Source: Candidatus Eiseniibacteriota bacterium (GTDB lineage Bacteria > Eisenbacteria > RBG-16-71-46 > CAIMUX01 > VGJL01). From it: a stretch of 64,000 nucleotides of DNA. The stretch is taken from positions 71,876-135,875 of the forward strand of contig JAXDAY010000028.1 in assembly GCA_034679345.1 (NCBI GenBank), read 5' to 3'. Of this stretch, positions 1-64,000 are shown piece by piece; positions within the stretch are counted from its first letter, which is position 1; each line of letters starts with the position of its first letter. Made by a program: the position numbers and the translations under genes. The notes below the pieces were generated by a model. That model did no database searches. It was not told the DNA's origin and was given only the letters and a program-made list of their open reading frames with translations.

Positions 1-1
1 G

Positions 2-583
2 TCTGGTTCCACATTTCTCATCCTCGACCTCGAAGGCATCCCGCCCTTCCTCGACGGCCCGGAGGAGATCTTCCTCTGGGGCATGAAGGCATACGGGGAG
101 CAGTCTTCTCCGTACACTGCCGCGTACACGATTCCGGGGGAGACGGACGACCGGGCCACGTGGTTCGGCTTCCTCGAGAAGGCCGAAGCCATCTTCGCGA
201 CGTACGGCGACGTGCCGATCCTCCACTGGGCACCGTATGAGCGCGTGAAGCTCCACCTGTATCGCGAGCGCTACGGCGATCCCGACGGAACCGCCGCGCG
301 GATTGAGCAGTGCCTGTGTGATCTTCTGACGGTCTACTCCAAGGGTATCTCCGTTCCCCTCCCGAGCCGCAGCCTCAAGGTCGTCGAGAAGTACGTCGGG
401 TACGAGCGGTCGCTCGCCGGCAGCGGTGACTGGGCGGTCGCGCAGTACATCCGAGCGGTGGAGACGGAGGATCGAGAGGACGCCATGAGTCGCGTCCGTG
501 ACGTCCTCCGCTACAACGAGGAGGATCTCGACGCGACCTGGGCCGTGTTCCAGTGGTTACGGGGGCAGTTGTCGCGACCGTAG
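2..583 (+). CDS. RNase H-like (DnaQ-fold) 3'-5' exonuclease domain protein, RecB/TM0106-family-like; 5'-truncated by the window edge
   Basis: The frame is open from nt 2 and reads ..ILDLEGIPPF (DxE exo motif I) before ORF 83..583. HWAPYE and YNEEDLDATW (Y-x3-D exo motif III) are typical of the PF13482-like RNase_H_2 domain. Confidence 0.65.
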   Translation, partial: SGSTFLILDLEGIPPFLDGPEEIFLWGMKAYGEQSSPYTAAYTIPGETDDRATWFGFLEKAEAIFATYGDVPILHWAPYERVKLHLYRERYGDPDGTAARIEQCLCDLLTVYSKGISVPLPSRSLKVVEKYVGYERSLAGSGDWAVAQYIRAVETEDREDAMSRVRDVLRYNEEDLDATWAVFQWLRGQLSRP

Positions 584-678
584 CGGCGCGCCGCAATCTC
601 CTCGACGCCCCTTGCGGTGTGCTACCATGAGCCCGACGCGCACTATCCGCCATCGACGCCTTCTCACACCCGTCCACC

Positions 679-1164
679 ATGACACCCCCGACACATCTTC
701 GCTGGTCGCGAATCGCGATCGTCACGACCTTCATCATCTTCGCGGGCGCCGCCGCCGCGTACCTCCGGTACCTCCCGCCCGCGACCTCGTTTGACCGGCG
801 GGTCGTGACGCCCCGTGCCGGCTTCACGTACCACGACCCTCTGACCTGCACGATTCTCTTCGCCACCCACAGGGCCGGTCCCGCACTCAGGCTTCCATGG
901 CTCGAGGTGCCATCGTTCACCCTCACAGGTTTGGGAACCGATCGGCCAACCATGACGACGAGCTACTACCCGAACGGGATCGTCATGCGAAAGGTCTACG
1001 ATTCCACAGAATACGTCGTCCTGGAATACGCCGATCAGCAGTGGGACACCATGACGATCGGCATCTTGAAGACCGCGGGCACCTTCGTGCAGACCGCGAG
1101 CGGCATTCAGGCAGGCGACGCTCGCTTCCAATACGCCACAGCGATGAAGGGAACGTGCCGGTAG
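679..1164 (+). CDS. hypothetical exported/membrane-anchored protein
   Basis: ORF with a basic N-terminus, a hydrophobic stretch IAIVTTFIIFAGAAAAYL and an AXA-type cleavage site. No recognisable domain and no clear RBS. Confidence 0.4.
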   Translation: MTPPTHLRWSRIAIVTTFIIFAGAAAAYLRYLPPATSFDRRVVTPRAGFTYHDPLTCTILFATHRAGPALRLPWLEVPSFTLTGLGTDRPTMTTSYYPNGIVMRKVYDSTEYVVLEYADQQWDTMTIGILKTAGTFVQTASGIQAGDARFQYATAMKGTCR

Positions 1165-1368
1165 CCAATGGTCTTGCACCTGTAGACTTATCTCGATGGC
1201 TCGTTGACGCTGCTCCGCAGAGCGTTAGACTTGTACTGTACTGCGAGTCTTGTGCCGATCGGCGCAGATCTCTACAACCGTCGCCATGAGGTGGGGTCGA
1301 CCGGTGCGAATGCCAACGATGCGACGCATCCTTCCAATCAACTATCTGACTCACTAACCAACACGCAT

Positions 1369-2007
1369 ATGCGTCCAAGAAACCCGAGGCTTCTCTATGC
1401 ATCGTTAGTCGCCCTCGTCGTGCTTTTCGCGATCGGGGGATCCGCTGCGGCGGCCACCTTCTTTCAGTCCATCACCGTCGGGAAGAACGACAAGAGCAGT
1501 AAGATCTACCTTCAGGGTCCTATCTCGAATCCTGGCAAGTACCCCGATGGATCAAGTCTACCCATCAACGTGGACGATAATCTCGCCGTGACCGGAACAT
1601 CCTCCTTCAAGAAGGCGGCGTCCTTTTCAAAGGATGTGACGATCAAAGGGGATGTTGTACTCGGCACACGGTCCGTCTTTCGGTCACCAAGTGCGATGGT
1701 GTCGGTTGATGACGATCTTAACGTGACCGGCGAAAGCTACTTGGCTGACACCAACATCACAGGTGCGCTCAATGTCACCGGAACCACAACGCTCACCAAC
1801 CTCAACGTGACTGGTGGGATGAGCTCGGGTAGCGTCGACGTGTTCCGTCGGCTCAATGACAACCAAACTGCCACGAATGCGCTCTACAAGTACATCGACT
1901 GTACCCAGCAGTTTGCGGCCATCGACGGCTATCTAGAGTACAACGACATGGCCTTCTGTTGGAACATCTGGATTGCTGGCAGGGTTTCAGATCCGGCAGT
2001 ACCATGA
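1369..2007 (+). CDS. hypothetical secreted protein with repeated D/x-x-N-(V/I)-T-G motifs
   Basis: An internal ATG at 1369 gives MRPRNPRLLYASLVALVVLFAIGGSAAAATFF (signal peptide). Four NVTG and one NITG repeat follow. Lower GC than its surroundings. Confidence 0.5.
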   Translation: MRPRNPRLLYASLVALVVLFAIGGSAAAATFFQSITVGKNDKSSKIYLQGPISNPGKYPDGSSLPINVDDNLAVTGTSSFKKAASFSKDVTIKGDVVLGTRSVFRSPSAMVSVDDDLNVTGESYLADTNITGALNVTGTTTLTNLNVTGGMSSGSVDVFRRLNDNQTATNALYKYIDCTQQFAAIDGYLEYNDMAFCWNIWIAGRVSDPAVP

Positions 2008-2390
2008 TCAGCTCCAGTGACAAGAAGGATCGTTCGACGATCGTCTTTGGTGCGATTGCGATTGGGCTTGTCGGCGCCATCTTCTATTGGCTGGCATTCC
2101 GGCCTGGGCAGGTCCGGATCGGATGCCAAGCTCTGGTCGACCGTGCGCTTGCGAGCCGTCTCGAGCGCAATGGGTTCAAGCTGAGTCTGGACGGGAGATG
2201 GGTGAGGTGGGATGAGCAGTGCGTGGACGATCAAGGCAAAGGCATCTTCGCAAGGATGATGGCTGGCGAAACATGTGCGAGGATGGAACGGCGCGAGGTT
2301 GAGCCTGACCCCGAGGATCTGGAGAGAGACAGGTCTGCGGCTAGCGAGCTGTACGGTCCATGCCTTCGCCGTCACGGTCTCCGAGAGTGA
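2004..2390 (+). CDS. small hypothetical membrane protein
   Basis: ATGA start/stop overlap with the upstream gene (ATG at 2004). One TM helix, TIVFGAIAIGLVGAIFYWLAF. Preferred over the overlapping minus ORF 1929..2417 on composition and translational coupling. Confidence 0.4.
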   Translation: MISSSDKKDRSTIVFGAIAIGLVGAIFYWLAFRPGQVRIGCQALVDRALASRLERNGFKLSLDGRWVRWDEQCVDDQGKGIFARMMAGETCARMERREVEPDPEDLERDRSAASELYGPCLRRHGLRE

Positions 2391-2501
2391 AACAATCGGA
2401 TGCCTCCGGAATGGCATTCCAATCTTGGTAGACCATGACGCAGAAGTTACTGCCGTCGGTCAACCCGAGAACGAATACGTTCCCTATTGTCACTGAGAAA
2501 A

Positions 2502-2521
2502 CCGCCCACTCCTGGTGGGCG
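2502..2521 (-). terminator. rho-independent terminator of the DUF932-like gene
   Basis: Perfect hairpin CCGCCCAC-tcct-GTGGGCGG. On the minus strand it is followed by TTTTCTC, and it lies 16 nt past the stop of CDS 2537..3265. Confidence 0.7.
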
Positions 2522-2536
2522 GTCTGGATAAGGTGG

Positions 2537-3265
2537 TCAGAGCGCGAGCGCGCTCCGGAAGGTGCTGCTGAGCCGGAGCCCCGACTCCATCTGGACCCGC
2601 GGGCTGCGCGACTTCCCGACCTCGGTGAAGGCGTTGTAGAGCGACCAGGCGGTCCGGGGAGCGAACTCCTCGTGCCGCGGCCTCTCCCACGCCTCGATCA
2701 CCTTCGGCAGATTCGACGCCGGCAGGACGTTCCGCCGGACAGCCTCGACCAACAGATGGTCGGCTGACTCGGGCGAGAGCTCCCGCGCCTTCATCGCGGC
2801 GATCTCCTCGTGGATCCGGCTCTGCATGGAAGAGACCTTCGAGAGCATGCGGTAGATGAGGTCCGGGAGATCCCGGAAGACGTTGACCGTGTGCTTTCGG
2901 CTCGTGCCGACCTCCCCCGAGAACGCGAGGTTGTCGCAGCAGAAGACCCGGCTACCCGCGACGATCCCGACCGCGAGGGAGCGGTCGTAGCTCGAGCGCA
3001 GGCCGAGGGCGAGCGCGTAGTCGGCGTGGTCGCCGCCATTCCGGCAGGTGAGCACCCCGAACATCTGGAGCCCGTCGCGCGCGAGCGCGTAACGTGCATC
3101 GGTGATCGTGAGGCCGAAGCGTGGGACGTGGAGTTCGACCTCCTCGACGAAACGGCCGTATGGGACCGGGACGTACGAGTCGGTCTCCTCGGGAACGGGG
3201 ACGGCGGCGAGGTCGGCCTTCGTGGCCTCCCAGCCGCCGCGATGCAGGACGAGCTGACCGGGCAT
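2537..3265 (-). CDS. phage/plasmid-related hypothetical protein (DUF932/TIGR03299-like, tentative)
   Basis: 242-aa ORF with protein-like composition, followed by the terminator. Family assignment is from memory of DUF932-type proteins on integrative elements and could not be verified. Confidence 0.5.
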   Translation of the reverse strand: MPGQLVLHRGGWEATKADLAAVPVPEETDSYVPVPYGRFVEEVELHVPRFGLTITDARYALARDGLQMFGVLTCRNGGDHADYALALGLRSSYDRSLAVGIVAGSRVFCCDNLAFSGEVGTSRKHTVNVFRDLPDLIYRMLSKVSSMQSRIHEEIAAMKARELSPESADHLLVEAVRRNVLPASNLPKVIEAWERPRHEEFAPRTAWSLYNAFTEVGKSRSPRVQMESGLRLSSTFRSALAL

Positions 3266-3286
3266 GGCCGGAATCCTCCTTTCGGA

Positions 3287-3727
3287 TCAGATCGTGGATG
3301 GGTCGAGCAGGCCCCTCTCGCGGAAGGAGAGGTACGCGGAATCCCCCGCGACGATGACGTGGTCGAGCACGTCGATGCCGAGGAGCTTCCCGGCGTCGGC
3401 GAGGCGGTTCGTGATCTCCATGTCGTCGTCCGAGGGCGCGACGTCCCCCGAGGGGTGGTTGTGGGCGAGGATGATCGCGGCCGCGGCGGCGTTGATCGCG
3501 GGACGGAACACTTCTCTGGGATGGACGATGGAGGCGTTCAAGCTCCCCACCGACACGGTCTCGATGCCGAGGACGACGTGGCGGGTGGTGAGCAGGAGGA
3601 CGAAGAAGTGCTCGCGCTTCGGATCCGACACGGACTTGCGGACGAGCCGCGCGACCTGCTCTGGGCGCGTGACGGCCGGCGGCTTCCGGCCCCGGTACTT
3701 GCGCGTCTTCAGCTCCGCGACGTACAT
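3287..3727 (-). CDS. radC: RadC-like JAB/MPN domain protein
   Basis: LAHNHPSGDVAPSDDD is the JAMM HxHxxxxxxxD motif characteristic of RadC. Start placed at an internal ATG (3727) preceded by GGAGGTG. Confidence 0.8.
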   Translation of the reverse strand: MYVAELKTRKYRGRKPPAVTRPEQVARLVRKSVSDPKREHFFVLLLTTRHVVLGIETVSVGSLNASIVHPREVFRPAINAAAAAIILAHNHPSGDVAPSDDDMEITNRLADAGKLLGIDVLDHVIVAGDSAYLSFRERGLLDPSTI

Positions 3728-3819
3728 GCGGACACCTCCTGGTTGCGACGGGAGGAAGAGAAGCGGGGCCTCCGGGAATCTCCCGAAGGCCCCTGACGAT
3801 ACGGACGGAAGAACACGGG

Positions 3820-4581
3820 CTACTCCCCCCGCCACGACTGGCAGTGCGCGAAGTACTCGCACTCCGTGCACCGCCAGGAGGGATTCGGGAAGAAGCAGCC
3901 GTGACCGATGGCCTGGCCGACGCCGTGGAGGAGTCGGGCGGTCCAGGAGAGATCCTCGACCGTGCGGCTGGTCTCGTGGCGCTCAAGCCGGGGCGCCTTC
4001 GTCTTCAGGAGCATGTCGAGCCGGAGCCGAGGGAGCCTGTGGTAGGAGAGGTAGAAGACGAGGGCGTAGGTCGAGAGCTGGAAGTGCCGGTCGAGGCCGC
4101 CCGCTTCGAGCGTCCGCGCCGCGGTCTTCAGCTCCACGAGCACGTCCCCTTCCTCGATGAGGTCGATGACCCCACGGAGGCGCGTGTCGAGGATCTCGCC
4201 CGTGAGCGGATCGACGAGGTCGATCTCGAAGCGCTGTTCGATGAGCTTGGGGCGCGTCCCGTCGGTCTCCTCGACGTAGAGGGCGAGCATCTCCCGGCCC
4301 TTCTCCGCGAGCGACTCCTTCGAGTCCTTCTCGCTGAAGACGATCGGGGCGAGGTTCGCCGCGTACCAGTCGGCCGCGAAGATGTCGATCACCTTCTCCG
4401 GCGTCGGCATACGGCCGGCGAGGCGTTCCCGCTGGAACCACTCCACGGCGGCGTGGACGGAGGAGCCGAAGGCGAGGGCGGCGGCGCGCCACGGGAGCGG
4501 GATGCGGTCGACGTACTGGAAACGGTACTTGAGCGGGCAGACGAGGTAGCACTGGACCTGGCTAACGCTGAGCGGCTCCAT
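3820..4581 (-). CDS. Cas4-like PD-(D/E)XK exonuclease with a C-terminal 4-Cys (Fe-S) cluster
   Basis: Has VDRIPLPW...VELKTAAR (the D..ELK core) and a C-terminal CFFPNPSWRCTECEYFAHC. Overlaps the upstream gene by 20 nt, indicating an operon. Confidence 0.8.
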   Translation of the reverse strand: MEPLSVSQVQCYLVCPLKYRFQYVDRIPLPWRAAALAFGSSVHAAVEWFQRERLAGRMPTPEKVIDIFAADWYAANLAPIVFSEKDSKESLAEKGREMLALYVEETDGTRPKLIEQRFEIDLVDPLTGEILDTRLRGVIDLIEEGDVLVELKTAARTLEAGGLDRHFQLSTYALVFYLSYHRLPRLRLDMLLKTKAPRLERHETSRTVEDLSWTARLLHGVGQAIGHGCFFPNPSWRCTECEYFAHCQSWRGE

Positions 4582-5224
4582 CGGGCACCTCCTGCAGGAG
4601 CCGGTCGATCGCCTGGGTCGCCTGCTGTTTCGTCACCTCCCTGAGCGAGGTCACGCCCAGGAAATCCTGCAGGTACTCGTGGGCGGCGTCGCCCTGGAGT
4701 CCCTGCCCGGCGAGGATGCGGAAGAGGTAGCGGCGCTGCGCCTCGGTCATGAGCGCGCCGTTGCCGCTGGCCCGAGGCGCGGGGCGGGGTCCTTCGGGGA
4801 GCGGGCGCTCGGGCGGGAGCGGTGCACCCGACCCGAGGTCGTGACCATTCGAGGCGAGGCCGTCGCCGTCCAGCTCCTCGAAGGAGACGATGCCGATGTT
4901 CACGGCATCTCGGAGGGCGCGAGCCTTCGCCCGGGTCTCGGCCATGCGGATCAGGTGCGGGGCGATGAAAGTCGAGACGTTCTCGGGACTCGCGTCTCCG
5001 ATCGCCTCGAACCTCCCCTTCGTCGTCTCGATCAGGGCCTTCGCGATCGCGGTGCGGCCGTTCTCGTCAGAGGGGATCTGGAGGAGCTTCGTCGCCACGC
5101 GCTGGAGTCCCTCCTCGTGGGCCTTCGAGAGGAGCCCCGGATAGGTGACGACGTCCTTCGTGCCGACGACGCGGCCGGTGCGGTCCTTGATCTCGATCGT
5201 GCGGATCAGGGCGTTCTGGTTCAC
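4562..5224 (-). CDS. hypothetical protein, putative phage single-strand annealing protein (Rad52/ERF-like, tentative)
   Basis: 220-aa ORF translationally coupled to the Cas4-like exonuclease, the usual SSAP+exonuclease arrangement. No diagnostic motif was confirmed. Confidence 0.55.
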   Translation of the reverse strand: MNQNALIRTIEIKDRTGRVVGTKDVVTYPGLLSKAHEEGLQRVATKLLQIPSDENGRTAIAKALIETTKGRFEAIGDASPENVSTFIAPHLIRMAETRAKARALRDAVNIGIVSFEELDGDGLASNGHDLGSGAPLPPERPLPEGPRPAPRASGNGALMTEAQRRYLFRILAGQGLQGDAAHEYLQDFLGVTSLREVTKQQATQAIDRLLQEVPDGAAQR

Positions 5225-5321
5225 GGCGGAACCTCCTTCGGTTGGTGGGGAAGATGGGTTGGCAAGGAACGAGCGGATCGTTCCCCTTCACCGTACGGAG
5301 GGAGCGGATGCTTGCGTACGC

Positions 5322-5355
5322 GGCGGAGGTGCGGTCGGTCTCACGGGCTGTGGAT
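5322..5355 (+). repeat. copy C of a conserved ~35-bp motif (GGCGGAGGTrnGG-n-GTCTCAC-n-CTGTGGAT)
   Basis: ggcggaggtgcggtcggtctcacgggctgtggat, in the divergent intergenic region between 4562..5224(-) and 5451..6446(+). Matches copies at 9127 and 11097. Confidence 0.6.
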
Positions 5356-5450
5356 ACCAAAGACGCGATCGACCTTGTGTGCTATTGTGACGGCCGGCTT
5401 GGCCATGAAGGAAACGCGGCCGGCTGGAAGCAGATTGTCCGTAGGTCGAG

Positions 5451-6446
5451 ATGGCACAGATAACGAGATCAGCGAGACTGCTCAAGAAGGCCGAGGCGGC
5501 GCTCATCAGCGCCATCGAGGTTTATAACAAACCCGCGTTCAGGTACCGAGAGGAGACGTTCGCGATACTCATGCTGAATGCGTGGGAACTCCTCCTCAAG
5601 GCGAAGCTCCTGCGGGAGAACAACAACGACCAGCGGTGCCTTTATGTGTACGAGAAGCGCAAGACGAAGACGGGACGGGTCTCCCAAAAGTCGGTGCCGA
5701 AAAAGAACCGGAGCGGCGGCACCCAGACCAAGGGTCTTGGGCAGGTCATCGTGGAACTCGACGCGGATGGCCGCACACGGCTCGCGAATCCGATCCGCGT
5801 GAACCTCGAGGCCATGACTGAGATTCGAGACAATGCCGTCCACTACTTCAATGCGAGCCCGCAGCTCGCCAAGCAAGTGCTCGAGATCGGTACCGCCTCG
5901 ATCAGGAACTTCATCGAGCTCGCTCGCCGATGGTTCTCGATTGACCTTTCATCGTACGGTCTGTACCTCATGCCCATCGGATTCGTCGCTGCACCGGCGA
6001 CGGTAACAGCGATCCCCGTATCTCCCGACGAGCGGAAGCTCGTTCAGTATCTCGCCGGGGTCATCGGGTCGTCACGCAGTGACCAAGATCGGGAGTTCAA
6101 CGTCGCCCTGGAGGTGGGACTCTCGTTCCGTCGTGCTCCGGCCGGTGCGGTCGCTGCCGTCGCGGTGACGAACGACCCGAACGCGCCACGAGTCAGGATC
6201 TCGGAAGACGACGTCTGGAAGTCCTACCCCTGGGATTACGTGGAAATGGTACGACGCCTGCGTACCCGCTACTCGGACTTCAAGACCACTTCGAAATTCC
6301 ACGCCATCCGCCGGCCGCTTATGGCCGACCCACGATATGTCCGCACGCGCTACCTCGATCCGGCGAAGCCGCGGAGCGGGAAGAAACACTTCTACAACAG
6401 CAACATTCTCACGGAGTTCGACAAGCACTACACCCTTCGGAAGTAG
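5451..6446 (+). CDS. DUF3644 domain protein
   Basis: N-terminal ALISAIEVYNKPAFRYREETFAILMLNAWELLLKAKLL matches the DUF3644 (PF12358) signature with its conserved (A/V)YN. Markedly lower GC than the flanks. Confidence 0.65.
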   Translation: MAQITRSARLLKKAEAALISAIEVYNKPAFRYREETFAILMLNAWELLLKAKLLRENNNDQRCLYVYEKRKTKTGRVSQKSVPKKNRSGGTQTKGLGQVIVELDADGRTRLANPIRVNLEAMTEIRDNAVHYFNASPQLAKQVLEIGTASIRNFIELARRWFSIDLSSYGLYLMPIGFVAAPATVTAIPVSPDERKLVQYLAGVIGSSRSDQDREFNVALEVGLSFRRAPAGAVAAVAVTNDPNAPRVRISEDDVWKSYPWDYVEMVRRLRTRYSDFKTTSKFHAIRRPLMADPRYVRTRYLDPAKPRSGKKHFYNSNILTEFDKHYTLRK

Positions 6447-7017
6447 CTCGTCCCTCGACACCCGTGGAGGCGCTCCGCACCGACGCAAACGTGCGCTTCG
6501 TACCGCCCGCTCCACGCTCCATGGCCAATGCCACCGCCAGCGCGTCGAACATGTGGAGCCAGTAGCGCTCCCCCGGCCTGTATCCCAGCGTCGGATGCGG
6601 CGGACCTTTCGGCAACAGGCGACGGAGATCCTCGAACCCCGCCCGGATGATGGCCTGAGCCACATCGTATTTGCGCGCGTGCGGATTCCCGACGAGGCGC
6701 CGCCGGACCTCCTGCGGGGAGAGTTCCACGACGCGTAACCCGAGCTCGCGCGAGCGGGCATGGAGCTCTTGGGTGATGACCGAGACGAGCGCGACCCGTT
6801 TCGTCGGGCGGTGGATCGGCTCCTCGATGGCCACGATCTCGGGACCATGGCGTTCGATGTAGGCGAAGATGACTTGGCGGGCCTGGTCGATGAGGTCGCG
6901 CGGCCGGCCGCCGTTGCGGAGCGTATGGACGCCGAAGCCGAGGAGGCGCGGACCGTGGATGACGGCCGCGCCCATCTCGCGCGTTCCCGGGTCGATGCCG
7001 AGGATGGTCGGTGTCAT
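6409..7017 (-). CDS. ruvC: RuvC-family Holliday junction resolvase
   Basis: ILGIDPGTREMGAAV (catalytic Asp motif), VAIEEP (Glu) and HMFDALAVALAME (C-terminal Asp motif). Confidence 0.8.
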   Translation of the reverse strand: MTPTILGIDPGTREMGAAVIHGPRLLGFGVHTLRNGGRPRDLIDQARQVIFAYIERHGPEIVAIEEPIHRPTKRVALVSVITQELHARSRELGLRVVELSPQEVRRRLVGNPHARKYDVAQAIIRAGFEDLRRLLPKGPPHPTLGYRPGERYWLHMFDALAVALAMERGAGGTKRTFASVRSASTGVEGRATSEGCSACRTP

Positions 7018-7164
7018 GGCGTCGGGCCTTTCGGTGCCCTCCCGAGATGACCGCGCGGCGTGCCCCGTCTTGCTCGGGATGCACGGCCGTCGCGGCGGCA
7101 GTCCGCAAGGAGATCTGCCTTTGGAGCCCGGCCTCAGGAGAGGCCGCGGGAGGGCGGTGCTTGC

Positions 7165-7659
7165 TCAGGCGTGCTCGCCCTGGTGGTGGAGGGCGAGAGC
7201 GACCGCGTCGAAGAGGTTGAGGAAGTAGCATTCCTTCCAGCGCCGGTCCTGCGTCAGGTGGACGCGCAGTTGCGGGAAGCGGGTCGCGACGGCGAGGGCC
7301 GTCTCCCGCTTCGTCGCGCGTCCGCTCCCGACGATCGCCTTGCGCACCGTCTGCGGCGCGTACTCGGCGATCTCGATGCGCGCGGTCCGCGCGATGCGGC
7401 GCGACGCACGGGCCAGGCAGTGGAGCGCCGCGAAGCCAGGCACGGGGTGGCGGTAGGTCGCTTCGAGGACGAGGACCCGGGGCCGGTAGGCACGAATCCA
7501 GTCGGCGACGAGCCGTCGGGCTTCTGCATGGCGGCGGCTGCGCGGGAGGAGTCGCAAGGGTCGGACGCCCGCGGCAACGAGGCGCGGACCCCGGAGGACC
7601 GCGAACCCGAGATCGCGGAGCCCCGGATCAAGGGCGAGGATCGTTCGATTCTTGTTCAT
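7165..7659 (-). CDS. RuvC-family Holliday junction resolvase, second tandem paralog
   Basis: Internal ATG at 7659 gives MNKNRTILALDPGLRDLGFAV, then VLVLEATYRH and NLFDAVALALHH. The long ORF extension upstream of that ATG is low-complexity. Confidence 0.75.
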   Translation of the reverse strand: MNKNRTILALDPGLRDLGFAVLRGPRLVAAGVRPLRLLPRSRRHAEARRLVADWIRAYRPRVLVLEATYRHPVPGFAALHCLARASRRIARTARIEIAEYAPQTVRKAIVGSGRATKRETALAVATRFPQLRVHLTQDRRWKECYFLNLFDAVALALHHQGEHA

Positions 7660-8179
7660 GGGCGTGGCGTTTGAGGAGATAGAGGAAGAGCGCGGTACGC
7701 GAGCGGCGGATCGCCGTCGCTGGGACCGCGAGGGCGCCGGCGAGAGCGCGCTGCACGACCGCGTCGGGATGCGCATCGAGGGCCGCTTCCAGGAGATCTC
7801 GGTGGTCGGATTCGCCGAGCGCACGCTCGACCTTCGCGATCGTGAAGAAACGCTGGGGCTCGGCTGGCGCATCGGGAACGGGATCCGGAATGGAGGCGCG
7901 ACGGATCCGGATGCGCGTCGCTCCGTCGAGCCGCGTCGCGTCGATGTACCGCGCGGCCCGGAGATGCCCGAGCCAGCTGCGGATCGTGCCTTCGGGGAGA
8001 CCCATCGCGGTGGCGACCTCGGCCGGGCGGATCTCGAGCTCGGTCGCCCCGGCGGGGAGGCGCGCGAGGAGATCAAGGTAGAGCCAGACCGAGGCCCGCA
8101 TACGCCGGAGGTGGAACGCGCGCGGGTGTTCGAGGAGGCGGCGGTCAAGCGTGATCGTGAACTCGTGGGGATGGGACAT
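7628..8179 (-). CDS. winged-helix DNA-binding protein, paralog B
   Basis: Starts at an internal ATG (8179). ASVWLYLDLLARLPAGATELEIRPAEVATAMGLPEGTIRSWLGHLRAARYI is HTH-like. Paralogous to 8145..8807, including the C-terminal tail. Confidence 0.55.
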   Translation of the reverse strand: MSHPHEFTITLDRRLLEHPRAFHLRRMRASVWLYLDLLARLPAGATELEIRPAEVATAMGLPEGTIRSWLGHLRAARYIDATRLDGATRIRIRRASIPDPVPDAPAEPQRFFTIAKVERALGESDHRDLLEAALDAHPDAVVQRALAGALAVPATAIRRSRTALFLYLLKRHAHEQESNDPRP

Positions 8180-8807
8180 GGGGTTCGTGGGAGAACTTCT
8201 CGAGGAGGAAGCGGAGGAGCGCGGACTTCGACGCGCGGATCCGCGACCGAGGCGTGAGGCGGACGCGCCGTACCGCGCGCCGCGCGACGGGTACCGGGTA
8301 GCGGGCGAGGAGGGCCGGAAGGTCGTCTCCGGCCTCGCGGCCGAGCGCCTCACGGGCTTCGGCGAGGAGCGCCGCCCCTTCCCCCGCTCCCCCTTCCCCG
8401 CATGCAGCAGCAACTCCAGGAGTTGCTGCTGCTGCAAGCAGCTTGCTGACAGGTACAACTCTCATCGAGGAGCCGCTCGCAGAGCCGGATTCCGGGGCTT
8501 TCGGCGCGGGAGACGAGGATGCACCGGGCCAGAATCGCAGTCGGATGACAAGGTACGGGGAGGGAGACGTGATCGCGATGAGACCGGAGCGGGTGAGTCG
8601 GGCGAGACCTTCATCGATCGCCGAGGCGGAAGCGGAGAGCTCGCTCGCGAGGCGGTCGCGGGTGCGGATGACCCTGCCCCGATCGTTCGCCGCCAGCGCG
8701 AGGGCGATGTAGAGCGCGAGGGTACGATCCACCCCGCCCTCCGGTATGCGTGCGCGTAGCGCCGCCGCGAGCACGGAGCGAAGACCGGCGAGGGACGGGT
8801 CCGTCAT
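8145..8807 (-). CDS. winged-helix DNA-binding protein, paralog A
   Basis: Its ATG (8805-8807) overlaps the TGA of the XRE gene as ATGA. DRTLALYIALALAANDRGRVIRTRDRLASELSASASAIDEGLARLTRSGLI is HTH-like. Confidence 0.55.
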   Translation of the reverse strand: MTDPSLAGLRSVLAAALRARIPEGGVDRTLALYIALALAANDRGRVIRTRDRLASELSASASAIDEGLARLTRSGLIAITSPSPYLVIRLRFWPGASSSPAPKAPESGSASGSSMRVVPVSKLLAAAATPGVAAACGEGGAGEGAALLAEAREALGREAGDDLPALLARYPVPVARRAVRRVRLTPRSRIRASKSALLRFLLEKFSHEPHVPSPRVHDHA

Positions 8808-9088
8808 GCGTCCGTCGTCTTCGTCTCGCGCCGCCCACGCGGGTACGGGCAGTAGAGGCCCGCATAGAGAGCCTCGGTGAGCGTGTCGAGCGCCTTCGCG
8901 AGCAGGAAGAGGTTCGGCACCGTGGGGAGCACGCGACCGCGCTCCCAGCTCGACACCACGCTCCGATCGTGACCGACGAGTTCCCCGAGCCTCCGCTGGG
9001 TGAGACCCGCGCGGATCCGGTAGTACCGGATCGCATTCGGGAACCGCTCGGGCACCGTCGATCGCCTGAGGGTGTACTCGACCGTCAT
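8804..9088 (-). CDS. XRE-family (Cro/CI-type) HTH transcriptional repressor
   Basis: LTQRRLGELVGHDRSVVSSWERGRVLPTVPNLFLLAKAL is a canonical XRE HTH. Divergent from the recombinase operon. Confidence 0.85.
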   Translation of the reverse strand: MTVEYTLRRSTVPERFPNAIRYYRIRAGLTQRRLGELVGHDRSVVSSWERGRVLPTVPNLFLLAKALDTLTEALYAGLYCPYPRGRRETKTTDA

Positions 9089-9126
9089 GGCCCCACCCTA
9101 GCGGATACCAGGGAAACCGGAAGAGG

Positions 9127-9202
9127 GGTGGAGGTGAGACCTCTCTCACCCCCCTGTGGATAGGAGATTTGCCCACAGGGAGGTGATATCCCCTTCACCT
9201 CC
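9127..9202 (+). promoter_or_regulatory. divergent promoter/operator region; includes copy A of the ~35-bp motif
   Basis: Three inverted repeats: GGTGAGA-n4-TCTCACC (9133-9150), CCCTGTGG-n13-CCACAGGG (9152-9180) and GGAGGTGA-n8-TCACCTCC (9179-9202). Lies between the XRE repressor (-) and ORF 9247 plus the recombinase (+). Confidence 0.6.
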
Positions 9203-9246
9203 GCCGCCTACGACGTCCTCACGCGGCGCGGCATGCTGGGGTCGCC

Positions 9247-9432
9247 ATGCTCACGCAGAAGGCCATCGACGACCTCAAGGCGATCTGGCTCCGGAAGTAC
9301 GGGGAGCAGCTCACGGACGCGGAGGCGTGGGAGATGGGCAACCGCCTTCTCCGCGTCTTCGCCGTCCTCCTGCGTGCCCCCATGCCGAAGCGGGACGAGA
9401 AGGTTCGAACCGCGTCCACGAGCCTGTATTGA
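9247..9432 (+). CDS. small hypothetical protein (Cro-like or recombination directionality factor candidate)
   Basis: 61-aa ORF with balanced composition, immediately upstream of and co-directional with the serine recombinase, and divergent from the XRE gene. Confidence 0.45.
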   Translation: MLTQKAIDDLKAIWLRKYGEQLTDAEAWEMGNRLLRVFAVLLRAPMPKRDEKVRTASTSLY

Positions 9433-9486
9433 CGTGCTGCGGAACTTAATTCTACGATTCCTCCCTCGAGCATTGATCCCACGCCC

Positions 9487-11049
9487 GTGCCCCGCTACTT
9501 CCTCTACGCCCGCAAGTCGTCCGAATCCGAAGACCGCCAGGTCCTCTCGATCGACTCCCAGATCCGAGAGCTGACGGCGTACGCACACGCGCAGGGATTC
9601 GACATCGCGTCGGTCCTCTCGGAGTCGCGATCCGCGAAGGCGCCGGGGCGACCAGTCTTCGGGGAGATGATGACCGCGATCGCGCGCGGGAAGGCAGACG
9701 CGGTCCTCTGCTGGAAGCTCGACCGCCTCGCGCGCAACCCGGTCGACGGCGCCGCGCTCATCTGGGCCGTCGACGAGGGCAAGCTCAAGCAGATCGCGAC
9801 GCGCGACCGGGCCTTCGCGAACACCGGGAACGACAAGTTCTGGATGCAGCTCGAGTTCGGCATGGCGAAGAAGTACGTCGACGACCTCTCCGACAACGTG
9901 AAGCGCGGCAATCGGGCGAAACTCGAGCAGGGGTGGCTCCCCGGCGTGCCGCCGCTCGGGTACGTGAACGACCTGGCCACGAAGACGATCGTCAAGGACC
10001 CCGCGCGCTTCGACCTCGTCCGGCAGATGTGGGACCTCGTCCTCAAGGGCTGGTCGCCACCCGACGTCCTCCTCGTCGCGAACGAGGACTGGGGCTTCCG
10101 CACGCGGCAGTACCGCAAGAAGGGCGGCGGCCGGCTGCAGCGGAGCTACTTCTACCACATGCTCGCCGATCCCTTCTACTACGGCCTCATCCACCGCAGC
10201 GGCGAGACGTACCCCGGGGCGCATCCTCCGATGGTCTCGAAGGACGAGTTCGATCAGGTCCAGGAGATGCTCGGCCGGCCGAACCGCAGCCCGAAGCCCC
10301 AGCGCACCTTCGCCTTCACGGGCCTCATTCGCTGCGGGGAGTGCGGCGCCGCGATCACAGCGGAGGAGAAGGTCAACCGCCGCTACGGCTATCGCTACTG
10401 CTACTACCACTGCACGCGGCGCAAGCACGGAACGACCTGCCGTCAGGACGCCATCCGCGTCGACCGGCTCGAGACGCAGATCCGGTGCGAACTCCGGCGC
10501 ATCGCGATCGATGACGACGTCCGCGACTGGGCCATCGCGAACCTGCGGAGCGTCCATGAGCAGGAGACGCGCTCCCGCCAGGCGACGGATGTCTCGCTCG
10601 ACGCCGCCCTACGGGATGCGCAGAAGCGGCGCGACGCCCTCGTCGACCTGCGGCTGCGGGGCCTCCTCACGGATGCGGAGTTCCTGCCGAAGAAGCAGGC
10701 ATTGGTGGAAGAGGAGCTCCGTCTCCGGGAGCGTCTGACCGACTCCGACGGACGCGGCACCCACTGGTTAGAACTAGCCGAACGGGCCTTTCTCTTCGCG
10801 AATCAGGCCTTGAAACGCTTCAATACGGGGTCGCTCGAAGAGAAGCGCGAGATCCTCGTCGCGCTCGGTTCGAACTTTCTCCTCGAGGGCGGAAACCTGC
10901 GAATTCAGCTGCAAAAACCCTTCCACCTGATCGCGGAGGGGTCTCGAAATTCAAGTTGGCTCGGCATCGTGGACGGAGTTAGAACCTTCTTCGCTAACCA
11001 TCCACGTTTCATTCGATGGCCGTCGTTCTGTCTGCCGATCGCTGCGTGA
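9487..11049 (+). CDS. large serine recombinase (integrase)
   Basis: N-terminal resolvase domain YFLYARKSSESEDRQ with the catalytic Ser, a recombinase domain, a zinc ribbon (CGECG...CYYHC) and a C-terminal coiled-coil. 520 aa. Confidence 0.95.
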   Translation: MPRYFLYARKSSESEDRQVLSIDSQIRELTAYAHAQGFDIASVLSESRSAKAPGRPVFGEMMTAIARGKADAVLCWKLDRLARNPVDGAALIWAVDEGKLKQIATRDRAFANTGNDKFWMQLEFGMAKKYVDDLSDNVKRGNRAKLEQGWLPGVPPLGYVNDLATKTIVKDPARFDLVRQMWDLVLKGWSPPDVLLVANEDWGFRTRQYRKKGGGRLQRSYFYHMLADPFYYGLIHRSGETYPGAHPPMVSKDEFDQVQEMLGRPNRSPKPQRTFAFTGLIRCGECGAAITAEEKVNRRYGYRYCYYHCTRRKHGTTCRQDAIRVDRLETQIRCELRRIAIDDDVRDWAIANLRSVHEQETRSRQATDVSLDAALRDAQKRRDALVDLRLRGLLTDAEFLPKKQALVEEELRLRERLTDSDGRGTHWLELAERAFLFANQALKRFNTGSLEEKREILVALGSNFLLEGGNLRIQLQKPFHLIAEGSRNSSWLGIVDGVRTFFANHPRFIRWPSFCLPIAA

Positions 11050-11096
11050 TGTCATCATGCCACCAGCATACGATTCCGGTATGCGGGTGCGTAGGT

Positions 11097-11131
11097 GGCG
11101 GAGGTAAGGGGTGTCTCACCTCCCTGTGGAT
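11097..11131 (+). repeat. copy B of the ~35-bp motif, 48 bp past the recombinase stop (candidate att/recombinase-binding half-site or distal operator)
   Basis: ggcggaggtaaggggtgtctcacctccctgtggat. Same GGAGGT-to-TGTGGAT spacing (25 nt) as copy A. It has the CCCTGTGG left arm but lacks the CCACAGGG partner. Confidence 0.6.
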
Positions 11132-11249
11132 TCTCGGGCTAGTCCCGCACGAGAGACTGTAAGATGGCCCTGGTGAATCTGCAGGCGCTGATCGTGCCCG
11201 CAATCTCAGTCTGGCAAGACGCCTTTACGGGGCCTCATTGGAGCCCTGG

Positions 11250-12920
11250 TCATCTCAGAGATTCCACAATTGCGCGAAACGACTGCGCCAGCTCAGGAGC
11301 GCCGTCGAGCCAGGCCATTACGAGAATCGGGTTACCAGACGTACGGGGTATGCACACTGTCTCATAGGTATACGCGTAGTCTGCCGTCGTCACCCCCGGC
11401 TTGGTATGCAGTGTGAGGTGGGAGCTAGCAATGCCGCCAATATCCCATACTGATGAGGAGGTCACTTCGTAGTTTGGATTGTGGGCTGTGAAGAATCTGC
11501 TACAGTTCTCCATAGTTGAAAAGTCAAAGGTCGTCGCACTTGCATCAATGACGATTACGCGACCCGCGCCATGATAGTCTTCAAGCCCAGACACATGAGT
11601 GCCACCGATATCCCACGCAATACTGAAGTTAGGCGGGTATCGGAAAGTGAAGTCTTGTTTCGAATCGGTGTACGTGAGCCAGTCGCCCGGAACCGTCGAC
11701 GTGTTCGTTGCTGAGACCTTCAGGGATGCAAGGATGCTCTGGACGATACGGTGCATGCCGTCCGCCTGGGCAGCGGGGAGGCCGCCGTCAGCAGCGACGA
11801 TTTCGTCGACAACATCGCCCACCACGAGGCTTCCTCCCTCTGGGAGATCGAGAAGGTACGAGACGCCGATCAACGGCGGGTTAGCACGAAGACGCGTGAA
11901 GGTGTTGTGCCCAATAGTCACCGTCGACAGACGGTCGCTCGCAACATCCCTGAGGTAGTCCTCGACACCATCGTCCCGAAGAACGAGGGAGACTGGGGAC
12001 ACAGGCGAACCTTCAAATGCGTAGGTCGCGCCCCTGGGCTGCAGATGAATCACGGTGACATATCCAGACGCCTCGACGAGATCCCAATCTTGCGGGTATC
12101 GAAACGAGAATCCGCGCGCATCCGTATGGATCTGCCAATCGTTCGTGAGGGCTTCGACGGCGCCCGCATCGGTGAACGATTGCAGAATGCCCTCAAAGGC
12201 ATCTAGCTTCTCCTTCGTGCTGGTCAGTCCGACGTACGCCGCGCAGGCGTCCTTTACGGTCATGTCACCCGTCGCGATGGCATCGATCGGTGGGCCTTCA
12301 TCGGTGAACGCGATGGTGAACCGATACTCCGGCGTCAGTGTGATGAACGAGACCGCGTAGCGCGGCCCACCCTCGCTGCCACCGCAGTCCTCACTTCGGT
12401 AGCCGCGGACACCTTGGGACGTGGTCATCCGTGACACCGTCGCACTGGGGTATGTGAGCCAGGATGGGATGTCTCCGCCGTCAATGTACGCCTCCTCCTG
12501 TACAACGCTGGTCTTCGTGACATGGGGTGCTAGTTCTGGCAATGAGGCCCGATCCTCGACGGTGATCTGATACCGTACCGGACCACGCTCGACCAAGAAC
12601 GGGTGGTAGGAGTCGTGGTACTCACTGAGTGCCCACGTCGCATCGTACGTCACCGCGAAGCCATAGTTGAGGTTGGTCAGACGCGTCAGTCCCGTGCCTT
12701 GCAGTGGGGCGATGATATACTGCACAGTGGAATCGGCTTCCGGCTCTGCCAAGGGCGGTGTCACGACGCCTATATTGGTGTCAGTGTTGGTATTATCACC
12801 CGTCGTGTTCTCCTGATGCTCCTGGAAATACCAGGCGCCAACGCCAACAAGCACCAGCGCGAGAGCAGCGGCGAGGTGTTGGAAAGTAATGATCCTCTGA
12901 CAGCTAAGCGAGTTCCTCAT
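11250..12920 (-). CDS. hypothetical exported protein (low-GC, likely acquired)
   Basis: ATG at 12920 gives MRNSLSCQRIITFQHLAAALALVLVGVGAWYF (signal/anchor) then an N/T-rich linker. About 52% GC against a ~68% background. Confidence 0.55.
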   Translation of the reverse strand: MRNSLSCQRIITFQHLAAALALVLVGVGAWYFQEHQENTTGDNTNTDTNIGVVTPPLAEPEADSTVQYIIAPLQGTGLTRLTNLNYGFAVTYDATWALSEYHDSYHPFLVERGPVRYQITVEDRASLPELAPHVTKTSVVQEEAYIDGGDIPSWLTYPSATVSRMTTSQGVRGYRSEDCGGSEGGPRYAVSFITLTPEYRFTIAFTDEGPPIDAIATGDMTVKDACAAYVGLTSTKEKLDAFEGILQSFTDAGAVEALTNDWQIHTDARGFSFRYPQDWDLVEASGYVTVIHLQPRGATYAFEGSPVSPVSLVLRDDGVEDYLRDVASDRLSTVTIGHNTFTRLRANPPLIGVSYLLDLPEGGSLVVGDVVDEIVAADGGLPAAQADGMHRIVQSILASLKVSATNTSTVPGDWLTYTDSKQDFTFRYPPNFSIAWDIGGTHVSGLEDYHGAGRVIVIDASATTFDFSTMENCSRFFTAHNPNYEVTSSSVWDIGGIASSHLTLHTKPGVTTADYAYTYETVCIPRTSGNPILVMAWLDGAPELAQSFRAIVESLR

Positions 12921-12975
12921 AATGTCACTTCGCAACGTTGCGTCTACACTGTATCAGGGACAGCGCCACGATGTG

Positions 12976-14655
12976 CTACTCAACCCACCCGAGGTAAGTC
13001 GTGAACGCTGTTTCCACGGGGGAACGGTAGACAATTGCGCCTGTGTGCACATCAACTAGATAGAAGCGTCTCGTACCATCTGCCAACTGGGTACATGGCA
13101 CCATGAGGTATCCATCGGGTGTCATTGCAAGCACATCATACTCCTCGGCATTAGCAGGCAGTACTGCTAACTCGGCTTGCTGACCCTGTAGCGTTCGTGT
13201 GATGAGGTGGAGTTGATTGTCGTCTTGCATAGTCGCAACGACGACGGCATCATCTGACACAAAGGTGGCGGTTAGGAGCGAGCCTGGCACGCTAAAGGTG
13301 TCCTCGGTCGTAGCGTCCACGTCGGCTACAGACACGGAGCGCTCATGATCATTCGGGTATTGCGGAGATGATATGTACAGAATATGCCGCATATCAGGGC
13401 TGATCGCAGCTTGCAGGTATTGGCGAGCATCATCGTGTACGAGCGGATGGACTAGGTAGGGATCGGCTGGTGCGGAGAGCCAAACGCCGGGTTCGGAGTA
13501 TCCTCCGGGATTGGCGACCACATATTCATCAGTACTTGGTGACCAAGAAAGCCGATTCGTCCCCCCGCCGATGCTAAGCCTTTTGAACCCTGCGGGATGG
13601 TTTGGCTCCATGATGGCATAGTAACCACCCTCATAGTAGCCTAGCGAGAGATTGATGTACTTACCGGATGGGGACCACCCAGGATTCGCGAGGGAATAGA
13701 CCCCGTCGAGACCGTCCAGCGACCATTGTGGCGCCATCTCGGTATCCCCAGGAGGTCGACTCGTGATATCAAACAATCGCCGGGTGGTACCCGTCACACG
13801 ATCCCATATCGCCACCCCATCCTGTTCGACAAAGAGCAGATCGGAACCGTTTGGTGCGAGAGCGATGCTAGGCGGTCTCATGCTCCAATAGTTAGAATTC
13901 ATTTCGGCTGGCAACGACTCATCATACGTAAAGAGCGTTGTTGCACTGGCGTTGCTCGTGTTGAGTATCCACACGGTGACCTGCGTTCCAGACTTCGTTG
14001 CATAGAGCATCCTAGCATGGCTCATCACAGCCACATTGTCGACCGGTGGCAACAACGTGAAGCTCTCCCGCAGCGTCTCTAGGCGCAATGCACACATTTC
14101 CTGGTAGTCCGGCATCGTAGCTGACGCGAGTGAAACGAGATACAGAGAGTCGGTTATCTGGGTTGATTCTACTATCTGGGAAGTATTGTCGCGTGATCGC
14201 CAGATGCTTACTTCACGCGTTGCCCCGGCAATATCCTCCGTACGACTGCCATCCTGATCAAAGGTTGCCAGGAACGTAGTTGGTTCTACCGTGTATACAC
14301 GCAATTCGCACGGCAAACCACCAGTGAAGAACACCGCATAGTCCTTGTTGCTGAGATCCATATACTCGCCGAGTACGCTCCAATCGAAATAACTATAGCC
14401 AATCGAATATCCAAGAAGATCATTCGTGAAGCGGCGTGTGAGGAGGAAGTCAGACTTACGTGGATGGAGGCTTTGCGTCTCGTTCGTCGAGGGCACCGGC
14501 ACGGTTGTATTGTAGGTTGTGGCAGCCATGTTTGTGTCGCCCTGATCACGGGTCACGAAGTAGTACGCACCCGTAACGAGGAGCGTCAGGACAAGGACGA
14601 AGGCCAGAACAGGTAGGGTGGTGATGCTGTTGAGGTTGGATGGGGTCTTAGACAT
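12976..14655 (-). CDS. exported beta-propeller protein (TolB-like PD40 repeats)
   Basis: ATG at 14655 gives MSKTPSNLNSITTLPVLAFVLVLTLLVTGAYYF. WSPSGKY and SWSPSTDEYVV repeats are PD40-like. Low GC. Confidence 0.55.
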   Translation of the reverse strand: MSKTPSNLNSITTLPVLAFVLVLTLLVTGAYYFVTRDQGDTNMAATTYNTTVPVPSTNETQSLHPRKSDFLLTRRFTNDLLGYSIGYSYFDWSVLGEYMDLSNKDYAVFFTGGLPCELRVYTVEPTTFLATFDQDGSRTEDIAGATREVSIWRSRDNTSQIVESTQITDSLYLVSLASATMPDYQEMCALRLETLRESFTLLPPVDNVAVMSHARMLYATKSGTQVTVWILNTSNASATTLFTYDESLPAEMNSNYWSMRPPSIALAPNGSDLLFVEQDGVAIWDRVTGTTRRLFDITSRPPGDTEMAPQWSLDGLDGVYSLANPGWSPSGKYINLSLGYYEGGYYAIMEPNHPAGFKRLSIGGGTNRLSWSPSTDEYVVANPGGYSEPGVWLSAPADPYLVHPLVHDDARQYLQAAISPDMRHILYISSPQYPNDHERSVSVADVDATTEDTFSVPGSLLTATFVSDDAVVVATMQDDNQLHLITRTLQGQQAELAVLPANAEEYDVLAMTPDGYLMVPCTQLADGTRRFYLVDVHTGAIVYRSPVETAFTTYLGWVE

Positions 14656-14769
14656 GGGTAGCGGGATGCTCTCCAATGTGGCACAGAGACCGGTGATGTC
14701 AAGGTAGGGGGAACGACCCCCGGATGGGAACCAAAGAAAAATCCCCAAGGAGGCTTGGGGATCGGCGGG

Positions 14770-16935
14770 CTACCGCACGATGACGATGCGCCGGGTCGGT
14801 GCGGTCGCCTGCGGGAGCCGGTAGAAGTAGACGCCAGAGGAGAGCTGCGGGAGCGAGCGCTTGAGCGCACCTGCCGTGAGCTGCTCCGGCTTGAGGTCGA
14901 GGGTGGTGACGAGCCTGCCGGCGACGTCGTAGACGCGGATGGGCACGGTCCCCTCCTTCGTCCGGCTGAGGACGATCGTCGGGTCGTCGACCGGCGGTTC
15001 GGGAGGCGGGACCTTCCAGCTCGGGTGGCCCCCATCGCAAGCATCCCAGGAGCCGTAGCCGTTCGATTGGCGGTCGAAGCACTGGTAACCAGTCGATGCG
15101 ATGTAGACCGCGAAGTCCATCCGGCCATCGCCATCGTAATCACCGACGCGAACCGGGTCGGAGGTGCTGCCGTAACCGCCGAACGGAGGATCTGTCCAGC
15201 TTCCGAACCCACCGCCATCCGCATGATAGTCCACATGCCAAACATGGTTGGCATCCCGGACCGCGATGTCGCAGTAGCCGTCACCATCGTAGTCGGCGGG
15301 GCACGGTGTGTCCGGGTAGCCGCCGTAGCCACCGAGGTTCGTGACATCCCAGGTTCCAGAACTGCCGAAGGCGTTACTCAAGGACGTTCCCGGATCGAAG
15401 TAGTTGATGAGGAACTTCCGGTCCGAGTTGCGGAGGAGAGCGATGTCCACGTACCCGTCGCCGTTGAAGTCACCAGCGCAGGGGCTGTCGTAGATCGTCC
15501 CGCCGTCGTGGGTCGCATCCCACCCGGTGAAGCCATTGCTCGAGAAGTCGAAACGCCAGTACCCGTTCGTGTCGCGGACGGAGATATCGGCCTTCCCATC
15601 GCCGTCGAAGTCTGCCCCGACGGGCGCGTCGCCGTAGCCGCCGTAGCCGCCGAGGTTCGTGACGTCGTACCCACCGAGGTTGTTGCACGCGTAGTCGATG
15701 AGGAACTTCCGATCAGAGTTTCGAAGGACGGCGATGTCGCAGATGCCGTCGCCGTCGTAGTCGGCCGGGCAGGGCGTATCCTGGGTGCCACCGTAGCCCT
15801 GGCCGACCCAGGCGTCCCACCCGCTCATGCCATCCGCGTCACCGCAGAAGTCGATGTGGAAGAGGCCGTCCGAGGTGCGGTCCCAGGCATCGGAGAGGCC
15901 GTCGCCGTCGAAGTCGTACGGCGTGTGGTGAGCTACGTCGACGTGCACCGAGAAGTGCGTCTGTCCCCAGCCTCCGATGATCTCGGTGTCGAAGCAGGGG
16001 CCGAAGTAGACGTCGTACGTGCCGTGGGCGATCGGCCGGATCCTGCCGACGAAGTTGAAGGTCGCGACCCCGTTCGTTGCGACGCTCGTTTCCTCGAAGG
16101 TGCAGGGCGACGGACAGCTGTTCCAGTCGTAGGGAGCTGGAGCGGTACAGGGGTAGTTGAAGAAGCTCTCCCCGATGGTTGCGGATTCGTTGCACGACGC
16201 GAGCTCGACGTACCCTTCCGGGTGTTGCTGGGCATTGCTGTACCACGTCGCCGACCCCGTGTTCCGGAACTTCACCTGGCAGGTGACGTAGTCGTACATG
16301 TGGTACGGGCCAGAGGGACTGATGGACTTCGAGACGAAGGTGCAGGCGAGTGTTGGCTGGGGCGGCGGAGGAGGCGTGTCGTTGCCATAGAGGATTGGAT
16401 CGGTGAACAGGCCGCCATCGTACGTGTAGGGGTCGACTGCCGTCCAGGCGCTGTTGATCCACGCGCGAGTCTCCAGATGAAGATGGTACCCGCCTCCGTA
16501 ACCGCATTCAGGGACCCCGTCGTGATCCACATCCGAGGCCGTGTACCCCGAGTTACTTGACTTCCCGATGTACTGCCCAGCAACGACAGTCTGCCCACCA
16601 TAGACCACAACAGTTCCGGCGAGCATGTGAGCCTCGATCACCTGTAGGTGGTACTGATCGTTCTGGATCTTGACGTAGTTGCCGTAATTTGGCGGGTCGC
16701 ATACCTGCCCGGCAACATCACCGATTGCAGTGATCACGGTGCCACCGATCGCTGCGTAGACATTCGTGCCCTGTGGACACCGGTAGTCCACACCAGGATG
16801 CCCATCGTAGCAGGCATCGCCGAACGGACACGTCACATTCCGAGCGCCGTCGAATGGGAACCAGAGCACCTTGGCGCCGAAAGCGACACCCGTGACCAGG
16901 GACATGAAAAGCACCAGAAGAACAAGAGCCCGCAT
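14770..16935 (-). CDS. M23 family metallopeptidase with FG-GAP/VCBS repeats and a T9SS-type C-terminal sorting domain
   Basis: Signal peptide MRALVLLVLFMSLVTGVAFGA with AGGAGG upstream. M23 motifs HPGVDYRCPQGT and HLHLE. Repeated DFDGDG/DYDGDG. C-terminal tail VYDVAGRLVTTL...SGVYFYRL. Confidence 0.85.
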   Translation of the reverse strand: MRALVLLVLFMSLVTGVAFGAKVLWFPFDGARNVTCPFGDACYDGHPGVDYRCPQGTNVYAAIGGTVITAIGDVAGQVCDPPNYGNYVKIQNDQYHLQVIEAHMLAGTVVVYGGQTVVAGQYIGKSSNSGYTASDVDHDGVPECGYGGGYHLHLETRAWINSAWTAVDPYTYDGGLFTDPILYGNDTPPPPPQPTLACTFVSKSISPSGPYHMYDYVTCQVKFRNTGSATWYSNAQQHPEGYVELASCNESATIGESFFNYPCTAPAPYDWNSCPSPCTFEETSVATNGVATFNFVGRIRPIAHGTYDVYFGPCFDTEIIGGWGQTHFSVHVDVAHHTPYDFDGDGLSDAWDRTSDGLFHIDFCGDADGMSGWDAWVGQGYGGTQDTPCPADYDGDGICDIAVLRNSDRKFLIDYACNNLGGYDVTNLGGYGGYGDAPVGADFDGDGKADISVRDTNGYWRFDFSSNGFTGWDATHDGGTIYDSPCAGDFNGDGYVDIALLRNSDRKFLINYFDPGTSLSNAFGSSGTWDVTNLGGYGGYPDTPCPADYDGDGYCDIAVRDANHVWHVDYHADGGGFGSWTDPPFGGYGSTSDPVRVGDYDGDGRMDFAVYIASTGYQCFDRQSNGYGSWDACDGGHPSWKVPPPEPPVDDPTIVLSRTKEGTVPIRVYDVAGRLVTTLDLKPEQLTAGALKRSLPQLSSGVYFYRLPQATAPTRRIVIVR

Positions 16936-16987
16936 GTCGTACCTCCTTTGGGAAACACCAGTATGTTGTGAAGGGGCAAGCCGAGAG

Positions 16988-17644
16988 CTACCGAACAAGC
17001 GCGAACGTGGGAAGAACGGTGCCACAGACATTGTCGAAGCACGAAAGAACGAGAGTCTTCTGCCTCCAGGTGAGAACGTAGTAGACAAGGCTGGTATCAC
17101 GCCCGTATTGTGCTACACCCTGTTTGGCGGGCACTCCAGCAAGTTGCGTGTCGGTCCAGACAGGGACACCGTCCAGCGTGGACAGGTATGCGGTAACTGC
17201 AGGCTGAGCGTCATCGACGATATCGACGGTGACATAGGTGGAGCCACCTTCGTAGGGCACGGTGATATCACTGAGAAGGTGACCGTCGTAGGCTGCGCTG
17301 TTTATGGTGGTGTTGTCGGTAACATGGAGTGTGTCGTAATACCGGAATGCGTAGCCCCATGGATCGCTTGTATATGTAATCAATGATGATGGCGTATTGA
17401 CATTCGATATGGTGTCTGTGTTGCTAAGGGTATTGAGATTCTGATCGCCAGGGGTTGTGTTGAGAGTATTGGCGACAGAGTGTGTGTTGTTCAGGTTGCT
17501 GGTATTGGTGGTCACGACGATGCTCGTGTTCCTCCGGTCACGGTTCGGAAAATACACCGCGCCTGCGACGATAACTGCCAGGACGAGGACGATGGCCAAG
17601 ACGGGAAGTGAGGCGATGCCGCGAGGACTAGGGTGCTTCGGCAT
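16988..17644 (-). CDS. hypothetical exported protein with an N/T-rich linker (low-GC)
   Basis: ATG at 17644 gives MPKHPSPRGIASLPVLAIVLVLAVIVAGAVYF, then NTSIVVTTNTSNLNNT.... Same N-terminal architecture as 11250..12920 and 12976..14655. Confidence 0.5.
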   Translation of the reverse strand: MPKHPSPRGIASLPVLAIVLVLAVIVAGAVYFPNRDRRNTSIVVTTNTSNLNNTHSVANTLNTTPGDQNLNTLSNTDTISNVNTPSSLITYTSDPWGYAFRYYDTLHVTDNTTINSAAYDGHLLSDITVPYEGGSTYVTVDIVDDAQPAVTAYLSTLDGVPVWTDTQLAGVPAKQGVAQYGRDTSLVYYVLTWRQKTLVLSCFDNVCGTVLPTFALVR

Positions 17645-17801
17645 AGGTGGGAGGGTTACTACTGAGAGCACGGATCAGGTGGCCCCGATTCGATGCTGGC
17701 ACGGGCAGAGACGGACTTGCCGCGGGTGGAAGCCCAGCTACTATCAGCCTGACAGAATGACGGGAGGTGTCAAGACGATGGCATCGCCCTTCACGGCGTC
17801 G

Positions 17802-18551
17802 TCAACTCCCAAGGGGGGATGGGGGGTACTCGATGGTTTCCGCAGTGCCGAGCAGACGCTCCGCGTAACGGTTGCCCGCCTCACGGACCCACCTCTCGCG
17901 GACGACGATTGCCCAGACAGCGATGAGGAACAGGTTGACGATTCCGGCAAGAAGCACGCTGACCTCAAGCGCTCTCCCTTCCGCAACCAGGTACCAGACC
18001 CGGAGGCCGCAGGCGACGATGCTGAACCCACAGAGAAGGATCCCCAGTACCTTGAGTGCCCAGAGGTTTCGCCGCGTGCCGTAATTTACATTCTCCTCGA
18101 ACACGAGGGGGAACAGTGCATGATCGCGGGTCCGCTCCCGCAGGTAGTCCACGCAGCTGTCGTACGCCGTCCCAGCAGCCCCGAGGTCTCGGGTTTCCTC
18201 TTCCGGGGTCAGCGGGATCGCGATGTGCGGGAGGATCGCAGCGAGCTTGTGGTGGTGGCGGTCCAGCGACGCCGGGTTGAGCCAACTGGTCTGGTAGGAG
18301 AGTGCATTCGTCGTCGGTTTGCCCCCCGTCCGGAAGAGGGACCGCTCCCGTCGCCGGCCTGCGTCCCGCCCGATCTGCGAAAAAACGAGAGCGAGCACGA
18401 TCATCGAAGCCGCCACGGCGGGGAGGGACCAGAGGTCCTTCTCTGCCGGAAACCAGGAGATGACAGCGAGCCCCACGGGGAGCAAGGTGACGAACCACGG
18501 GCCGATTCGCGCCTTGAGCGTATATGGGTCGAAGAAGCCCGCTGCGTTCAT
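17802..18551 (-). CDS. hypothetical 4-TM membrane protein
   Basis: Two N-terminal and two C-terminal hydrophobic helices around a ~100-aa soluble segment. Lies 19 nt downstream of the MBL gene on the same strand. Confidence 0.6.
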   Translation of the reverse strand: MNAAGFFDPYTLKARIGPWFVTLLPVGLAVISWFPAEKDLWSLPAVAASMIVLALVFSQIGRDAGRRRERSLFRTGGKPTTNALSYQTSWLNPASLDRHHHKLAAILPHIAIPLTPEEETRDLGAAGTAYDSCVDYLRERTRDHALFPLVFEENVNYGTRRNLWALKVLGILLCGFSIVACGLRVWYLVAEGRALEVSVLLAGIVNLFLIAVWAIVVRERWVREAGNRYAERLLGTAETIEYPPSPLGS

Positions 18552-18569
18552 GGTGTCATCTCCTGCATG

Positions 18570-19649
18570 TTAGTCCTCCTCCTCATCGTGGGTCGCAGCA
18601 AAGGCGATCGCTGTTGCCGGGCTCCAGTTCTCCCGCACGCGCAAGTCGGAGCTGTGGTGGTACAGAGCGGTCCCTTGTGTCTTGAAAGTCCGCGCGCCGC
18701 GCCGGACGAGGGCGTTCGTCACCCGCTTCGACGGGTGGGTCGGCTCCCCCTTCGCCGCGACGGAAATGGAGCAGACCTTCCCGTTGGTTTCACCCTCCCT
18801 GACAATCGGGCCAATGAGTCTGTTGAGCAGCATCGGGCCGACATTCCGCTTGCTCCCATGGTGAGGAACCTGGATGTGCATAAGATTCCGGAGGTCCACG
18901 CCGGTCATCCCCGCGAAATCGAGGGCTCGCGAGATCGCATCGACACCCGCGTCCCCCGTGAAGAGAAAGGCCCGCTCGCCGAAGTCCACCCGCAGGACAA
19001 CGGAGGAGTTGTTCTCGGCGGTGACGCAGTCCGGATCCGGCTCCAGAAGCGCATCCTCATTCCACGTCTCGTGGATGGTCTTGAAGAACTTCCGAACCGC
19101 GGCAATGAACGACTTGCCAGTGACCGGCTCCTTGAAGGAGAGGAGGAGTTCTCGGTAGTACGTCTCGGTCGGGCCAAGCACGCGAAGGATGCCGTCCGCT
19201 GTCGCGACTCCCGCGAAGGGTTCCACGATCCGGACCCCCTTCCTCCCCGCGAGGTCCTCGAGGTCGCTCGCAGCGGCCAGTGACCTCTCCAAAGCTGTCG
19301 GTGCCGCTGGTGCACGCGTCCCGATGGCCCTCCTGAGCGCCTTGATCTGCTCGGCGTGCTCCCACGGCCTGTGCATGAGGAGCGTGCCGACAGATAGTTC
19401 CTCGAGGATGACCCGAAGACCCGACACATGGTCGTTATCCGGATGCGTAGAGAACACATAGTCGACGTGGCTCGTCCCGTACACATCGCGGATGTGCCGA
19501 ACGAGGTCCTCGCCGGACTTCTGGAAACCTCCGTCGACCACGACCACCGTCTGCGTCCTAGAACTGCTCAGGTCGCCGTATCGGAACGCGATCGCATCGC
19601 CGCTGGCCGATTCATCCCCTACCGGCCGGTAATCAACCTCGTAACTCAT
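18570..19649 (-). CDS. MBL-fold metallo-hydrolase
   Basis: STHPDNDHVSG (an HxHxDH-type variant), later HHGSKRN, and the beta-lactamase fold spacing. Confidence 0.8.
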   Translation of the reverse strand: MSYEVDYRPVGDESASGDAIAFRYGDLSSSRTQTVVVVDGGFQKSGEDLVRHIRDVYGTSHVDYVFSTHPDNDHVSGLRVILEELSVGTLLMHRPWEHAEQIKALRRAIGTRAPAAPTALERSLAAASDLEDLAGRKGVRIVEPFAGVATADGILRVLGPTETYYRELLLSFKEPVTGKSFIAAVRKFFKTIHETWNEDALLEPDPDCVTAENNSSVVLRVDFGERAFLFTGDAGVDAISRALDFAGMTGVDLRNLMHIQVPHHGSKRNVGPMLLNRLIGPIVREGETNGKVCSISVAAKGEPTHPSKRVTNALVRRGARTFKTQGTALYHHSSDLRVRENWSPATAIAFAATHDEEED

Positions 19650-19799
19650 GGAATATCCCTTTCCGTCTTCGGTGCGGAGTGTGACCGCTTTCCGAGAGTG
19701 TTACTGATCGGATCTCCTGGGCTCATCGCGCGGAGGAGCCCTAACACGTGGCACTGTAAGCGGTTTTTTGTGAACAGTCAAGCAACGAAAAAGCGCCGC

Positions 19800-20537
19800 T
19801 CATTCCTCCATCTGCAACCGCATCTGGTCCAAGGAGTTCGGGAGTGCACCGAGCTCCTGGAGCCGGTGATTCACGACCTGCATGCTGACGTCGAACATCC
19901 GCATGATCTCGCGGACGATCGTCTCCAACATCCTGTCGCCAGCTGCATCGAGTAGGGAGGTGAATCCCCGATCATCGAGCAACGAACGGACTGCATCAAG
20001 GGTCTCTCGCTTCGGCAGAAGGAGGCTCGCCATTCCACGATTGGCCTGGTACTCCCACCACTTTCCATCGTACCCGCTTCCCGAATCACGGAAACGCCAG
20101 AGGGAATCCCCTCGGCACATGATCTTCGGTTCGTCAGGCGGCGGGTCACCGAAGAGCGACTGCGTGGCTGTGTCGACGAGGTAGAGCTGGGTGTGCATGA
20201 CGACGTGGGCGCATTCATGCGCCAGCGTGCTCCGGAAACGACGCCGGGCGACGTCATCGTGTTCAGCGGCTTCGGAGAGTTCCCGGCTGATGAATACCTC
20301 ACAGCGCCCGTCGCCGTGGAAGTGCGTCTTGCCGAGGATCCCTTCGGGGAGCGGGATGTAGTCGGGAACGATGTTGTGGGCCCTTTCGAGGACCGCCTCG
20401 ACATCGACCCCACGACCCGCAGTGAAATGCGGGACATCGGCACGTTGCCGGGATTCATCCATGATGAGATCGAACTCATGGCTCTCGAACCAGATCGTCT
20501 GCCCCCAGGGGCTTGCTGGGTCTCGCCGTGTCCTCAT
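19800..20537 (-). CDS. ImmA/IrrE-family metallopeptidase
   Basis: LAHECAHVVMH is the HEXXH motif. Its start overlaps the stop of the upstream XRE gene as ATGA. Confidence 0.8.
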   Translation of the reverse strand: MRTRRDPASPWGQTIWFESHEFDLIMDESRQRADVPHFTAGRGVDVEAVLERAHNIVPDYIPLPEGILGKTHFHGDGRCEVFISRELSEAAEHDDVARRRFRSTLAHECAHVVMHTQLYLVDTATQSLFGDPPPDEPKIMCRGDSLWRFRDSGSGYDGKWWEYQANRGMASLLLPKRETLDAVRSLLDDRGFTSLLDAAGDRMLETIVREIMRMFDVSMQVVNHRLQELGALPNSLDQMRLQMEE

Positions 20538-20896
20538 TTTCCTTTCTTCTTCTTCCGCTGCTCTTCTTCCTCCAGCCTCCGTAGAATCTCCCGGGGGTCC
20601 TTTCCCGTGTCCCGCATGCGACGGAGCATGTCCCTCACGCCTGGTGTCGCGTCAGCCCACGCCCGAACATCGGGGTCGATCCGTGTATCGAGCTTGGAAA
20701 GCTCCGGCAACGACGCCCCGACCTCTTTCAGCGCGTCCACCATCCGCTTCAGTAGAGGTGGAGGTGGCCTACGCCGGTCGTGCTCGATGTCCGACTGGTA
20801 CGCTGCGGAGATCTCCATCGTCTCTGCGAATTTGCGAAGCGTGATGCCGGCTTCTGTGCGTAAACGTCTGATTTCCTGCCCCAGAGTTGGACCCAT
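20534..20896 (-). CDS. XRE-family HTH transcriptional regulator, partner of ImmA
   Basis: IRRLRTEAGITLRKFAETMEISAAYQSDIEHDRR is an XRE HTH. The C-terminus is lysine-rich. Confidence 0.8.
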   Translation of the reverse strand: MGPTLGQEIRRLRTEAGITLRKFAETMEISAAYQSDIEHDRRRPPPPLLKRMVDALKEVGASLPELSKLDTRIDPDVRAWADATPGVRDMLRRMRDTGKDPREILRRLEEEEQRKKKKGK

Positions 20897-20970
20897 GACC
20901 TTATGTTAGCTTACGATTGTGAACAAGTCAATCCCTGTCACTCAGAAGACTACCTACCGATTTGAAGGGC

Positions 20971-21414
20971 TCAGTCGGCATCACCTTCTGATTCTTCCTT
21001 GAGGAACCGCCCAATGAGGTCCCTACAGGTCCTGGTCGGCCGGTGCCTCCCCTTCTCCCAGTCGAGCACCGAGCTCGGGTCGACCCCTAGTCGCAGGGCG
21101 AGGTCGGCGTGGGAGAGCCCGAACCGGCGACGGGTCGCCCGAAGCCGTTCTCCGAGCGTGGACCCGGTCTCGGTCGGGTCGTAGCCGAGGAACCGTAGCA
21201 CCCCCGGGAGCGCCCGGAGGTTCGGTGAGGCGGTTCCCGCCTCCCAGTTGAAGACCGTGGTCGGATCGACTCCGATACGCAACGCAACCTCGCGCTGCAG
21301 GAGGCCGAGGTCCAGGCGGCGCTTGCGGACGTGGTCGCCCAGAGAGCGGAGTTCCGTAGGGTATTCCGGCGCAAGGGGTTTCGGGCATCGGAGTTCCAAG
21401 TGGCAGAATGGCAA
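20971..21414 (-). CDS. XRE-family regulator with two tandem HTH domains
   Basis: Two HTH units: LRSLGDHVRKRRLDLGLLQREVALRIGVDPTTVFNWEAG and LGERLRATRRRFGLSHADLALRLGVDPSSVLDWEKG. Confidence 0.75.
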   Translation of the reverse strand: MPFCHLELRCPKPLAPEYPTELRSLGDHVRKRRLDLGLLQREVALRIGVDPTTVFNWEAGTASPNLRALPGVLRFLGYDPTETGSTLGERLRATRRRFGLSHADLALRLGVDPSSVLDWEKGRHRPTRTCRDLIGRFLKEESEGDAD

Positions 21415-21908
21415 CGCAGGGATGTCCCTGCGGATTCCTCGGCGACCCGAGGCGCGCCTGCCAATGCAGCCCCACGCGAATCCAGCAGTACCGTGGCCGT
21501 GTGAGCGGGCCGCTCATGGACCGGATCGACCTCCACATCGAGGTGGCGCGCGTCCCGATCGAGGCGCTCGACAGCGATCAGCCGGGCGAGTCTTCGGCAA
21601 ACGTCCGCCGCCGCGTGATCGCCGCGCGCGAGATCCAGCAGCGTCGCTTCGTGCAGGCGCCGGGCATCCACACGAATGCCCAGATGTCGATCCGTCACCT
21701 GTTCGAGCACGCGCAACCCGACGGGCGCGGGCGCGCGCTGCTCAAGATGGCGGGGGAGCGGATGGGGTTCTCGGGGCGGGCGTTTCACCGCGTCATGCGC
21801 GTCGCGCGCACGATCGCGGATCTCGACGGATGCGAGACGGTGGGAGAGAAGCAGATCGCCGAGGCGATCGGATACCGGGTGCTGGATCGGCAGAGCCCCG
21901 ACTCGTAG
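21408..21908 (+). pseudogene. comM: comM/yifB (Mg-chelatase-like AAA+ competence protein) 3' fragment; the N-terminal ~330 codons are absent
   Basis: GCPCGFLGD...RVSGPLMDRIDLHIEV...FHRVMRVARTIADLDGCETVGEKQIAEAIGYR matches the ComM/YifB C-terminal third. There is an in-frame stop at 21357 and the upstream sequence is not ComM-like. Overlaps the divergent XRE gene start. Confidence 0.8.
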
Positions 21909-21923
21909 CGAGGATCGCGGGCT

Positions 21924-23021
21924 CTACCGGAACAGCCAGCGCATCTTGCCCCAGCTCACCGCCTCGACCGCCGTATCGATGCATCCGAGGCCACGCGCGC
22001 CGATCACGCCGCACTGCACGCCTCCATGCTCACCCGGAAGACAGGGCGAGCTCTCGAGCAGCCCCACGTCACCGCTGTCCGGATCGCAGAAGAGGGGATC
22101 CTCCGAGAAGTTCCCATGCGACGGCAGATTGTCGCACCACCAGCCCCGGTAGTCCCCGAGCTCGTTTCCCCATACGTCGCAGCACTCCAACGACTTGACG
22201 TTGAAGTCACATTCCACGCCATAGCCGTTGATCGTCTCCGCGATGATGCAGTGGGACACGGCACCTGCCCAATCACCCATATTGTCTGCCAGAGTACTCC
22301 CGAACCCACTGCGAACCTCGTTCCGGAACAGCGTACAGCGATGCATGCTGTGAACGATCGTCGCCGATACAGCCGCCCCATCATCCGACTTGTTCCCGAT
22401 GAAGATGCATTCCTCCATTGTGAGGTTTCCCGCGTCCACTGCCCCTCCCAAGCGACCCGACTCATTGTCGATGAAGACGCATCTCCGTATCTCTGTCGGG
22501 TCTGCCCCCGACTTGATCGCTCCACCGGTGTTCGACTCGTAGCTTGGATCCGTCGACTTGTTGTTGTAGAAGGTGCAATCCTCGACGATAAGCGACCCGT
22601 ACCCACGGATCGCTCCTCCACCGCTCAAGACGCTCTCATTGCTGTCGAATGTACAATTCCTAACAACGAGCTCTCCACCTCCGAATAGAAGTGGGGATCC
22701 TTCATTGAAGATCCGTAGATTCTCGACCATCGCATCGATGTGATCAAACAACATGCTGATCCGCAATGCGGTCTCTTCAGGACGGGAACCAGCGCCACGG
22801 ATCGTTAATGGTCCTTGAGTCAACCGGTTGTCGAATACATCGAGGCCATCGTATTCATCGTACGTTCCTGGCTCGATGAGGACTGAGTCCCCTCCGCTCG
22901 CTGCTAGAACTGCCTCCCGCACGAGCATGAAGTCCCCCCCTCCCCCCTGATCGACGATCCAGGTACGCGCGAGAACCGGAGCGGCAATCAGTACCAAGGC
23001 GACCGTGACGATGACACGCAT
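21924..23021 (-). CDS. secreted right-handed parallel beta-helix repeat protein
   Basis: Signal peptide MRVIVTVALVLIAAPVLA. Repeated G-rich beta-helix rungs (NCTFDSNES, EDCTFYNNKS, RRCVFIDNES, EECIFIGNKS). Confidence 0.75.
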   Translation of the reverse strand: MRVIVTVALVLIAAPVLARTWIVDQGGGGDFMLVREAVLAASGGDSVLIEPGTYDEYDGLDVFDNRLTQGPLTIRGAGSRPEETALRISMLFDHIDAMVENLRIFNEGSPLLFGGGELVVRNCTFDSNESVLSGGGAIRGYGSLIVEDCTFYNNKSTDPSYESNTGGAIKSGADPTEIRRCVFIDNESGRLGGAVDAGNLTMEECIFIGNKSDDGAAVSATIVHSMHRCTLFRNEVRSGFGSTLADNMGDWAGAVSHCIIAETINGYGVECDFNVKSLECCDVWGNELGDYRGWWCDNLPSHGNFSEDPLFCDPDSGDVGLLESSPCLPGEHGGVQCGVIGARGLGCIDTAVEAVSWGKMRWLFR

Positions 23022-23188
23022 GACGAAGACTCCTTGCCCGGAAGGGCAGCCCGAAGGCCGCCCCTCCGCTCTCCCGCTACCGCAGGACGGTTACGCGACG
23101 GCTTTCTGCTCCGGAGCCCCATGTAAGGCGATACCAGTATACGCCGCTTGCCACGGGCCGCCCTCCCGGGTTGGGACCGATTCCTAGC

Positions 23189-23527
23189 CTAAATACGCAA
23201 CTCCCGCTGGATCAGGAAACGGGATCGGGTCAGCCCGTCGCCGAGAACCCTCAGGGGCTTCTCCCACATGAAGATCTCAGGATCCGTTGGATCGTCATGC
23301 CCTTCTTCTCGATACACTCCAGGCCGGATCAGGACGGAGTCCCCTGCGGAAGCTGCCTCACACGGGGCGGCTACGGAGGCGAAGTCCCCGGTGCCGTCCT
23401 GCGCGACGATCCAGGTGCGGGCCAGACTCGGACGGGCGGCAGCGACGAGCCACAGCCACCCGATAGCGAGAAAACACGATGATATCAATGATGGTTGAAT
23501 AGTCCCCAGAAGTGGCGGTTGGGACAT
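23189..23527 (-). pseudogene. truncated paralog (N-terminal ~110 aa) of the beta-helix protein
   Basis: ARTWIVAQDGTGDFASVAAPCEAASAGDSVLIRPGVY aligns with ARTWIVDQGGGGDFMLVREAVLAASGGDSVLIEPGTY of 21924..23021. The ORF ends after 112 aa. Confidence 0.55.
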
Positions 23528-23834
23528 CCTGAGTGTCCGGGAGAGGTTGAAGAGGCAGGCAAGAGAACGTCGGCGTCGTCACAGCCGAGGACTACCCCCA
23601 GAGAAGGAGAAACTGATCCGCCCGTCGTCGTTTCGCGAAGTCTGTGTCTATTCCGAGCCTGATGTGTCCCATTTCAGTCGACTCCGCCTCACTGCAAAGT
23701 CCGTCCTCCGTTTCCAGGTGCCGCTCCCGCATGCGCGAATGGACGAGCGCCCGCCCGACGGCGCCGACGGCCCGCCGGAGCGGAGCGCTCATCCTATGTC
23801 GGGGAGCTGCTCCGGAAACGCCTCGCCGGGACCG

Positions 23835-25445
23835 TTATTCAAGCCGGATCATCCTCACCGTCTCGGAGGCGTCGCCCACGCGCAGCATGGAGTAGTAGAC
23901 GCCACTGGCAAGCTTGCCTCCATTCAGCTCGCGCTCGTAGTCGCCCGCGGGAAGCGCGCCCTCCACGAGGACGGCAATCTCCTTGCCCTGTAGATCGTAA
24001 ACGGCGAGCCGCACGGGTACCGGGGATCGGCCCTCAGACATCGGAATCCTGAAGCGGATCGTGGTCAGTGGCCTGAACGGATTCGGCTCACTCCGGAGCT
24101 GGAGGGCAGCACGAGTCCCAATCGGAACTCCGGCCCCCGGCGCCGCCGCCGGAGTCTGCGAGTATTTGATCGTCGCGAGATCGAGGCCCGTGCCGTCGCC
24201 GCCGCTCTGGCCCGACACGTAGACTCCGCCAAAGGCATCCACGTCGATCGCGTGCGGGGTATCGTAGAAATTCCCCGGACCGTTGTACCTCTCGACCCAG
24301 CGGGTCGTACCCGATGGATCGTAGGCGATGGTGGCGTAGTCATAGAGGGTCACATCATCGCCGTAGCTGATCCCGGTGACGTATGCGTTCCCCTGATCGT
24401 CCACCGCGATCGCGTTTGCATTTTCGGAAGTCTCCGCGGACCCGTACCTCTGGACCCAGATCTCGTTGCCTGCGGCGTCGTACTTCACGGTCGCGAAATC
24501 ATCCGCGCTGTTCCCCGCCACGAAGACGTTTCCGGACGGGTCAATCGCCAATGAAGAAGCGTAGTCATAATCCACTCGAAACTCGGTCGAGGGACCGTCG
24601 TATCGTCCCACCCACAGGTCCGTTCCGCCCGGGTCGTACTTGATCGTGGCATAGTCGAAGTTCGTGCCCGCACCAACGCTCATGCCGGTAACATAGATGT
24701 TACCCGCGGCGTCGACCTTGACCTCGCTGGCTGAATCGGTGGAGTTGCCGGGACCGTCGTAGCTCCGGACCCATTGCTCAACGCCTTCGAAGTCGTACAT
24801 GATCGTCGTGTAATCAGAGTCGCTTCGTCCCGTCACCACGATGCCGGATGCAGTCACAGCAATGGACGCGGCGACATCCTCGCCGGCGCCGCTGTCAAAT
24901 CGCCGGACCCACACCTCCTCGCCGATCGGGCTGTATTTGATCGTGGCGTAGTCGAGGCTCGTGCCGTCTCCTGTGCTGTAGCCCGTGACATACACGTTCC
25001 CATCCGGATCGACTGCAATTGAGGTGGCGACGTCCTCTTCGAAGACCGGTCCTTCGTAAATTCGGATCCATTGCTGCTCGCCCAATGAGTCGTACTTGAT
25101 CGTCAAGTAGTCGGCGCCAAAGCCTTGGCTTGATCCTGTGACATAGACGTTGCCGAGGTCATCGAGCGCGATGTCGAAGCCGACATCATGGGAGCTTCCG
25201 TCGAAAGTCCGTACCCATTGCTCGTTGCCCGCTGTGTCGTACTTGATCGTCACGCAGTCCGTGCCGAAATCCGCGGAGATGGTCCCGGTGACATATACGT
25301 TGCCCGACGCGTCGGCTTTCAAGTCGTAGGCGACGTCATTGAAGCTCGCGGGACCGTCATATCGTGCGACCCATTCCTGTTGGACCTGAGCGGAGGCGGC
25401 CGAGAGGACTGAGAGGAGGAGCAACGTCAAAGCAAGCATTCTCAT
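23835..25445 (-). CDS. SBBP beta-propeller repeat protein with a T9SS-type C-terminal sorting domain
   Basis: Signal peptide. About 10 repeats of DxxGNVYVTG...DYxTIKYD. C-terminal tail PNPFRPLTTIRFRIP...VYDLQGKEIAVL...SGVYYSML. Confidence 0.8.
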   Translation of the reverse strand: MRMLALTLLLLSVLSAASAQVQQEWVARYDGPASFNDVAYDLKADASGNVYVTGTISADFGTDCVTIKYDTAGNEQWVRTFDGSSHDVGFDIALDDLGNVYVTGSSQGFGADYLTIKYDSLGEQQWIRIYEGPVFEEDVATSIAVDPDGNVYVTGYSTGDGTSLDYATIKYSPIGEEVWVRRFDSGAGEDVAASIAVTASGIVVTGRSDSDYTTIMYDFEGVEQWVRSYDGPGNSTDSASEVKVDAAGNIYVTGMSVGAGTNFDYATIKYDPGGTDLWVGRYDGPSTEFRVDYDYASSLAIDPSGNVFVAGNSADDFATVKYDAAGNEIWVQRYGSAETSENANAIAVDDQGNAYVTGISYGDDVTLYDYATIAYDPSGTTRWVERYNGPGNFYDTPHAIDVDAFGGVYVSGQSGGDGTGLDLATIKYSQTPAAAPGAGVPIGTRAALQLRSEPNPFRPLTTIRFRIPMSEGRSPVPVRLAVYDLQGKEIAVLVEGALPAGDYERELNGGKLASGVYYSMLRVGDASETVRMIRLE

Positions 25446-25840
25446 GCTGAAGCCCTTCCCAAATCCCGCGGCCGGGACGTTGAATCAACATTCCGGCATT
25501 CCAGACCGGGCCGCTTGATGAGCGCACCGGTCGAGTTCCCATAACCCATCGATGCTACGCGGGCTTCCGAGGTGGGTCGAGCCCCTCGACCTCATAAGGC
25601 TTCCTCCTCATGGCGCGGCCATCGGGACCGCCGGAAGTGGGGTCGAGCGCGTGGACACGAAAGCGCATCCACGCGGCGCAGGATCTACGGTAGGGAATCC
25701 TTCGGTGGCTCGCCCGCAAGCTCCCCTGACGGCGCATCTTGCGGCGACGGCGGACCGCATCGGGTCGGCCGGCCTGGACCGGCGCCCGCCGCGAGCCTAG
25801 AATTGCCCTGCTCCTGCAATTGGGGAAGGAGGGAGCGATT

Positions 25841-27994
25841 ATGGGCCGCCTGTCGTCCCGGTTGTCGATCCTCTTGGTTCTCGTCTTCGCGATCTCTTCG
25901 AACGCCCCCGCGACTCCACCCGATGCCCCGAGCTTTCTCTCCTCGACGCTGTGGAGCAATCCAAACTCGGTGCGCATCCACGACGACACGGCCTATGTCG
26001 TCTATCCGAACGGTCTCGCCGTCTTCGACGTCTCGGACCCAACGACTCCGGCTCTGCTCGGACGCGCCTACTCGCCTGGTTGGCTGTCACGGCTGGAGCT
26101 GATGTGGCCGTACGCCTTCGTCGGCTCGACCGACCGCATCCGGATCTTCGACGTCTCCGATCCGACGTCCCCGCGCGAGATCAGCTCCTACGCGGCATCG
26201 GGGGAGCTGGGCGACTTCGCGTTCGCCAAGAACCTCGCATACATCGAAGCTGGCGACTACGAGCGGACGCTCGAGATCGTCGACTTCAGCGATCCGACCG
26301 CTCCGGTCCTGCTCGGTTCCTGCGTTGCCCCAGGGATGAGCGTCGCGGTCTCCGGGGAGTACGTCTATTTGCCGTCGTACCACGAGGGTGTCTTCATCGT
26401 CGACGTGTCCGACCCTCATCAGCCATATGTGGCCGGTCATTGGGACATGGGGATCTTCTTCACGATTCGCGTTCACGGGGACCGCGCCTACTGCATCTGG
26501 AACAGCGGCGAGGAAGAGCAGGGGGAGAACGGTGAGGATCTGCGCGACGATAGCGGCGTGATCGTCTATGACATTTCCGAACCGTTCGAGCCGGTCTACC
26601 TCGGGGAATACCGGGCGCAGTTCGGTGCGGAGTGGGTGAGCGAAATCTACTTCGATGGCGGCCTCGCCTACCTCACCCCCGGCCCTGGAACCGCCCTGAT
26701 CCTGGACTTCTCCGATCCTTCGAATCCGGTCGTTGTCGGCAACCTCGTCACCGACGGCGACTTCCGGGATCTCGATTTCCAGGGCGATGTGATGTACATC
26801 GCCGACGGGCGCAACGGCCTGGTCAGTGCGGACGTGAGCGACCCGGCCGAGCCGTCCGTCCTCGGGAGTTGGTGGGAGGCTTCGTACCCTTCGGGAGTCG
26901 CCGTCGACGATCGGGCCGCATTCATCGCCGACGGGGTTTTCGGCCTGCACGTCCTTGACGTCCACGATCCCCTCCATCCCGTCGTGATCTCGCGGCTTCC
27001 GATGATCGATCCTCCGGACAACCTGGACGTGGCCGGCGAGTATGCGATTGGCTGGGACTCTCAGACCGGAATCGACGTCATCGATGTCGCCGCGCTCGGT
27101 CAACCGGAGCGGGTCGCGCACCTGGACGTTCCGGCCAGCGGGCTCGCCGTCGCAGGCGACGTCGCGTATGTCGTCCGAAGCGCCCAGTTCACCTCGATCG
27201 ATCTCTCCGATCCGCGCCATCCCATGGTCCTCGGCGGCTGCGCAATTCCTGAGTACGCGGGTTACGATGTCTGCGCGCACGGTGGCCTCGCCTACGTTGC
27301 CAACGGGGACGCGGGCCTCGTCATCGTCGACGTCTCGGATCCGGCGAATCCGTTCCGGCGCGGATCCTGCGACCTCTACGACCGGCCTTACAACGTCGTG
27401 ACCGACGGTTCGGTCGTCTACGCGGGCCTCTCGCACTACAAGCTCGGCGTCTTCGACGTCACAAACCCGGACCAGCCATACTTCGTGCGCGAGATCGTGC
27501 TCCCCGGAGGGCTGGGGATGATGCAGATCGTCGAGGATCGCCTCTTCGTCGACGCGACGCCCGGGATCCGCGTCTACGATATCTCGGATCCTCGAGATCC
27601 CGTCGAGGTCGGTAGCGCGGACGTGATTGCCGGGAGGTTCGACATCCACGGGCCGTTCCTCTACTTCGTCGGCGGCTCGTTCCTCGTCCTCGGGCCGGCA
27701 GCGGCGGACGTCAATGCGGAGATCGTGAGCCTCGAAGATCATCTTCGCGTCGTGGCGGCCGACCCCGTGTGCGCCGAGGCGAGGATTCGTGTGCACCTGG
27801 GCCGGGCAGGAGATCTGACCGTCTCGGTCTTCGACCTGGCCGGCCGGCTCGTCGCGACGCTCTACGATGGCGCCGCGGAAGCGGGGGAGCACTCCCTTCG
27901 CTGGGAGCCGGGCCCCGCCCCAGCGGGGGTCTACTTCGTACGGGCCGAGTCTCAGGGACGATTGGCGAGCCGGATGATGCACCGCATCCGGTAG
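25841..27994 (+). CDS. LVIVD-repeat protein with a T9SS-type C-terminal sorting domain
   Basis: ATG at 25841 after GGAAGGAGGGAG. Signal peptide. Repeated G(L/V)xV(F/I/V)DVSDPxxP units. C-terminal VSVFDLAGRLVATL...AGVYFVRA. Confidence 0.8.
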   Translation: MGRLSSRLSILLVLVFAISSNAPATPPDAPSFLSSTLWSNPNSVRIHDDTAYVVYPNGLAVFDVSDPTTPALLGRAYSPGWLSRLELMWPYAFVGSTDRIRIFDVSDPTSPREISSYAASGELGDFAFAKNLAYIEAGDYERTLEIVDFSDPTAPVLLGSCVAPGMSVAVSGEYVYLPSYHEGVFIVDVSDPHQPYVAGHWDMGIFFTIRVHGDRAYCIWNSGEEEQGENGEDLRDDSGVIVYDISEPFEPVYLGEYRAQFGAEWVSEIYFDGGLAYLTPGPGTALILDFSDPSNPVVVGNLVTDGDFRDLDFQGDVMYIADGRNGLVSADVSDPAEPSVLGSWWEASYPSGVAVDDRAAFIADGVFGLHVLDVHDPLHPVVISRLPMIDPPDNLDVAGEYAIGWDSQTGIDVIDVAALGQPERVAHLDVPASGLAVAGDVAYVVRSAQFTSIDLSDPRHPMVLGGCAIPEYAGYDVCAHGGLAYVANGDAGLVIVDVSDPANPFRRGSCDLYDRPYNVVTDGSVVYAGLSHYKLGVFDVTNPDQPYFVREIVLPGGLGMMQIVEDRLFVDATPGIRVYDISDPRDPVEVGSADVIAGRFDIHGPFLYFVGGSFLVLGPAAADVNAEIVSLEDHLRVVAADPVCAEARIRVHLGRAGDLTVSVFDLAGRLVATLYDGAAEAGEHSLRWEPGPAPAGVYFVRAESQGRLASRMMHRIR

Positions 27995-28051
27995 ACCATC
28001 CTTCGTCGGGGAACCGAGAAAGCGGCATCGAGCGGCGGGCAGTTCACCGTG

Positions 28052-29038
28052 TCACTTCACCGGGTGCAGCACTCGCTTGTACGCCCTCTTCAGCGTGCCG
28101 TAGAGGAGCGATTCGTGATCCAGTGTCTCGAAAAAGCACTGCTCCGTCCCGAGCCGGCGCTTGTAATCTTCCACGCCCCTCAGGCCGCTGCTCCTGGTCA
28201 GGTCGAAGTATCGGTAGCCGCGCTCCTTCGCAAACTCGATCATCCTCTTCATGCAGAGCTGACTGACCCCGAAGGTGAAGAACTCCCCGTCCGTCGCCCC
28301 GTGCCATGGGACGGTGTGCCGCTGGTGATAGAACGACAGGTATCCGGCTGCCACCCTCCCTTCGGCGACGGCGAGCCAGAGCCGCATCGAAGGGGTCCCG
28401 GCCAAGGTCCGCCAGATCCGTTCGAAGAGCGATAGAGGGTAGCGCGTCGTGGCTCGGCTCCCCCAGCGCGACAGCGACTTCTCGTAGACCTTGTAGTACT
28501 CCATCAGTTCATCGAGTGTGGTCGCCTGCTTGATGACGACCCCCTTCTTCATGGCGACCCGGATCCGCCTTCGCTCGCCCGCTTCCCATGTCGCGGTGAC
28601 ATCGGACGGATCGAGGGATGCAAGATCGATGCGCTGGATGAAGGTGTTGGCCGTTCCGCTCAAGGGAAGCTCATTCTCTGCGAAGGGCGACGGCACGAGC
28701 GATATGTTCAGCCTCCTGAGGAAGGCGCTGATCGCCTGGAGCTGGTGCAGAGGGAGGTGCCGATCCGAAAGCACCCCGGAATAGGTTCCCAGGGGAGAGA
28801 CATAGTGGTCGAACGCGAAGCGGTGGATCCTGCAAAGAGGAACGACCGCGTCGACGAGTCCGTTGTCGGCGTCATCGAAGCGGAACCAGAGCGGGTAGGG
28901 ATCCCCTTTCAGGTACGGCGATATGAGCGCGTACCACTGGGGCGTCTGGTAGAAAGTCGAGGAGGTGTCGAGAGCGCACAACTCACGCCACCGTTCCTCG
29001 GGACAGCGAATCACTGGGTGCATGGTGAACGGCCTCAT
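28052..29038 (-). CDS. FemAB-like / BioF2-like GNAT acyltransferase (Acetyltransf_6 family)
   Basis: Domain-level similarity only (YQTPQWYALISPY..., ...WHGATDGEFF, FDLTRSSGLRGVEDYKRRLG). Start chosen at an ATG preceded by GGAG, 12 nt inside the ORF. Confidence 0.6.
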   Translation of the reverse strand: MRPFTMHPVIRCPEERWRELCALDTSSTFYQTPQWYALISPYLKGDPYPLWFRFDDADNGLVDAVVPLCRIHRFAFDHYVSPLGTYSGVLSDRHLPLHQLQAISAFLRRLNISLVPSPFAENELPLSGTANTFIQRIDLASLDPSDVTATWEAGERRRIRVAMKKGVVIKQATTLDELMEYYKVYEKSLSRWGSRATTRYPLSLFERIWRTLAGTPSMRLWLAVAEGRVAAGYLSFYHQRHTVPWHGATDGEFFTFGVSQLCMKRMIEFAKERGYRYFDLTRSSGLRGVEDYKRRLGTEQCFFETLDHESLLYGTLKRAYKRVLHPVK

Positions 29039-29833
29039 TGCGACTCCCATCGTTGTCTTACAGATTCGATCCGGAGGGGCGGAGGGATGGGATCGAAGCT
29101 GAGAGGCTCCGCGCCTCTAGGCGCCTTCGGAAGCGTGGACGCTTCGAGCCCGTGTCCGGCAGGGGGCGTTCCCGGAGGGCCGGATCGCACGCGGAACAGC
29201 GCGAAATCCCAGTCCAACGAGAGCCGCGGCCCGTGGGGCTTGGACACGCCCGGCGAGACATCCGCCGCGAGGATAACTGCATCTGCGGAACGGCCTTGCC
29301 TGCGGGCTTCATGAATGCCCGTCCGCCGTAGGCCGGGCACACGGCCAGCTTCATAGCACATCAATTGTATAGGACGCGATCGATCGATGTCAACCGCCGC
29401 GGGTTACCTTCTTAGATGGCGTGACAGGCCGCCTGGTCTTCAGGCCTCGTGGCCGCCAGGGCGCGTCACCATTGCTGAGGAGGGACCGCTCAACATCTCT
29501 CCCGCGACCCCCAACTGAAATTGCTGGACCAGGCCGTACCCCTCCCCCGCCGACTATCCGGGGAAGTACGGTCGGTCATCGCCGCGCTTGCGGCAGCGCA
29601 CCATCGCCGCCCGAGGGATCCAGACCCCGCCGGCACGAGGAGGGACGGAGCGTGCACACGAATGCTCTGATCCTCGGACCGCCCGGCCTAAGCGGTGATT
29701 GCGGGGCTCCCGACCCGCTTGGGTGCACGTGTATCAAATCTCCTCCACCAGCGACCTATGGAGTTCCGCCCCTCGAGCGCGCCGGCGGGCATGCGGTCCT
29801 CTCGGGACGGTGGAGATAGGAGGAACCCTGGCC

Positions 29834-31288
29834 ATGAAGCCGCAGACCGTCTTTTTCGTCCTGGTGCTGTCCGTGTTCGTTTCCGGCGCCGCCGTCTCCC
29901 TCGACTTCGGGGCACCGTCGATGGTCACCTTGGTTCAGTCGATCCCGCAGGAGATCGTGGCGGGCGACTTCGATGGGGACGGCCACCTCGACTTCGCCGT
30001 CCAGCACTATATCCCGCCCGGCGCGGGGGACGACATGACCGTGGGGATCCTGATCGGCGATGGCGCTGGCGGCTTCGCCGACGACTTCGCCTTCGGCACC
30101 TCCGGCATGACCACTGACCTCGTCGCCGCCGATTTCGACGAGGACGGCATCGTCGACCTCCTCGTCACCGACGAGGGCAGCGGTCTCGGGGACCCCTGCG
30201 ACGGCGCCGACGCCTTCCCGCTCTTCCTCGGCCTCGGGGATGGAACATTCGAGTACAGCGGCACCTGCCTGGCGACCACCACGGGGACCGACACGGTCGT
30301 CCGCTCCGCCGTCGGCGCCGACTTCAACGGAGACGGACACCAGGATGTCGCCGTCACCCGCTCCGGAAACCTCGGGGCGAACTTCGTCGCCTGCTTCCTC
30401 GGCCGTGGGGACGCCACCTTCGAGGCGCCGCTCTACTGCTCCGTCGGATGGCCGATGGATCTCTCCGCCGCGGATCTCGACGGAGACAGCCATCCCGACC
30501 TCTTGGTCACGACCTACGACGGCCCGCGCGTGCTCCTCGGTCTGGGTGACGGCACCTTCGCGCCGGGTGGCGGCTTGGGAATCCCGGGAAGCCTTCCCCT
30601 CGGTCTCGCGGTCGCGACCTTCGGCCGTCTCGACGGAGACGAGCACATCGACGCGGTCGCGACGGAGTACTACGGCAACGTCCTCTACACATTCCACGGC
30701 CGCGGCGATGGCGCCTTCGACCTCGGGGTCCCGTATGCGGTCGGCGGAGACCCGCGCGACATCCTGGTCGAGGACATCGATCGGGACGGCCACCCCGACA
30801 TCGTCACGGCGAACCAGGCCAGCGGCAGCGTCACCATCCTCCGAGGACGTGGCGACGGAACCTTCCTTGGGGCGCAGGGATATCCTGCCGGCGCGCAGCC
30901 GACGGAGCTCGTGGCCGCTGACTGGAACGAGGACGGCTCTCTGGACCTCGCGGCCACCGACCGCAACTGGGGCGACACTGGGCTCGCGGCGATCCTGCTG
31001 CAGCTCTCCACGCCGGCCGGCGCACAGGACGGCCCTCTCCCCTTTGCCACGCTCGTCCGCGTAGCGCCGAACCCGTTTCGCGGATCGACGGAGATCCGGG
31101 CCGCCGCTCCCCTGGAGGTCGAGATTTTCGATCCCGTGGGTCGCCTCGTCCGCCGTCTGAAGGGAGCGTCCGACCTTCTGTGGGATGGCGCCGATGAGGG
31201 GGGCCGCGTCTCACCGCCCGGTGTTTACCTCTACCGCGCCCGCACGCGCGACGGCGCCGTCACCGGCCGGTTGACCCTGCTCCCCTGA
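29834..31288 (+). CDS. FG-GAP repeat protein with a T9SS-type C-terminal sorting domain
   Basis: ATG at 29834 after GGAGATAGGAGG. Signal peptide. DFDGDGHLD/DFNGDGHQD/DLDGDSHPD repeats. C-terminal PNPFRGSTEIRAAAP...FDPVGRLVRRL...PGVYLYRA. Confidence 0.8.
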   Translation: MKPQTVFFVLVLSVFVSGAAVSLDFGAPSMVTLVQSIPQEIVAGDFDGDGHLDFAVQHYIPPGAGDDMTVGILIGDGAGGFADDFAFGTSGMTTDLVAADFDEDGIVDLLVTDEGSGLGDPCDGADAFPLFLGLGDGTFEYSGTCLATTTGTDTVVRSAVGADFNGDGHQDVAVTRSGNLGANFVACFLGRGDATFEAPLYCSVGWPMDLSAADLDGDSHPDLLVTTYDGPRVLLGLGDGTFAPGGGLGIPGSLPLGLAVATFGRLDGDEHIDAVATEYYGNVLYTFHGRGDGAFDLGVPYAVGGDPRDILVEDIDRDGHPDIVTANQASGSVTILRGRGDGTFLGAQGYPAGAQPTELVAADWNEDGSLDLAATDRNWGDTGLAAILLQLSTPAGAQDGPLPFATLVRVAPNPFRGSTEIRAAAPLEVEIFDPVGRLVRRLKGASDLLWDGADEGGRVSPPGVYLYRARTRDGAVTGRLTLLP

Positions 31289-31408
31289 GCCAGCCTCTGA
31301 CCTCGCGCACCAACAAGACGACAGAGATCAGTGGCGGAGATGATCTGCCCTGCGTTCGTTGGACTTCATTCATACGCGACGCGAGCGTCCGAAGCGTCCG
31401 GCTCCGGC

Positions 31409-33307
31409 CTAGCGAGCGGACGCCCGGACCAGCTCCTCGCCGAGGACATCCGGCGAGGCTCCGGCGAAGTACAAGCGCGCCCAGATCTCCAATCCCACGA
31501 GGCTGAAGAGGAAGTAAGAGTCGCGGCTCAGGTGCTCGCGAACCACGGCGGTCTCCCTCTCGCCCCAGCGGAAGAAGTCGCGAACCATGCCGCCATCGAG
31601 AAGGCTTCCGCTGCGGGCCCACATCGCCTGAGGCAACTCGAAGCCGATCTTGGGCGCGCTCACGATTTCCCGCGGGAGGCGTCTGCGGGCTAGAATCCTG
31701 GAGATCTTCTTGCCCGTCCGCCCATCGAACTTGTAGCGCGGCGGCAAGTGGAGAGCGAAGTCGATCAGATCGTTCTCCAGGTAGGGGACCCGCATCTCGA
31801 TCGATGCCGCGAAACCCATCTTGTTGCGGCTCGCCAGCAACGTCCCCAGGTGGATGTGGAAATCGTCGTAGCAACGGGCGAGGTAAGCCCCCTCGTCGTC
31901 CGGGACGACTTCGCGCAAGCGATCGAAGAACGCAGCTTGACGGACCAGGCGCCGGCCCCCGTCGAGGAGGAAAGCGGCCCGAATCTCCCGCCGCGGGGTG
32001 GACGGATCATCCACGCGGCGGAACGGTTGGCGGGCAAGCTCCGCCAGATCGAGCGGCGCGAGGCGGCGAGCCGCCCTCCCCAGAAGTCTCAGCGGGGCTA
32101 TGTTGGGCCAGAGCGCCGAGTGCCATCGGCGCCTCCGCCACATCCGGTGAGTGGCGGCATGCCATGAATAGCCGCCGAAGATCTCATCGGCGCCCTCGCC
32201 GGCAAGCAGCGTCTTGAATCCATCCTGCCGGGCGGCCCGAGCGATCATGAGGTAGGGAATGTCATTTGCGAAGTAGAGCGGCTGATCGTTGTGGAGCACC
32301 GCGAGGGGCCAGAGGCGGAGGCAATCCTCGAAGCTCACCGGCACGGGGCGAAGCTCGACGCTCAGGTGGCGGCAGACCGCCGTCGCCCGCGCTCTTTCCC
32401 GGCCGCCCACGCCTTCCACATCCGCGACATATCCCACGAGGTCCGGCTTCCTCTCGCGCGCGAGGGAGGCGATCAGCCCGGAGTCGACCCCTCCGCTGCA
32501 GGTCGTCGCCAGAGGGGCGTCGCTGCGGAGGTGAAGCTCCACGCTCCGCGATAGGAGGGTCTCGAGGTCGGAGGCCATGGCCGCCGGCGTGCGCGTCTCG
32601 CGGCGGCGCAAGCGGCGCGTGTCGAGATCGCGGAGGAGATCGAAGTAGGTGATCGTCTCCGTCCGCCCCTGCTCAATGCGAAGGACCGTCCCGGGCGGGA
32701 CCGCCTCGATCCCGTCGAAGAGCGTCCGAGGTCCGTCGAGGCGCTCGTGGTATGCCTGCGCGGCCAGCGACAGCATGTCCGGACGGACGGCGATCCGCGG
32801 GTGGACCAGCAGGGCCTTCGCTTCGGAGGCGAAGGCGATCACGCCGTTCGCGCGCGCGACATAGAGCGGGACGATGCCCGCCCGGTCGCGAGCCAGATAG
32901 AGCGCGCCGGCGGAGCGATCGAAGTAGGCGACAGCGAACATTCCGTCAAGACGCGGGACGGCCGCCACGGGCCCCCAGGCCCGGAGGGCGTTAAAGGTCA
33001 CCTCCGCGTCGGATCCGCCGCGAAAGCGGAATCCCTCGGCCTCGAGCGGCGCTCGAAGCTCGAGATGGTTGTACACTTCGCCGCTCTGGCAGAGAACCGC
33101 CTCGCCGTTCTCGCTCACGAATGGCTGATGGCCCGCCGGGGACAGGTCCAGGATGCTGAGGCGGCAATGACCCAGAGCCACGGGCCCATCGAGCCACGCC
33201 CCCTCGTCATCGGGGCCTCGGTGGCGCAATCTCGCCAACATCGCTTCCAGAATCGTCCGATCGGCCGGTTCCCCATCGAAGTTCCAGAATCCGGCGATTC
33301 CGCACAT
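31409..33307 (-). CDS. asnB: asparagine synthetase (glutamine-hydrolysing)
   Basis: N-terminal MCGIAGFW with the Cys2 nucleophile. Pyrophosphatase motif SGGVDSGLIASLA. 632 aa. Confidence 0.9.
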   Translation of the reverse strand: MCGIAGFWNFDGEPADRTILEAMLARLRHRGPDDEGAWLDGPVALGHCRLSILDLSPAGHQPFVSENGEAVLCQSGEVYNHLELRAPLEAEGFRFRGGSDAEVTFNALRAWGPVAAVPRLDGMFAVAYFDRSAGALYLARDRAGIVPLYVARANGVIAFASEAKALLVHPRIAVRPDMLSLAAQAYHERLDGPRTLFDGIEAVPPGTVLRIEQGRTETITYFDLLRDLDTRRLRRRETRTPAAMASDLETLLSRSVELHLRSDAPLATTCSGGVDSGLIASLARERKPDLVGYVADVEGVGGRERARATAVCRHLSVELRPVPVSFEDCLRLWPLAVLHNDQPLYFANDIPYLMIARAARQDGFKTLLAGEGADEIFGGYSWHAATHRMWRRRRWHSALWPNIAPLRLLGRAARRLAPLDLAELARQPFRRVDDPSTPRREIRAAFLLDGGRRLVRQAAFFDRLREVVPDDEGAYLARCYDDFHIHLGTLLASRNKMGFAASIEMRVPYLENDLIDFALHLPPRYKFDGRTGKKISRILARRRLPREIVSAPKIGFELPQAMWARSGSLLDGGMVRDFFRWGERETAVVREHLSRDSYFLFSLVGLEIWARLYFAGASPDVLGEELVRASAR

Positions 33308-33462
33308 CTTGGACTCCTTCGAAACATTCCGCGCGCAGATCGTTCGAAATCGCGCAGTATCGGCAGATTCCGCAACGCATGCTTCGACGCGATAGACAAT
33401 AGGCTTGAGCCGCGGTCGTCGGAAGAGATAGAATTGATCGGCTTGCGGAACACATAGGTTGG

Positions 33463-34728
33463 ATGTCGTCTCGATCCGATCGCATGAGCGCGAATGGGCC
33501 GCCGGCTCCCAATCCGGCGATTGTGCTCGATCTCGGGGTGAACGGGCTCGGAGTCGTCCGGAGCCTTGGTCGCAAGGGGGTTCGAGTACTCGGAACGCCG
33601 TTCATCGAGCGAGGGGCGGCGCTGCATTCGCGCTACTGCGAGATCGTCGAGTTGCCGAGCGCCGACGAGGACGAGTTCCTGTCGCGCCTTCTGGCGCTCT
33701 GCCGCAGTCTTCCGGCTCCTCCGGTTCTCTATCCGACGAGCGACGAGTCTCTGTCTCTCATCTCGAAGCACGAGGAGCAACTCGCTGAGACGGCGCTCTT
33801 CGTCCTCTCCGAGCGAAAGACGATGCTGGATGTCCTGAACAAGGACACGACCTGGAAGCTCGCTGTGGACTGCGGCATGCGCATCCCTGCGACTTATGTC
33901 GCCGGGTCGTTCAGTCAACTGCGCGAGATTGCCGGCGCGATGCCCTATCCGGTCCTCTTCAAGCCGATGAACCACTACTCCTTCTACCTGCCGGGCCGCG
34001 CCAAGAACCTCGTCTTCCGCAATCCCGACGAGATGACGGCGTACTTCAACGAGCGGCCGGAAGTGGCGTCCAAGGGGGTGTTCCAGGAGATCATCGTCGG
34101 CGGCGACGGCAACATCCTGGTGTGCGCGGCCTACTTCGACAGGGACTCGAAGCCGCTCGCGATCTACACGGGACGCAAGAACCGCCAGCTCCAGCCCGAT
34201 TTCGGCGTCACCTGCTACGGGATCAGCGAGCGTCTCCCCGAGATCGCGGAGCGGACCGTCTGCTGCCTCGAGGGGATTCGCTATAGAGGGCTTGTCGCGG
34301 TCGAATACGTTCGCGAGCTGAGCACGGGACAGATCTACTTTCTCGAGATCAATGGTCGCTCGTACTACCACAACGAGCTCTTCCGCGCGTGCGGCGTCGA
34401 CCTCTCGTGGATCGCATACCTGGACGCCGTCCGGAGTCCGATGCTGGCGCGGGAAATCCACCCCCAGCAGCGGTACGGTCTCAGGTGGCTCGACTTCGCC
34501 CGGGACGCGCGGTCGTTTCGCCAGAAGCATCGGGCCGGGCAGCTCGGCTGGGGGAGCTGGCTCTGGTCGCTCACAAAAGCCCGCTCATTCGCCGTATTCG
34601 CGATGGACGACCTGCGGCCCTTCTGGAACGGCGCCCGGAAACTCGCCTGGCGGCAGGTGGTGAAGGCGGCGAGGCGGGGCCGGGCCAGCCTGCCCGGCGG
34701 AAGAAGCGTCAGCGTGAGACCCGGCTGA
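33463..34728 (+). CDS. ATP-grasp domain protein (carboxylate-amine ligase-like)
   Basis: ATP-grasp layout: YPVLFKPMN, LVAVEYVRELSTGQIYFLEINGR. Confidence 0.7.
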   Translation: MSSRSDRMSANGPPAPNPAIVLDLGVNGLGVVRSLGRKGVRVLGTPFIERGAALHSRYCEIVELPSADEDEFLSRLLALCRSLPAPPVLYPTSDESLSLISKHEEQLAETALFVLSERKTMLDVLNKDTTWKLAVDCGMRIPATYVAGSFSQLREIAGAMPYPVLFKPMNHYSFYLPGRAKNLVFRNPDEMTAYFNERPEVASKGVFQEIIVGGDGNILVCAAYFDRDSKPLAIYTGRKNRQLQPDFGVTCYGISERLPEIAERTVCCLEGIRYRGLVAVEYVRELSTGQIYFLEINGRSYYHNELFRACGVDLSWIAYLDAVRSPMLAREIHPQQRYGLRWLDFARDARSFRQKHRAGQLGWGSWLWSLTKARSFAVFAMDDLRPFWNGARKLAWRQVVKAARRGRASLPGGRSVSVRPG

Positions 34729-36097
34729 TCGCGTACCGGTACTTTCCCGACGGCTCCGCCGAGATCTCGTCCCGCACCTGGACCTCGACCGCGCAATCCT
34801 CGCCCATGGCCCGGCGGATCTTTTCGGCGAGGTCGCGTGCGCGCTCGTGGAATTCGCCGCTCTGCGGCGTGAGCGGAGGTTCCAGGACCAGGTGGATCAC
34901 GACTCGCGACACTTCCTCCTGGATCAGCTGGATCTTCCGGATCCACCCCGCCTTCAAGACGACGCCGACCAGGTGGATGAAGAAGAGGCCCGAGACCAAT
35001 CCGCCGTCGGAACGCAGGAAGGTGTCGGTGACGCGGCCGGTGACCTGCTCGAGGATGGGCCAACCGTTGCGCGAAGCGGGGCAGCTCGCAAAGCGGGCGA
35101 GGTCTCCGATGCGGTACCGGATGAGGGGCATGGCGTAGTTCGTCAGGGAGGTGATGACGACCTCGCCTTCTTCCATCGGCGCCGCGGATGAGCCGTCGCG
35201 GCGCAGGATCTCCACCCATCGAAGGGGAGCGGCCACGACCAATCCCGCCTGCTCCCGGTCCTCGCCTGCGATTCCGCCGAACTCCCTCGCGGCGTAGCGG
35301 TTGAACACCGGGGCGCCGAGGGCGCGTTCGATTGTTTCGCGATGGTGCGGGAGGAGCGAACCCGAGGAGCTCATGATGGAGTCGGGCGCATGGATCGACA
35401 GCTTGGCGCCCGCGACGAAGCAGGAGAATTCGTAGAGGCTGTCGGCGTAGCCGAGAATGTGGCGAGGACGCCACCGGTTGATTCGTTCGCCATATTCCGC
35501 CATCTGCGCGGTCGTCATACGGAAGGAGTTCAGGACGAGCTCGTTCCGGCGCCATCGGTAGAGACGCCGTCTGAGCGGTTCGCGCCCGCCGAGGGTGTCG
35601 CGCTCCGATCCCCAGAGCTTGGCGCGCCGGATGCCCGGGTATGCGCCGATCCACTCGTCGAAGAGACGCTCGATCGCCACCCGCCAGTATCCTTCATCGC
35701 GATCCTGGATGAACTTCACGGGCACGCCGGTCGATCCGCCCGTCGCGTTCAAGATCCAGGATCGCTCGGCGAGATCGTCGGATTGAAGCCGCTCGAACTC
35801 CCGGCGCAGGGTTTCACGTTCCAGGCAGGGGATGTCCGTGATGGACCGGACGCGAACGCGGCCGTCGTCCAGTAAGCCCTGCGCTCGAAACAGGTCGCGG
35901 TAGTAGGGAACATGCCGCGCGGCGTGGTCCAGCAGTCGCTGGAGCATCTCCTCTCTGAGCAGGCGCGAGCCCGCTTCGCCAAGGGTCTGCCAACTCTGCA
36001 GCATCTTCAGGTGTCGCTTCCAGATGCGGCGGAGGCCGAGACTCGAATCGAAGAGGAATCTCCGGATCGCCGGGGCTTTGGATTCCGATGAGTTCAT
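34709..36097 (-). CDS. adenylate-forming enzyme, phenylacetate-CoA ligase/F390-synthetase (CapK)-like
   Basis: NATGGSTGVPVKF (AMP-binding P-loop) and ...GYADSLYEF.... Start at the ATG preceded by AGGGGA (the ORF is also open to 36115). Confidence 0.75.
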   Translation of the reverse strand: MNSSESKAPAIRRFLFDSSLGLRRIWKRHLKMLQSWQTLGEAGSRLLREEMLQRLLDHAARHVPYYRDLFRAQGLLDDGRVRVRSITDIPCLERETLRREFERLQSDDLAERSWILNATGGSTGVPVKFIQDRDEGYWRVAIERLFDEWIGAYPGIRRAKLWGSERDTLGGREPLRRRLYRWRRNELVLNSFRMTTAQMAEYGERINRWRPRHILGYADSLYEFSCFVAGAKLSIHAPDSIMSSSGSLLPHHRETIERALGAPVFNRYAAREFGGIAGEDREQAGLVVAAPLRWVEILRRDGSSAAPMEEGEVVITSLTNYAMPLIRYRIGDLARFASCPASRNGWPILEQVTGRVTDTFLRSDGGLVSGLFFIHLVGVVLKAGWIRKIQLIQEEVSRVVIHLVLEPPLTPQSGEFHERARDLAEKIRRAMGEDCAVEVQVRDEISAEPSGKYRYAISRVSR

Positions 36098-36422
36098 CTC
36101 GATTCGTCCCCTCATCAGAGTCGACGGATTTGATCCGCCGATCCCCCGTGCCGGTGATGCAACCGCTCGGCGTGAGCCGGCCTCGCGGCGCCGATCGAGC
36201 GCGGGCGCCGCTTCCGACCGCGCGCCATGGTATCACGATCTCGACGCGTCCTGCGTTTTGGGTCCAGTCCAAATTGGATCGTTTCGAGTGCGCCACATCG
36301 CCGGCTTCGCTGGTGCGGCGCCCCCGGTTGCGCTAGAATCGTTCCGGCCGAGACGACCGCTCTCGTCGCGATCGAGTTGTGAAGCGCGTGGGATCATCCC
36401 GAGTGAGACGGAGGTACCCTCC

Positions 36423-38654
36423 ATGAAATCGCACTGCCTCGCCCTTGGTCTCTTGCCAATCCTGAGCCTGCTTGCTGCCGCTCCGGGGCTGGCCGACTGC
36501 GTTGACTATGAGGACCACTTTCATCTCGAGGCGTCGCTCGAACTGCCTGGCGCGGCGTTTGGGATCGCAGTGTCGGAGCACTACGCGTATGTGGCCCAGT
36601 CCTCCTGCCTCGGCGGGCAGTCCTGTCTGGACATCGTGGACATCGAGAACCCTGCCGATCCGCGGGGGATCGGACACATCCAGCTTCCGACCTGGGGGGT
36701 GCGAGTCGCCGTCTCCGGAGGATATGCCTACGTCTCCGAGGAGGGGTATCAACAGGAGACGCCCGCTCTCCAGGTGATCGATGTCTCCGACCCTCAGTCG
36801 CCCAAGACCGTCGGAGCCATCGGCCTGCCGCCGGGCGTAGGTGGAATCGCCGTTTCCGGTTCGCATGCGTTTGTAGCGAACGGCGCGCACGGACTCCAGA
36901 TCATCGATGTATCCGATCCGACGCATCCGCGGCGAAGGGCCCGCCTCGAGACCGATGGTTCCGCGTGCGCCGTTGCCTTCCAGCCTGGCGTGCCCGGATC
37001 GAGACCAAGGTATGCCTATGTCGCCGACGGCTACGAGGGGCTGTTGGTGATCGATCTCGCCAGTCTGAGATTCCCCCGGATCGTCGGCCGCGCGGCCCTC
37101 GGCGAATGGGTCTCTGCCTTGGACCTCGTCGTGTTGGGCGACTATGCTTATGTCGCGGGGGATTGTTCCGGGCTCTTCGTGGTCGACATCTCGGTCCCCG
37201 ATCGACCCGAGGTCGTCGGTCAGGTGGACACACCCGGCTGCGCTTACGGGATCGCTGTGGAAGGCTCGCGTGTCTTCATTGCGGACGACGGGTTCGGCTT
37301 TCAAGTGATCGACGTTTCAGATCCCGTGAACCCGCGCATCGCGGGGAGCGTGAACTGCGCATATATGTACGGCTGCACCGTGGTTGGCGACCATGCATTC
37401 ATTGCGGCCTATGAGCGTGGATTGCAGGTCATCGATGTCGCCGGCGAGGAGAGTGTCCAGCCGATCGGCAGTCTGAGGACGATCGGTCAAGCCCAAGGCC
37501 TGACGGTCTCGGGAAGTCACGCCTTTCTCGCCTGCGGAGAACAAGGACTTCAGGTGGTCGATGTCGCCGAGCCAGAACAACCCGCGCTCGTGGGAGGATT
37601 GGACACGCCAGGATGGGCGAGCCGTCCGACCCTCCTGGGAGACTATGTCTGCTTCCCGGATGGGGGGTCGGTGGTGCGAGTGATCGACATCTCGGACCCG
37701 ACCTTGCCGGAGCAAGTCGCGCGGATCGATACCCACAGGGCAGCGGCGGCGGTGGCTGCGAACGAGAGGCACCTGTTTGTGGCCGAGGACTATTACTTCC
37801 AGATCTTCGACCTCCTCCAACCGTGGCTCCCGGTCCTGGTGGGGAATCTGCCGGAGGTCAATGCCGGTCCGATCACGGTCGGGGGTGACTATGTTTATGT
37901 CGCGGGGTGGAACGAGCTACAGGTCATTGATGTCTCGGACCCCAGCAATCCAGTGCAGGTCGCCGAGATCGCGATGTTCGGGACCACCGGTCTCGCTGCC
38001 TCCGGGTCCTATCTCTTCGTGGCGGTAAACTATATGCCCCGGCTCTGCATCGTGGACATCTCGACCCCTTGCGCGCCTCAGATCGTGAGCAGCGTCGATT
38101 CCTCTTATTGGGTGACGGATGTCACCGTCGCCGGGGACATGGTCTATCTGGCCTCGTACGAGGGCGTCCAAGTCGTCGATGTCGAAGACTGCCTGAATCC
38201 TCATACCCTGGGCGGAGGGGACACTGTTGACCTCGCGAACGGCGTGGTGATCGCGAACGGCGTCGCGTATCTCACTTTGTTCGGTCATGGGACCTTCTCC
38301 GGTCTCGTGATCCTTCCGAGTCAGTGCGCGGGTGGAAACCATCTGGAGACATCCGGTGCATCGGATTCGATGCCGGCGGGCGCTGCCTTCCTGCACGTCG
38401 AACCCAACCCGGTCCGACGGGGCGACCCAGTCCGCTTCACGCTCCCGATAGATGGCTTCGAGCAGGCAAGAATCCACGATGCGACCGGACGGCTGGTAAG
38501 ACGTCTGGCGCTCACTCCAATGTCTCTTGCCTCCCAGCGACTCGAGTGGGATGGGAGTGACGAGCATCGTCGCCCTGTCCCCGCAGGGATCTACTTCATC
38601 CGGGTGGACAATCCCCGATGCAGGATGACATCGCGCGTGGTTGTCCTGGACTGA
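36423..38654 (+). CDS. LVIVD-repeat protein with a T9SS-type C-terminal sorting domain
   Basis: ATG at 36423 after GGAGG. Signal peptide MKSHCLALGLLPILSLLAAAPGLA. GLLVIDLAS/GLFVVDISVP/GFQVIDVSDP/GLQVVDVAEP repeats. C-terminal PNPVRRGDPVRFTLP...GIYFIRV. Confidence 0.8.
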   Translation: MKSHCLALGLLPILSLLAAAPGLADCVDYEDHFHLEASLELPGAAFGIAVSEHYAYVAQSSCLGGQSCLDIVDIENPADPRGIGHIQLPTWGVRVAVSGGYAYVSEEGYQQETPALQVIDVSDPQSPKTVGAIGLPPGVGGIAVSGSHAFVANGAHGLQIIDVSDPTHPRRRARLETDGSACAVAFQPGVPGSRPRYAYVADGYEGLLVIDLASLRFPRIVGRAALGEWVSALDLVVLGDYAYVAGDCSGLFVVDISVPDRPEVVGQVDTPGCAYGIAVEGSRVFIADDGFGFQVIDVSDPVNPRIAGSVNCAYMYGCTVVGDHAFIAAYERGLQVIDVAGEESVQPIGSLRTIGQAQGLTVSGSHAFLACGEQGLQVVDVAEPEQPALVGGLDTPGWASRPTLLGDYVCFPDGGSVVRVIDISDPTLPEQVARIDTHRAAAAVAANERHLFVAEDYYFQIFDLLQPWLPVLVGNLPEVNAGPITVGGDYVYVAGWNELQVIDVSDPSNPVQVAEIAMFGTTGLAASGSYLFVAVNYMPRLCIVDISTPCAPQIVSSVDSSYWVTDVTVAGDMVYLASYEGVQVVDVEDCLNPHTLGGGDTVDLANGVVIANGVAYLTLFGHGTFSGLVILPSQCAGGNHLETSGASDSMPAGAAFLHVEPNPVRRGDPVRFTLPIDGFEQARIHDATGRLVRRLALTPMSLASQRLEWDGSDEHRRPVPAGIYFIRVDNPRCRMTSRVVVLD

Positions 38655-38726
38655 CGGGGTGGTGGAGCTGAGGCGACCAGGCGATCACCTTGGGGTCTCT
38701 CATCTGCGCGGGGTCGAACGCGCCGA

Positions 38727-39596
38727 TCAGCGATAGAGGACGCGGATCTCGCCCCAGGTCGCATCCTTCATCGCCGTGGGGACGCATGGATTTGGCGTGC
38801 AGTCCATCCATGGCGCCTGCGGCTCTCCCCCTTCGGCCTCGCAATCGACCATGTTCATGATCCGACACTCTCCGTCCGCAAGACAGCAGGCCAGGACCGG
38901 CGTGTGGCAGGGATTCGGATCGCATGAGGATCCCGGTCCCATCCACTCGAACGAATCGGACGCATGGCGGCAGTCGAGAAAGCTCAAAGCCCGGCAGGTT
39001 CCATCGAGGAAGCAGCAGGCCCCCGGATAGGTGTCGCAGCGGTCCGGCTCACACGCGTAGCCGTTGGGAAAACCTCCGGCCGCGAGGCACTCCGCAGTCG
39101 TGTCGTAGAAGGAGCAGGTCCCGTCCTCGAAGCAGCATGCATGGTCGCACCCGGAGTTCGGGCAGGGATTCGGGTCGCAGCTGTCCTCCCCCTCCAACCA
39201 GAAGCAGTAGTCGGGATGCGCGATGCAGTCTTCCTCCGGGAGCAGAAGACAGACCGCGGTGCCGAGGCAGCACGCATAGAAGGGCCCGGGGCAGGGATTC
39301 GGGTCGCAGAGACCGCCGGCGGGCCAACCTCCATGGGCGAAGCACCACTCATCCTCGCAGGCGATCTCTACGCAAGACCCATCGGGAAAGCAGCAGCCGA
39401 CCGGCTGCGGGCAGGGGTTGGGGTCTCAGTCGGCTCCCGGGATGAACGCGCAGCCTCCGGCCTCGAAGCACGCCTCTTCCCCGTCGATCATGATGCAGCT
39501 TCCGTCGGGAAAGCAGCAGATCCCGGGCTCCGCCCGTGTAGCGCATGGGACGGCAAAAGCCAAAAAGAGCAGACCCGAGAGCACGAGACGGGACAT
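38727..39596 (-). CDS. secreted Cys-rich repeat protein interrupted by one in-frame TGA (39426-39428) at a conserved Cys position; selenoprotein candidate or pseudogene
   Basis: ATG at 39596 after GGAGGTGG. Signal peptide MSRLVLSGLLFLAFAVPCATRA. About six repeats of CDPNPC-x-ACCFxDG(T/S)C. The frame continues across the TGA as ...PGAD[TGA]DPNPCPQPVGCCFPDG... into ORF 38727..39197. Confidence 0.6.
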
Positions 39597-39856
39597 GACG
39601 GCCACCTCCTTGAAGCAGGCTGGGCATGCCGCGCCCATTCGAGCGAGCGTCCGAATCTTACGCGCTTCCGGACAGAAGGGCAACCGAGCTGGATTGCCGG
39701 TGAAACAAACCGGTCGCACATCCATTTCGGTTCGCGCCACGCGCCCCCAAGGCTTGGGCATGTACCACTCCTTGAGATGTTGGACTCCGCAGTGGCGGTA
39801 GGGACCAGACACCCTCCCCTCCCGTGCCCTCTCGCCGGCGCGGCCTCGTTCTCCGC

Positions 39857-42112
39857 CTATTGCGCGGCGCCGAGGAGACGATCGCCACCCGCTCTACGAT
39901 ACTCCGCAAGCGCGCTGCGGCGGCCGTCCTCCGCCCTCAGCAGCAGCGTCCTGAAACGCGCGTCCTCACGAATGGGATCGAGCCATGGATCCGCGAAGGC
40001 GGCCTCGATGCACCAGAAGCCGCCATCGACGACTCCCGTGAGGCACTCGATCGCCTCCTCGAGGGCGCCGACGCGGGCGAGATTCCGGCCGATGCCGTAG
40101 ATCCCCTCCGGGTCGCGGAACTTCGACGCGCGGAACTCACCATACGCGGACACGCACGACGCACGGTCCCCGGCGATCGCCGCGCGCACCATCCGCGAGT
40201 GGGTCGCGATCGCCCCCTCCATTCCGCGCCGCTCGAGCTCCAGATGCAGCGCCGTCGCCTCCTCCAGCCGGCCGAGCATCGCGGGCGCTATGGCGCGAAG
40301 GAGAGGAGGCTCGTCATTGTCCGCGGATATGGCGCTCTCGAAGTCTCCCATCATCCAGTAGGTGTAGTGCACGCTCGTGCCGATCCCCGGATCGAGCCGC
40401 CGCGCCCTCTGGTCCGCGGCCAACGAAGCCTTCAGAAGACCGCAGAAGCGGCACGCGGGCACCAGCCCGGCGAAAAGCCCTGGATCCGCGCTCCGCTTGT
40501 GGGCTCGCTCGATCAGACGGACCATCGCCTCGAGCGCTCGACCCTCCTCGATTTGCAGGTAGGTGTAGTAGTTGTGGGCGATCGATAGCTCGGGGTCCAG
40601 TCGCATCGCCCTGGAGAACGACTGGGCGGCCAGCTCGTAGTTCGCATCGGAATCGTCGTGGCCGTACTTGGCGATCATCCTGTAGACGCGGCCCAGACGC
40701 GCCCACCCGGGCGCGAAGAGCGGATCGTCCTCGACGCACTTGCGGTACAGATCCCTGACGTGGATCAGCGTCGAGGCGTACGCGCGGGAGAGGGTGAGCT
40801 GGTTCGCCCGGAGGTAGATCTCGTAAGCCTTCGGCGTCGTTGGCGTCTCCCGCCGGAGGAGGCTCCTCTCCCCTCCCGCGAGCGGCAGGGCGAGAGAGTC
40901 GCTGATCTCGTTCAAGAGGGAGTCCTGAAGCGCAAACAGGTCTCCCAGAGTTCCCTGCGCGGTCTGGGTCCAGCGAATCGTCCCGGAGCTGCCCTCGGTC
41001 AGCTGCGCCGTGACGCGGATCCGATCCCCCGCGCGCAGCAGGGTCCCGCTGAGGATGAGATCGACGTCCACTTCGCGGGCGAGAGCCTTCAGATCGATCG
41101 CATGGACGTCGCGCCCCTGCAGGGCCATCGTCGAGCGGACGACGACCGAATCGAGCCTCGATAGCGACCCGGCGATCGCGTCCGGCAAACTGAACGCAAG
41201 GAAGTCGGTCTCCGGATCCGGCCGGAGGATCCGGAATGGGAGGGCGATCAGCCGTGTGGTCTGCCGGATCGGGACGCTTTCCCCCCGATCGAGGATCGCC
41301 ATGACGTCACGGATGGCATCGGCCATCGCCGCCGCCGAGGGGAATCGATCGGATGGCCGCTTCTCCATCGCACGCTGGATGATTCGGTCGGCAGCGACGA
41401 CCGCGGCTCCCCCGCTCAGCGCCGGAGGTTGGTGGTGGGCGATCGCATCGCAGACCTCGTAGACGCTCTCTCCCTTGAACGCCTGCCTCCCGCTGATCAT
41501 CTCATAGAGAATCGTTCCGATCGCGAAGATGTCGGCCCCGATTCCCACCGGCTGGCTGCTCCACTGCTCGGGAGCCATGTACTGGGGTGTGCCCATCGTC
41601 ACGCCGGGCTGGGTGAGATGGATGGGGGCGGTCGCCTCGTCGGGACCGATGCGCCGCACGAGACCGAAGTCGAGAATCTTCACGCCATGAGGCGTGAGCT
41701 GGACATTCGACGGCTTCAGATCTCGATGGATATAGCCGTGGCGGTGGATCTCATCGAGCCCTGTGAGCAACTGCAGGGTGATCTCGAGCGCCTCCTCGAG
41801 CGGCAGCGCCCCTCGCGAGAGCCGCGCGCTGAGGGTCTCTCCTTCCAGGAGCTCCATGGCGATGTAGGATCGCCCGGCATCTTCACCGACTTCGTAGATC
41901 TGGCAGATGTTGGGATGGGTCACGCTCGCCGCGGCCTTGGCCTCGAGGAGAAACCGCTGCTGCCCGGAACTGTCCACCTGGTCGAGGAGCACCTTGATCG
42001 CGGCCTTGCGATCGAGGGCGGGATCGTGCCCGACGTAGACCGCTCCCATCCCGCCCTGCTCGAGCTTTCCGAGTATCGTGAACTTGCCGATCGTCTCGTC
42101 CATGCTCTCCAC
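39857..42112 (-). CDS. Hanks-type Ser/Thr protein kinase with a large C-terminal TPR-like domain
   Basis: GxGxxG...AIK, HRDLKPSNV, DFGL and GTPQYMAPE. Confidence 0.9.
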   Translation of the reverse strand: MESMDETIGKFTILGKLEQGGMGAVYVGHDPALDRKAAIKVLLDQVDSSGQQRFLLEAKAAASVTHPNICQIYEVGEDAGRSYIAMELLEGETLSARLSRGALPLEEALEITLQLLTGLDEIHRHGYIHRDLKPSNVQLTPHGVKILDFGLVRRIGPDEATAPIHLTQPGVTMGTPQYMAPEQWSSQPVGIGADIFAIGTILYEMISGRQAFKGESVYEVCDAIAHHQPPALSGGAAVVAADRIIQRAMEKRPSDRFPSAAAMADAIRDVMAILDRGESVPIRQTTRLIALPFRILRPDPETDFLAFSLPDAIAGSLSRLDSVVVRSTMALQGRDVHAIDLKALAREVDVDLILSGTLLRAGDRIRVTAQLTEGSSGTIRWTQTAQGTLGDLFALQDSLLNEISDSLALPLAGGERSLLRRETPTTPKAYEIYLRANQLTLSRAYASTLIHVRDLYRKCVEDDPLFAPGWARLGRVYRMIAKYGHDDSDANYELAAQSFSRAMRLDPELSIAHNYYTYLQIEEGRALEAMVRLIERAHKRSADPGLFAGLVPACRFCGLLKASLAADQRARRLDPGIGTSVHYTYWMMGDFESAISADNDEPPLLRAIAPAMLGRLEEATALHLELERRGMEGAIATHSRMVRAAIAGDRASCVSAYGEFRASKFRDPEGIYGIGRNLARVGALEEAIECLTGVVDGGFWCIEAAFADPWLDPIREDARFRTLLLRAEDGRRSALAEYRRAGGDRLLGAAQ

Positions 42113-42224
42113 TCGCGATCCCCGGGGAATCGGCCCCCGGTCCAGGGTTTCCTGCGAAACGGAAGATTCTACCCCGTGCGGCCGCCGTTTCCCAACAGCC
42201 CTCTGACCCGCCCCACGCGGTTGG

Positions 42225-43433
42225 TCAATTGCCGACCTCCACGCTGCGGGCGTCCTCCACGAGCTCCGCGATGACCGGGCTGGTCAGACCCTCGAGAAAC
42301 GCGACGATCGCGTCGACCTCGGCTTGGGTCAGATCCAGTGGTCGAAGGAGCGGATCCAGGCCTTCGTGCGGGACCCCACCCCGGACGTAGTGCAAAACGA
42401 CGTCGCGTAGGCTCCGCAGGGAGCCGTCGTGCATGTAGGGAGCGGTAAGGGCGACATTCCGGAGGCTCGGCGTCTTGTAGCTCCAGCGATCCTGCGGATC
42501 TCCGGTCGCCTCGAAGCGACCCCGATCCTCCTGCGGGGGATCGCCGATGCTCCGAAGCGTCTCCCGTGAGACCGACACCTGGATTCCGGACGCGATCTCC
42601 ACAGGGACTCGGGCGGTGTCCCGGGACACCGCCTCGGCGCCCATGTATCCGATCCCCGTGTCGTGGAAAAGGTCATCCGTCAGCAGCGCATGGTCCTCAC
42701 CGACACGATGGCAGGAGGCGCACCCCGCCCTTCCGGTGAAGAGCTCGAAACCCCGGACCTGCTCCACCGTGAGGGCTCTCTTCTCCCCTCGGTAGCGCCA
42801 TCGATCGAACGGCGAGTCTCCCGCTACAAGCGTTCGCTCCCAGCTCGCCAGGGCCTGCGCGAGCCTCTCGGGCGACGCCCTCCCGCCGAAGGCGCGCTCA
42901 AAGAGACCGTCGTAATCAGGCAGCTCGGCGATCCGCGCGATGACGGAGTTCAAGTCGGGATTCGCCATCTCCCGGTAATCGACGAGCGGGTCCAGCGCCT
43001 GCGCTTCCAGGGTGGGACGTCGACCGTCATGGAAGGCATGCGGGATGTAGGCTGCGTTCAAAAGCGTCGGGGCATTGCGCCGCAGACTTCGCCCTCCCAC
43101 CCCGAGCGGACGGGCCAGCTCGTTGTTCGTGAAGCCCTGCTCTGGGATGTGGCACATCGCGCACGACATCGTGCTGTTGACTGACATCCTCCGATCGAAG
43201 AAGAGCTTGCGGCCCAAGGCGACCTTCTCCGGTGTCGGCGGATTCGCCGCAGGGACGGGCACAGGAGGGAGGCCGATCGGAGGCGTCTCGATCCGTTCGA
43301 TGGCCCGCCGGTCGCGCGCCGTCGAGTCAACCGAGTCATCGGCCGTTCCATTGTCGGGGACGATGGCCACCGCGAATACGGCAAGAACGCCCGCGAACGC
43401 GGCCCAACCACATACGCACGGCCACCGGCTCAT
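42225..43433 (-). CDS. mauG: di-haem cytochrome c peroxidase (CCP/MauG family)
   Basis: Two CxxCH haem motifs (CAMCH, CASCH) and an N-terminal signal. Internal ATG at 43433 (the ORF's first codon is GTG). Confidence 0.85.
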   Translation of the reverse strand: MSRWPCVCGWAAFAGVLAVFAVAIVPDNGTADDSVDSTARDRRAIERIETPPIGLPPVPVPAANPPTPEKVALGRKLFFDRRMSVNSTMSCAMCHIPEQGFTNNELARPLGVGGRSLRRNAPTLLNAAYIPHAFHDGRRPTLEAQALDPLVDYREMANPDLNSVIARIAELPDYDGLFERAFGGRASPERLAQALASWERTLVAGDSPFDRWRYRGEKRALTVEQVRGFELFTGRAGCASCHRVGEDHALLTDDLFHDTGIGYMGAEAVSRDTARVPVEIASGIQVSVSRETLRSIGDPPQEDRGRFEATGDPQDRWSYKTPSLRNVALTAPYMHDGSLRSLRDVVLHYVRGGVPHEGLDPLLRPLDLTQAEVDAIVAFLEGLTSPVIAELVEDARSVEVGN

Positions 43434-43446
43434 CCACACGGAGGGA

Positions 43447-44172
43447 CTACTGAAGCGAGGCGCTGCTCCTTTCGAGGAGCAGCGTCCGCACGTCAGCCAG
43501 GAGAAGCCGCGGGTCCATCATCCCGAAGCTGTAGATGTTGCGAATCGTGCGATTCGAGTCGATGAGGTAGACGCGCAGGACGTGATAGTAAGGACCCAGC
43601 GGATCGTCGGCGTTCTTCTTCGCGTCCACAACTTGCCCGTACCCGTCGAGGATCGGCGCGAGCGCTTCGCGGCTCTCCGTCGTGAGGAACTGCCAGTCCG
43701 CGCCTGAATCCTCGCTCCGGAGCCCCTCTCCGTAGTCGGCCATGACCTGAGGCGTGTCGTGTTCGGGGTCGAAACTGAACGTGAGAAGCTGCAGGTTCTC
43801 TGCCAGGAGCCGGTCCTGCGTGCTGATGCGGTGGATCTCGTGGAGCGTCCCCGTGGCATGGGGACAGGCCCTGGGATCGGCGCACCGGGTGTAAACGAAG
43901 CTCAGGATCGTAATCCGGCCGTCGAGTAGCTCGCTCAGCTCACGCGGCGAGCCATCCGGTCCCAGGATTCTCCCGCTCGCTGCCGCGCGAATCCGCGGCA
44001 GGCTGTAGGTTCCCGGGACCGGAGCGTCGTAGTCGTAGTCACTCGTGCGGCCCAGGGCTTGTTCGGGAAGCTCGCGCATCGCCTCCCGATGCCCCCCCTC
44101 GTTCCTCACGCAACCAGGAAGAACCAGAAGGACGACGACGTACGCGACGGCGAGAGTCCGAAGCATGGCCAT
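43447..44172 (-). CDS. SCO1/SenC-family copper chaperone (thioredoxin fold), lipoprotein
   Basis: Lipoprotein-type signal ...LLVLPGC. FVYTRCADPRACPHATG (a CxxxxxC variant of the SCO metal site). Confidence 0.75.
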   Translation of the reverse strand: MAMLRTLAVAYVVVLLVLPGCVRNEGGHREAMRELPEQALGRTSDYDYDAPVPGTYSLPRIRAAASGRILGPDGSPRELSELLDGRITILSFVYTRCADPRACPHATGTLHEIHRISTQDRLLAENLQLLTFSFDPEHDTPQVMADYGEGLRSEDSGADWQFLTTESREALAPILDGYGQVVDAKKNADDPLGPYYHVLRVYLIDSNRTIRNIYSFGMMDPRLLLADVRTLLLERSSASLQ

Positions 44173-44182
44173 AGCGTTCCTG

Positions 44183-45517
44183 CTAATTGTAGAGGCTCGC
44201 GGAACCGAAGCGCATGAGATGAGGGCGTCCCAGCTTCTCCGCGGTGAAGTCGACCGCAAAGCGATCCGTGAGGCTCTTCCCGTCCCAGTCGTAGGCCTTC
44301 ACGAACTGCTCGTTGTCGTCCCCCTTCTTGTCCCAGTTGGCGAGGAGCGAACTGCTGCAATACACCCGCTTCCCGTCCCAGCTCTGCGAGACCATGTTGA
44401 GCTGCCTTCCCACGACCATCTCATACGTCTGCACTGGGTGATGCGGGTCAGAGATGTCGAAGGCGCGGATCTTGCCGTCCATGAAGGTGGTGGCGAAGAG
44501 GGTCTTGTCGTCCGCGCTGATGCTGATGTCGACGGGAAGCGGGATGTCCGCCGGATTCCCGATGTCGGCAACGGCCTCGGCCTTCCATTGGCCGTTCTCG
44601 GCCTCGTAGATCAGCCAGAGCTTGGAGGTCAGGGCGGCGGCGGTGAAGGCGTAGGTGTGCTCCTCTCCCCATGCCCAGCGGATCTCGAGAGGCGCGCCCG
44701 GGACCTCGAAGGCTTGCAGTGGCTGGCGGGTGTGCAGGTTCCAGAGCACCACGCTGTGGCCGAAGCGCTTCATCGCTTCCTCGTCCTGCAGCATCTGGCC
44801 GAAGTCCATCATGTAGTTGGACCATCCACTGAAGGAGGAGGTCAGCATCACGTTCTTCCGCGGTAGCGCCCGGAGGTCATAGCCGTATCCGTCCGCGACC
44901 TGCGCGTTGACGCAGTTCTGCGGATCGCTGGCGGTCGGCATCCAATAGGTGGAGACGTAGTTGCCGTCGCTCGTGTACTCGACTAGCGCGGTGCGTCCGC
45001 CGTGGTCCTTGTCGTTCGAGAGCGCGGCGATCATCATCCGACCAGGGAGCGCGTAGTGCCCGTGGGGGCCGACCACGCCTCCGCTCGCCTTCGTGAAGTC
45101 GGAGATCGTCTTCACGAGCTTCGGCATGCCGGGATCCGTGTGCACGTCGAACACGAAGATCTGGCTATCGTCGAGGCCGCCGCCCCAGAAGTAGCGCCTG
45201 TCGTCGGTGAAGCCGCCGTGATGCGCCTCGTGCCGCCCCCCGACCGACGCTACATGGAGCACCTTTCCGTATGTCCTCGAGTTGGGACGCACGTCGATCG
45301 TCACCAGCTTGTCGGACCCATCCCCCAGCCCCTCGACACCGAGCGTCCAGGCATAGAGGAACTCCTCCTGGCCCGAGATCTTGGGCATATAGGGAGACTG
45401 GCAGGTCTCGTCGGCGCGCACGTTTGCGGGCGATCCAGCGAGCAGGAGGAAACCCAATCCAAAAGCCAGCCGGACAACAGAACATCGCATCGATCTTGTG
45501 TGGGGAACCTGAAACAT
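44183..45517 (-). CDS. mtoX: SBP56-family selenium-binding protein / methanethiol oxidase
   Basis: Full-length (444 aa) SBP56 layout with a signal peptide. Conserved ...GGFTDDRRYFWGGGLDDSQIFVFD..., ...HGHYALPGRMMIAALSN... A GAGGT RBS precedes it. Confidence 0.85.
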   Translation of the reverse strand: MFQVPHTRSMRCSVVRLAFGLGFLLLAGSPANVRADETCQSPYMPKISGQEEFLYAWTLGVEGLGDGSDKLVTIDVRPNSRTYGKVLHVASVGGRHEAHHGGFTDDRRYFWGGGLDDSQIFVFDVHTDPGMPKLVKTISDFTKASGGVVGPHGHYALPGRMMIAALSNDKDHGGRTALVEYTSDGNYVSTYWMPTASDPQNCVNAQVADGYGYDLRALPRKNVMLTSSFSGWSNYMMDFGQMLQDEEAMKRFGHSVVLWNLHTRQPLQAFEVPGAPLEIRWAWGEEHTYAFTAAALTSKLWLIYEAENGQWKAEAVADIGNPADIPLPVDISISADDKTLFATTFMDGKIRAFDISDPHHPVQTYEMVVGRQLNMVSQSWDGKRVYCSSSLLANWDKKGDDNEQFVKAYDWDGKSLTDRFAVDFTAEKLGRPHLMRFGSASLYN

Positions 45518-45809
45518 TCTTCACTACCTCATTGAGATTCAAAAGGGTGGATGCCATTTGCGGACTGTGGAGCATACCAGGCCGGAGCCTGGTAGCGTCG
45601 TGAGTTATTCACATACGAATCAAGCCCTCGCGTCCGGTTTTCTTATGCCTGGGGAAGCGGAACCAAGTCCGGTCGACGTGGACCCCATCAGACACGGACG
45701 AGGCGAACCAGGGGGATTCCCAACTGCCCGCATGTTCGCTATCCTTGATGGGCGCGCAAGCAGCCCATACCGGCTGTCGCCCTGGATCCACGCGTGGAGG
45801 GAAGATGCC

Positions 45810-47276
45810 ATGAGACGGATCGGTGAGCCATCGCGCCGTAGTTTGCGAACTCGGACAGGGGTGCTCGTCGCCTGTGTCGCCGTCATGCTCTCGGCCCAGA
45901 CCGCGTGGTCGCAATCGAGCGAGCGCGGTCTCTTCGTGGCGAACAACGGGAACCTCGAAGGGAGCGTCACGGCCTTCCGCGTGAACGCCGACGGGACCCT
46001 CGCGCTATTGAACCGGATCGTCACGGGGACGCGTCCGACGATCAACGATCCGTGCCCCGGCTGCAATCCCTACGAGATCTCGATATCTCCAAACGGCCGC
46101 TACCTCGCCACGGGCCATGCGGCAAGCAACGATCCGATCCAGCAGATCTCCGTCTTCGAGATCGCGTCCGACGGGACGATCGATCAGATCGGCGCTTTCC
46201 AGGTCGGCGGAACTCCGATGGACCTGGTCTGGCCAAGTGACGAGCTGTTGGCCGCGCTGAGGACGAACCCGAGCCCCGATCAGGTCGTCGTCTACCGATT
46301 CGATCCCATGGGGCCGAGCCTCAGCGAGATCGAGTTCGAAAGCGTCGGCACCTTCTGCAGCTACCTCGCGATCCACCCGATCCAACCGGTGCTCTACGTG
46401 AACGACTCTGGAAGCGCTCGCCTGATTCGCGTCTTCGCCGTGGCTCCCGACGGAACCCTCACCCTGATCGACAGCGAGCCGACGGGGACGTACTACGGCC
46501 TCGAGCTCGCCCTCTCAAACGACGGGACGAAGCTCTACGCCGCGGGCGGCATCACGGAGGTCGTCCTCGGCTACGAGGTTGCGCCGGATGGGTCGCTGAG
46601 CCCCTTGGCTGACTCGCCCTTCCCCGAGTCGGGAGACTCCCCCTCGAACCTCTATTGCAGCCCGGACGACCGCTATCTCCTGGTCGGCCACGGCACCGAC
46701 GCCACCCTGCGCAGCGCCGCGATTGACCCGTCGACCGGCGATCTTGCTTACACCGGCGCCGTCTTCGACGTGGGGCTTCAGGGCACCCTGGGGGATGTCT
46801 CGGCGATGGACGACCTCGTCTTCGTCACCGACAATTCGAGCGCGATCGACGGCCTCATGGGCGTCTATTCGCTCACGCTGACTTCGGAGGGGTCGTTCAT
46901 CCAAAACGGCATGATCCAATCGACTGGAGGCATCGCCCCGCGATCGACCGCCGCATGGAAGCCGAGCGCGGCCGGCGTCGAGTCCGCCTCGCTTCCCGGC
47001 GCGATGGCGCGCCCGCGCGTCTTCCCGAATCCTTCCATGCGCGGAGTGACGATCGCCTACAGCCTCGAGCGCCCGGCGCTCATCCGGATCGAGATCCTGG
47101 ATGTCGGCGGCCGGGTCGTGCGCCATCTCGGCGAACGCGCGGCGGCCGCGGGCGATTTCGGGATCGACTGGGACGGCGCCGACGACACGGGCGAGCGCGT
47201 GGCCTCCGGAGTCTACTTCGTTCGGATCCGCTCGGGACACGGGCAGGATAGAGAGCGAATCGTCCTGACACGCTGA
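45810..47276 (+). CDS. lactonase-type 7-bladed beta-propeller protein with a T9SS-type C-terminal sorting domain
   Basis: ATG at 45810. Signal peptide. 6-phosphogluconolactonase-like propeller repeats. C-terminal PNPSMRGVTIAYSL...ILDVGGRVVRHL...SGVYFVRI. Confidence 0.75.
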   Translation: MRRIGEPSRRSLRTRTGVLVACVAVMLSAQTAWSQSSERGLFVANNGNLEGSVTAFRVNADGTLALLNRIVTGTRPTINDPCPGCNPYEISISPNGRYLATGHAASNDPIQQISVFEIASDGTIDQIGAFQVGGTPMDLVWPSDELLAALRTNPSPDQVVVYRFDPMGPSLSEIEFESVGTFCSYLAIHPIQPVLYVNDSGSARLIRVFAVAPDGTLTLIDSEPTGTYYGLELALSNDGTKLYAAGGITEVVLGYEVAPDGSLSPLADSPFPESGDSPSNLYCSPDDRYLLVGHGTDATLRSAAIDPSTGDLAYTGAVFDVGLQGTLGDVSAMDDLVFVTDNSSAIDGLMGVYSLTLTSEGSFIQNGMIQSTGGIAPRSTAAWKPSAAGVESASLPGAMARPRVFPNPSMRGVTIAYSLERPALIRIEILDVGGRVVRHLGERAAAAGDFGIDWDGADDTGERVASGVYFVRIRSGHGQDRERIVLTR

Positions 47277-47325
47277 GCGCCTCAAGGCCGTTGCGCCGCC
47301 TCGAGCGACTGATATACTGCCGGCC

Positions 47326-49104
47326 ATGTCGAGCCTGCGACGGTACCTGCCGGCGATCAACACCCCCGCCTACTATATCCTCCTCGGCGCGATCGCGATT
47401 CTGATCCTCGGACCGCTCGGTGGGATCACCGCCGCCTATATGAACTTCTCCCTCGGCTTCTTCATCGGGGGGCAAGTCCTCGCCGGGATCCTCGGAAGCG
47501 TGGTCACCTACGGATACGGCGCCGAAGGAAAGCATGGCGCGAACTACATGCAGACGATGGCCGCCTCGGTCGCCGGCCTCTCCGGGATGGCGGTCCTCGT
47601 CCAGGCCATGACCTGGCTCGGGCTTCCCGAACCCCCCGTATGGCAGATGATCATCTACTTCCTCTGCATCGGAATGTTCGGCGTGGGCGTGGGGATGCTC
47701 TACACGCCGATCCTGGTCGACAAGATGCAGCTCGCCTACCCTTCCGGCTTCGCCGTGGCGAACATCCTGCGCGCCCTGACCGACATCCGGATCCTCAAGA
47801 CCTCGATCACGAAACTCGGGGGCGGCGCGCTGGGAGGATTCGTCGGAGGGCTCGCCGCAAGCCTCACGGCTTCGATCGCCGCGACCGGCTTCTCCGCCTC
47901 GACGCTCGGCGCGGGGATGATCGTCGGCGCGCGCATCGGGCTTCCCGCTCTCTTCGTGGGAACGATCGGGCTCGCTCTGACTCCATGGCTTCGCGCGAAC
48001 GGTTGGCTTGGTCCGAACGACCCGTTCCGCAAGATCGGCTTCATCGTCGCGCTCGGGATGATCCTGGGCGCCGCGATCGTCGACATGAGCCTGCTCGCGA
48101 TCTCAGCCGTCCGCGCCTTCAAGCAGGCGAAGGGAGCCGTCGCCCCGCCCACGGAGGACTGGAAGAAGACCGACAAACGGTTCCTCTGGATCTGGGTCGT
48201 CGTCTGGGCCGCCATGATCGTCGTGACGGCGACTCTCGTGCTCCATCTTCCGATCCTCTTCGTGCTCGTCGCGATCGGGCTCGCCTTCGTCTTCCTCATG
48301 GTCAACGGGATCTCGCTCGGCATCTCGGACAGCAATCCGATCTCGAGCGCGTTCGTCATCTCGGTCTTCATCCTGGCCGGAATCGGACTCAAGAGCCCGA
48401 TCATCGGGCTCATGTGCGCTTCGATCCTCCTGATCTCCACCTCCGTCGGGTGTGATATGCAGCAGGACCGCTCCACCGGATGGCGCCTCGGCACCAACCG
48501 CTCGATCCAGTTCCGCTACCAGGTGATCGGTGTCACGATGGGCGCCCTGATGGCAGTACTCCTCGCGCGGCTCTTCATGAAGGCCTACCCCATCCTGAAC
48601 GTGAACCAGTACGCCCAGCCCGATTACCCGGGGATCGAGAAGTGGCAATCGGCGATGACATTCAAGTTCGTCGGCGCGCTCGACGGGCTCACCCACCCGA
48701 ATCCCAGGATCATGACCGCTTTGGCCCTGGGGATCGCCCTCGGTCTCGTGATCGAGGCGATCCGGCGGTTCCTGAAGTCGAGGGCATCGTACAAGATGTG
48801 GGTGAAGGGATCGCGGCAGGGCTACGTCACGGATCTCGTCCTGGACTGCACGATCCTGGGGAGCCCCTACGCATCTTCGTTCGGTGGCTTCGTCGACTAC
48901 CCCATCGTCTCCTGGTTCGCCGGCGGCAGCGTCGTGAGCTCCCTCGCGCAGACAGTCGCGTCCAGGAGGGCGCGCCGGCCTGAGCGGGCCGATCTGCCCG
49001 AGGACATGAGCACCGCCTCGCTCGTGGGCGGAGGACTGATCGCCGGAGACTCGCTGGCCGCGCTCGCCCTCGGGATCTGGGGGCTCTTGAGCACGGTGAC
49101 CTGA
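47326..49104 (+). CDS. OPT-family oligopeptide transporter
   Basis: 592 aa and about 16 TM segments, with an OPT-like N-terminus MSSLRRYLPAINTPAYYILLG. Confidence 0.85.
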   Translation: MSSLRRYLPAINTPAYYILLGAIAILILGPLGGITAAYMNFSLGFFIGGQVLAGILGSVVTYGYGAEGKHGANYMQTMAASVAGLSGMAVLVQAMTWLGLPEPPVWQMIIYFLCIGMFGVGVGMLYTPILVDKMQLAYPSGFAVANILRALTDIRILKTSITKLGGGALGGFVGGLAASLTASIAATGFSASTLGAGMIVGARIGLPALFVGTIGLALTPWLRANGWLGPNDPFRKIGFIVALGMILGAAIVDMSLLAISAVRAFKQAKGAVAPPTEDWKKTDKRFLWIWVVVWAAMIVVTATLVLHLPILFVLVAIGLAFVFLMVNGISLGISDSNPISSAFVISVFILAGIGLKSPIIGLMCASILLISTSVGCDMQQDRSTGWRLGTNRSIQFRYQVIGVTMGALMAVLLARLFMKAYPILNVNQYAQPDYPGIEKWQSAMTFKFVGALDGLTHPNPRIMTALALGIALGLVIEAIRRFLKSRASYKMWVKGSRQGYVTDLVLDCTILGSPYASSFGGFVDYPIVSWFAGGSVVSSLAQTVASRRARRPERADLPEDMSTASLVGGGLIAGDSLAALALGIWGLLSTVT

Positions 49105-49143
49105 TTCGCGCGGCCGGGCTGATCGATCCGGCCTCGACCCGGT

Positions 49144-50841
49144 TCAGCCCCCTCGTCGCATGAGGAGCATCGTCGCGTCGTCGGCCAGCGATTCTTCGCC
49201 GATGAAGCTCCGGAGGTCCTGGACCAATCCTTCGGCGATCTGATCGAGGGGTTCCGAGAATCGGCGCCGGATCGATTCGAGGAGTCGATGATCCTCGAAG
49301 AGGGCATCGCCGCTCTGCGCCTCGGTGATCCCGTCGGAGACGCAGCAGAAGAGCGCCTCTGGCGGGAGCTCGATCGCCCTGACCTCGTAGGAGGCCCCTT
49401 CGAAGAGACCCGCGGGCATACCCGTCACTTCAAGCGCGCGTGGGATCCGACTCTCGCCGATCAGAAGCGGCGGGCAGTGCCCCGCATTCACGTATTCGAG
49501 TCGATGCCTCTCGGGGTCGAGCAAGCCGAGGAAGAGGGTCACGAATCTCCGCCCGTCGGAGGACCGCAGGAGGTTTCGATGGATCTGTCCCATCAACACC
49601 GCCGGATTCGTGAAGTGCTCGTAGAGCGCGCGCATCGATGCGATGACGTTCGACATCAGGAGGGCCGCTCCCAATCCCTTGCCGGTCACGTCTCCGACTG
49701 CGATCGCGATCCGTCCGTCCCTCAGCCGCGTGATATCGTATAGGTCTCCGCCCACCTCATAGCAGGGAATCTGCCGCGCGACGATCTCGTAGCCCGCGAC
49801 CTCCGGCATGTCGGTGGATAGAAGCGATCGCTGCACCTGGGCCGCGACCATCAGCTCCTGACGCATCCGCTCTCCCTCGCGTTGGACCTCCTGGAGCCTC
49901 GCGTGGGTCACCGCGGCGGCCGTCAGATTTCCCAGGAGCGTGAAGAGGGTCAAGTCGTGGTGATCGTACTTGTAGTACGGGCTGTCGGTGTAGGCATAGA
50001 GGAGGCCCAGGAGCTCCTCGTCCTGGAAGAGTGGAGCGACCATCGCGGAGTGGATTCCGAGCGAGGCGATGCTCTGCTGATTGCTGAACCGCGCATCCGT
50101 CGTCGGGTCGGTCAGCAGAAGGGTCGTCCTCTCCCTCAGGGCGAGTCGAAGGATGCTCCTGCTGAGGACGGGGGTGTCGGCCGTCCCTCCGAGCATCGGA
50201 CGGGCCGCAACGAGGGAGAGCCTCTGCGTGACGCCGCTTTCGCCCGGCTCATCCTCGAGCCCGGAATCCGGCATCGGCGGCGACGACCTCTCGTTCCTCA
50301 GCAGGAAGATCCTGCGCGCCCGGACGACTTGGGCAATGCAGTCCATCAGGCGTTCGATGGTTTCCTGCGGACTGCGGGGCCGTACGACGAGATTCGCCGC
50401 GTCCGCGATCGCCTTGAAGTGCTTCGGATCGATCTGGGTAGAGATCGCGAGACTCGCGAACGTGCTTCCCGCGCCGACGCGCATCTCTCCGGGCGCCCCC
50501 TCGATCGTCGACACGAGTCCCGAGGTCGCCGGCGCGGCCGCGCTCGGCTCCGTGGTGGATCGGAGAATGAAGTCGAGGCGGCCGAATCGAACCGGGGATC
50601 CGGGCTTTAGACGGGTCGGCTGAGAGATCCTCGTTCCCTCGACCCAGGTGCCGTTCTTGCTACCAAGGTCGCTGACGCGAACCTCCGTCTCGGCGACCGA
50701 GATCTCCGCGTGCTCCCGGGAGACTGAAGGATCCTCCAGCCGAAGGTCGTTCCCATGGCTTCGGCCCACTCGCTGGATGCCGGTGTGCAGGGGAAGCGGA
50801 CCCCGATAGCCTTCCGCCTGACCCTCGAGAAAGTACGCCAT
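49144..50841 (-). CDS. FHA-GAF-PP2C (SpoIIE/RsbU-like) serine phosphatase
   Basis: N-terminal FHA (GRSHGNDLRLEDPSVSREHAEI...SKNGTWV), a central GAF domain, and a C-terminal PP2C (GDVTGKGLGAALLM..., DGITEA). Confidence 0.85.
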   Translation of the reverse strand: MAYFLEGQAEGYRGPLPLHTGIQRVGRSHGNDLRLEDPSVSREHAEISVAETEVRVSDLGSKNGTWVEGTRISQPTRLKPGSPVRFGRLDFILRSTTEPSAAAPATSGLVSTIEGAPGEMRVGAGSTFASLAISTQIDPKHFKAIADAANLVVRPRSPQETIERLMDCIAQVVRARRIFLLRNERSSPPMPDSGLEDEPGESGVTQRLSLVAARPMLGGTADTPVLSRSILRLALRERTTLLLTDPTTDARFSNQQSIASLGIHSAMVAPLFQDEELLGLLYAYTDSPYYKYDHHDLTLFTLLGNLTAAAVTHARLQEVQREGERMRQELMVAAQVQRSLLSTDMPEVAGYEIVARQIPCYEVGGDLYDITRLRDGRIAIAVGDVTGKGLGAALLMSNVIASMRALYEHFTNPAVLMGQIHRNLLRSSDGRRFVTLFLGLLDPERHRLEYVNAGHCPPLLIGESRIPRALEVTGMPAGLFEGASYEVRAIELPPEALFCCVSDGITEAQSGDALFEDHRLLESIRRRFSEPLDQIAEGLVQDLRSFIGEESLADDATMLLMRRGG

Positions 50842-51229
50842 CGTCCCTCGATCTCTCGGACTGCGTCCGGGTCCTGTCCGATCGGACGGCCCCAGGGTAC
50901 ACCCGCCCCCTGCGCGGCGCACAGACTCCTACCCCGACTCCTCGTCGATCCAGATTTCTCGGCGGATCTGACGGACATCTAATCTATTGAAATATAATCA
51001 GTTATGTCGGCTCGTCAGGCTTGACGAACCGAATCCCCTCCCCCGGAGAGGCAGCCCGCGGCCACGAGAATATAACTCGTTCTGTCGCATCATGTTACAT
51101 CACTTCTCGAATGGGCACGATCCCTGCGATCGGAGGGTGGACATGCGGCCTCGCATCCATCGGCCGCAACTTGGCCCAGGAAGGGGATCCCGCTTGGCGG
51201 CGCCCCTTCGAACCGGAAGGAGAAACGAG

Positions 51230-54200
51230 ATGAAGCGGTTGAGTCGGACGTCGTGTCTGTTGGCCATCGCCCTGTCGCTCGTCGCAGGGGCCCTCCCCGC
51301 CGTCGGCCAGGGGAATCTTGCGGCTCCCGGGGCCCGCGCGGTGCGGTTCGGGGGCGAGTTGTTCCCGCTCATCCCCCGGGCCGATCGGGTGGCCATCGCC
51401 TTCGAAGAGGACGCTGACGCGGCGCTGCGCGATGCCGCGATCGCCCGCCACCCGATCCTGGCCAGTGCCCGCGAGATCGAATCGCTTCCCGCGCCCCAGA
51501 TCCGGATCTACGAAATCGCGCCCTCTGATCCGATCGGCCTGCAGTCGGCCTCGCTCGCGCTCGCGGCCGATCCAGCCATCCGCCAAGCGACCGGCGTCTA
51601 CATGCTCGGCGAGATCGAGGTGATCCCGACCGATCGCCTCTTCGTCCAGCTCCGCGCGGGTGTCGACGAGACGCTGATCGAGGAGATCGCATCGCGTCTC
51701 GGTCTTGCGATCGTCGAGAAGACCGCTTGGCGCGATGGGAACTTCGTCTTGAGCGCGGCGCGCCATCCGCAGCTTGACGCGATCGGCGCCGCGGAGGCGG
51801 TCCTCGCCGATCCCGCGGTCGAGTTCTCCCACCCCGATTTCATCCGTCGCGTGCCCACCCTGGCGGCCGTTCCGGACCCCCTGTTCCCGCAACAGTGGAA
51901 TCTCGAGAACCTCGTGCGGCGCCGTCCGATCTGGGCGATCGACGGCGACACGGACGCGCGGGAGGGCTGGGCGATCCAATCGGGCTGCAACGGCGCCACC
52001 ATCGCGATCCTCGACGAGGGGGTCGACATGGGCCACCCCGACTACCAGGCGAATCTCGATGCGGCCAACGCGTGGGACTTCTGCTTCAACGACAACGATC
52101 CGAGCCCCCGGTCGTACGACGCCCACGGCACCGCCTGCGCCGGCATCGCCGCTGCGATCTCGAACGGCATCGGAATCGCAGGGGTTGCCCCGGGAGCCCG
52201 GATCCTGCCGATCCGGATCGCCTACCACGCGCAGCAAGGAGATCGATTCTGGGTGACGACCGACGATTGGCTCTCGGATGGGATCGCCTGGGCCTACCAG
52301 CATGGGGCCGACGTCCTGAGCAACTCCTGGGGATCGGGGGGACCGTCGGATCAGATCCACGCGGCGATCCGCGATGCCGTGACGCACGGCCGGGGCGGGC
52401 TCGGCGCCGTCGTCGTCTTCGCCGCCGGGAACTCCTACAACCCCTCCCCTGCCTATCCCGCGATCTATCCCGAGACGATCTGCGTCGCGGCTACCACTCC
52501 ATGCGACTCGCTCAAGGCCCCATGCGATTCGACGCAGGCGGCTACGAGCTGCGACGGGGAATGGTGGTGGGGCAGCAACCATGGCCCTGGGACCGATCTC
52601 GCCGCTCCCGGAGTCCTGATCCCCGCGACCGACATCCGCGGGGCCGACGGCTATGCCCCGGGCGATTACAATACGAGCTTCAACGGCACCTCCTCGGCCA
52701 CGCCCCAGGTCGCGGGTCTCGCCGCGCTTCTGATCTGCAAGTTCCCGCACTGGGAAGGCGCCGAGATCCGCTCGCGGATCGAGCAGACCTGCGACAAGGT
52801 GGGAGGCTACGCCTATGACGCCGCGACCGGGATCAGCGAGGAGCTGGGCCATGGCCGGATCAACATCTATCGCGCTCTCTCCGGCAAGCCGCAGGTCGAG
52901 TGGGGCCCGCGCCCCGATCACCCGAGCGTTTACCGCGACGAGGGCGACGCCGAATCTCCGTATCCTCCAGCCTCCCACGAGTCGGCGGCCTTCGAATGGC
53001 TGGGCGATGAGTTCAGCCCGGAGGCAGGTCCCGACGCCGCCGAGGATCCGGACGGGATCGGCAACCGCTCGGGACGCGACGCGTTCGACGACGGCGTGCG
53101 CTTCTTTCCGCCGTATGTCCCGGGACAACCCGGACAGATCGAGGTGACCGTCTCGGTCGAGGACCCGAACGCCCCGCGCTACCTGCCGGGCCCGGACTCG
53201 CTTCGCATCGATGTCTGGTTCGACTGGGAGAGCGACGGGTCCTGGTCGCAGCCGCACGACTGGGTCGTGCAGAACTTCCGCGTGAATCCTCCCTCCTGGG
53301 GCGGCGCGCGCGAGCGGACGTTCACGCTTCACTTCATGGTCCCCGATGCGCCGATCGGCTGGCATATCCAGGATGGCCAGGCGGGAAAGTTCCTGAACGT
53401 CCGCGCGCGCCTCACCTACCGAGAGACCGTCTCCGCGTCGGACCAGGCGCTCGACGCCGGGGAGGTGGAAGATCATCGGTTCGTGAACTTCGTGGAGATG
53501 TTCGATCCCGGCGCGGGGCACATGACCACTGTCCCGCAAGGATGCGACCCCTGGGAGTGGGTCAACGGAATCGCTCCCTGGCAGCCCCAGCCCTGCCCCG
53601 CGCCGTTCCTGCCGGATGGGGGATCGAACGGCTACATGACCGCCGCGATCTACAACCCGATCTACCAGGGCGATGCCAACGACGGGCTGCGGACCCCCTC
53701 GTTCGACCTGACCGAGATGACCGAGGCGTTCCTGCGCTTCGAGCACTCGGCGGTGGAGCTGATCACCGGCCGCGTCGCCGTCTACGTGGACGGCCTGCTC
53801 GACTCGGTCGTCGCGACCTATGTGAACATCCCGACGACGCCGCCCGCCTGCGGTCTCGCCTTCACGGAGACGGTCGATCTCTCACCGTTCTGCGGCGACG
53901 GCTTCGACGATGTCTCGATCGCCTTCGAGGTCTACCACGACGAGCCGTGCGGCATCGCCTTCCCGTCGTACCAGGACTGGTTCATCGACAATGTCGTCGT
54001 CTGGGCGCAGGATCGGATCGCCCCCTCCGCCGTCGCCGTCGATGTGACCCCCACGGCGACGGAAAGCGCCGATCTCGGCTGGGACGCGCCGGGGGATGAC
54101 GGAATGCTGCGCCGGGCTCAGCTCTACAACATCCGCTACGCTCCGGAGGCGATCGACGCCTCCAGCTGGCGTCACGCGATGTGGCTGCGCCCCGACATGG

Positions 54201-55798
54201 CCTCCTTGCCGCTCCCCCAGCCCCCCGGAACTCGCGAGAGCGTGAACGTGCGCCGGCTCTCCCCGGGACTCCACCACTTCGCGGTCCGCACGCTCGATGA
54301 GGTGACGAACATCGCCTCGATCGCCGATGGAGGAGATAACCGCCCGCCCGACCAGACCGTGCCGGGCACCCAGACAATCGTCGAAGGCGACACCGTACGC
54401 TTCACGGTGACGGCGACCGATCCCGACCATGATCCCCTCCTCCTCTATTCCGTCCAGCGTCCGTCCGGCTCGACTTATGCCGACAGCGGCAATGGCACGG
54501 CCGGCTTCGAATGGATCAGCCGTTCGAGCGATGTCGGCGAGCACGAGGTGATCCTCGTCGCGCGCGACCCCAACGGCGCGATCGATCGCGACACGGTCGC
54601 GGTGCGAGTCCTGCCGTTTGTGGCGCCCGACTTCGCCGACCACGACGCGGGCAACTGGCAGGCCTCGATGACCGATCAGGGGATCTTCGGATTCCTGGAC
54701 GGGACGCACAGCGCCGGATCGGGATTCGTCTATCCGAAGAACGGCGGCGCGAACCACCTCTACATCGGAGGTCTCTGGGCCGCGCAGAACGCCTCCTTCA
54801 TCGCCAGTCGCGACTACGAAGCCGACCCGGCAAAGGAATGGCGCGTATCGGTCGATCCGCCCGGGAGCATTCAGGTCGGACCGAACTACCACTCCGATCA
54901 GGACATCCGCTCGATCTACACCGACGCCGGCGGATCGACCCCGATGGGAGTCCGGGTGAGCCAGGAGTCCTGGGCGTATTCCGCGCCCGATCTCGACGAC
55001 TTCATCAGCACGCGGACCTGCATGACGAACACCGGCCAGCAGGATCTTCAAGGGGTCTACGTCGGGCTCTTCATGGATTTCGACCTTGGCGGCGACGGTA
55101 TTGACGATCGTGGATCGACCGACCCGGGCCGCGAGATGATCTACCTCACCGATCCTTCCGGGATCCACATCGGCGTGCGCCGTCTGCGCGCCGGAGGGGC
55201 GGAACCGCAAACCGCCAATATCACGTTCGTTCACAACCCGACCTTCGTCTACCCGAACCTGTACATTTCCGACGCCGACAAGTTCGCGTTCCTGAGCGCC
55301 GCCGACGGCGCCCACGCGGTATCGACCGCCGCTTCCCCCAACGACTACAGCGTGCTCGTCAGCATCGGGCCATTCGATCTCGCGAGCGGCGAGACGATCG
55401 AGACCGCCTTCGCCATCGTCGGAGGGACGAGTCTCTCGGAACTGCAGCAGAACGCGGATCGGGCGCAGTTCGCGTACGCGGCGGAAGTGGCGGAGACGGC
55501 CGAGCCTGAGGCGGGGATCGCCCTCACGAGGCTCCTGCCGAATCTGCCGAATCCCTTCCGGACCGAAACGGCGGTCCGCTTCGAGCTGGCGCAGACCGGC
55601 CCCGTGGCGGTCGATGTCTACGATGTCGCCGGACGGCGGGTGCGGAACCTCGTCTCCGGAACACGCGCCGCCGGCGCCCACGCGGTCGTCTGGGACCGCC
55701 GCGACGGCTCGGACCGCGAGGTCGGAAGCGGGGTGTACTTCCTTCGTCTGCGATCCATGGGGCGCACCGAATCGCGCCGGATCGTTCTCATGCGTTAG
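51230..55798 (+). CDS. very large S8 (subtilisin) family peptidase with a T9SS-type C-terminal sorting domain
   Basis: ATG at 51230 after GGAAGGAG. Signal peptide. Subtilase catalytic motifs AILDEGVD, HGTACAGIAAA and GTSSATP. C-terminal PNPFRTETAVRFEL...VYDVAGRRVRNL...SGVYFLRL. Confidence 0.9.
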   Translation: MKRLSRTSCLLAIALSLVAGALPAVGQGNLAAPGARAVRFGGELFPLIPRADRVAIAFEEDADAALRDAAIARHPILASAREIESLPAPQIRIYEIAPSDPIGLQSASLALAADPAIRQATGVYMLGEIEVIPTDRLFVQLRAGVDETLIEEIASRLGLAIVEKTAWRDGNFVLSAARHPQLDAIGAAEAVLADPAVEFSHPDFIRRVPTLAAVPDPLFPQQWNLENLVRRRPIWAIDGDTDAREGWAIQSGCNGATIAILDEGVDMGHPDYQANLDAANAWDFCFNDNDPSPRSYDAHGTACAGIAAAISNGIGIAGVAPGARILPIRIAYHAQQGDRFWVTTDDWLSDGIAWAYQHGADVLSNSWGSGGPSDQIHAAIRDAVTHGRGGLGAVVVFAAGNSYNPSPAYPAIYPETICVAATTPCDSLKAPCDSTQAATSCDGEWWWGSNHGPGTDLAAPGVLIPATDIRGADGYAPGDYNTSFNGTSSATPQVAGLAALLICKFPHWEGAEIRSRIEQTCDKVGGYAYDAATGISEELGHGRINIYRALSGKPQVEWGPRPDHPSVYRDEGDAESPYPPASHESAAFEWLGDEFSPEAGPDAAEDPDGIGNRSGRDAFDDGVRFFPPYVPGQPGQIEVTVSVEDPNAPRYLPGPDSLRIDVWFDWESDGSWSQPHDWVVQNFRVNPPSWGGARERTFTLHFMVPDAPIGWHIQDGQAGKFLNVRARLTYRETVSASDQALDAGEVEDHRFVNFVEMFDPGAGHMTTVPQGCDPWEWVNGIAPWQPQPCPAPFLPDGGSNGYMTAAIYNPIYQGDANDGLRTPSFDLTEMTEAFLRFEHSAVELITGRVAVYVDGLLDSVVATYVNIPTTPPACGLAFTETVDLSPFCGDGFDDVSIAFEVYHDEPCGIAFPSYQDWFIDNVVVWAQDRIAPSAVAVDVTPTATESADLGWDAPGDDGMLRRAQLYNIRYAPEAIDASSWRHAMWLRPDMASLPLPQPPGTRESVNVRRLSPGLHHFAVRTLDEVTNIASIADGGDNRPPDQTVPGTQTIVEGDTVRFTVTATDPDHDPLLLYSVQRPSGSTYADSGNGTAGFEWISRSSDVGEHEVILVARDPNGAIDRDTVAVRVLPFVAPDFADHDAGNWQASMTDQGIFGFLDGTHSAGSGFVYPKNGGANHLYIGGLWAAQNASFIASRDYEADPAKEWRVSVDPPGSIQVGPNYHSDQDIRSIYTDAGGSTPMGVRVSQESWAYSAPDLDDFISTRTCMTNTGQQDLQGVYVGLFMDFDLGGDGIDDRGSTDPGREMIYLTDPSGIHIGVRRLRAGGAEPQTANITFVHNPTFVYPNLYISDADKFAFLSAADGAHAVSTAASPNDYSVLVSIGPFDLASGETIETAFAIVGGTSLSELQQNADRAQFAYAAEVAETAEPEAGIALTRLLPNLPNPFRTETAVRFELAQTGPVAVDVYDVAGRRVRNLVSGTRAAGAHAVVWDRRDGSDREVGSGVYFLRLRSMGRTESRRIVLMR

Positions 55799-55941
55799 GG
55801 CGAGATCGATTCTTCGCTGCGCGCATGCGCGCCGTCCGCGGCATCTGCGGGCGGCGCGCCCGTCTGATCTTCCCGCTTCCGCAGTCCATCCTCCGGTGCG
55901 ACCATTCGGTCGAGCCCCGTGAGCCGGGCAGGAGAACCCAA

Positions 55942-56802
55942 ATGGCGAAGCGTCACATCGCATCGATCATCCTTCCATGCATCCTCCTCGCTTCGCAGGC
56001 GGTCGCGCAGCCGGCGCATCGCGCCGACGGAGCTTCATCGCCCCCCAAGGGCCTCTACCTGGGAGTCGATCTGGGAGTCGTGCTGCTCGACGACAGATCC
56101 GGAATCGGGCTCGACGGCGGCGGCCCGGAGCGGATCGACGCCTACATGCGCGCGATCCCGGGGCGATTCGAGGCGCTCTCGGAGAGACTGGGCGGGGCGT
56201 TCACCATTGACGGCGATGCCGGAGGCTACGCCGTCGATGCCGCCGTCACATTCGGGCTGGCCGCCGGCTACCAGTTCCGCCCGGGCTGGTTGGCGCGCGT
56301 CGACATCGCCTCTTATCTCGCGGAGGTGACCGCCGCCTTCCCGTTGACCGTGCAGACCGATCAAGGGCCGCAGCAGGCATCCGGAGTCGTCTCGACGGAC
56401 GTCCGGGGCATCCTCGCCGACCTCTCGATCCGAAAGCAGTGGAGGATTCGCCTCTACCGCCCGGAGATCGGCGCCGGAATCCGCCTTCATCGCGTATCTC
56501 CGGAGGAGACGCTTGCCGAGATCGCGGGGATCGGCTTCTTCGTCGATCGAGCCGACGCGCAGAACGACTTCTCGCCAATGGCGCAGGTGGGGCTCAGCCG
56601 CGCGTTCGGCGAACGGATCCGCGTCGGCGTCGAGGGGATCTTTGCGGGGCGTTCGCTCCGAGAGACCGGCGGAGGAGAGCGCTGGGCCCTTGAGCCCGAG
56701 ATCCGGCTGACCGGGAGCTTCTCCCTCGACGGCCCGAAGGAGCCGGGCCCCCCGAAGAGCCCGAGCCGGCCCGGCGGGGCCCCGGACGGTTCCTCGGACT
56801 AG
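55942..56802 (+). CDS. hypothetical exported protein (possible outer-membrane beta-barrel)
   Basis: ATG at 55942 after GGAGAA. Signal peptide [22 protein letters not shown]. Alternating hydrophobic pattern, no motif. Confidence 0.5.
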
Positions 56803-58196
56803 AACTCCGCGCTCTTCGGCGCGCGCGGGAAGGGGATCACGTCGCGGATGTTGCCGATTCCCGTCGCGTAGACCAGCGCTCGATCGAAACCGAGACCGAA
56901 GCCCGCGTGCGGAACGGTGCCGTAGCGCCGCAGGTCGCGGTACCACCAGTAGCTTTCCTTGTTGAGCTTCATCTCATCGATCCGGCGGTCGAGCACGTCG
57001 AGACGCTCCTCGCGCTGGCTTCCCCCGACGATCTCCCCGATTCCGGGGGCGAGAACATCCATCGCGGCGACGGTTCTGCCGTCGTCGTTCTGGCGCATGT
57101 AGAACGCCTTGATCTCTCTGGGATAGTTCATCACGACGACCGGACGGCCCACCAGCTCCTCGGTCAGATAGCGCTCGTGCTCGGACTGGAGATCGACTCC
57201 CCAGCGCACGGGGTACTCGAATGACCTGCCCGACTTCTCGAGCGCCTCGATCGCCGCGCCGTATTCCATTCGTTCGAAGCTTGCCGCGATGAACCTCTCG
57301 AGACGGCCGATGCAGTCCTTGTCGATCCGCTCGGCGAAAAAAGCCATGTCGTCGGATCTCTCCTCGAGGACGGCGCGGAAAACGAAGCGCAGGAACTCCT
57401 CCGCCAGGGTCGCGAGATCGTCGAGATCCGCGAAGGCGATCTCGGGCTCGACCATCCAGAACTCGGCCAGGTGGCGGCTCGTATTCGAGTTCTCCGCGCG
57501 GAACGTCGGGCCAAACGTGTAGACGCGCGTGAGCGCGAGGCAGTAGGCCTCCACGTTCAGCTGCCCCGAGACGGTGAGAAACGACTGCCGGCCGAAGAAG
57601 TCCTGCGAGTGGTCGATCGCGCCCTCCGGCGTCCGGGGAAGATTCGCCAGATCGAGGGTGGAGACGCGGAAGAGCTCGCCGGCTCCCTCCGCATCGCTCG
57701 CCGTGATGATCGGCGTATGGATCCAGTAGAAGCCGCGCTCGTGGAAGAAGCGATGGATCGCCATCGCCATGCAGTGCCGCACCCGCGCCATCGCCCCGAA
57801 TGTGTTGGTCCGCGGACGCAGATGCGCCACCTCGCGGAGGTATTCGAAGGTATGCGGCTTCGGCGTGATCGGGTATCTGTCGGGATCGTCGACCCACCCC
57901 ACGACGCGAAGCGAGGAGACGGCGATCTCGACGCTCTGGCCCGCGCCGGCGGAGGCGACAAGCTCCCCCTCGGCGACGATCGCGCAGCCGCTCGTCAGCT
58001 TCTGGATCTCGCTCTCATAGTTCCCGAGCGCGCCGGGCGCGACGAGCTGGATCGGCGCGAAACAGCTCCCGTCGCTCAGGTGGATGAAGGAAACGCCCGA
58101 CTTCGAATCGCGGCGTGTCCGCACCCATCCCTTGACCGTGACCCGGCTCCCGACCTGGATCTTCCCGGAGAGCAATGCGGCGACCGTCGCATCCAT
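56799..58196 (-). CDS. asnS: asparagine--tRNA ligase
   Basis: 465 aa. Class II aaRS motif [21 protein letters not shown], diagnostic of AsnRS. N-terminal OB-fold. Confidence 0.95.
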
Positions 58197-58294
58197 CGTG
58201 CGCTTCCCCCTTTTCGCGGAGATGAGGCCGGAGCGGATCGAGGCCGCCCGGCCGAGGCATGTCGCGGGATTCTACACGCGCCCACCGAGGGGCT

Positions 58295-59260
58295 TCAACC
58301 CGCCGGAGCCCTCCGCGTCGCCTCCCTCCGGAAGCGATCCACCTCCTCCAGGCTTCTCGGAATCGCCTCTCGCCCGCCCAGCGCGCGACACTTCATGGCC
58401 GCCACGGCGTTCGAGAAGTCGATCGTCTCGCGCAACTCCATTCCCTGGAGGCAGCCGATGACGAAGGCGCCGTGGAAGACATCGCCCGCCCCCGTCGTGT
58501 CGACCACCTCGACGCGATAGCCCGGGAAGCGCTCGACGCGTCCATCAATCCGGGCGACGGCTCCCGCCGCCCCCTGGGTGACGACGATCCACGCCCCGCG
58601 CGAGCGCTCCTCTAGAATTCGCATCCCCTCCGCGAGATCCGTCGACCCCGTCGCAAGCCGGGGGAAGCCGGCCCCCGTGATGGCGACATCGATCATGGGG
58701 AGCAGCTCATCGAAGCCGGCGCGCGTGGCTTCCAGATCCGCGATCACCGGCATGCCCATCTCCTTCGCCGCTCGGGCCGCGGGCGCCGAGGCGAGTGGGT
58801 TCTGCGCATCAGTGTAGAAGATCCGCGCGGAGGAGACGATCGATCGGTCGACCTCGTTGGCCTCGAGCGGCATCCCTTCGCTTCGTCCCCAGACGATCGT
58901 CCTCTCCCCACTTCCCTCCTCCACGAGGATGAAGGCCCGCTGCGTCAATCCGCCTCGCCGCACGCAGCATCCGGCCGTGTCGACTCCTTCGGCGCGCAGC
59001 CCATCGAGGATGATCTCCCCTTCCGGATCGTCCCCGAGCCCTCCCATGTAGCGCGCTCTGCGTCCCAATCGCGCGATCGTCACCATCGCCGTCGCCGTCC
59101 GGCCTCCACCCTGCCGGGAGTACTCCGTGAACTTGACCTTCTCCCCGGGCGATGGATGGCGCGGGATCCGCGCAAGATGATCGATCGCGTTGCCGCCGAG
59201 TCCGACAACGTCGTAGAGTCGATCCAGGGGTAGATCGAGCGGGAACTTCGTGGATCCCAT
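58295..59260 (-). CDS. PfkB-family carbohydrate kinase
   Basis: VVGLGGNAIDHL (N-terminal GG motif) and DTTGAGDVFHGAF (ribokinase/PfkB anion hole). Confidence 0.85.
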   Translation of the reverse strand: MGSTKFPLDLPLDRLYDVVGLGGNAIDHLARIPRHPSPGEKVKFTEYSRQGGGRTATAMVTIARLGRRARYMGGLGDDPEGEIILDGLRAEGVDTAGCCVRRGGLTQRAFILVEEGSGERTIVWGRSEGMPLEANEVDRSIVSSARIFYTDAQNPLASAPAARAAKEMGMPVIADLEATRAGFDELLPMIDVAITGAGFPRLATGSTDLAEGMRILEERSRGAWIVVTQGAAGAVARIDGRVERFPGYRVEVVDTTGAGDVFHGAFVIGCLQGMELRETIDFSNAVAAMKCRALGGREAIPRSLEEVDRFRREATRRAPAG

Positions 59261-59425
59261 CGCGGTTCACCTCATCCCGCCGAGCCGCGGAGATGGCGGC
59301 CGGCGCGCTCCCGGATCCTACCCGATCCGTCTTCGCGGCCGCACGCCCCCTTGCGTCCTCGGGCCGCGCGCCTCAGAATCCGCTCTCCGGAATCGCGTTC
59401 CTCTGCCGGCGCGCGGAAGGGAAGG

Positions 59426-60883
59426 ATGATGGGGACGATTCGGCTCTGGCCGCCGGGCCTGCCGGCCCTCCTCTCGGCGGTCATGATCTGCGGGGCGGGT
59501 TGCGGGGATGACTCGACGCGCCCCGAGCCCTCGTTTGACTCGATCCCGCCCGCGGCCGTGACCGACCTGACAGTCACCGCGGCAGGACCGCTCGCCGTGA
59601 GCCTGCGATGGACCGCCCCGGGCGACGACGGGATGGAGGGAAGAGCGGCGGTCGCCGATCTCCGCTACTCGCTCGAGACGATCGGCGAGGCGAGCTGGTC
59701 CGCCGCCACACGTGTCGCGGGCGTGCCCGCGCCAAGCGTCGCCGGATCGATCGACTCCTTCACGGTCGCCGGCCTCATCCCGGACACCCTGTACCACTTC
59801 GCCGTGAAGATTCTCGACGATGAGTCGAACGCATCGCCCCTCTCGAATCCGGTCAGCGCGCGCACCGATCCGGCGAATCCGGACGGTCGCTGGAGCGGCC
59901 GCTTCGGGGAGCCGCCAGGCGGAGAAGGGATGAACGGCAGCGTCCTGGACCTCATCGGCTTCGGGAACGAGGTCATCGCCGGCGGCGGGTTCACAGCGGC
60001 GGGCGGGAACGGCGCCAGCCGCATCGCGGCCTGGAACGGCTCGAGCTGGCGGGCGCTCGGAAGCGGCGTCAGCGCCGATCCGGTGCCCGGAATCCTCGTC
60101 CTCGCCCTCTTCGAGGGCGATCTGATCGTGGGCGGTCGATTCCAGGACGCGGGGGGCGTCGCCAGCTCGCGCATCGCGCGCTGGGACGGCTCCGCCTGGG
60201 ATGCCTTGGGCATGGGCGTCAACGGTCCCGTCACCGCGCTCGTCGTCTTCGAAGGAGATCTCATCGTGGCAGGCGCCTTCAGCGAGGCGGGCGGCGTGGC
60301 GGCGAATCGGCTGGCTCGCTGGGACGGCGCGTCCTGGAGTCCCTTCGGAGCGGGAGCGAACGGAAACATCCACTCGTTCTTGGTCGATGACGGAGCCCTC
60401 ATCGCAGGCGGCGCGTTCACGCAGATCGGCGGCGCGACCGCGAACAGGATCGCACGCTGGGACGGCGTCTCCTGGTCTTCCCTCGGCGGCGGAACCGACG
60501 GCACCGTCTGGGCGATCGCCTCGTACGAGGGAGATCTCGTGATCGCCGGGGAGTTCGAATCGGCCGGCTCGATTGCGGCGGGTCACATCGCCCGATGGAA
60601 CGGCTCGAGCTGGTCGCCTCTCGGATCGGGCCCCCAAGGTCCGGTCTTCGCGCTCGAGTCCTACCACGGGGACCTGATCGCCGGGGGCCGGTTCGAGGCC
60701 GCGGGTGGAGTCCCCGCTTCGGGAATCGCCCGCTGGAACGGTAGTTCCTGGAGCGCCATGGGGTCGGGGGTGAATGGCGACGTGCACACTCTCTCGGCCC
60801 GGGGGGACACGCTCTGGGTCGGCGGCGCCTTCAGGCGGGCGGGCGATGGGGCATCGCTTCACATCGCGTCCTGGTCGGATTGA
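59426..60883 (+). CDS. exported lipoprotein-like protein with an FN3-like domain followed by seven ~48-aa IARW(D/N)GSSW repeats (probable beta-propeller)
   Basis: ATG at 59426 after GGAAGGGAAGG. Signal with a Cys-containing C-region. Regular repeats IARWDGS.W..LG.G.NG.V.AL...GDLI.GG.F..AGGV.A. Confidence 0.6.
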   Translation: MMGTIRLWPPGLPALLSAVMICGAGCGDDSTRPEPSFDSIPPAAVTDLTVTAAGPLAVSLRWTAPGDDGMEGRAAVADLRYSLETIGEASWSAATRVAGVPAPSVAGSIDSFTVAGLIPDTLYHFAVKILDDESNASPLSNPVSARTDPANPDGRWSGRFGEPPGGEGMNGSVLDLIGFGNEVIAGGGFTAAGGNGASRIAAWNGSSWRALGSGVSADPVPGILVLALFEGDLIVGGRFQDAGGVASSRIARWDGSAWDALGMGVNGPVTALVVFEGDLIVAGAFSEAGGVAANRLARWDGASWSPFGAGANGNIHSFLVDDGALIAGGAFTQIGGATANRIARWDGVSWSSLGGGTDGTVWAIASYEGDLVIAGEFESAGSIAAGHIARWNGSSWSPLGSGPQGPVFALESYHGDLIAGGRFEAAGGVPASGIARWNGSSWSAMGSGVNGDVHTLSARGDTLWVGGAFRRAGDGASLHIASWSD

Positions 60884-60895
60884 TCTCTCGCCCGC

Positions 60896-62137
60896 TCAAG
60901 GAAGCATTCCGTGCGATCGGTACCAGTCGAGCGCCGCGCGCACGGCCTGGCGCACCCGAGTGCGCGGCATGCCGAGCTCCTTCGCCGCGAGACTGCCGTC
61001 CACCGGTTGCGAGTATCGAAGCATCCTGAGACCGTGTGCGGGGAAGGCGGCCCATCGAGCGCGCGCGAGCCAGGCGACGAGCTCGGTGGCGATCGACACA
61101 GTCTCGGCCATGGCCATCGGAATTGCGATCCGCGGAGGAGATTGCCCCGCCTCCCGCGCGATCATGGCCAGGAACTCACGGACCTCCATCTCCTCACCGC
61201 GAAGAATGTAACGCTGGGCTGTTCTTCCCCTCTCGGCGGCCCTCACGTGCCCCTCACCGAGATCAGTCGCGGCGATCGCATCCATCCGGCCGGGCAGAAA
61301 GAAGGGCATCCTTCCCTGGGCCACGGGGATCATCAGCCGGCCCGTCGTGCGATGGGCGTCGCCCGCGCCGACCACCATTGTCGGGTTCAGGATAACGACC
61401 GGCAGTCCCTCGTTCGCCGCCCGCACGACGGCCGCCTCCATCCTGCGCTTGCACTCGAAGTAGGGAGAGGGATCCGGGGCGAGGTCGTAGCGGTCCGTCT
61501 CCCGGGCGAGGCCGTCGGCCCGGGCCCCCGGCTCGCTGCCGCGCGGCCGTCCGATCGTCGTCACGCTGCTCGTGTAGACGATCCGCCTGAGTCCGGCGAG
61601 CCTGCGGCACTCCTCCAGCGAGGGGTGAAGAGACGCGTTGAGCCTTCCCTCCCGCGCGAGCTGCGCCAGGACCGGATTCGCAAGGCGCGCGCGGATCTCC
61701 TCGGCCCGTTCCGGCTGGCTGCGCGAGACGTGGGCGGCCATCTCGGCCTGCTCGATCGCGACGAGATCGGCGCGCTTGACACGAAACTCGAGGAGCTCCT
61801 TCGGAACGCGCTCGCGGCAGATCGCGAGCAACGCCTCGGTCTGCGCCTCCGCGCGGCGGACGAAGCCGCCCATCCCGAAGTGCCGCGAGGGATACGGGGC
61901 GGCGGCGTGGAAGAGCAGATCCACACCCTCGAGCGCCGATCGGACCGAGTCGGGCTCCTCGATTCGTCCGACGCGAATCTCCGAATCGACCCCCTCGAGG
62001 GCCGGATGGGGCCCGGGACTGCGCGAGAGGACGCGGACGGAGCAGCCGCGCGCGAGGAGCGAGCGGACGATGTGCGATCCGATCAGGCCCGTCCCGCCGA
62101 GGACGAGAGCGCGCATCCCGCTCAAGAGCTCCGGCAT
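60896..62137 (-). CDS. NAD-dependent epimerase/dehydratase family (SDR) protein
   Basis: Rossmann motif ALVLGGTGLIGSHIVRSLL and the YxxxK region. Preferred over the antisense ORF 60911..62356. Confidence 0.8.
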   Translation of the reverse strand: MPELLSGMRALVLGGTGLIGSHIVRSLLARGCSVRVLSRSPGPHPALEGVDSEIRVGRIEEPDSVRSALEGVDLLFHAAAPYPSRHFGMGGFVRRAEAQTEALLAICRERVPKELLEFRVKRADLVAIEQAEMAAHVSRSQPERAEEIRARLANPVLAQLAREGRLNASLHPSLEECRRLAGLRRIVYTSSVTTIGRPRGSEPGARADGLARETDRYDLAPDPSPYFECKRRMEAAVVRAANEGLPVVILNPTMVVGAGDAHRTTGRLMIPVAQGRMPFFLPGRMDAIAATDLGEGHVRAAERGRTAQRYILRGEEMEVREFLAMIAREAGQSPPRIAIPMAMAETVSIATELVAWLARARWAAFPAHGLRMLRYSQPVDGSLAAKELGMPRTRVRQAVRAALDWYRSHGMLP

Positions 62138-62343
62138 CCGTTCGCCTCCTCACCGGTCGCGGACCGGTCGCGCGGGCCCTCCAATCGCCTGGACTCGCGC
62201 ACGCGCGATTATGGCCCGTCGCGGAGGATCTCGAAAGGGTCCTCGCTCCCGACTGGCGGCGCGCCGATCCCGGGGGTAGAGTCCCCCCGTGCCTCGTTTC
62301 TCGCGGCCCAAGGCCGCGAGAGCGTGTCTGAAGGAGGTGCCCG

Positions 62344-64000
62344 ATGCCCCGAGTGAAGCCGGTCCAGGCCGAAGACATCTACCGGATCCAGCGTCCCGTC
62401 GAGTGCCGCGTCGCGCCCGACGGAACCCGCGTCGCGGTGGTCGTCAGCAAGGCGGACAAGGAGAGCCTCAAATACCAGAGCCACATATGGCTCGTGCCCA
62501 CGAGGGGGGGAACTCCGATCCAGTTCACGCAGGGAAAGCACCAGGACAGCCATCCCCGCTTCTCTCCCGACGGCAAGACCATCGCGTTTCTCTCCGACCG
62601 TTCCGGGAGCGCCGAGATCTGGACGATCGCGGTCGATGGGGGCGAGGCGAGACAGCTCACGCACCTCGGAGGCGGCGTCGGCGAATTCGCCTTCCACCCT
62701 CGCGGGGGCTCCCTGGTGATCGCCTTCACGCCGAAGGATGCCGAGGTGAAGGAACGCGAGGAGCGAAAGAAGCGCGGAGAATCCGGGGTCGAATCGCCCC
62801 GCGTTCGAACGATCGACCGCTTGAGCTACAAGCTCGACGGCGCGGGATTCCTTCCCAAGAACCGGCAGCACCTGTGGCTCGTCAATGCCCATACGGGAAA
62901 GGCGCGTCGGCTCACCGAGGACGAGCGCTACGCCGAGTCCTCGCCTTGCTTCTCCCCCGATGGGAAGTGGATCTACTTCAACAGCAACCGGTCCGCGAAT
63001 CCCGACTTCGATCTCATGCGGGTCGGCATCTGGCGGATGCCCTCGCGCGGTGGCCCGATCGAGCGCGTGAAAACCTTTGAGGGGCCCTCGACCAGCTTCT
63101 CGTTGAGTCCCGACGGCAGGTGGATCGCATTCCTCGGGACGCGCGATCCGGACGCTCCATGGGGAACCAGGCACACGAAGCTCTGGCTCGCCCCGGCCAC
63201 CGGGGGCCGCCCCGTGGAGCTCACAGCGCGACTCGACCGCGAGTGCGACCACTCCACCATCAGCGACACCCGCGGCCCCGGCGGCACGAGCAATCCCATC
63301 TGGTCGCCTGACAGCCAGTGGGTCGCCTTCGTGGTCACCAATGAGGGAAACGGCGAGATCTGGGCCGTGCACATCCGGAAGCGCCGTCCGGAGCCCGTCC
63401 TCAATCGCGCGGGGGCCGTGATCGACTTCGACTACCACTTCCCCTCGCGGGCGATCTACGCCACCTTCACCGACCTGCGCAATCCCGGCGAGCTCTATCG
63501 CTTCTCCCGCGTGGGCAAGCCGACCGCCGAGCGGATGACCGACTGGAACGGCTGGCTGCGCGAGCGCCAGGTCACCGCGCCCGAGGAGTTCTGGTTCCAG
63601 GGGAGGGGACGGCACCGGCTGCAGGGGTGGATTCTTCGCTCGCCCAGGAGGCGCGCCCGCAAGGCCCCGGGACTTCTCTACATCCACGGCGGTCCGGGCA
63701 CGCAGTACGGCCGGGTCTTCTTCCACGAGTTCCAGTTCCTCGCGGGGCGCGGCTACACGGTGTTCTACTCCAACCCGCGCGGTGGGACCGGCTACTCCGA
63801 GAAGCATCTCGCCGCGATCCACGACGCGTGGGGAACGATCGACTACGACGATCTGATGTCCTTCACCGACGAGGCGCTCCGTCGCAGCCCGGAGCTGGAT
63901 CGCCGGCGCCTGGGCGTCGCGGGGGGCAGCTACGGCGGGTACATGACGAACTGGATCATCACGCACACCGACCGGTTCGCCGCGGCGATCACCCAGCGCA
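62344..64000 (+). CDS. S9-family serine peptidase (prolyl oligopeptidase/acylaminoacyl-peptidase type), 3'-truncated by the window edge
   Basis: Not in the ORF track because no stop lies inside the window. ATG at 62344 after GAAGGAGGTG. N-terminal PD40-type propeller (FSPDGKTIAF, FSPDGKWIYF, LSPDGRWIAF). Nucleophile elbow GGSYGG at about 63925. Confidence 0.85.
   Translation, partial: MPRVKPVQAEDIYRIQRPVECRVAPDGTRVAVVVSKADKESLKYQSHIWLVPTRGGTPIQFTQGKHQDSHPRFSPDGKTIAFLSDRSGSAEIWTIAVDGGEARQLTHLGGGVGEFAFHPRGGSLVIAFTPKDAEVKEREERKKRGESGVESPRVRTIDRLSYKLDGAGFLPKNRQHLWLVNAHTGKARRLTEDERYAESSPCFSPDGKWIYFNSNRSANPDFDLMRVGIWRMPSRGGPIERVKTFEGPSTSFSLSPDGRWIAFLGTRDPDAPWGTRHTKLWLAPATGGRPVELTARLDRECDHSTISDTRGPGGTSNPIWSPDSQWVAFVVTNEGNGEIWAVHIRKRRPEPVLNRAGAVIDFDYHFPSRAIYATFTDLRNPGELYRFSRVGKPTAERMTDWNGWLRERQVTAPEEFWFQGRGRHRLQGWILRSPRRRARKAPGLLYIHGGPGTQYGRVFFHEFQFLAGRGYTVFYSNPRGGTGYSEKHLAAIHDAWGTIDYDDLMSFTDEALRRSPELDRRRLGVAGGSYGGYMTNWIITHTDRFAAAITQR

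Follow-up and report, generated by a model that had tools for sequence, protein, structure and literature searches.

A comM gene truncated at 21.4 kb of the window (the whole 64-kb stretch of DNA analysed here) is probably the attR-side right junction of a genomic island that integrated site-specifically into comM and that belongs to a widespread family of elements, capped by an XRE gene and ending in a conserved sequence of ~21 nt. The breakpoint is placed to the base, the element end and the XRE gene beside it are conserved among relatives whose cargo varies, and positions 1-21.4 kb of the window are composite. As judged from these relatives, each element would carry its own copy of the comM 3′ end, and integration would rebuild an intact comM at the left end of the element and push the previous 3′ end rightwards. 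Elements could then stack into arrays, because the rebuilt comM would again be a target. Homologous recombination among the repeated 3′ ends might cause units without a recombinase to be lost, exchanged or moved; alternatively, such units might rely on a recombinase supplied in trans. The responsible enzyme is most likely a large serine recombinase, a proposal that comes from the literature on comM insertions; none of the recombinases seen is tied to the junction.

The comM fragment

The truncated gene and the gene facing it are as follows.

21408..21908, plus strand: comM′, a 166-aa ORF that corresponds to ComM residues ~348 to the end (Pfam, tblastn and comparison with intact comM)
20971..21414, minus strand: terminal double-HTH XRE regulator with two HTH_3/HTH_31 domains (Pfam)

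The initial annotation had described the ORF at 21408-21908 as the C-terminal part of ComM only, with an in-frame stop at 21357, a divergent XRE regulator upstream and no N-terminal comM fragment anywhere in the window, and each of these observations was borne out. Pfam and tblastn agree that comM′ comprises the last ~160 residues of ComM, i.e., the tail of the AAA+ module and the Mg_chelatase_C domain. The Pfam profile Mg_chelatase is matched only at positions 154-205 of 207 (E = 2.6e-14), Mg_chelatase_C (PF13335) is complete (positions 1-94 of 94, E = 9.7e-31), and the N-terminal ChlI/Lon-like domain of ComM/YifB and the complete AAA+ core (Mg_chelatase 1-207) are absent from the ORF. The fragment is 80% identical to the C-terminus of P0001, a relative with an uninterrupted gene, and when the full-length ComM of L075 (513 aa) was compared with the window by tblastn, it gave a single match, of residues 348-509 at 21411-21893. 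The in-frame stop is a TAG at 21357-21359; from there to the ATG of comM′ there are 16 codons, which are not ComM-like. The N-terminal halves of seven close full-length queries had no match in the 64 kb at E < 5, and tRNA genes were likewise absent from the 64-kb window. A 27-nt match between 2561-2587 and the 3′ end of comM′, considered as a possible left remnant, was rejected as a chance similarity on the basis of the alignment. To the right of 21950, genes for beta-propeller and FG-GAP proteins, an asparagine synthase and a Ser/Thr kinase have the appearance of ordinary chromosome for the lineage.

A conserved junction in distant lineages

Two features define the junction itself.

21404..21424: conserved element end and crossover point, CAGA-ATGGCAACGCAGGGA followed by TG, with the crossover directly before the TG; the end is shared by 38 distinct junctions
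21415..21432: dyad across the junction (CGCAGGG-ATGT-CCCTGCG, read from the sequence), in which the element arm mirrors the comM arm

The initial annotation placed an island boundary at ~21.4 kb; the boundary is real, and alignment to the intact comM of relatives now fixes it at 21422/21423, with element-derived DNA ending at 21422 and comM-derived DNA starting at 21423 (TGTCCCTGCGG). The crossover lies directly 5′ of the TG in the first Cys codon of the AAMNPCPCG motif, which intact comM encodes as GCN ATG AAY CCN TGY CCN TGY GG, and the consensus of the junctions is CA(A/G)A ATGGCAACGCAGGG(A/G) TGY CCN TGY GG. The first five codons of comM′ (MATQG) come from the element and not from ComM, given that the codons GCA ACG CAG GGR are conserved at the nucleotide level across loci: they show zero synonymous variation, while the flanking proteins are down to 35-50% identical and the GC content of the loci ranges from 47% to 67%. 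This invariance was assessed in loci retrieved by degenerate protein patterns. An exact-pattern scan of metagenome contigs yielded 35 further junctions, many of them at contig ends, which together with the genome loci make 38 distinct junctions with the same break, distributed over Candidatus Eisenbacteria, Bacteroidetes and unclassified metagenome contigs. Since the motif served as the search pattern in that scan, its conservation among the metagenome matches is partly by construction, and the evidence for constraint at the nucleotide level comes from the loci found with protein patterns. Within the window, the 26-nt junction sequence occurs once, compared to 0 occurrences expected by chance.

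In a scan of one genome per species, comM was mostly intact, and truncated copies were found in Bacteroidetes (L018, L031), unclassified bacteria (L070, L073) and Candidatus Eisenbacteria (L002/L005); several of the nearest database matches to the fragment are also proteins of exactly 164-166 aa on long contigs. The first ComM residue retained is 348 in the window, L002, L003, L018, L031, L070 and L073 (twice), 350-352 in L004 and L046, and 332 in L082, a Rhodothermales chromosome. The same truncation was seen in 29 of the 35 metagenome contigs, namely those in which tblastn detected the fragment. L002, L003 and L004 have the layout of the window, with a divergent double-HTH XRE gene followed by a 166-aa ORF, and differ in the genes further to the left.

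Site-specific recombination is favoured over chance deletion by features of further loci that fit a fixed position. In L082, the motif has diverged (9 of 15 bases) and the ATG is missing, with the breakpoint unchanged. L113 carries a second XRE gene with a degenerate motif, and non-comM DNA follows directly after the GGG/TG position. L124 and L125 come from the same species; their sequences are 99.9% identical to the right of a point ~35 nt upstream of the ATG, and their XRE alleles to the left differ. The dyad around the TG resembles a recombinase site, which is suggestive only, the fold statistic being weak (a predicted stem of 7 bp with z of only −1.6). The junction motif was absent from IMG/VR, and candidate free forms of the element in phage and plasmid records were rejected, the matches being full-length comM on mislabelled bacterial contigs.

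The terminal XRE gene and the cargo

The 5′ end of the XRE gene abuts or overlaps the junction motif, the gene caller's start being 21399. Next to the fragment, homologs of the regulator at 34-78% identity were present in all truncated loci that were compared, with the single exception of L046; when all proteins were compared with each other, no other island protein of the window had homologs in the truncated loci. Among the 38 junctions, a homologous XRE gene precedes the break wherever the upstream sequence can be read. The genes to its left are listed below.

20534-20896, minus strand: CapH-like XRE regulator (PADLOC capH match, 2e-07)
19800-20537, minus strand: CapP-like M78 peptidase (PADLOC capP match, 2.7e-06)
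18570-19649, minus strand: MBL-fold protein with a PDC-M48B match (PADLOC, 5.5e-81)
17802-18551, minus strand: 249-aa unknown protein beside the PDC-M48B gene
11250..17644, minus strand: four genes for secreted or membrane proteins (Pfam, gene calls)

By their domains, the minus-strand genes at 17802..20896 together look like a candidate regulated defence system. Of the four products of 11250..17644, three are proteins of 556, 559 and 218 aa, and one is an M23 peptidase that has a T9SS tail and FG-GAP repeats. This stretch has a low GC content (55-58%), and the pair formed by the 218-aa and M23 genes is also found, inverted, in L123; the four genes may be either island cargo or trapped host DNA. 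We delimit an XRE-capped island with a candidate defence system at 11.2-21.4 kb.

The cargo of relatives includes an OLD-family nuclease with a UvrD helicase (Gabija-like), KwaA/KwaB, Dcm/Vsr, HATPase_c_3 and DUF4062 proteins, as well as a DUF900 hydrolase and an aerolysin-like protein. With its MobC, relaxase and coupling protein, L082 is regarded as a mobilisable element; L070 carries a Toprim protein, and L118 a coupling-protein-like ATPase. The cargo of the family is variable; on these annotations, it looks mostly like anti-phage defence genes and sometimes like mobilisation genes.

A nested element and the search for the recombinase

Beyond what the initial annotation described, the 1-21.4 kb region is composite and contains, at ≤2.5-11.1 kb, a nested element that encodes a serine recombinase.

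2532..11130: separate nested mobile element, left limit ≤2.5 kb, with a large serine recombinase as its last gene
9487-11049, plus strand: large serine recombinase, last gene of the nested element and the only recombinase in 21 kb

The other genes of this element encode a DUF932 protein, a match to phrog_10276 (‘DNA repair protein’), a PD-(D/E)XK nuclease, a DUF3644 protein, two RuvC-like proteins, an HTH protein and a 61-aa ORF. The block is syntenic with L132 at 66-78% nucleotide identity, and L132 has RadC at the position that corresponds to the phrog_10276 match. In L132, the recombinase is the last gene and is directly followed by host parA, parB, topA and dprA, and neither comM nor an XRE gene was found near it. 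Because the element of the closest homolog abuts parAB and not comM, the recombinase at 9487-11049 is treated as the nested or adjacent element's own and was rejected as the enzyme of the comM junction. No relatives of it were found in viral contigs. That the sole recombinase in 21 kb belongs to the nested element counts against the main reading.

In other loci, serine recombinases are found at a distance of 12-17 kb: L123/L124 have a related recombinase cluster 16 kb to the left of the XRE/comM′ junction, and L118 has a distant one more than 12 kb to the left. Within 10 kb of the junction, no serine recombinase was seen in L002, L003, L004 and L082, and the small complete units of L073, L095 and L113 contain no recognisable recombinase. 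Proteins that adjoin the L073 repeat were considered as hidden recombinases and rejected, as they have a common secreted-protein-like domain and no recombinase signature. Among the scanned ORFs of the window there was no Phage_integrase match, and the gene at the junction is the XRE regulator. Since all of 1-21.4 kb looks accessory, the insert, for which the initial annotation had proposed at least about 10 kb and possibly 2.5-21.4 kb or more, measures at least 21 kb, with its left end beyond the window.

Arrays of comM 3′ ends and a second boundary

Relatives with more than one comM copy bear on whether the island merely interrupted the gene. In L073, a complete comM (552-aa ORF) comes first, and behind it lie two 3′ fragments that both have the motif. 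The three copies are ~90% identical and mosaic; the complete comM and fragment A have ~180 nt past the stop codon in common, and fragment B runs into other DNA. In L002, another fragment, which has decayed, follows 8 kb downstream; L018 carries a pair of junctions separated by 5.6 kb, in L095 the distance between a comM 3′ end and a junction is 3.8 kb, and L113 has two XRE/motif ends. Of the ~24 fragments with enough downstream sequence, 6 or 7 carry a frameshift or are truncated, which is what one would expect of displaced copies. The coexistence of intact comM and fragments in relatives suggests that each element arrives with a comM 3′ end of its own and that elements accumulate in arrays. 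Since the relative L073 has an intact comM at the other end of its array, comM may also be intact to the left of the window.

The homologous part of the fragment has a far end of its own, which was not part of the initial annotation: a second boundary ~42 nt past the stop codon of comM′.

21423..21950: comM-homologous segment (‘R’) with its 42-nt tail, ending at the second boundary

Three Logan contigs of the window's own organism, each from a different sample, break off at 21950, 42 nt past the stop codon, and therefore place the second boundary at the far end of the comM-homologous segment. Comparison of L003 with L124 shows an abrupt change near the same point. The N-terminal part of the XRE gene, the fragment and the 49-nt spacer are only ~83% identical (dS 0.58-0.72 and dN/dS 0.13-0.19 for XRE and fragment), whereas the host genes right after the spacer are 97-100% identical (dS 0.02-0.11), such that divergence drops sharply ~50 nt past the stop codon. 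This contrast in dS indicates that the fragment came with island DNA in at least one of the two genomes, and can thus move together with the island instead of staying with the host flank. The pattern would fit array dynamics in which an older copy is retained, or crossing over where the repeat ends; it does not fit a single simple insertion. A conserved motif after the stop codon was not seen at the far end of the repeat.

These observations weigh on the possibility of plain disruption, in which an element, for instance one moved by a serine recombinase, split comM without supplying a replacement 3′ end, such that comM is inactive and its 5′ two-thirds lie at the far left of the island. We regard such a disruption as a possible but considerably less probable account of the window than integration with a replacement 3′ end. 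It is the arrangement described in the literature for phage WO sr1WO and most such elements, it agrees with the lack of a comM 5′ part or an intact comM in the window, and among the 120 listed full-length database matches of a chimeric full-length query there was no near-identical full-length ComM, none exceeding 68% identity to the fragment. Against disruption speak the intact comM of L073 with its two fragments and common downstream sequence, the multi-copy arrays in L002, L018 and L095, and the three Logan contigs that break at the segment end, as expected of a repeated segment. The preferred reading, integration with a replacement 3′ end, has points against it as well: attL, with the comM 5′ part or an intact comM, is absent from the window, and the rebuilding of the gene is predicted from relatives. 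The lack of a full-length ComM above 68% identity among the listed matches, the small units that have no recognisable recombinase and the contrast between L003 and L124 weigh against it, too.

Possible recombination between repeats and a possible XRE/comM′ module

The islands could also spread by homologous recombination only, through transformation or conjugation followed by a Campbell-type or double crossover in the ~530-bp comM 3′ homology, with no dedicated recombinase; the invariant 21 nt would then be an operator or a translation-start signal of the XRE gene. The small units that lack recombinases, the mosaic copies of L073, the exchange boundary between L003 and L124 at the far end of the repeat, and the overlap of the motif with the XRE start region are all compatible with such a scheme. 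We nevertheless consider it unlikely, because the left edge of homology is the same in several distant lineages whose comM DNA is too diverged for the structure to be transferred by homologous recombination, because the L113 motif meets DNA unrelated to comM at that very base, and because other integrase families use nearly the same site.

The XRE gene and comM′ could instead form a functional module that the islands carry, in which case the fragment would not be a scar, with a stand-alone truncated ComM of 166 aa (the C-terminal ORF) that might interfere with transformation or act as a sensor. An in-frame ATG is preserved at the junction, the reading frame of most copies is intact with a length of 163-168 aa, the start regions of XRE and comM′ overlap, and the fragments of L003 and L124 have a dN/dS of 0.19 with a divergence deeper than that of the host flank. 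On the other hand, about one quarter of the evaluable copies are frameshifted or truncated, the ATG is missing in L082, copies within one genome resemble that genome's own comM, and in L124/L125 the fragment is identical at the level of the host flank while the XRE gene is different. Moreover, a low dN/dS would be expected anyway if the copies diverged inside working comM genes. Weighing these points, we judge a two-gene module to be somewhat less probable still than homologous recombination by itself.

The initial annotation had pointed to Tn7-like elements and, alternatively, to loss of the 5′ part of comM. Both a Tn7-like insertion, here taken as one of the AbaR/Tn6022 type, and a simple deletion are highly improbable: comM is a known target of Tn6022-type elements in Acinetobacter, but no TnsA/B/C or TniQ-like domains were found among the 24 ORFs scanned in 1-21.4 kb (Pfam, PHROGs) and the Acinetobacter remnant starts at ComM residue ~281 and not 348, and independent deletion is ruled out by the identical junction in 38 loci from many unrelated genomes.

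Implications

Site-specific integration into comM with a replacement 3′ end remains our preferred reading, and a broader version of it is conceivable. The family might constitute a cross-phylum cassette platform, similar to integrons or SCC elements and defined jointly by the XRE gene, the invariant 21-nt end and the comM 3′ copy, with XRE-capped units stacked at one comM codon and the recombinase encoded elsewhere; we put this forward tentatively, as a possibility well short of probable. Under such a scheme, the small units would mostly lack a recombinase and each would bring defence or mobilisation cargo. If true, the motif would be a sequence handle for defence islands and for a new pair of att site and recombinase in poorly studied phyla.

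That mobile elements insert into this stretch of comM was already established by the serine-recombinase, sr1WO, Acinetobacter and P. aeruginosa cases discussed below. In the open-access literature, we found no description of an XRE-capped end with an invariant sequence, of comM 3′ replacement or of arrays, and the motif sequence occurred only in unrelated eukaryotic papers. There is a modest chance that the XRE-capped family is a distinct cassette-array variant.

For the annotation of this genome, it matters that the island boundary is fixed to the base and that the adjacent 21 kb are composite accessory DNA. Whether comM is lost or preserved, and hence whether natural transformation is efficient, depends on the left end of the island. 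More generally, the AAMNPCPCG-coding DNA of comM is a convergent landing site, as at least two different kinds of element, the XRE-capped family and the P. aeruginosa element with tyrosine recombinases, break it inside one stretch of ~15 nt. As a marker, the XRE/ATGGCAACGCAGGG end is easy to search for; together with a protein-based search, it gave 38 junctions with varied defence-like cargo, and for that reason it could serve to mine defence systems and the recombinase/att pair.

Comparison with known systems

The initial annotation called comM an insertion hotspot, in agreement with the literature, which reports serine-recombinase elements, phage WO sr1WO and AbaR in the gene. Of the large serine recombinases predicted to be site-specific, 12.4% target homologs of a Mg chelatase/ATP-dependent protease (Durrant et al. 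2022, PMC10083194), and competence genes are enriched among the targets of these enzymes (PMC10083194). Like the element in the window, those elements insert site-specifically into the comM coding sequence at a conserved position and are of diverse types (phage, ICE/IME, other), and the short dyad around a TG at the window junction would be compatible with a site of this kind. They are described as disrupting the target, whereas relatives of the window have a regenerated comM with displaced 3′ copies.

Phage WO of type sr1WO integrates into the Mg chelatase gene of Wolbachia and has HTH_XRE genes at its 3′ end (Bordenstein & Bordenstein 2022, PMC9203015). This complete prophage has its recombinase at the other end and carries single-domain XRE genes, whereas the window island has one double-HTH XRE gene and defence-like cargo, and no phage structural genes were seen in it. 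In Acinetobacter, comM is interrupted by AbaR (Tn7-like) and other defence-carrying elements (PMC11472951). AbaR/Tn6022-type islands share with the window the comM target, large size and variability; they differ in position, ~67 codons further upstream, and in their transposase machinery, of which nothing was found among the ORFs scanned in 1-21.4 kb.

In P. aeruginosa NZ_CP070468.1 (L134), a trio of tyrosine recombinases abuts a comM fragment that starts with ATGAATCCCTGTCCC. GInt elements, suggested by this trio, were considered as the family and rejected, as the GInt paper reports no comM specificity. The break in L134 falls in the same AAMNPCPCG-coding stretch as that of the window, but 6-15 nt further upstream, and the junction is bordered by recombinase genes in place of an XRE gene and lacks the ATGGCAACGCAGGG motif.

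Replacement of a gene's 3′ end by an integrating element has a precedent in phage 21 and e14 at icd, where the element brings a replacement 3′ end, the gene stays functional and the original 3′ end becomes the fragment at the far junction. Unlike in the comM family, a tyrosine integrase adjoins the att site there, the replaced segment is ~165 bp long, and arrays are not known to form. SCCmec-type islands at rlmH/orfX differ from the comM family in target, hosts and recombinase genes (ccr), and their repeat is ~15-20 bp long compared to ~530 bp. Like the comM elements on the reading preferred here, they insert at the 3′ part of a conserved gene that stays intact, and they have repeated att-bearing segments, tandem arrays and recombinase-less units that rely on a recombinase encoded elsewhere.

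Mobile element and gene content beside the comM junction

Two groups of genes in the window are considered first:

2532-11130 at least, a separate mobile element, the last gene of which (9487-11049) encodes a large serine recombinase
17802-20896, genes for a CapH-like XRE protein, a CapP-like M78 peptidase and an MBL-fold protein, followed by an unknown 249-aa protein

Comparison of the first of these to the related element in L132, a locus from another database record, shows 66-78% nucleotide identity, and in L132 the element is adjoined by the host genes parAB-topA-dprA. In the window, 40-nt inverted repeats (9173-9212 and 11090-11129; 85% complementary) lie on either side of a segment with a 61-aa ORF and the recombinase gene; each repeat copy is hairpin-like in itself (GGAGGTGA...TCACCTCC), and further related copies occur within the same element at 5315-5344 and 9130-9153. 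Possible roles for these repeats are as terminators, as operators or as sites of recombination.

In the stretch that separates the recombinase element from the junction with comM' (the 3' fragment of comM), we identified a gene pair (14770-17644): one gene encodes a 218-aa protein, and the other an M23 peptidase that carries FG-GAP repeats as well as a T9SS tail. The pair occupies the same position in L123, a second comparison locus (16738-19777), in the opposite orientation; L123 contains 3 serine recombinase genes, of which 1 is inverted. The MBL-fold protein encoded beside the CapH/CapP-like genes matches PDC-M48B, a candidate system in PADLOC, with an E-value of 5.5e-81, and the 17802-20896 region may be a DNA-damage-regulated defence system.

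Patches of lower GC content (55-58% vs. ~65%) are found at 1000-2400 and 11000-15000, and the small membrane or secreted-protein ORFs in these patches have no family match. Two beta-helix protein genes lie side by side at 21924-23021 and 23189-23527, with an N-terminal stretch that is 50% identical; the second is far shorter than its neighbour and may be a fragment. The ends of Logan contigs, which come from independent assemblies of different samples, coincide exactly at 21950 (3 of 3 contigs) and at 3817 (2 contigs). Each of these positions marks either the end of a repeat or a breakpoint that varies between strains.

comM breaks and the junction motif in other records

In L109, another locus with the junction motif (the near-invariant ~21-nt element end that precedes comM' in the window), the sequence after the motif has no detectable comM similarity; at 1145-4174 (motif-forward coordinates), an XRE N-terminal region is joined to a ~1000-aa ORF in an apparent fusion. 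Several records filed as phage look like bacterial contigs: CAKLQH020000037.1 ('Acinetobacter phage MD-2021a') starts within comM at the AbaR-type break, known from Acinetobacter, and continues into chromosomal genes, and MT835691, MT835672 and MT835528 ('Bacteriophage sp.') contain full-length comM. Record NZ_CP070468.1, labelled as a P. aeruginosa plasmid, holds the chromosomal genes betT, pchP and rep at 1983-8441, and a comM 3' fragment in it, starting at ATGAATCCC, directly adjoins an element that encodes two integrases and two hypothetical proteins, so nearly the same comM site serves recombinases of a different family.

Follow-up and report, generated by a model that had tools for sequence, protein, structure and literature searches.

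A candidate selenocysteine codon followed by a SECIS-like hairpin in a predicted secreted Cys-rich repeat protein of Candidatus Eiseniibacteriota

The window analysed here is a 64-kb stretch of DNA from Candidatus Eiseniibacteriota. On its minus strand, a frame of 290 codons, stop included, runs from an ATG at 39596-39594 to a TGA at 38729-38727. A sequence-only reading had described this frame as open from 39596 to 38727 apart from a single internal TGA, and our re-reading confirmed this: the sole internal TGA is codon 57 (39426-39428, minus strand), which we propose as a selenocysteine (Sec) codon. Translated through this codon, the candidate selenoprotein CDS (38727-39596, minus strand) would encode 289 residues including U57 before reaching its own stop. 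A Shine-Dalgarno-like AGGAGG (39605-39610, minus strand) lies 8 nt 5' of the ATG, and the equivalent site holds GAAGGAG and AAGGAGG in two orthologous loci described below, L001 and L092. The N-terminus, MSRLVLSGLLFLAFAVPCATRA followed by EPG, resembles a signal peptide with an n-h-c organisation as read from the sequence (codons 1-23; 39528-39596, minus strand), and cleavage is predicted after TRA. In all six N-termini of the Sec type, A-x-A followed by E or D stands directly ahead of GICC. The protein carries this predicted signal peptide and hence would be secreted.

The protein is built of Cys-rich units, six in tandem and each about 41 residues long (CCFxDGxC...C...GG...C-D-P-N-P-C-P-x-P-x-G). 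Unit 1 (39396-39521, minus strand) reads ICCFPDGSC...GGCAFIPGAD-U-DPNPCPQPVG, so that the TGA stands at the first Cys of the motif C(D/E/T)P(N/D)(P/R)C. The sequence-only reading had placed it at this same residue and had counted four other units with CDPNPC; the position holds, while the count does not, since three other units have CDPNPC in its exact form (codons 97, 140 and 225) and the remaining two have the variants CEPDRC and CTPNPC. All five other units carry a Cys at the position equivalent to the TGA. The Sec/Cys correspondence that had been proposed is thereby borne out, both in these five paralogous units and in the homologs P0006, P0025, P0032 and P0047. The protein ends in WGEIRVLYR (38730-38756, minus strand), an instance of a family-wide tail, WGxI[KR]xx[YF][RK]-COOH, which follows the last repeat immediately at the C-terminus of 94/120 homologs (P0002-P0120) and of which W281 and G282 are invariant in our alignment (A2). 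Pfam and NCBIfam contain no model for this tail, which may serve as a C-terminal signal for sorting or anchoring. The read-through protein and the repeat regions of its homologs had no Pfam or NCBIfam match at E <= 1, and no profile of a described selenoprotein family in these collections significantly matched the window protein.

The candidate gene is surrounded by an unusually dense set of genes for large secreted proteins of the beta-propeller, LVIVD, FG-GAP and subtilase types (14773-17100, 25739-27991, 36024-38651, 45558-47273 and 50987-55795), which bear FlgD-Ig or Por_Secre_tail C-terminal domains. About 5 kb from it, a gene of the SBP56 family (56-kDa selenium-binding protein/methanethiol-oxidase type; Pfam E 1.9e-44; 44186-45517, minus strand) adjoins a gene of the di-haem cytochrome c peroxidase/MauG type (42228-43439, minus strand); the SBP56 gene does not belong to the Sec-insertion machinery. 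Positions 1-21900 of the window resemble a mobile element, with RNase_H_2-like, DUF932, RadC, PD-(D/E)XK nuclease, DUF3644 and RuvC-like genes, a large serine recombinase (9487-11046) and a GC content that is as low as 0.57-0.61 between 10 and 18 kb. Of a gene of the Mg-chelatase/ComM type, no more than the C-terminal third is present (21408-21905), beside an HTH + IrrE/M78 pair (19803-21414), which suggests that the element was inserted into a comM-like gene. The AsnRS encoded in the window gives an ambiguous placement, sharing 76-78% identity with entries of Eisenbacteria and of Vicinamibacterales alike.

A GC3-based gene map of the window holds 44 complete genes, and TGA terminates 25 of them, the candidate gene included. 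TGA is therefore a normal stop here, as the sequence-only reading had noted, and any recoding would be local, with no global reassignment. A genome-wide reassignment of TGA (codes 4 and 25) was rejected, TGA being a common terminator and the window having a single credible internal TGA. The other TGA junctions of the window (3287, 7165 and others) turned out to be adjacent separate genes (RadC, DUF932) or non-coding frames. Searches with ARAGORN, Rfam and Pfam (the last on 42 predicted proteins) found no selA, selB, selD or tRNA-Sec within the 64-kb window. None of the four was found in about 30 kb of ortholog contigs either, and the ortholog loci contained no tRNA.

We then looked at the closest homologs in a search of 5.8 billion clustered proteins. 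The nearest is a 200-aa "hypothetical protein" of Candidatus Eisenbacteria that covers only 70% of the query. On its contig (L001), a 60-aa gene call lies directly upstream of the 200-aa call and in the same frame, and reading through the stop between them gives ...CAFYPGAD-TGA-DPNPCPQPVGCCFPDGSC..., with the TGA at the same position as in the window. NCBI annotates this gene as two hypothetical proteins, at 9731-9913 (60 aa; MDM7915489.1 / MFB3909564.1) and at 10001-10603 (200 aa; MDM7915490.1 / MFB3909563.1), the latter beginning at an internal TTG 30 codons past the TGA. The assemblies of this organism are GCA_041890195.1 and GCA_030372885.1. An identical protein is found on contigs from several separate records of Candidatus Eisenbacteria (L001-L004/L009, L009 being the same contig as L001). 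With a profile built from the two N-terminal fragments, we found a further four short gene calls (56-61 aa) in metagenomes of ENA and JGI, and each of them terminates at ...GGC(A/D)F(I/Y/F)PGAD. For one of these, L092 (ENA), the DNA could be read: the stop is a TGA, and the repeat frame remains intact for 95 codons more, up to the end of the contig. L001-L004/L009 and L092 thus share the in-frame sequence ...PGAD-TGA-DPNPCPQPVGCCFPDG.... The other three (P0123-P0125, JGI; 56-61 aa) stop at the same ...PGAD residue and are known from gene calls alone, so that the TGA is DNA-verified in the window, L001/L009 and L092. The six Sec-type N-terminal fragments share 53-70% pairwise identity and hence represent deeply diverged lineages. 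Taken together, the TGA has probably been kept in six lineages overall, in three of them as read at the DNA level.

Neither the search of 5.8 billion clustered proteins nor an exhaustive one with HMMER, over 1.84 billion representatives, yielded a Cys (TGC)-type ortholog of the Sec subfamily. The sequence-only reading had named, as an outcome that would speak against a selenoprotein, orthologs that all carry TGC, with this TGA as a unique SNP; the opposite was seen, as all known members of the subfamily carry the stop. Cys occupies the TGA position only in more distant members of the family, including P0006, P0025, P0032 and P0047, which have the same architecture. The DNA pattern TGAGAYCCNAAYCCNTGYCC gave 69 matches in 185,579 species genomes, of which L009 was the sole real one, and a gapped DNA pattern gave 13 matches in JGI metagenomes, all by chance; lineages beyond L001/L009 surfaced only through truncated N-terminal gene calls. 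No other TGA junction was present in L001 or L009, and the CMD/AhpD-like gene of L001, from a family with known Sec forms, is of the ordinary form. P0085, P0104 and P0107, which start in the middle of a repeat, were rejected as TGA-recoded genes, being frameshifted or cut by the end of a contig instead. The Cys-type homolog genes at L087 9100-10900 and L088 2100-3100, from two long-read-style assemblies, change frame in mid-repeat; these switches are probably assembly frameshifts, and the N-terminally truncated calls that result from them mimic truncation at a TGA.

The Sec-type sequences are also marked by an extra Cys 8 residues before the proposed Sec (Cys49; 39450-39452, minus strand; C-x7-U). 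This residue is invariant in all six of them, and a Cys at the -8 offset is found in just 2 of 498 units of Cys-type homologs. Further extra Cys residues are present in units 2 and 3 of Sec-type proteins. The co-occurrence of the extra Cys with the Sec position suggests that Sec does not simply stand in for one Cys of a structural disulfide, and that the two residues may form a selenol/thiol pair of their own, C-x7-U.

Downstream of the UGA, the mRNA can fold into the hairpin GCAGCC-GGUC-GGCUGC (39393-39408, minus strand), with a 6-bp stem and the apical loop GGUC at 39402-39399. This hairpin had been recognised in the sequence-only reading, with the right stem and loop and slightly different distances: it starts 17 nt after the UGA and not 16, and the UGA-to-loop spacing is 23 nt and not about 22. 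Its predicted energy is -10.2 kcal/mol. The bSECIS consensus calls for an upper stem of 4-16 bp, a UGA-loop distance of 16-37 nt and an MFE <= -7.5 kcal/mol (PMC13188914, Fig. 2 legend). As had been proposed, the hairpin is compatible with bacterial SECIS models, and it falls within every bound of this one, including the 4-nt loop, GGUC, with G in the first two loop positions; the model is a loose one, as 9.2% of codons in the predicted genes of the window pass it and 3.2% reach -10.2 kcal/mol. Among the 40 Cys codons of the gene itself, none is followed by a qualifying hairpin at -7.5 kcal/mol. On both strands of the 64-kb window, this is the sole hairpin with a GGUC loop and a stem of at least 6 bp (0.42 expected), and the chance of a GGUC-capped hairpin of at least 6 bp at the right spacing is about 7e-5 per site.

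The stem-loop is invariant in the three DNA-verified lineages (window, L001 and L092). Over the 44 nt that follow the TGA, the window and L092 are identical and L001 differs at one synonymous site. Nucleotide conservation is raised from about -9 to +57 nt around the TGA (39369-39437, minus strand), where identity over 45-nt segments peaks at 0.96 just past the TGA, against 0.5-0.65 elsewhere. Codons are identical at 13 of 15 identical residues after the TGA, against a background of 56-62%, an excess of moderate significance (p = 0.02-0.06 per pair). Because the stem is invariant, it provides no covariation evidence either way, and the support for the predicted structure comes from conservation and from agreement with the model rather than from compensatory changes. 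In its MFE fold, the window also has a lower helix in which the UGA pairs with GGGUCUU; this helix is not conserved in L001 or L092 and was dropped from the model for that reason. Rfam returned nothing relevant, neither for the window at gathering thresholds nor for 39250-39550 at E <= 10, where the only matches were mir-650 and hya, on the opposite strand and at chance level; a generic bacterial SECIS family was absent among the hits.

The hairpin is encoded by the linker P-Q-P-V-G-C (CCG-CAG-CCG-GUC-GGC-UGC). In the linkers of Cys-type homologs, neither PQPVG nor any Ala-less PQPxG was found (0/389), and 255/389 end in GA before CC. Without the consensus Ala, GGC-UGC can pair with GCA-GCC, and the loop comes from the codon for Val, GUC, a pattern which suggests that the SECIS may have been built from the repeat's own linker codons.

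To evaluate selection across the frame, we estimated dN and dS between the window and L001 by the Nei-Gojobori method. The two proteins are about 57% identical over their whole length. Across the whole frame dS is 1.0-1.6 and dN/dS 0.23-0.33. By segment, dN/dS is 0.24 in the mature region ahead of the TGA (codons 26-56), 0.32 over codons 58-133, which offer no codon for a restart, and 0.23 over the rest of the frame. Indels are always of whole codons, there are no additional stops or frameshifts, and 39 Cys are aligned (of 41 and 40 Cys positions, the TGA position being counted as Cys). Judged by these substitution rates, the frame is under purifying selection on either side of the TGA.

These results bear directly on what the TGA could otherwise be. 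The simplest alternative, a fresh pseudogene or a sequencing error (a recent TGC-to-TGA change or a miscall in this genome only), takes a single-base change from the Cys codon of the other units. It can hardly be credited, because two further lineages, verified at the DNA level, carry this TGA, with an ortholog on contigs of several separate records. The lineages differ by a dS above 1, dN/dS is about 0.25-0.3 to either side of the codon, and the frame has neither further stops nor frameshifts. The identity of 53-70% excludes that the ortholog contigs are chimeric copies of one sequence, and neither of the large protein searches returned a TGC ortholog of the subfamily. A shared TGA, high divergence and constraint on both halves together imply that the ribosome must read through, which removes the simple nonsense mutation that the sequence-only reading had offered as its second option. 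A genuine conserved stop would instead yield a short secreted peptide (about 33 residues when mature), with the downstream repeats as a separate gene or an untranslated remnant. The N-terminal fragment is well conserved, and gene callers and NCBI do give two ORFs of 60 and 200 aa. However, purifying selection acts on the 75 codons that separate the TGA from the earliest codon at which the frame could restart (dN/dS 0.32), their Cys positions are aligned in L001 and L092, and the repeat unit is continuous across the TGA. Moreover, the part after the TGA lacks both a signal peptide and a ribosome-binding site of its own, while it retains the secreted-repeat architecture of the family and the tail. 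With both halves constrained at such divergence, a real stop with a short product only is very improbable.

Selection on both halves would also be explained, without any Sec machinery, by SelB-independent read-through, in which a near-cognate tRNA (Trp, Cys or Arg) decodes the UGA at a low level, possibly helped by the hairpin, to give a mixture of short and full-length products that contain no selenium. We regard this as unlikely. The UGA coincides with a Cys position, as is specifically characteristic of Sec/Cys exchange, and the hairpin fits a SelB-type bSECIS in spacing and loop, with GGUC as in fdhF. The partner Cys accompanies the UGA in 6/6 lineages, which selenol chemistry would lead one to expect and which would be unexpected if Trp or Arg were inserted.

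We therefore favour, at a probability of roughly 0.8, the reading in which codon 57 encodes Sec through SelB/SECIS-dependent insertion in a secreted disulfide-rich repeat protein. Of the two options offered by the sequence-only reading, it is the selenoprotein that the comparative data support. The features by which the field judges new selenoprotein candidates (PMC12013277) are found here, namely homologs with Cys, orthologs with the TGA, conservation of the flanking sequence and a bSECIS. When the ribosome reaches the UGA, SelB carrying Sec-tRNA(Sec) would bind the GGUC-capped hairpin located 17-32 nt downstream within the coding sequence, and would deliver Sec at codon 57 in place of termination. 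Sec would then replace the repeat Cys in the first, N-terminal unit and, together with Cys49, would probably form a selenol/thiol pair, redox-active or metal-binding, at the far end of the array of repeats. The sequences show a conserved in-frame TGA, selection in both halves of the frame, the Sec/Cys pairing with homologs and a conserved hairpin that fits the bSECIS model, whereas we infer that SelB is required, that Sec is in fact incorporated, that the protein is secreted and that Sec has the chemical role given here.

The mechanism is of a known kind; the protein family is undescribed, and public records split the gene into two ORFs. The comparative evidence makes it very likely that these proteins are a new family of secreted selenoproteins in bacteria, at present mis-annotated. 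Gene callers end a gene at UGA and so overlook bacterial selenoproteins systematically. If confirmed, the family would be unlike the usual thioredoxin-fold UxxC enzymes, with Sec in the first unit only and paired with an extra Cys, and it would raise the question of extracellular selenium chemistry. It would also be a clean example of a SECIS arising from existing coding sequence. Our literature search found no indexed paper that links Eisenbacteria with selenocysteine, and a confirmed case would extend Sec usage to a candidate phylum with none reported in the literature searched. More tentatively, and with greater doubt than belief, one may see in this protein the first of a new class of selenoproteins exported by bacteria, in which C-x7-U would form an extracellular selenenylsulfide or metal centre on the tip of a repeat stalk, with a SECIS derived from the linker (Ala lost, Val fixed), and which would provide the first evidence of Sec in Eisenbacteria.

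Among known systems, the candidate gene resembles E. coli fdhF with its UGA140, where an in-frame UGA is likewise followed, within the 16-37 nt range, by a GGUC-loop hairpin inside the coding sequence. The G and U of the fdhF loop are the bases contacted by SelB. The loop lies at +18 nt in fdhF (GCA-GGUC-UGC) and at +23 nt in the window. The stem is a perfect 6-bp GC-rich helix in the window, whereas the predicted apical helix of fdhF is shorter (GCA/UGC) and interrupted by an unpaired base. The host proteins are unrelated, fdhF being a molybdopterin enzyme and the window protein a Cys-rich repeat protein with a predicted signal peptide. We also compared the catalogued families of bacterial selenoproteins (table of PMC13188914; UxxC thioredoxin-fold, AhpD/CMD-like CxxU and selenobacteriocin SGUG families of NCBIfam/Pfam), which share with the candidate gene the Sec/Cys pair, Cys homologs, TGA orthologs and a bSECIS immediately downstream.

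The nearest comparison is with the Cys-type members of the family itself, which gave several hundred matches, with source names, where given, mostly of Candidatus Eisenbacteria or Planctomycetota. Their unit consensus is ACCFxDGxC-x7-C-x3-GG-x-C-D-P-N-P-C-P-x-P-x-G. Like the window protein, P0006, P0025, P0032, P0047 and P0099 have a signal peptide, tandem units of about 41 residues and a WGxIKxxYR tail. P0099, a 391-aa Cys-type protein with an N-terminal domain, four repeats and the tail WGRIRAIYR, is likely a paralog located elsewhere on the window's own contig. Unlike the Sec subfamily, the Cys-type members carry Cys (TGY) at the TGA site, almost always lack the Cys at -8, and have linkers that end in GA and not in PQPVG.
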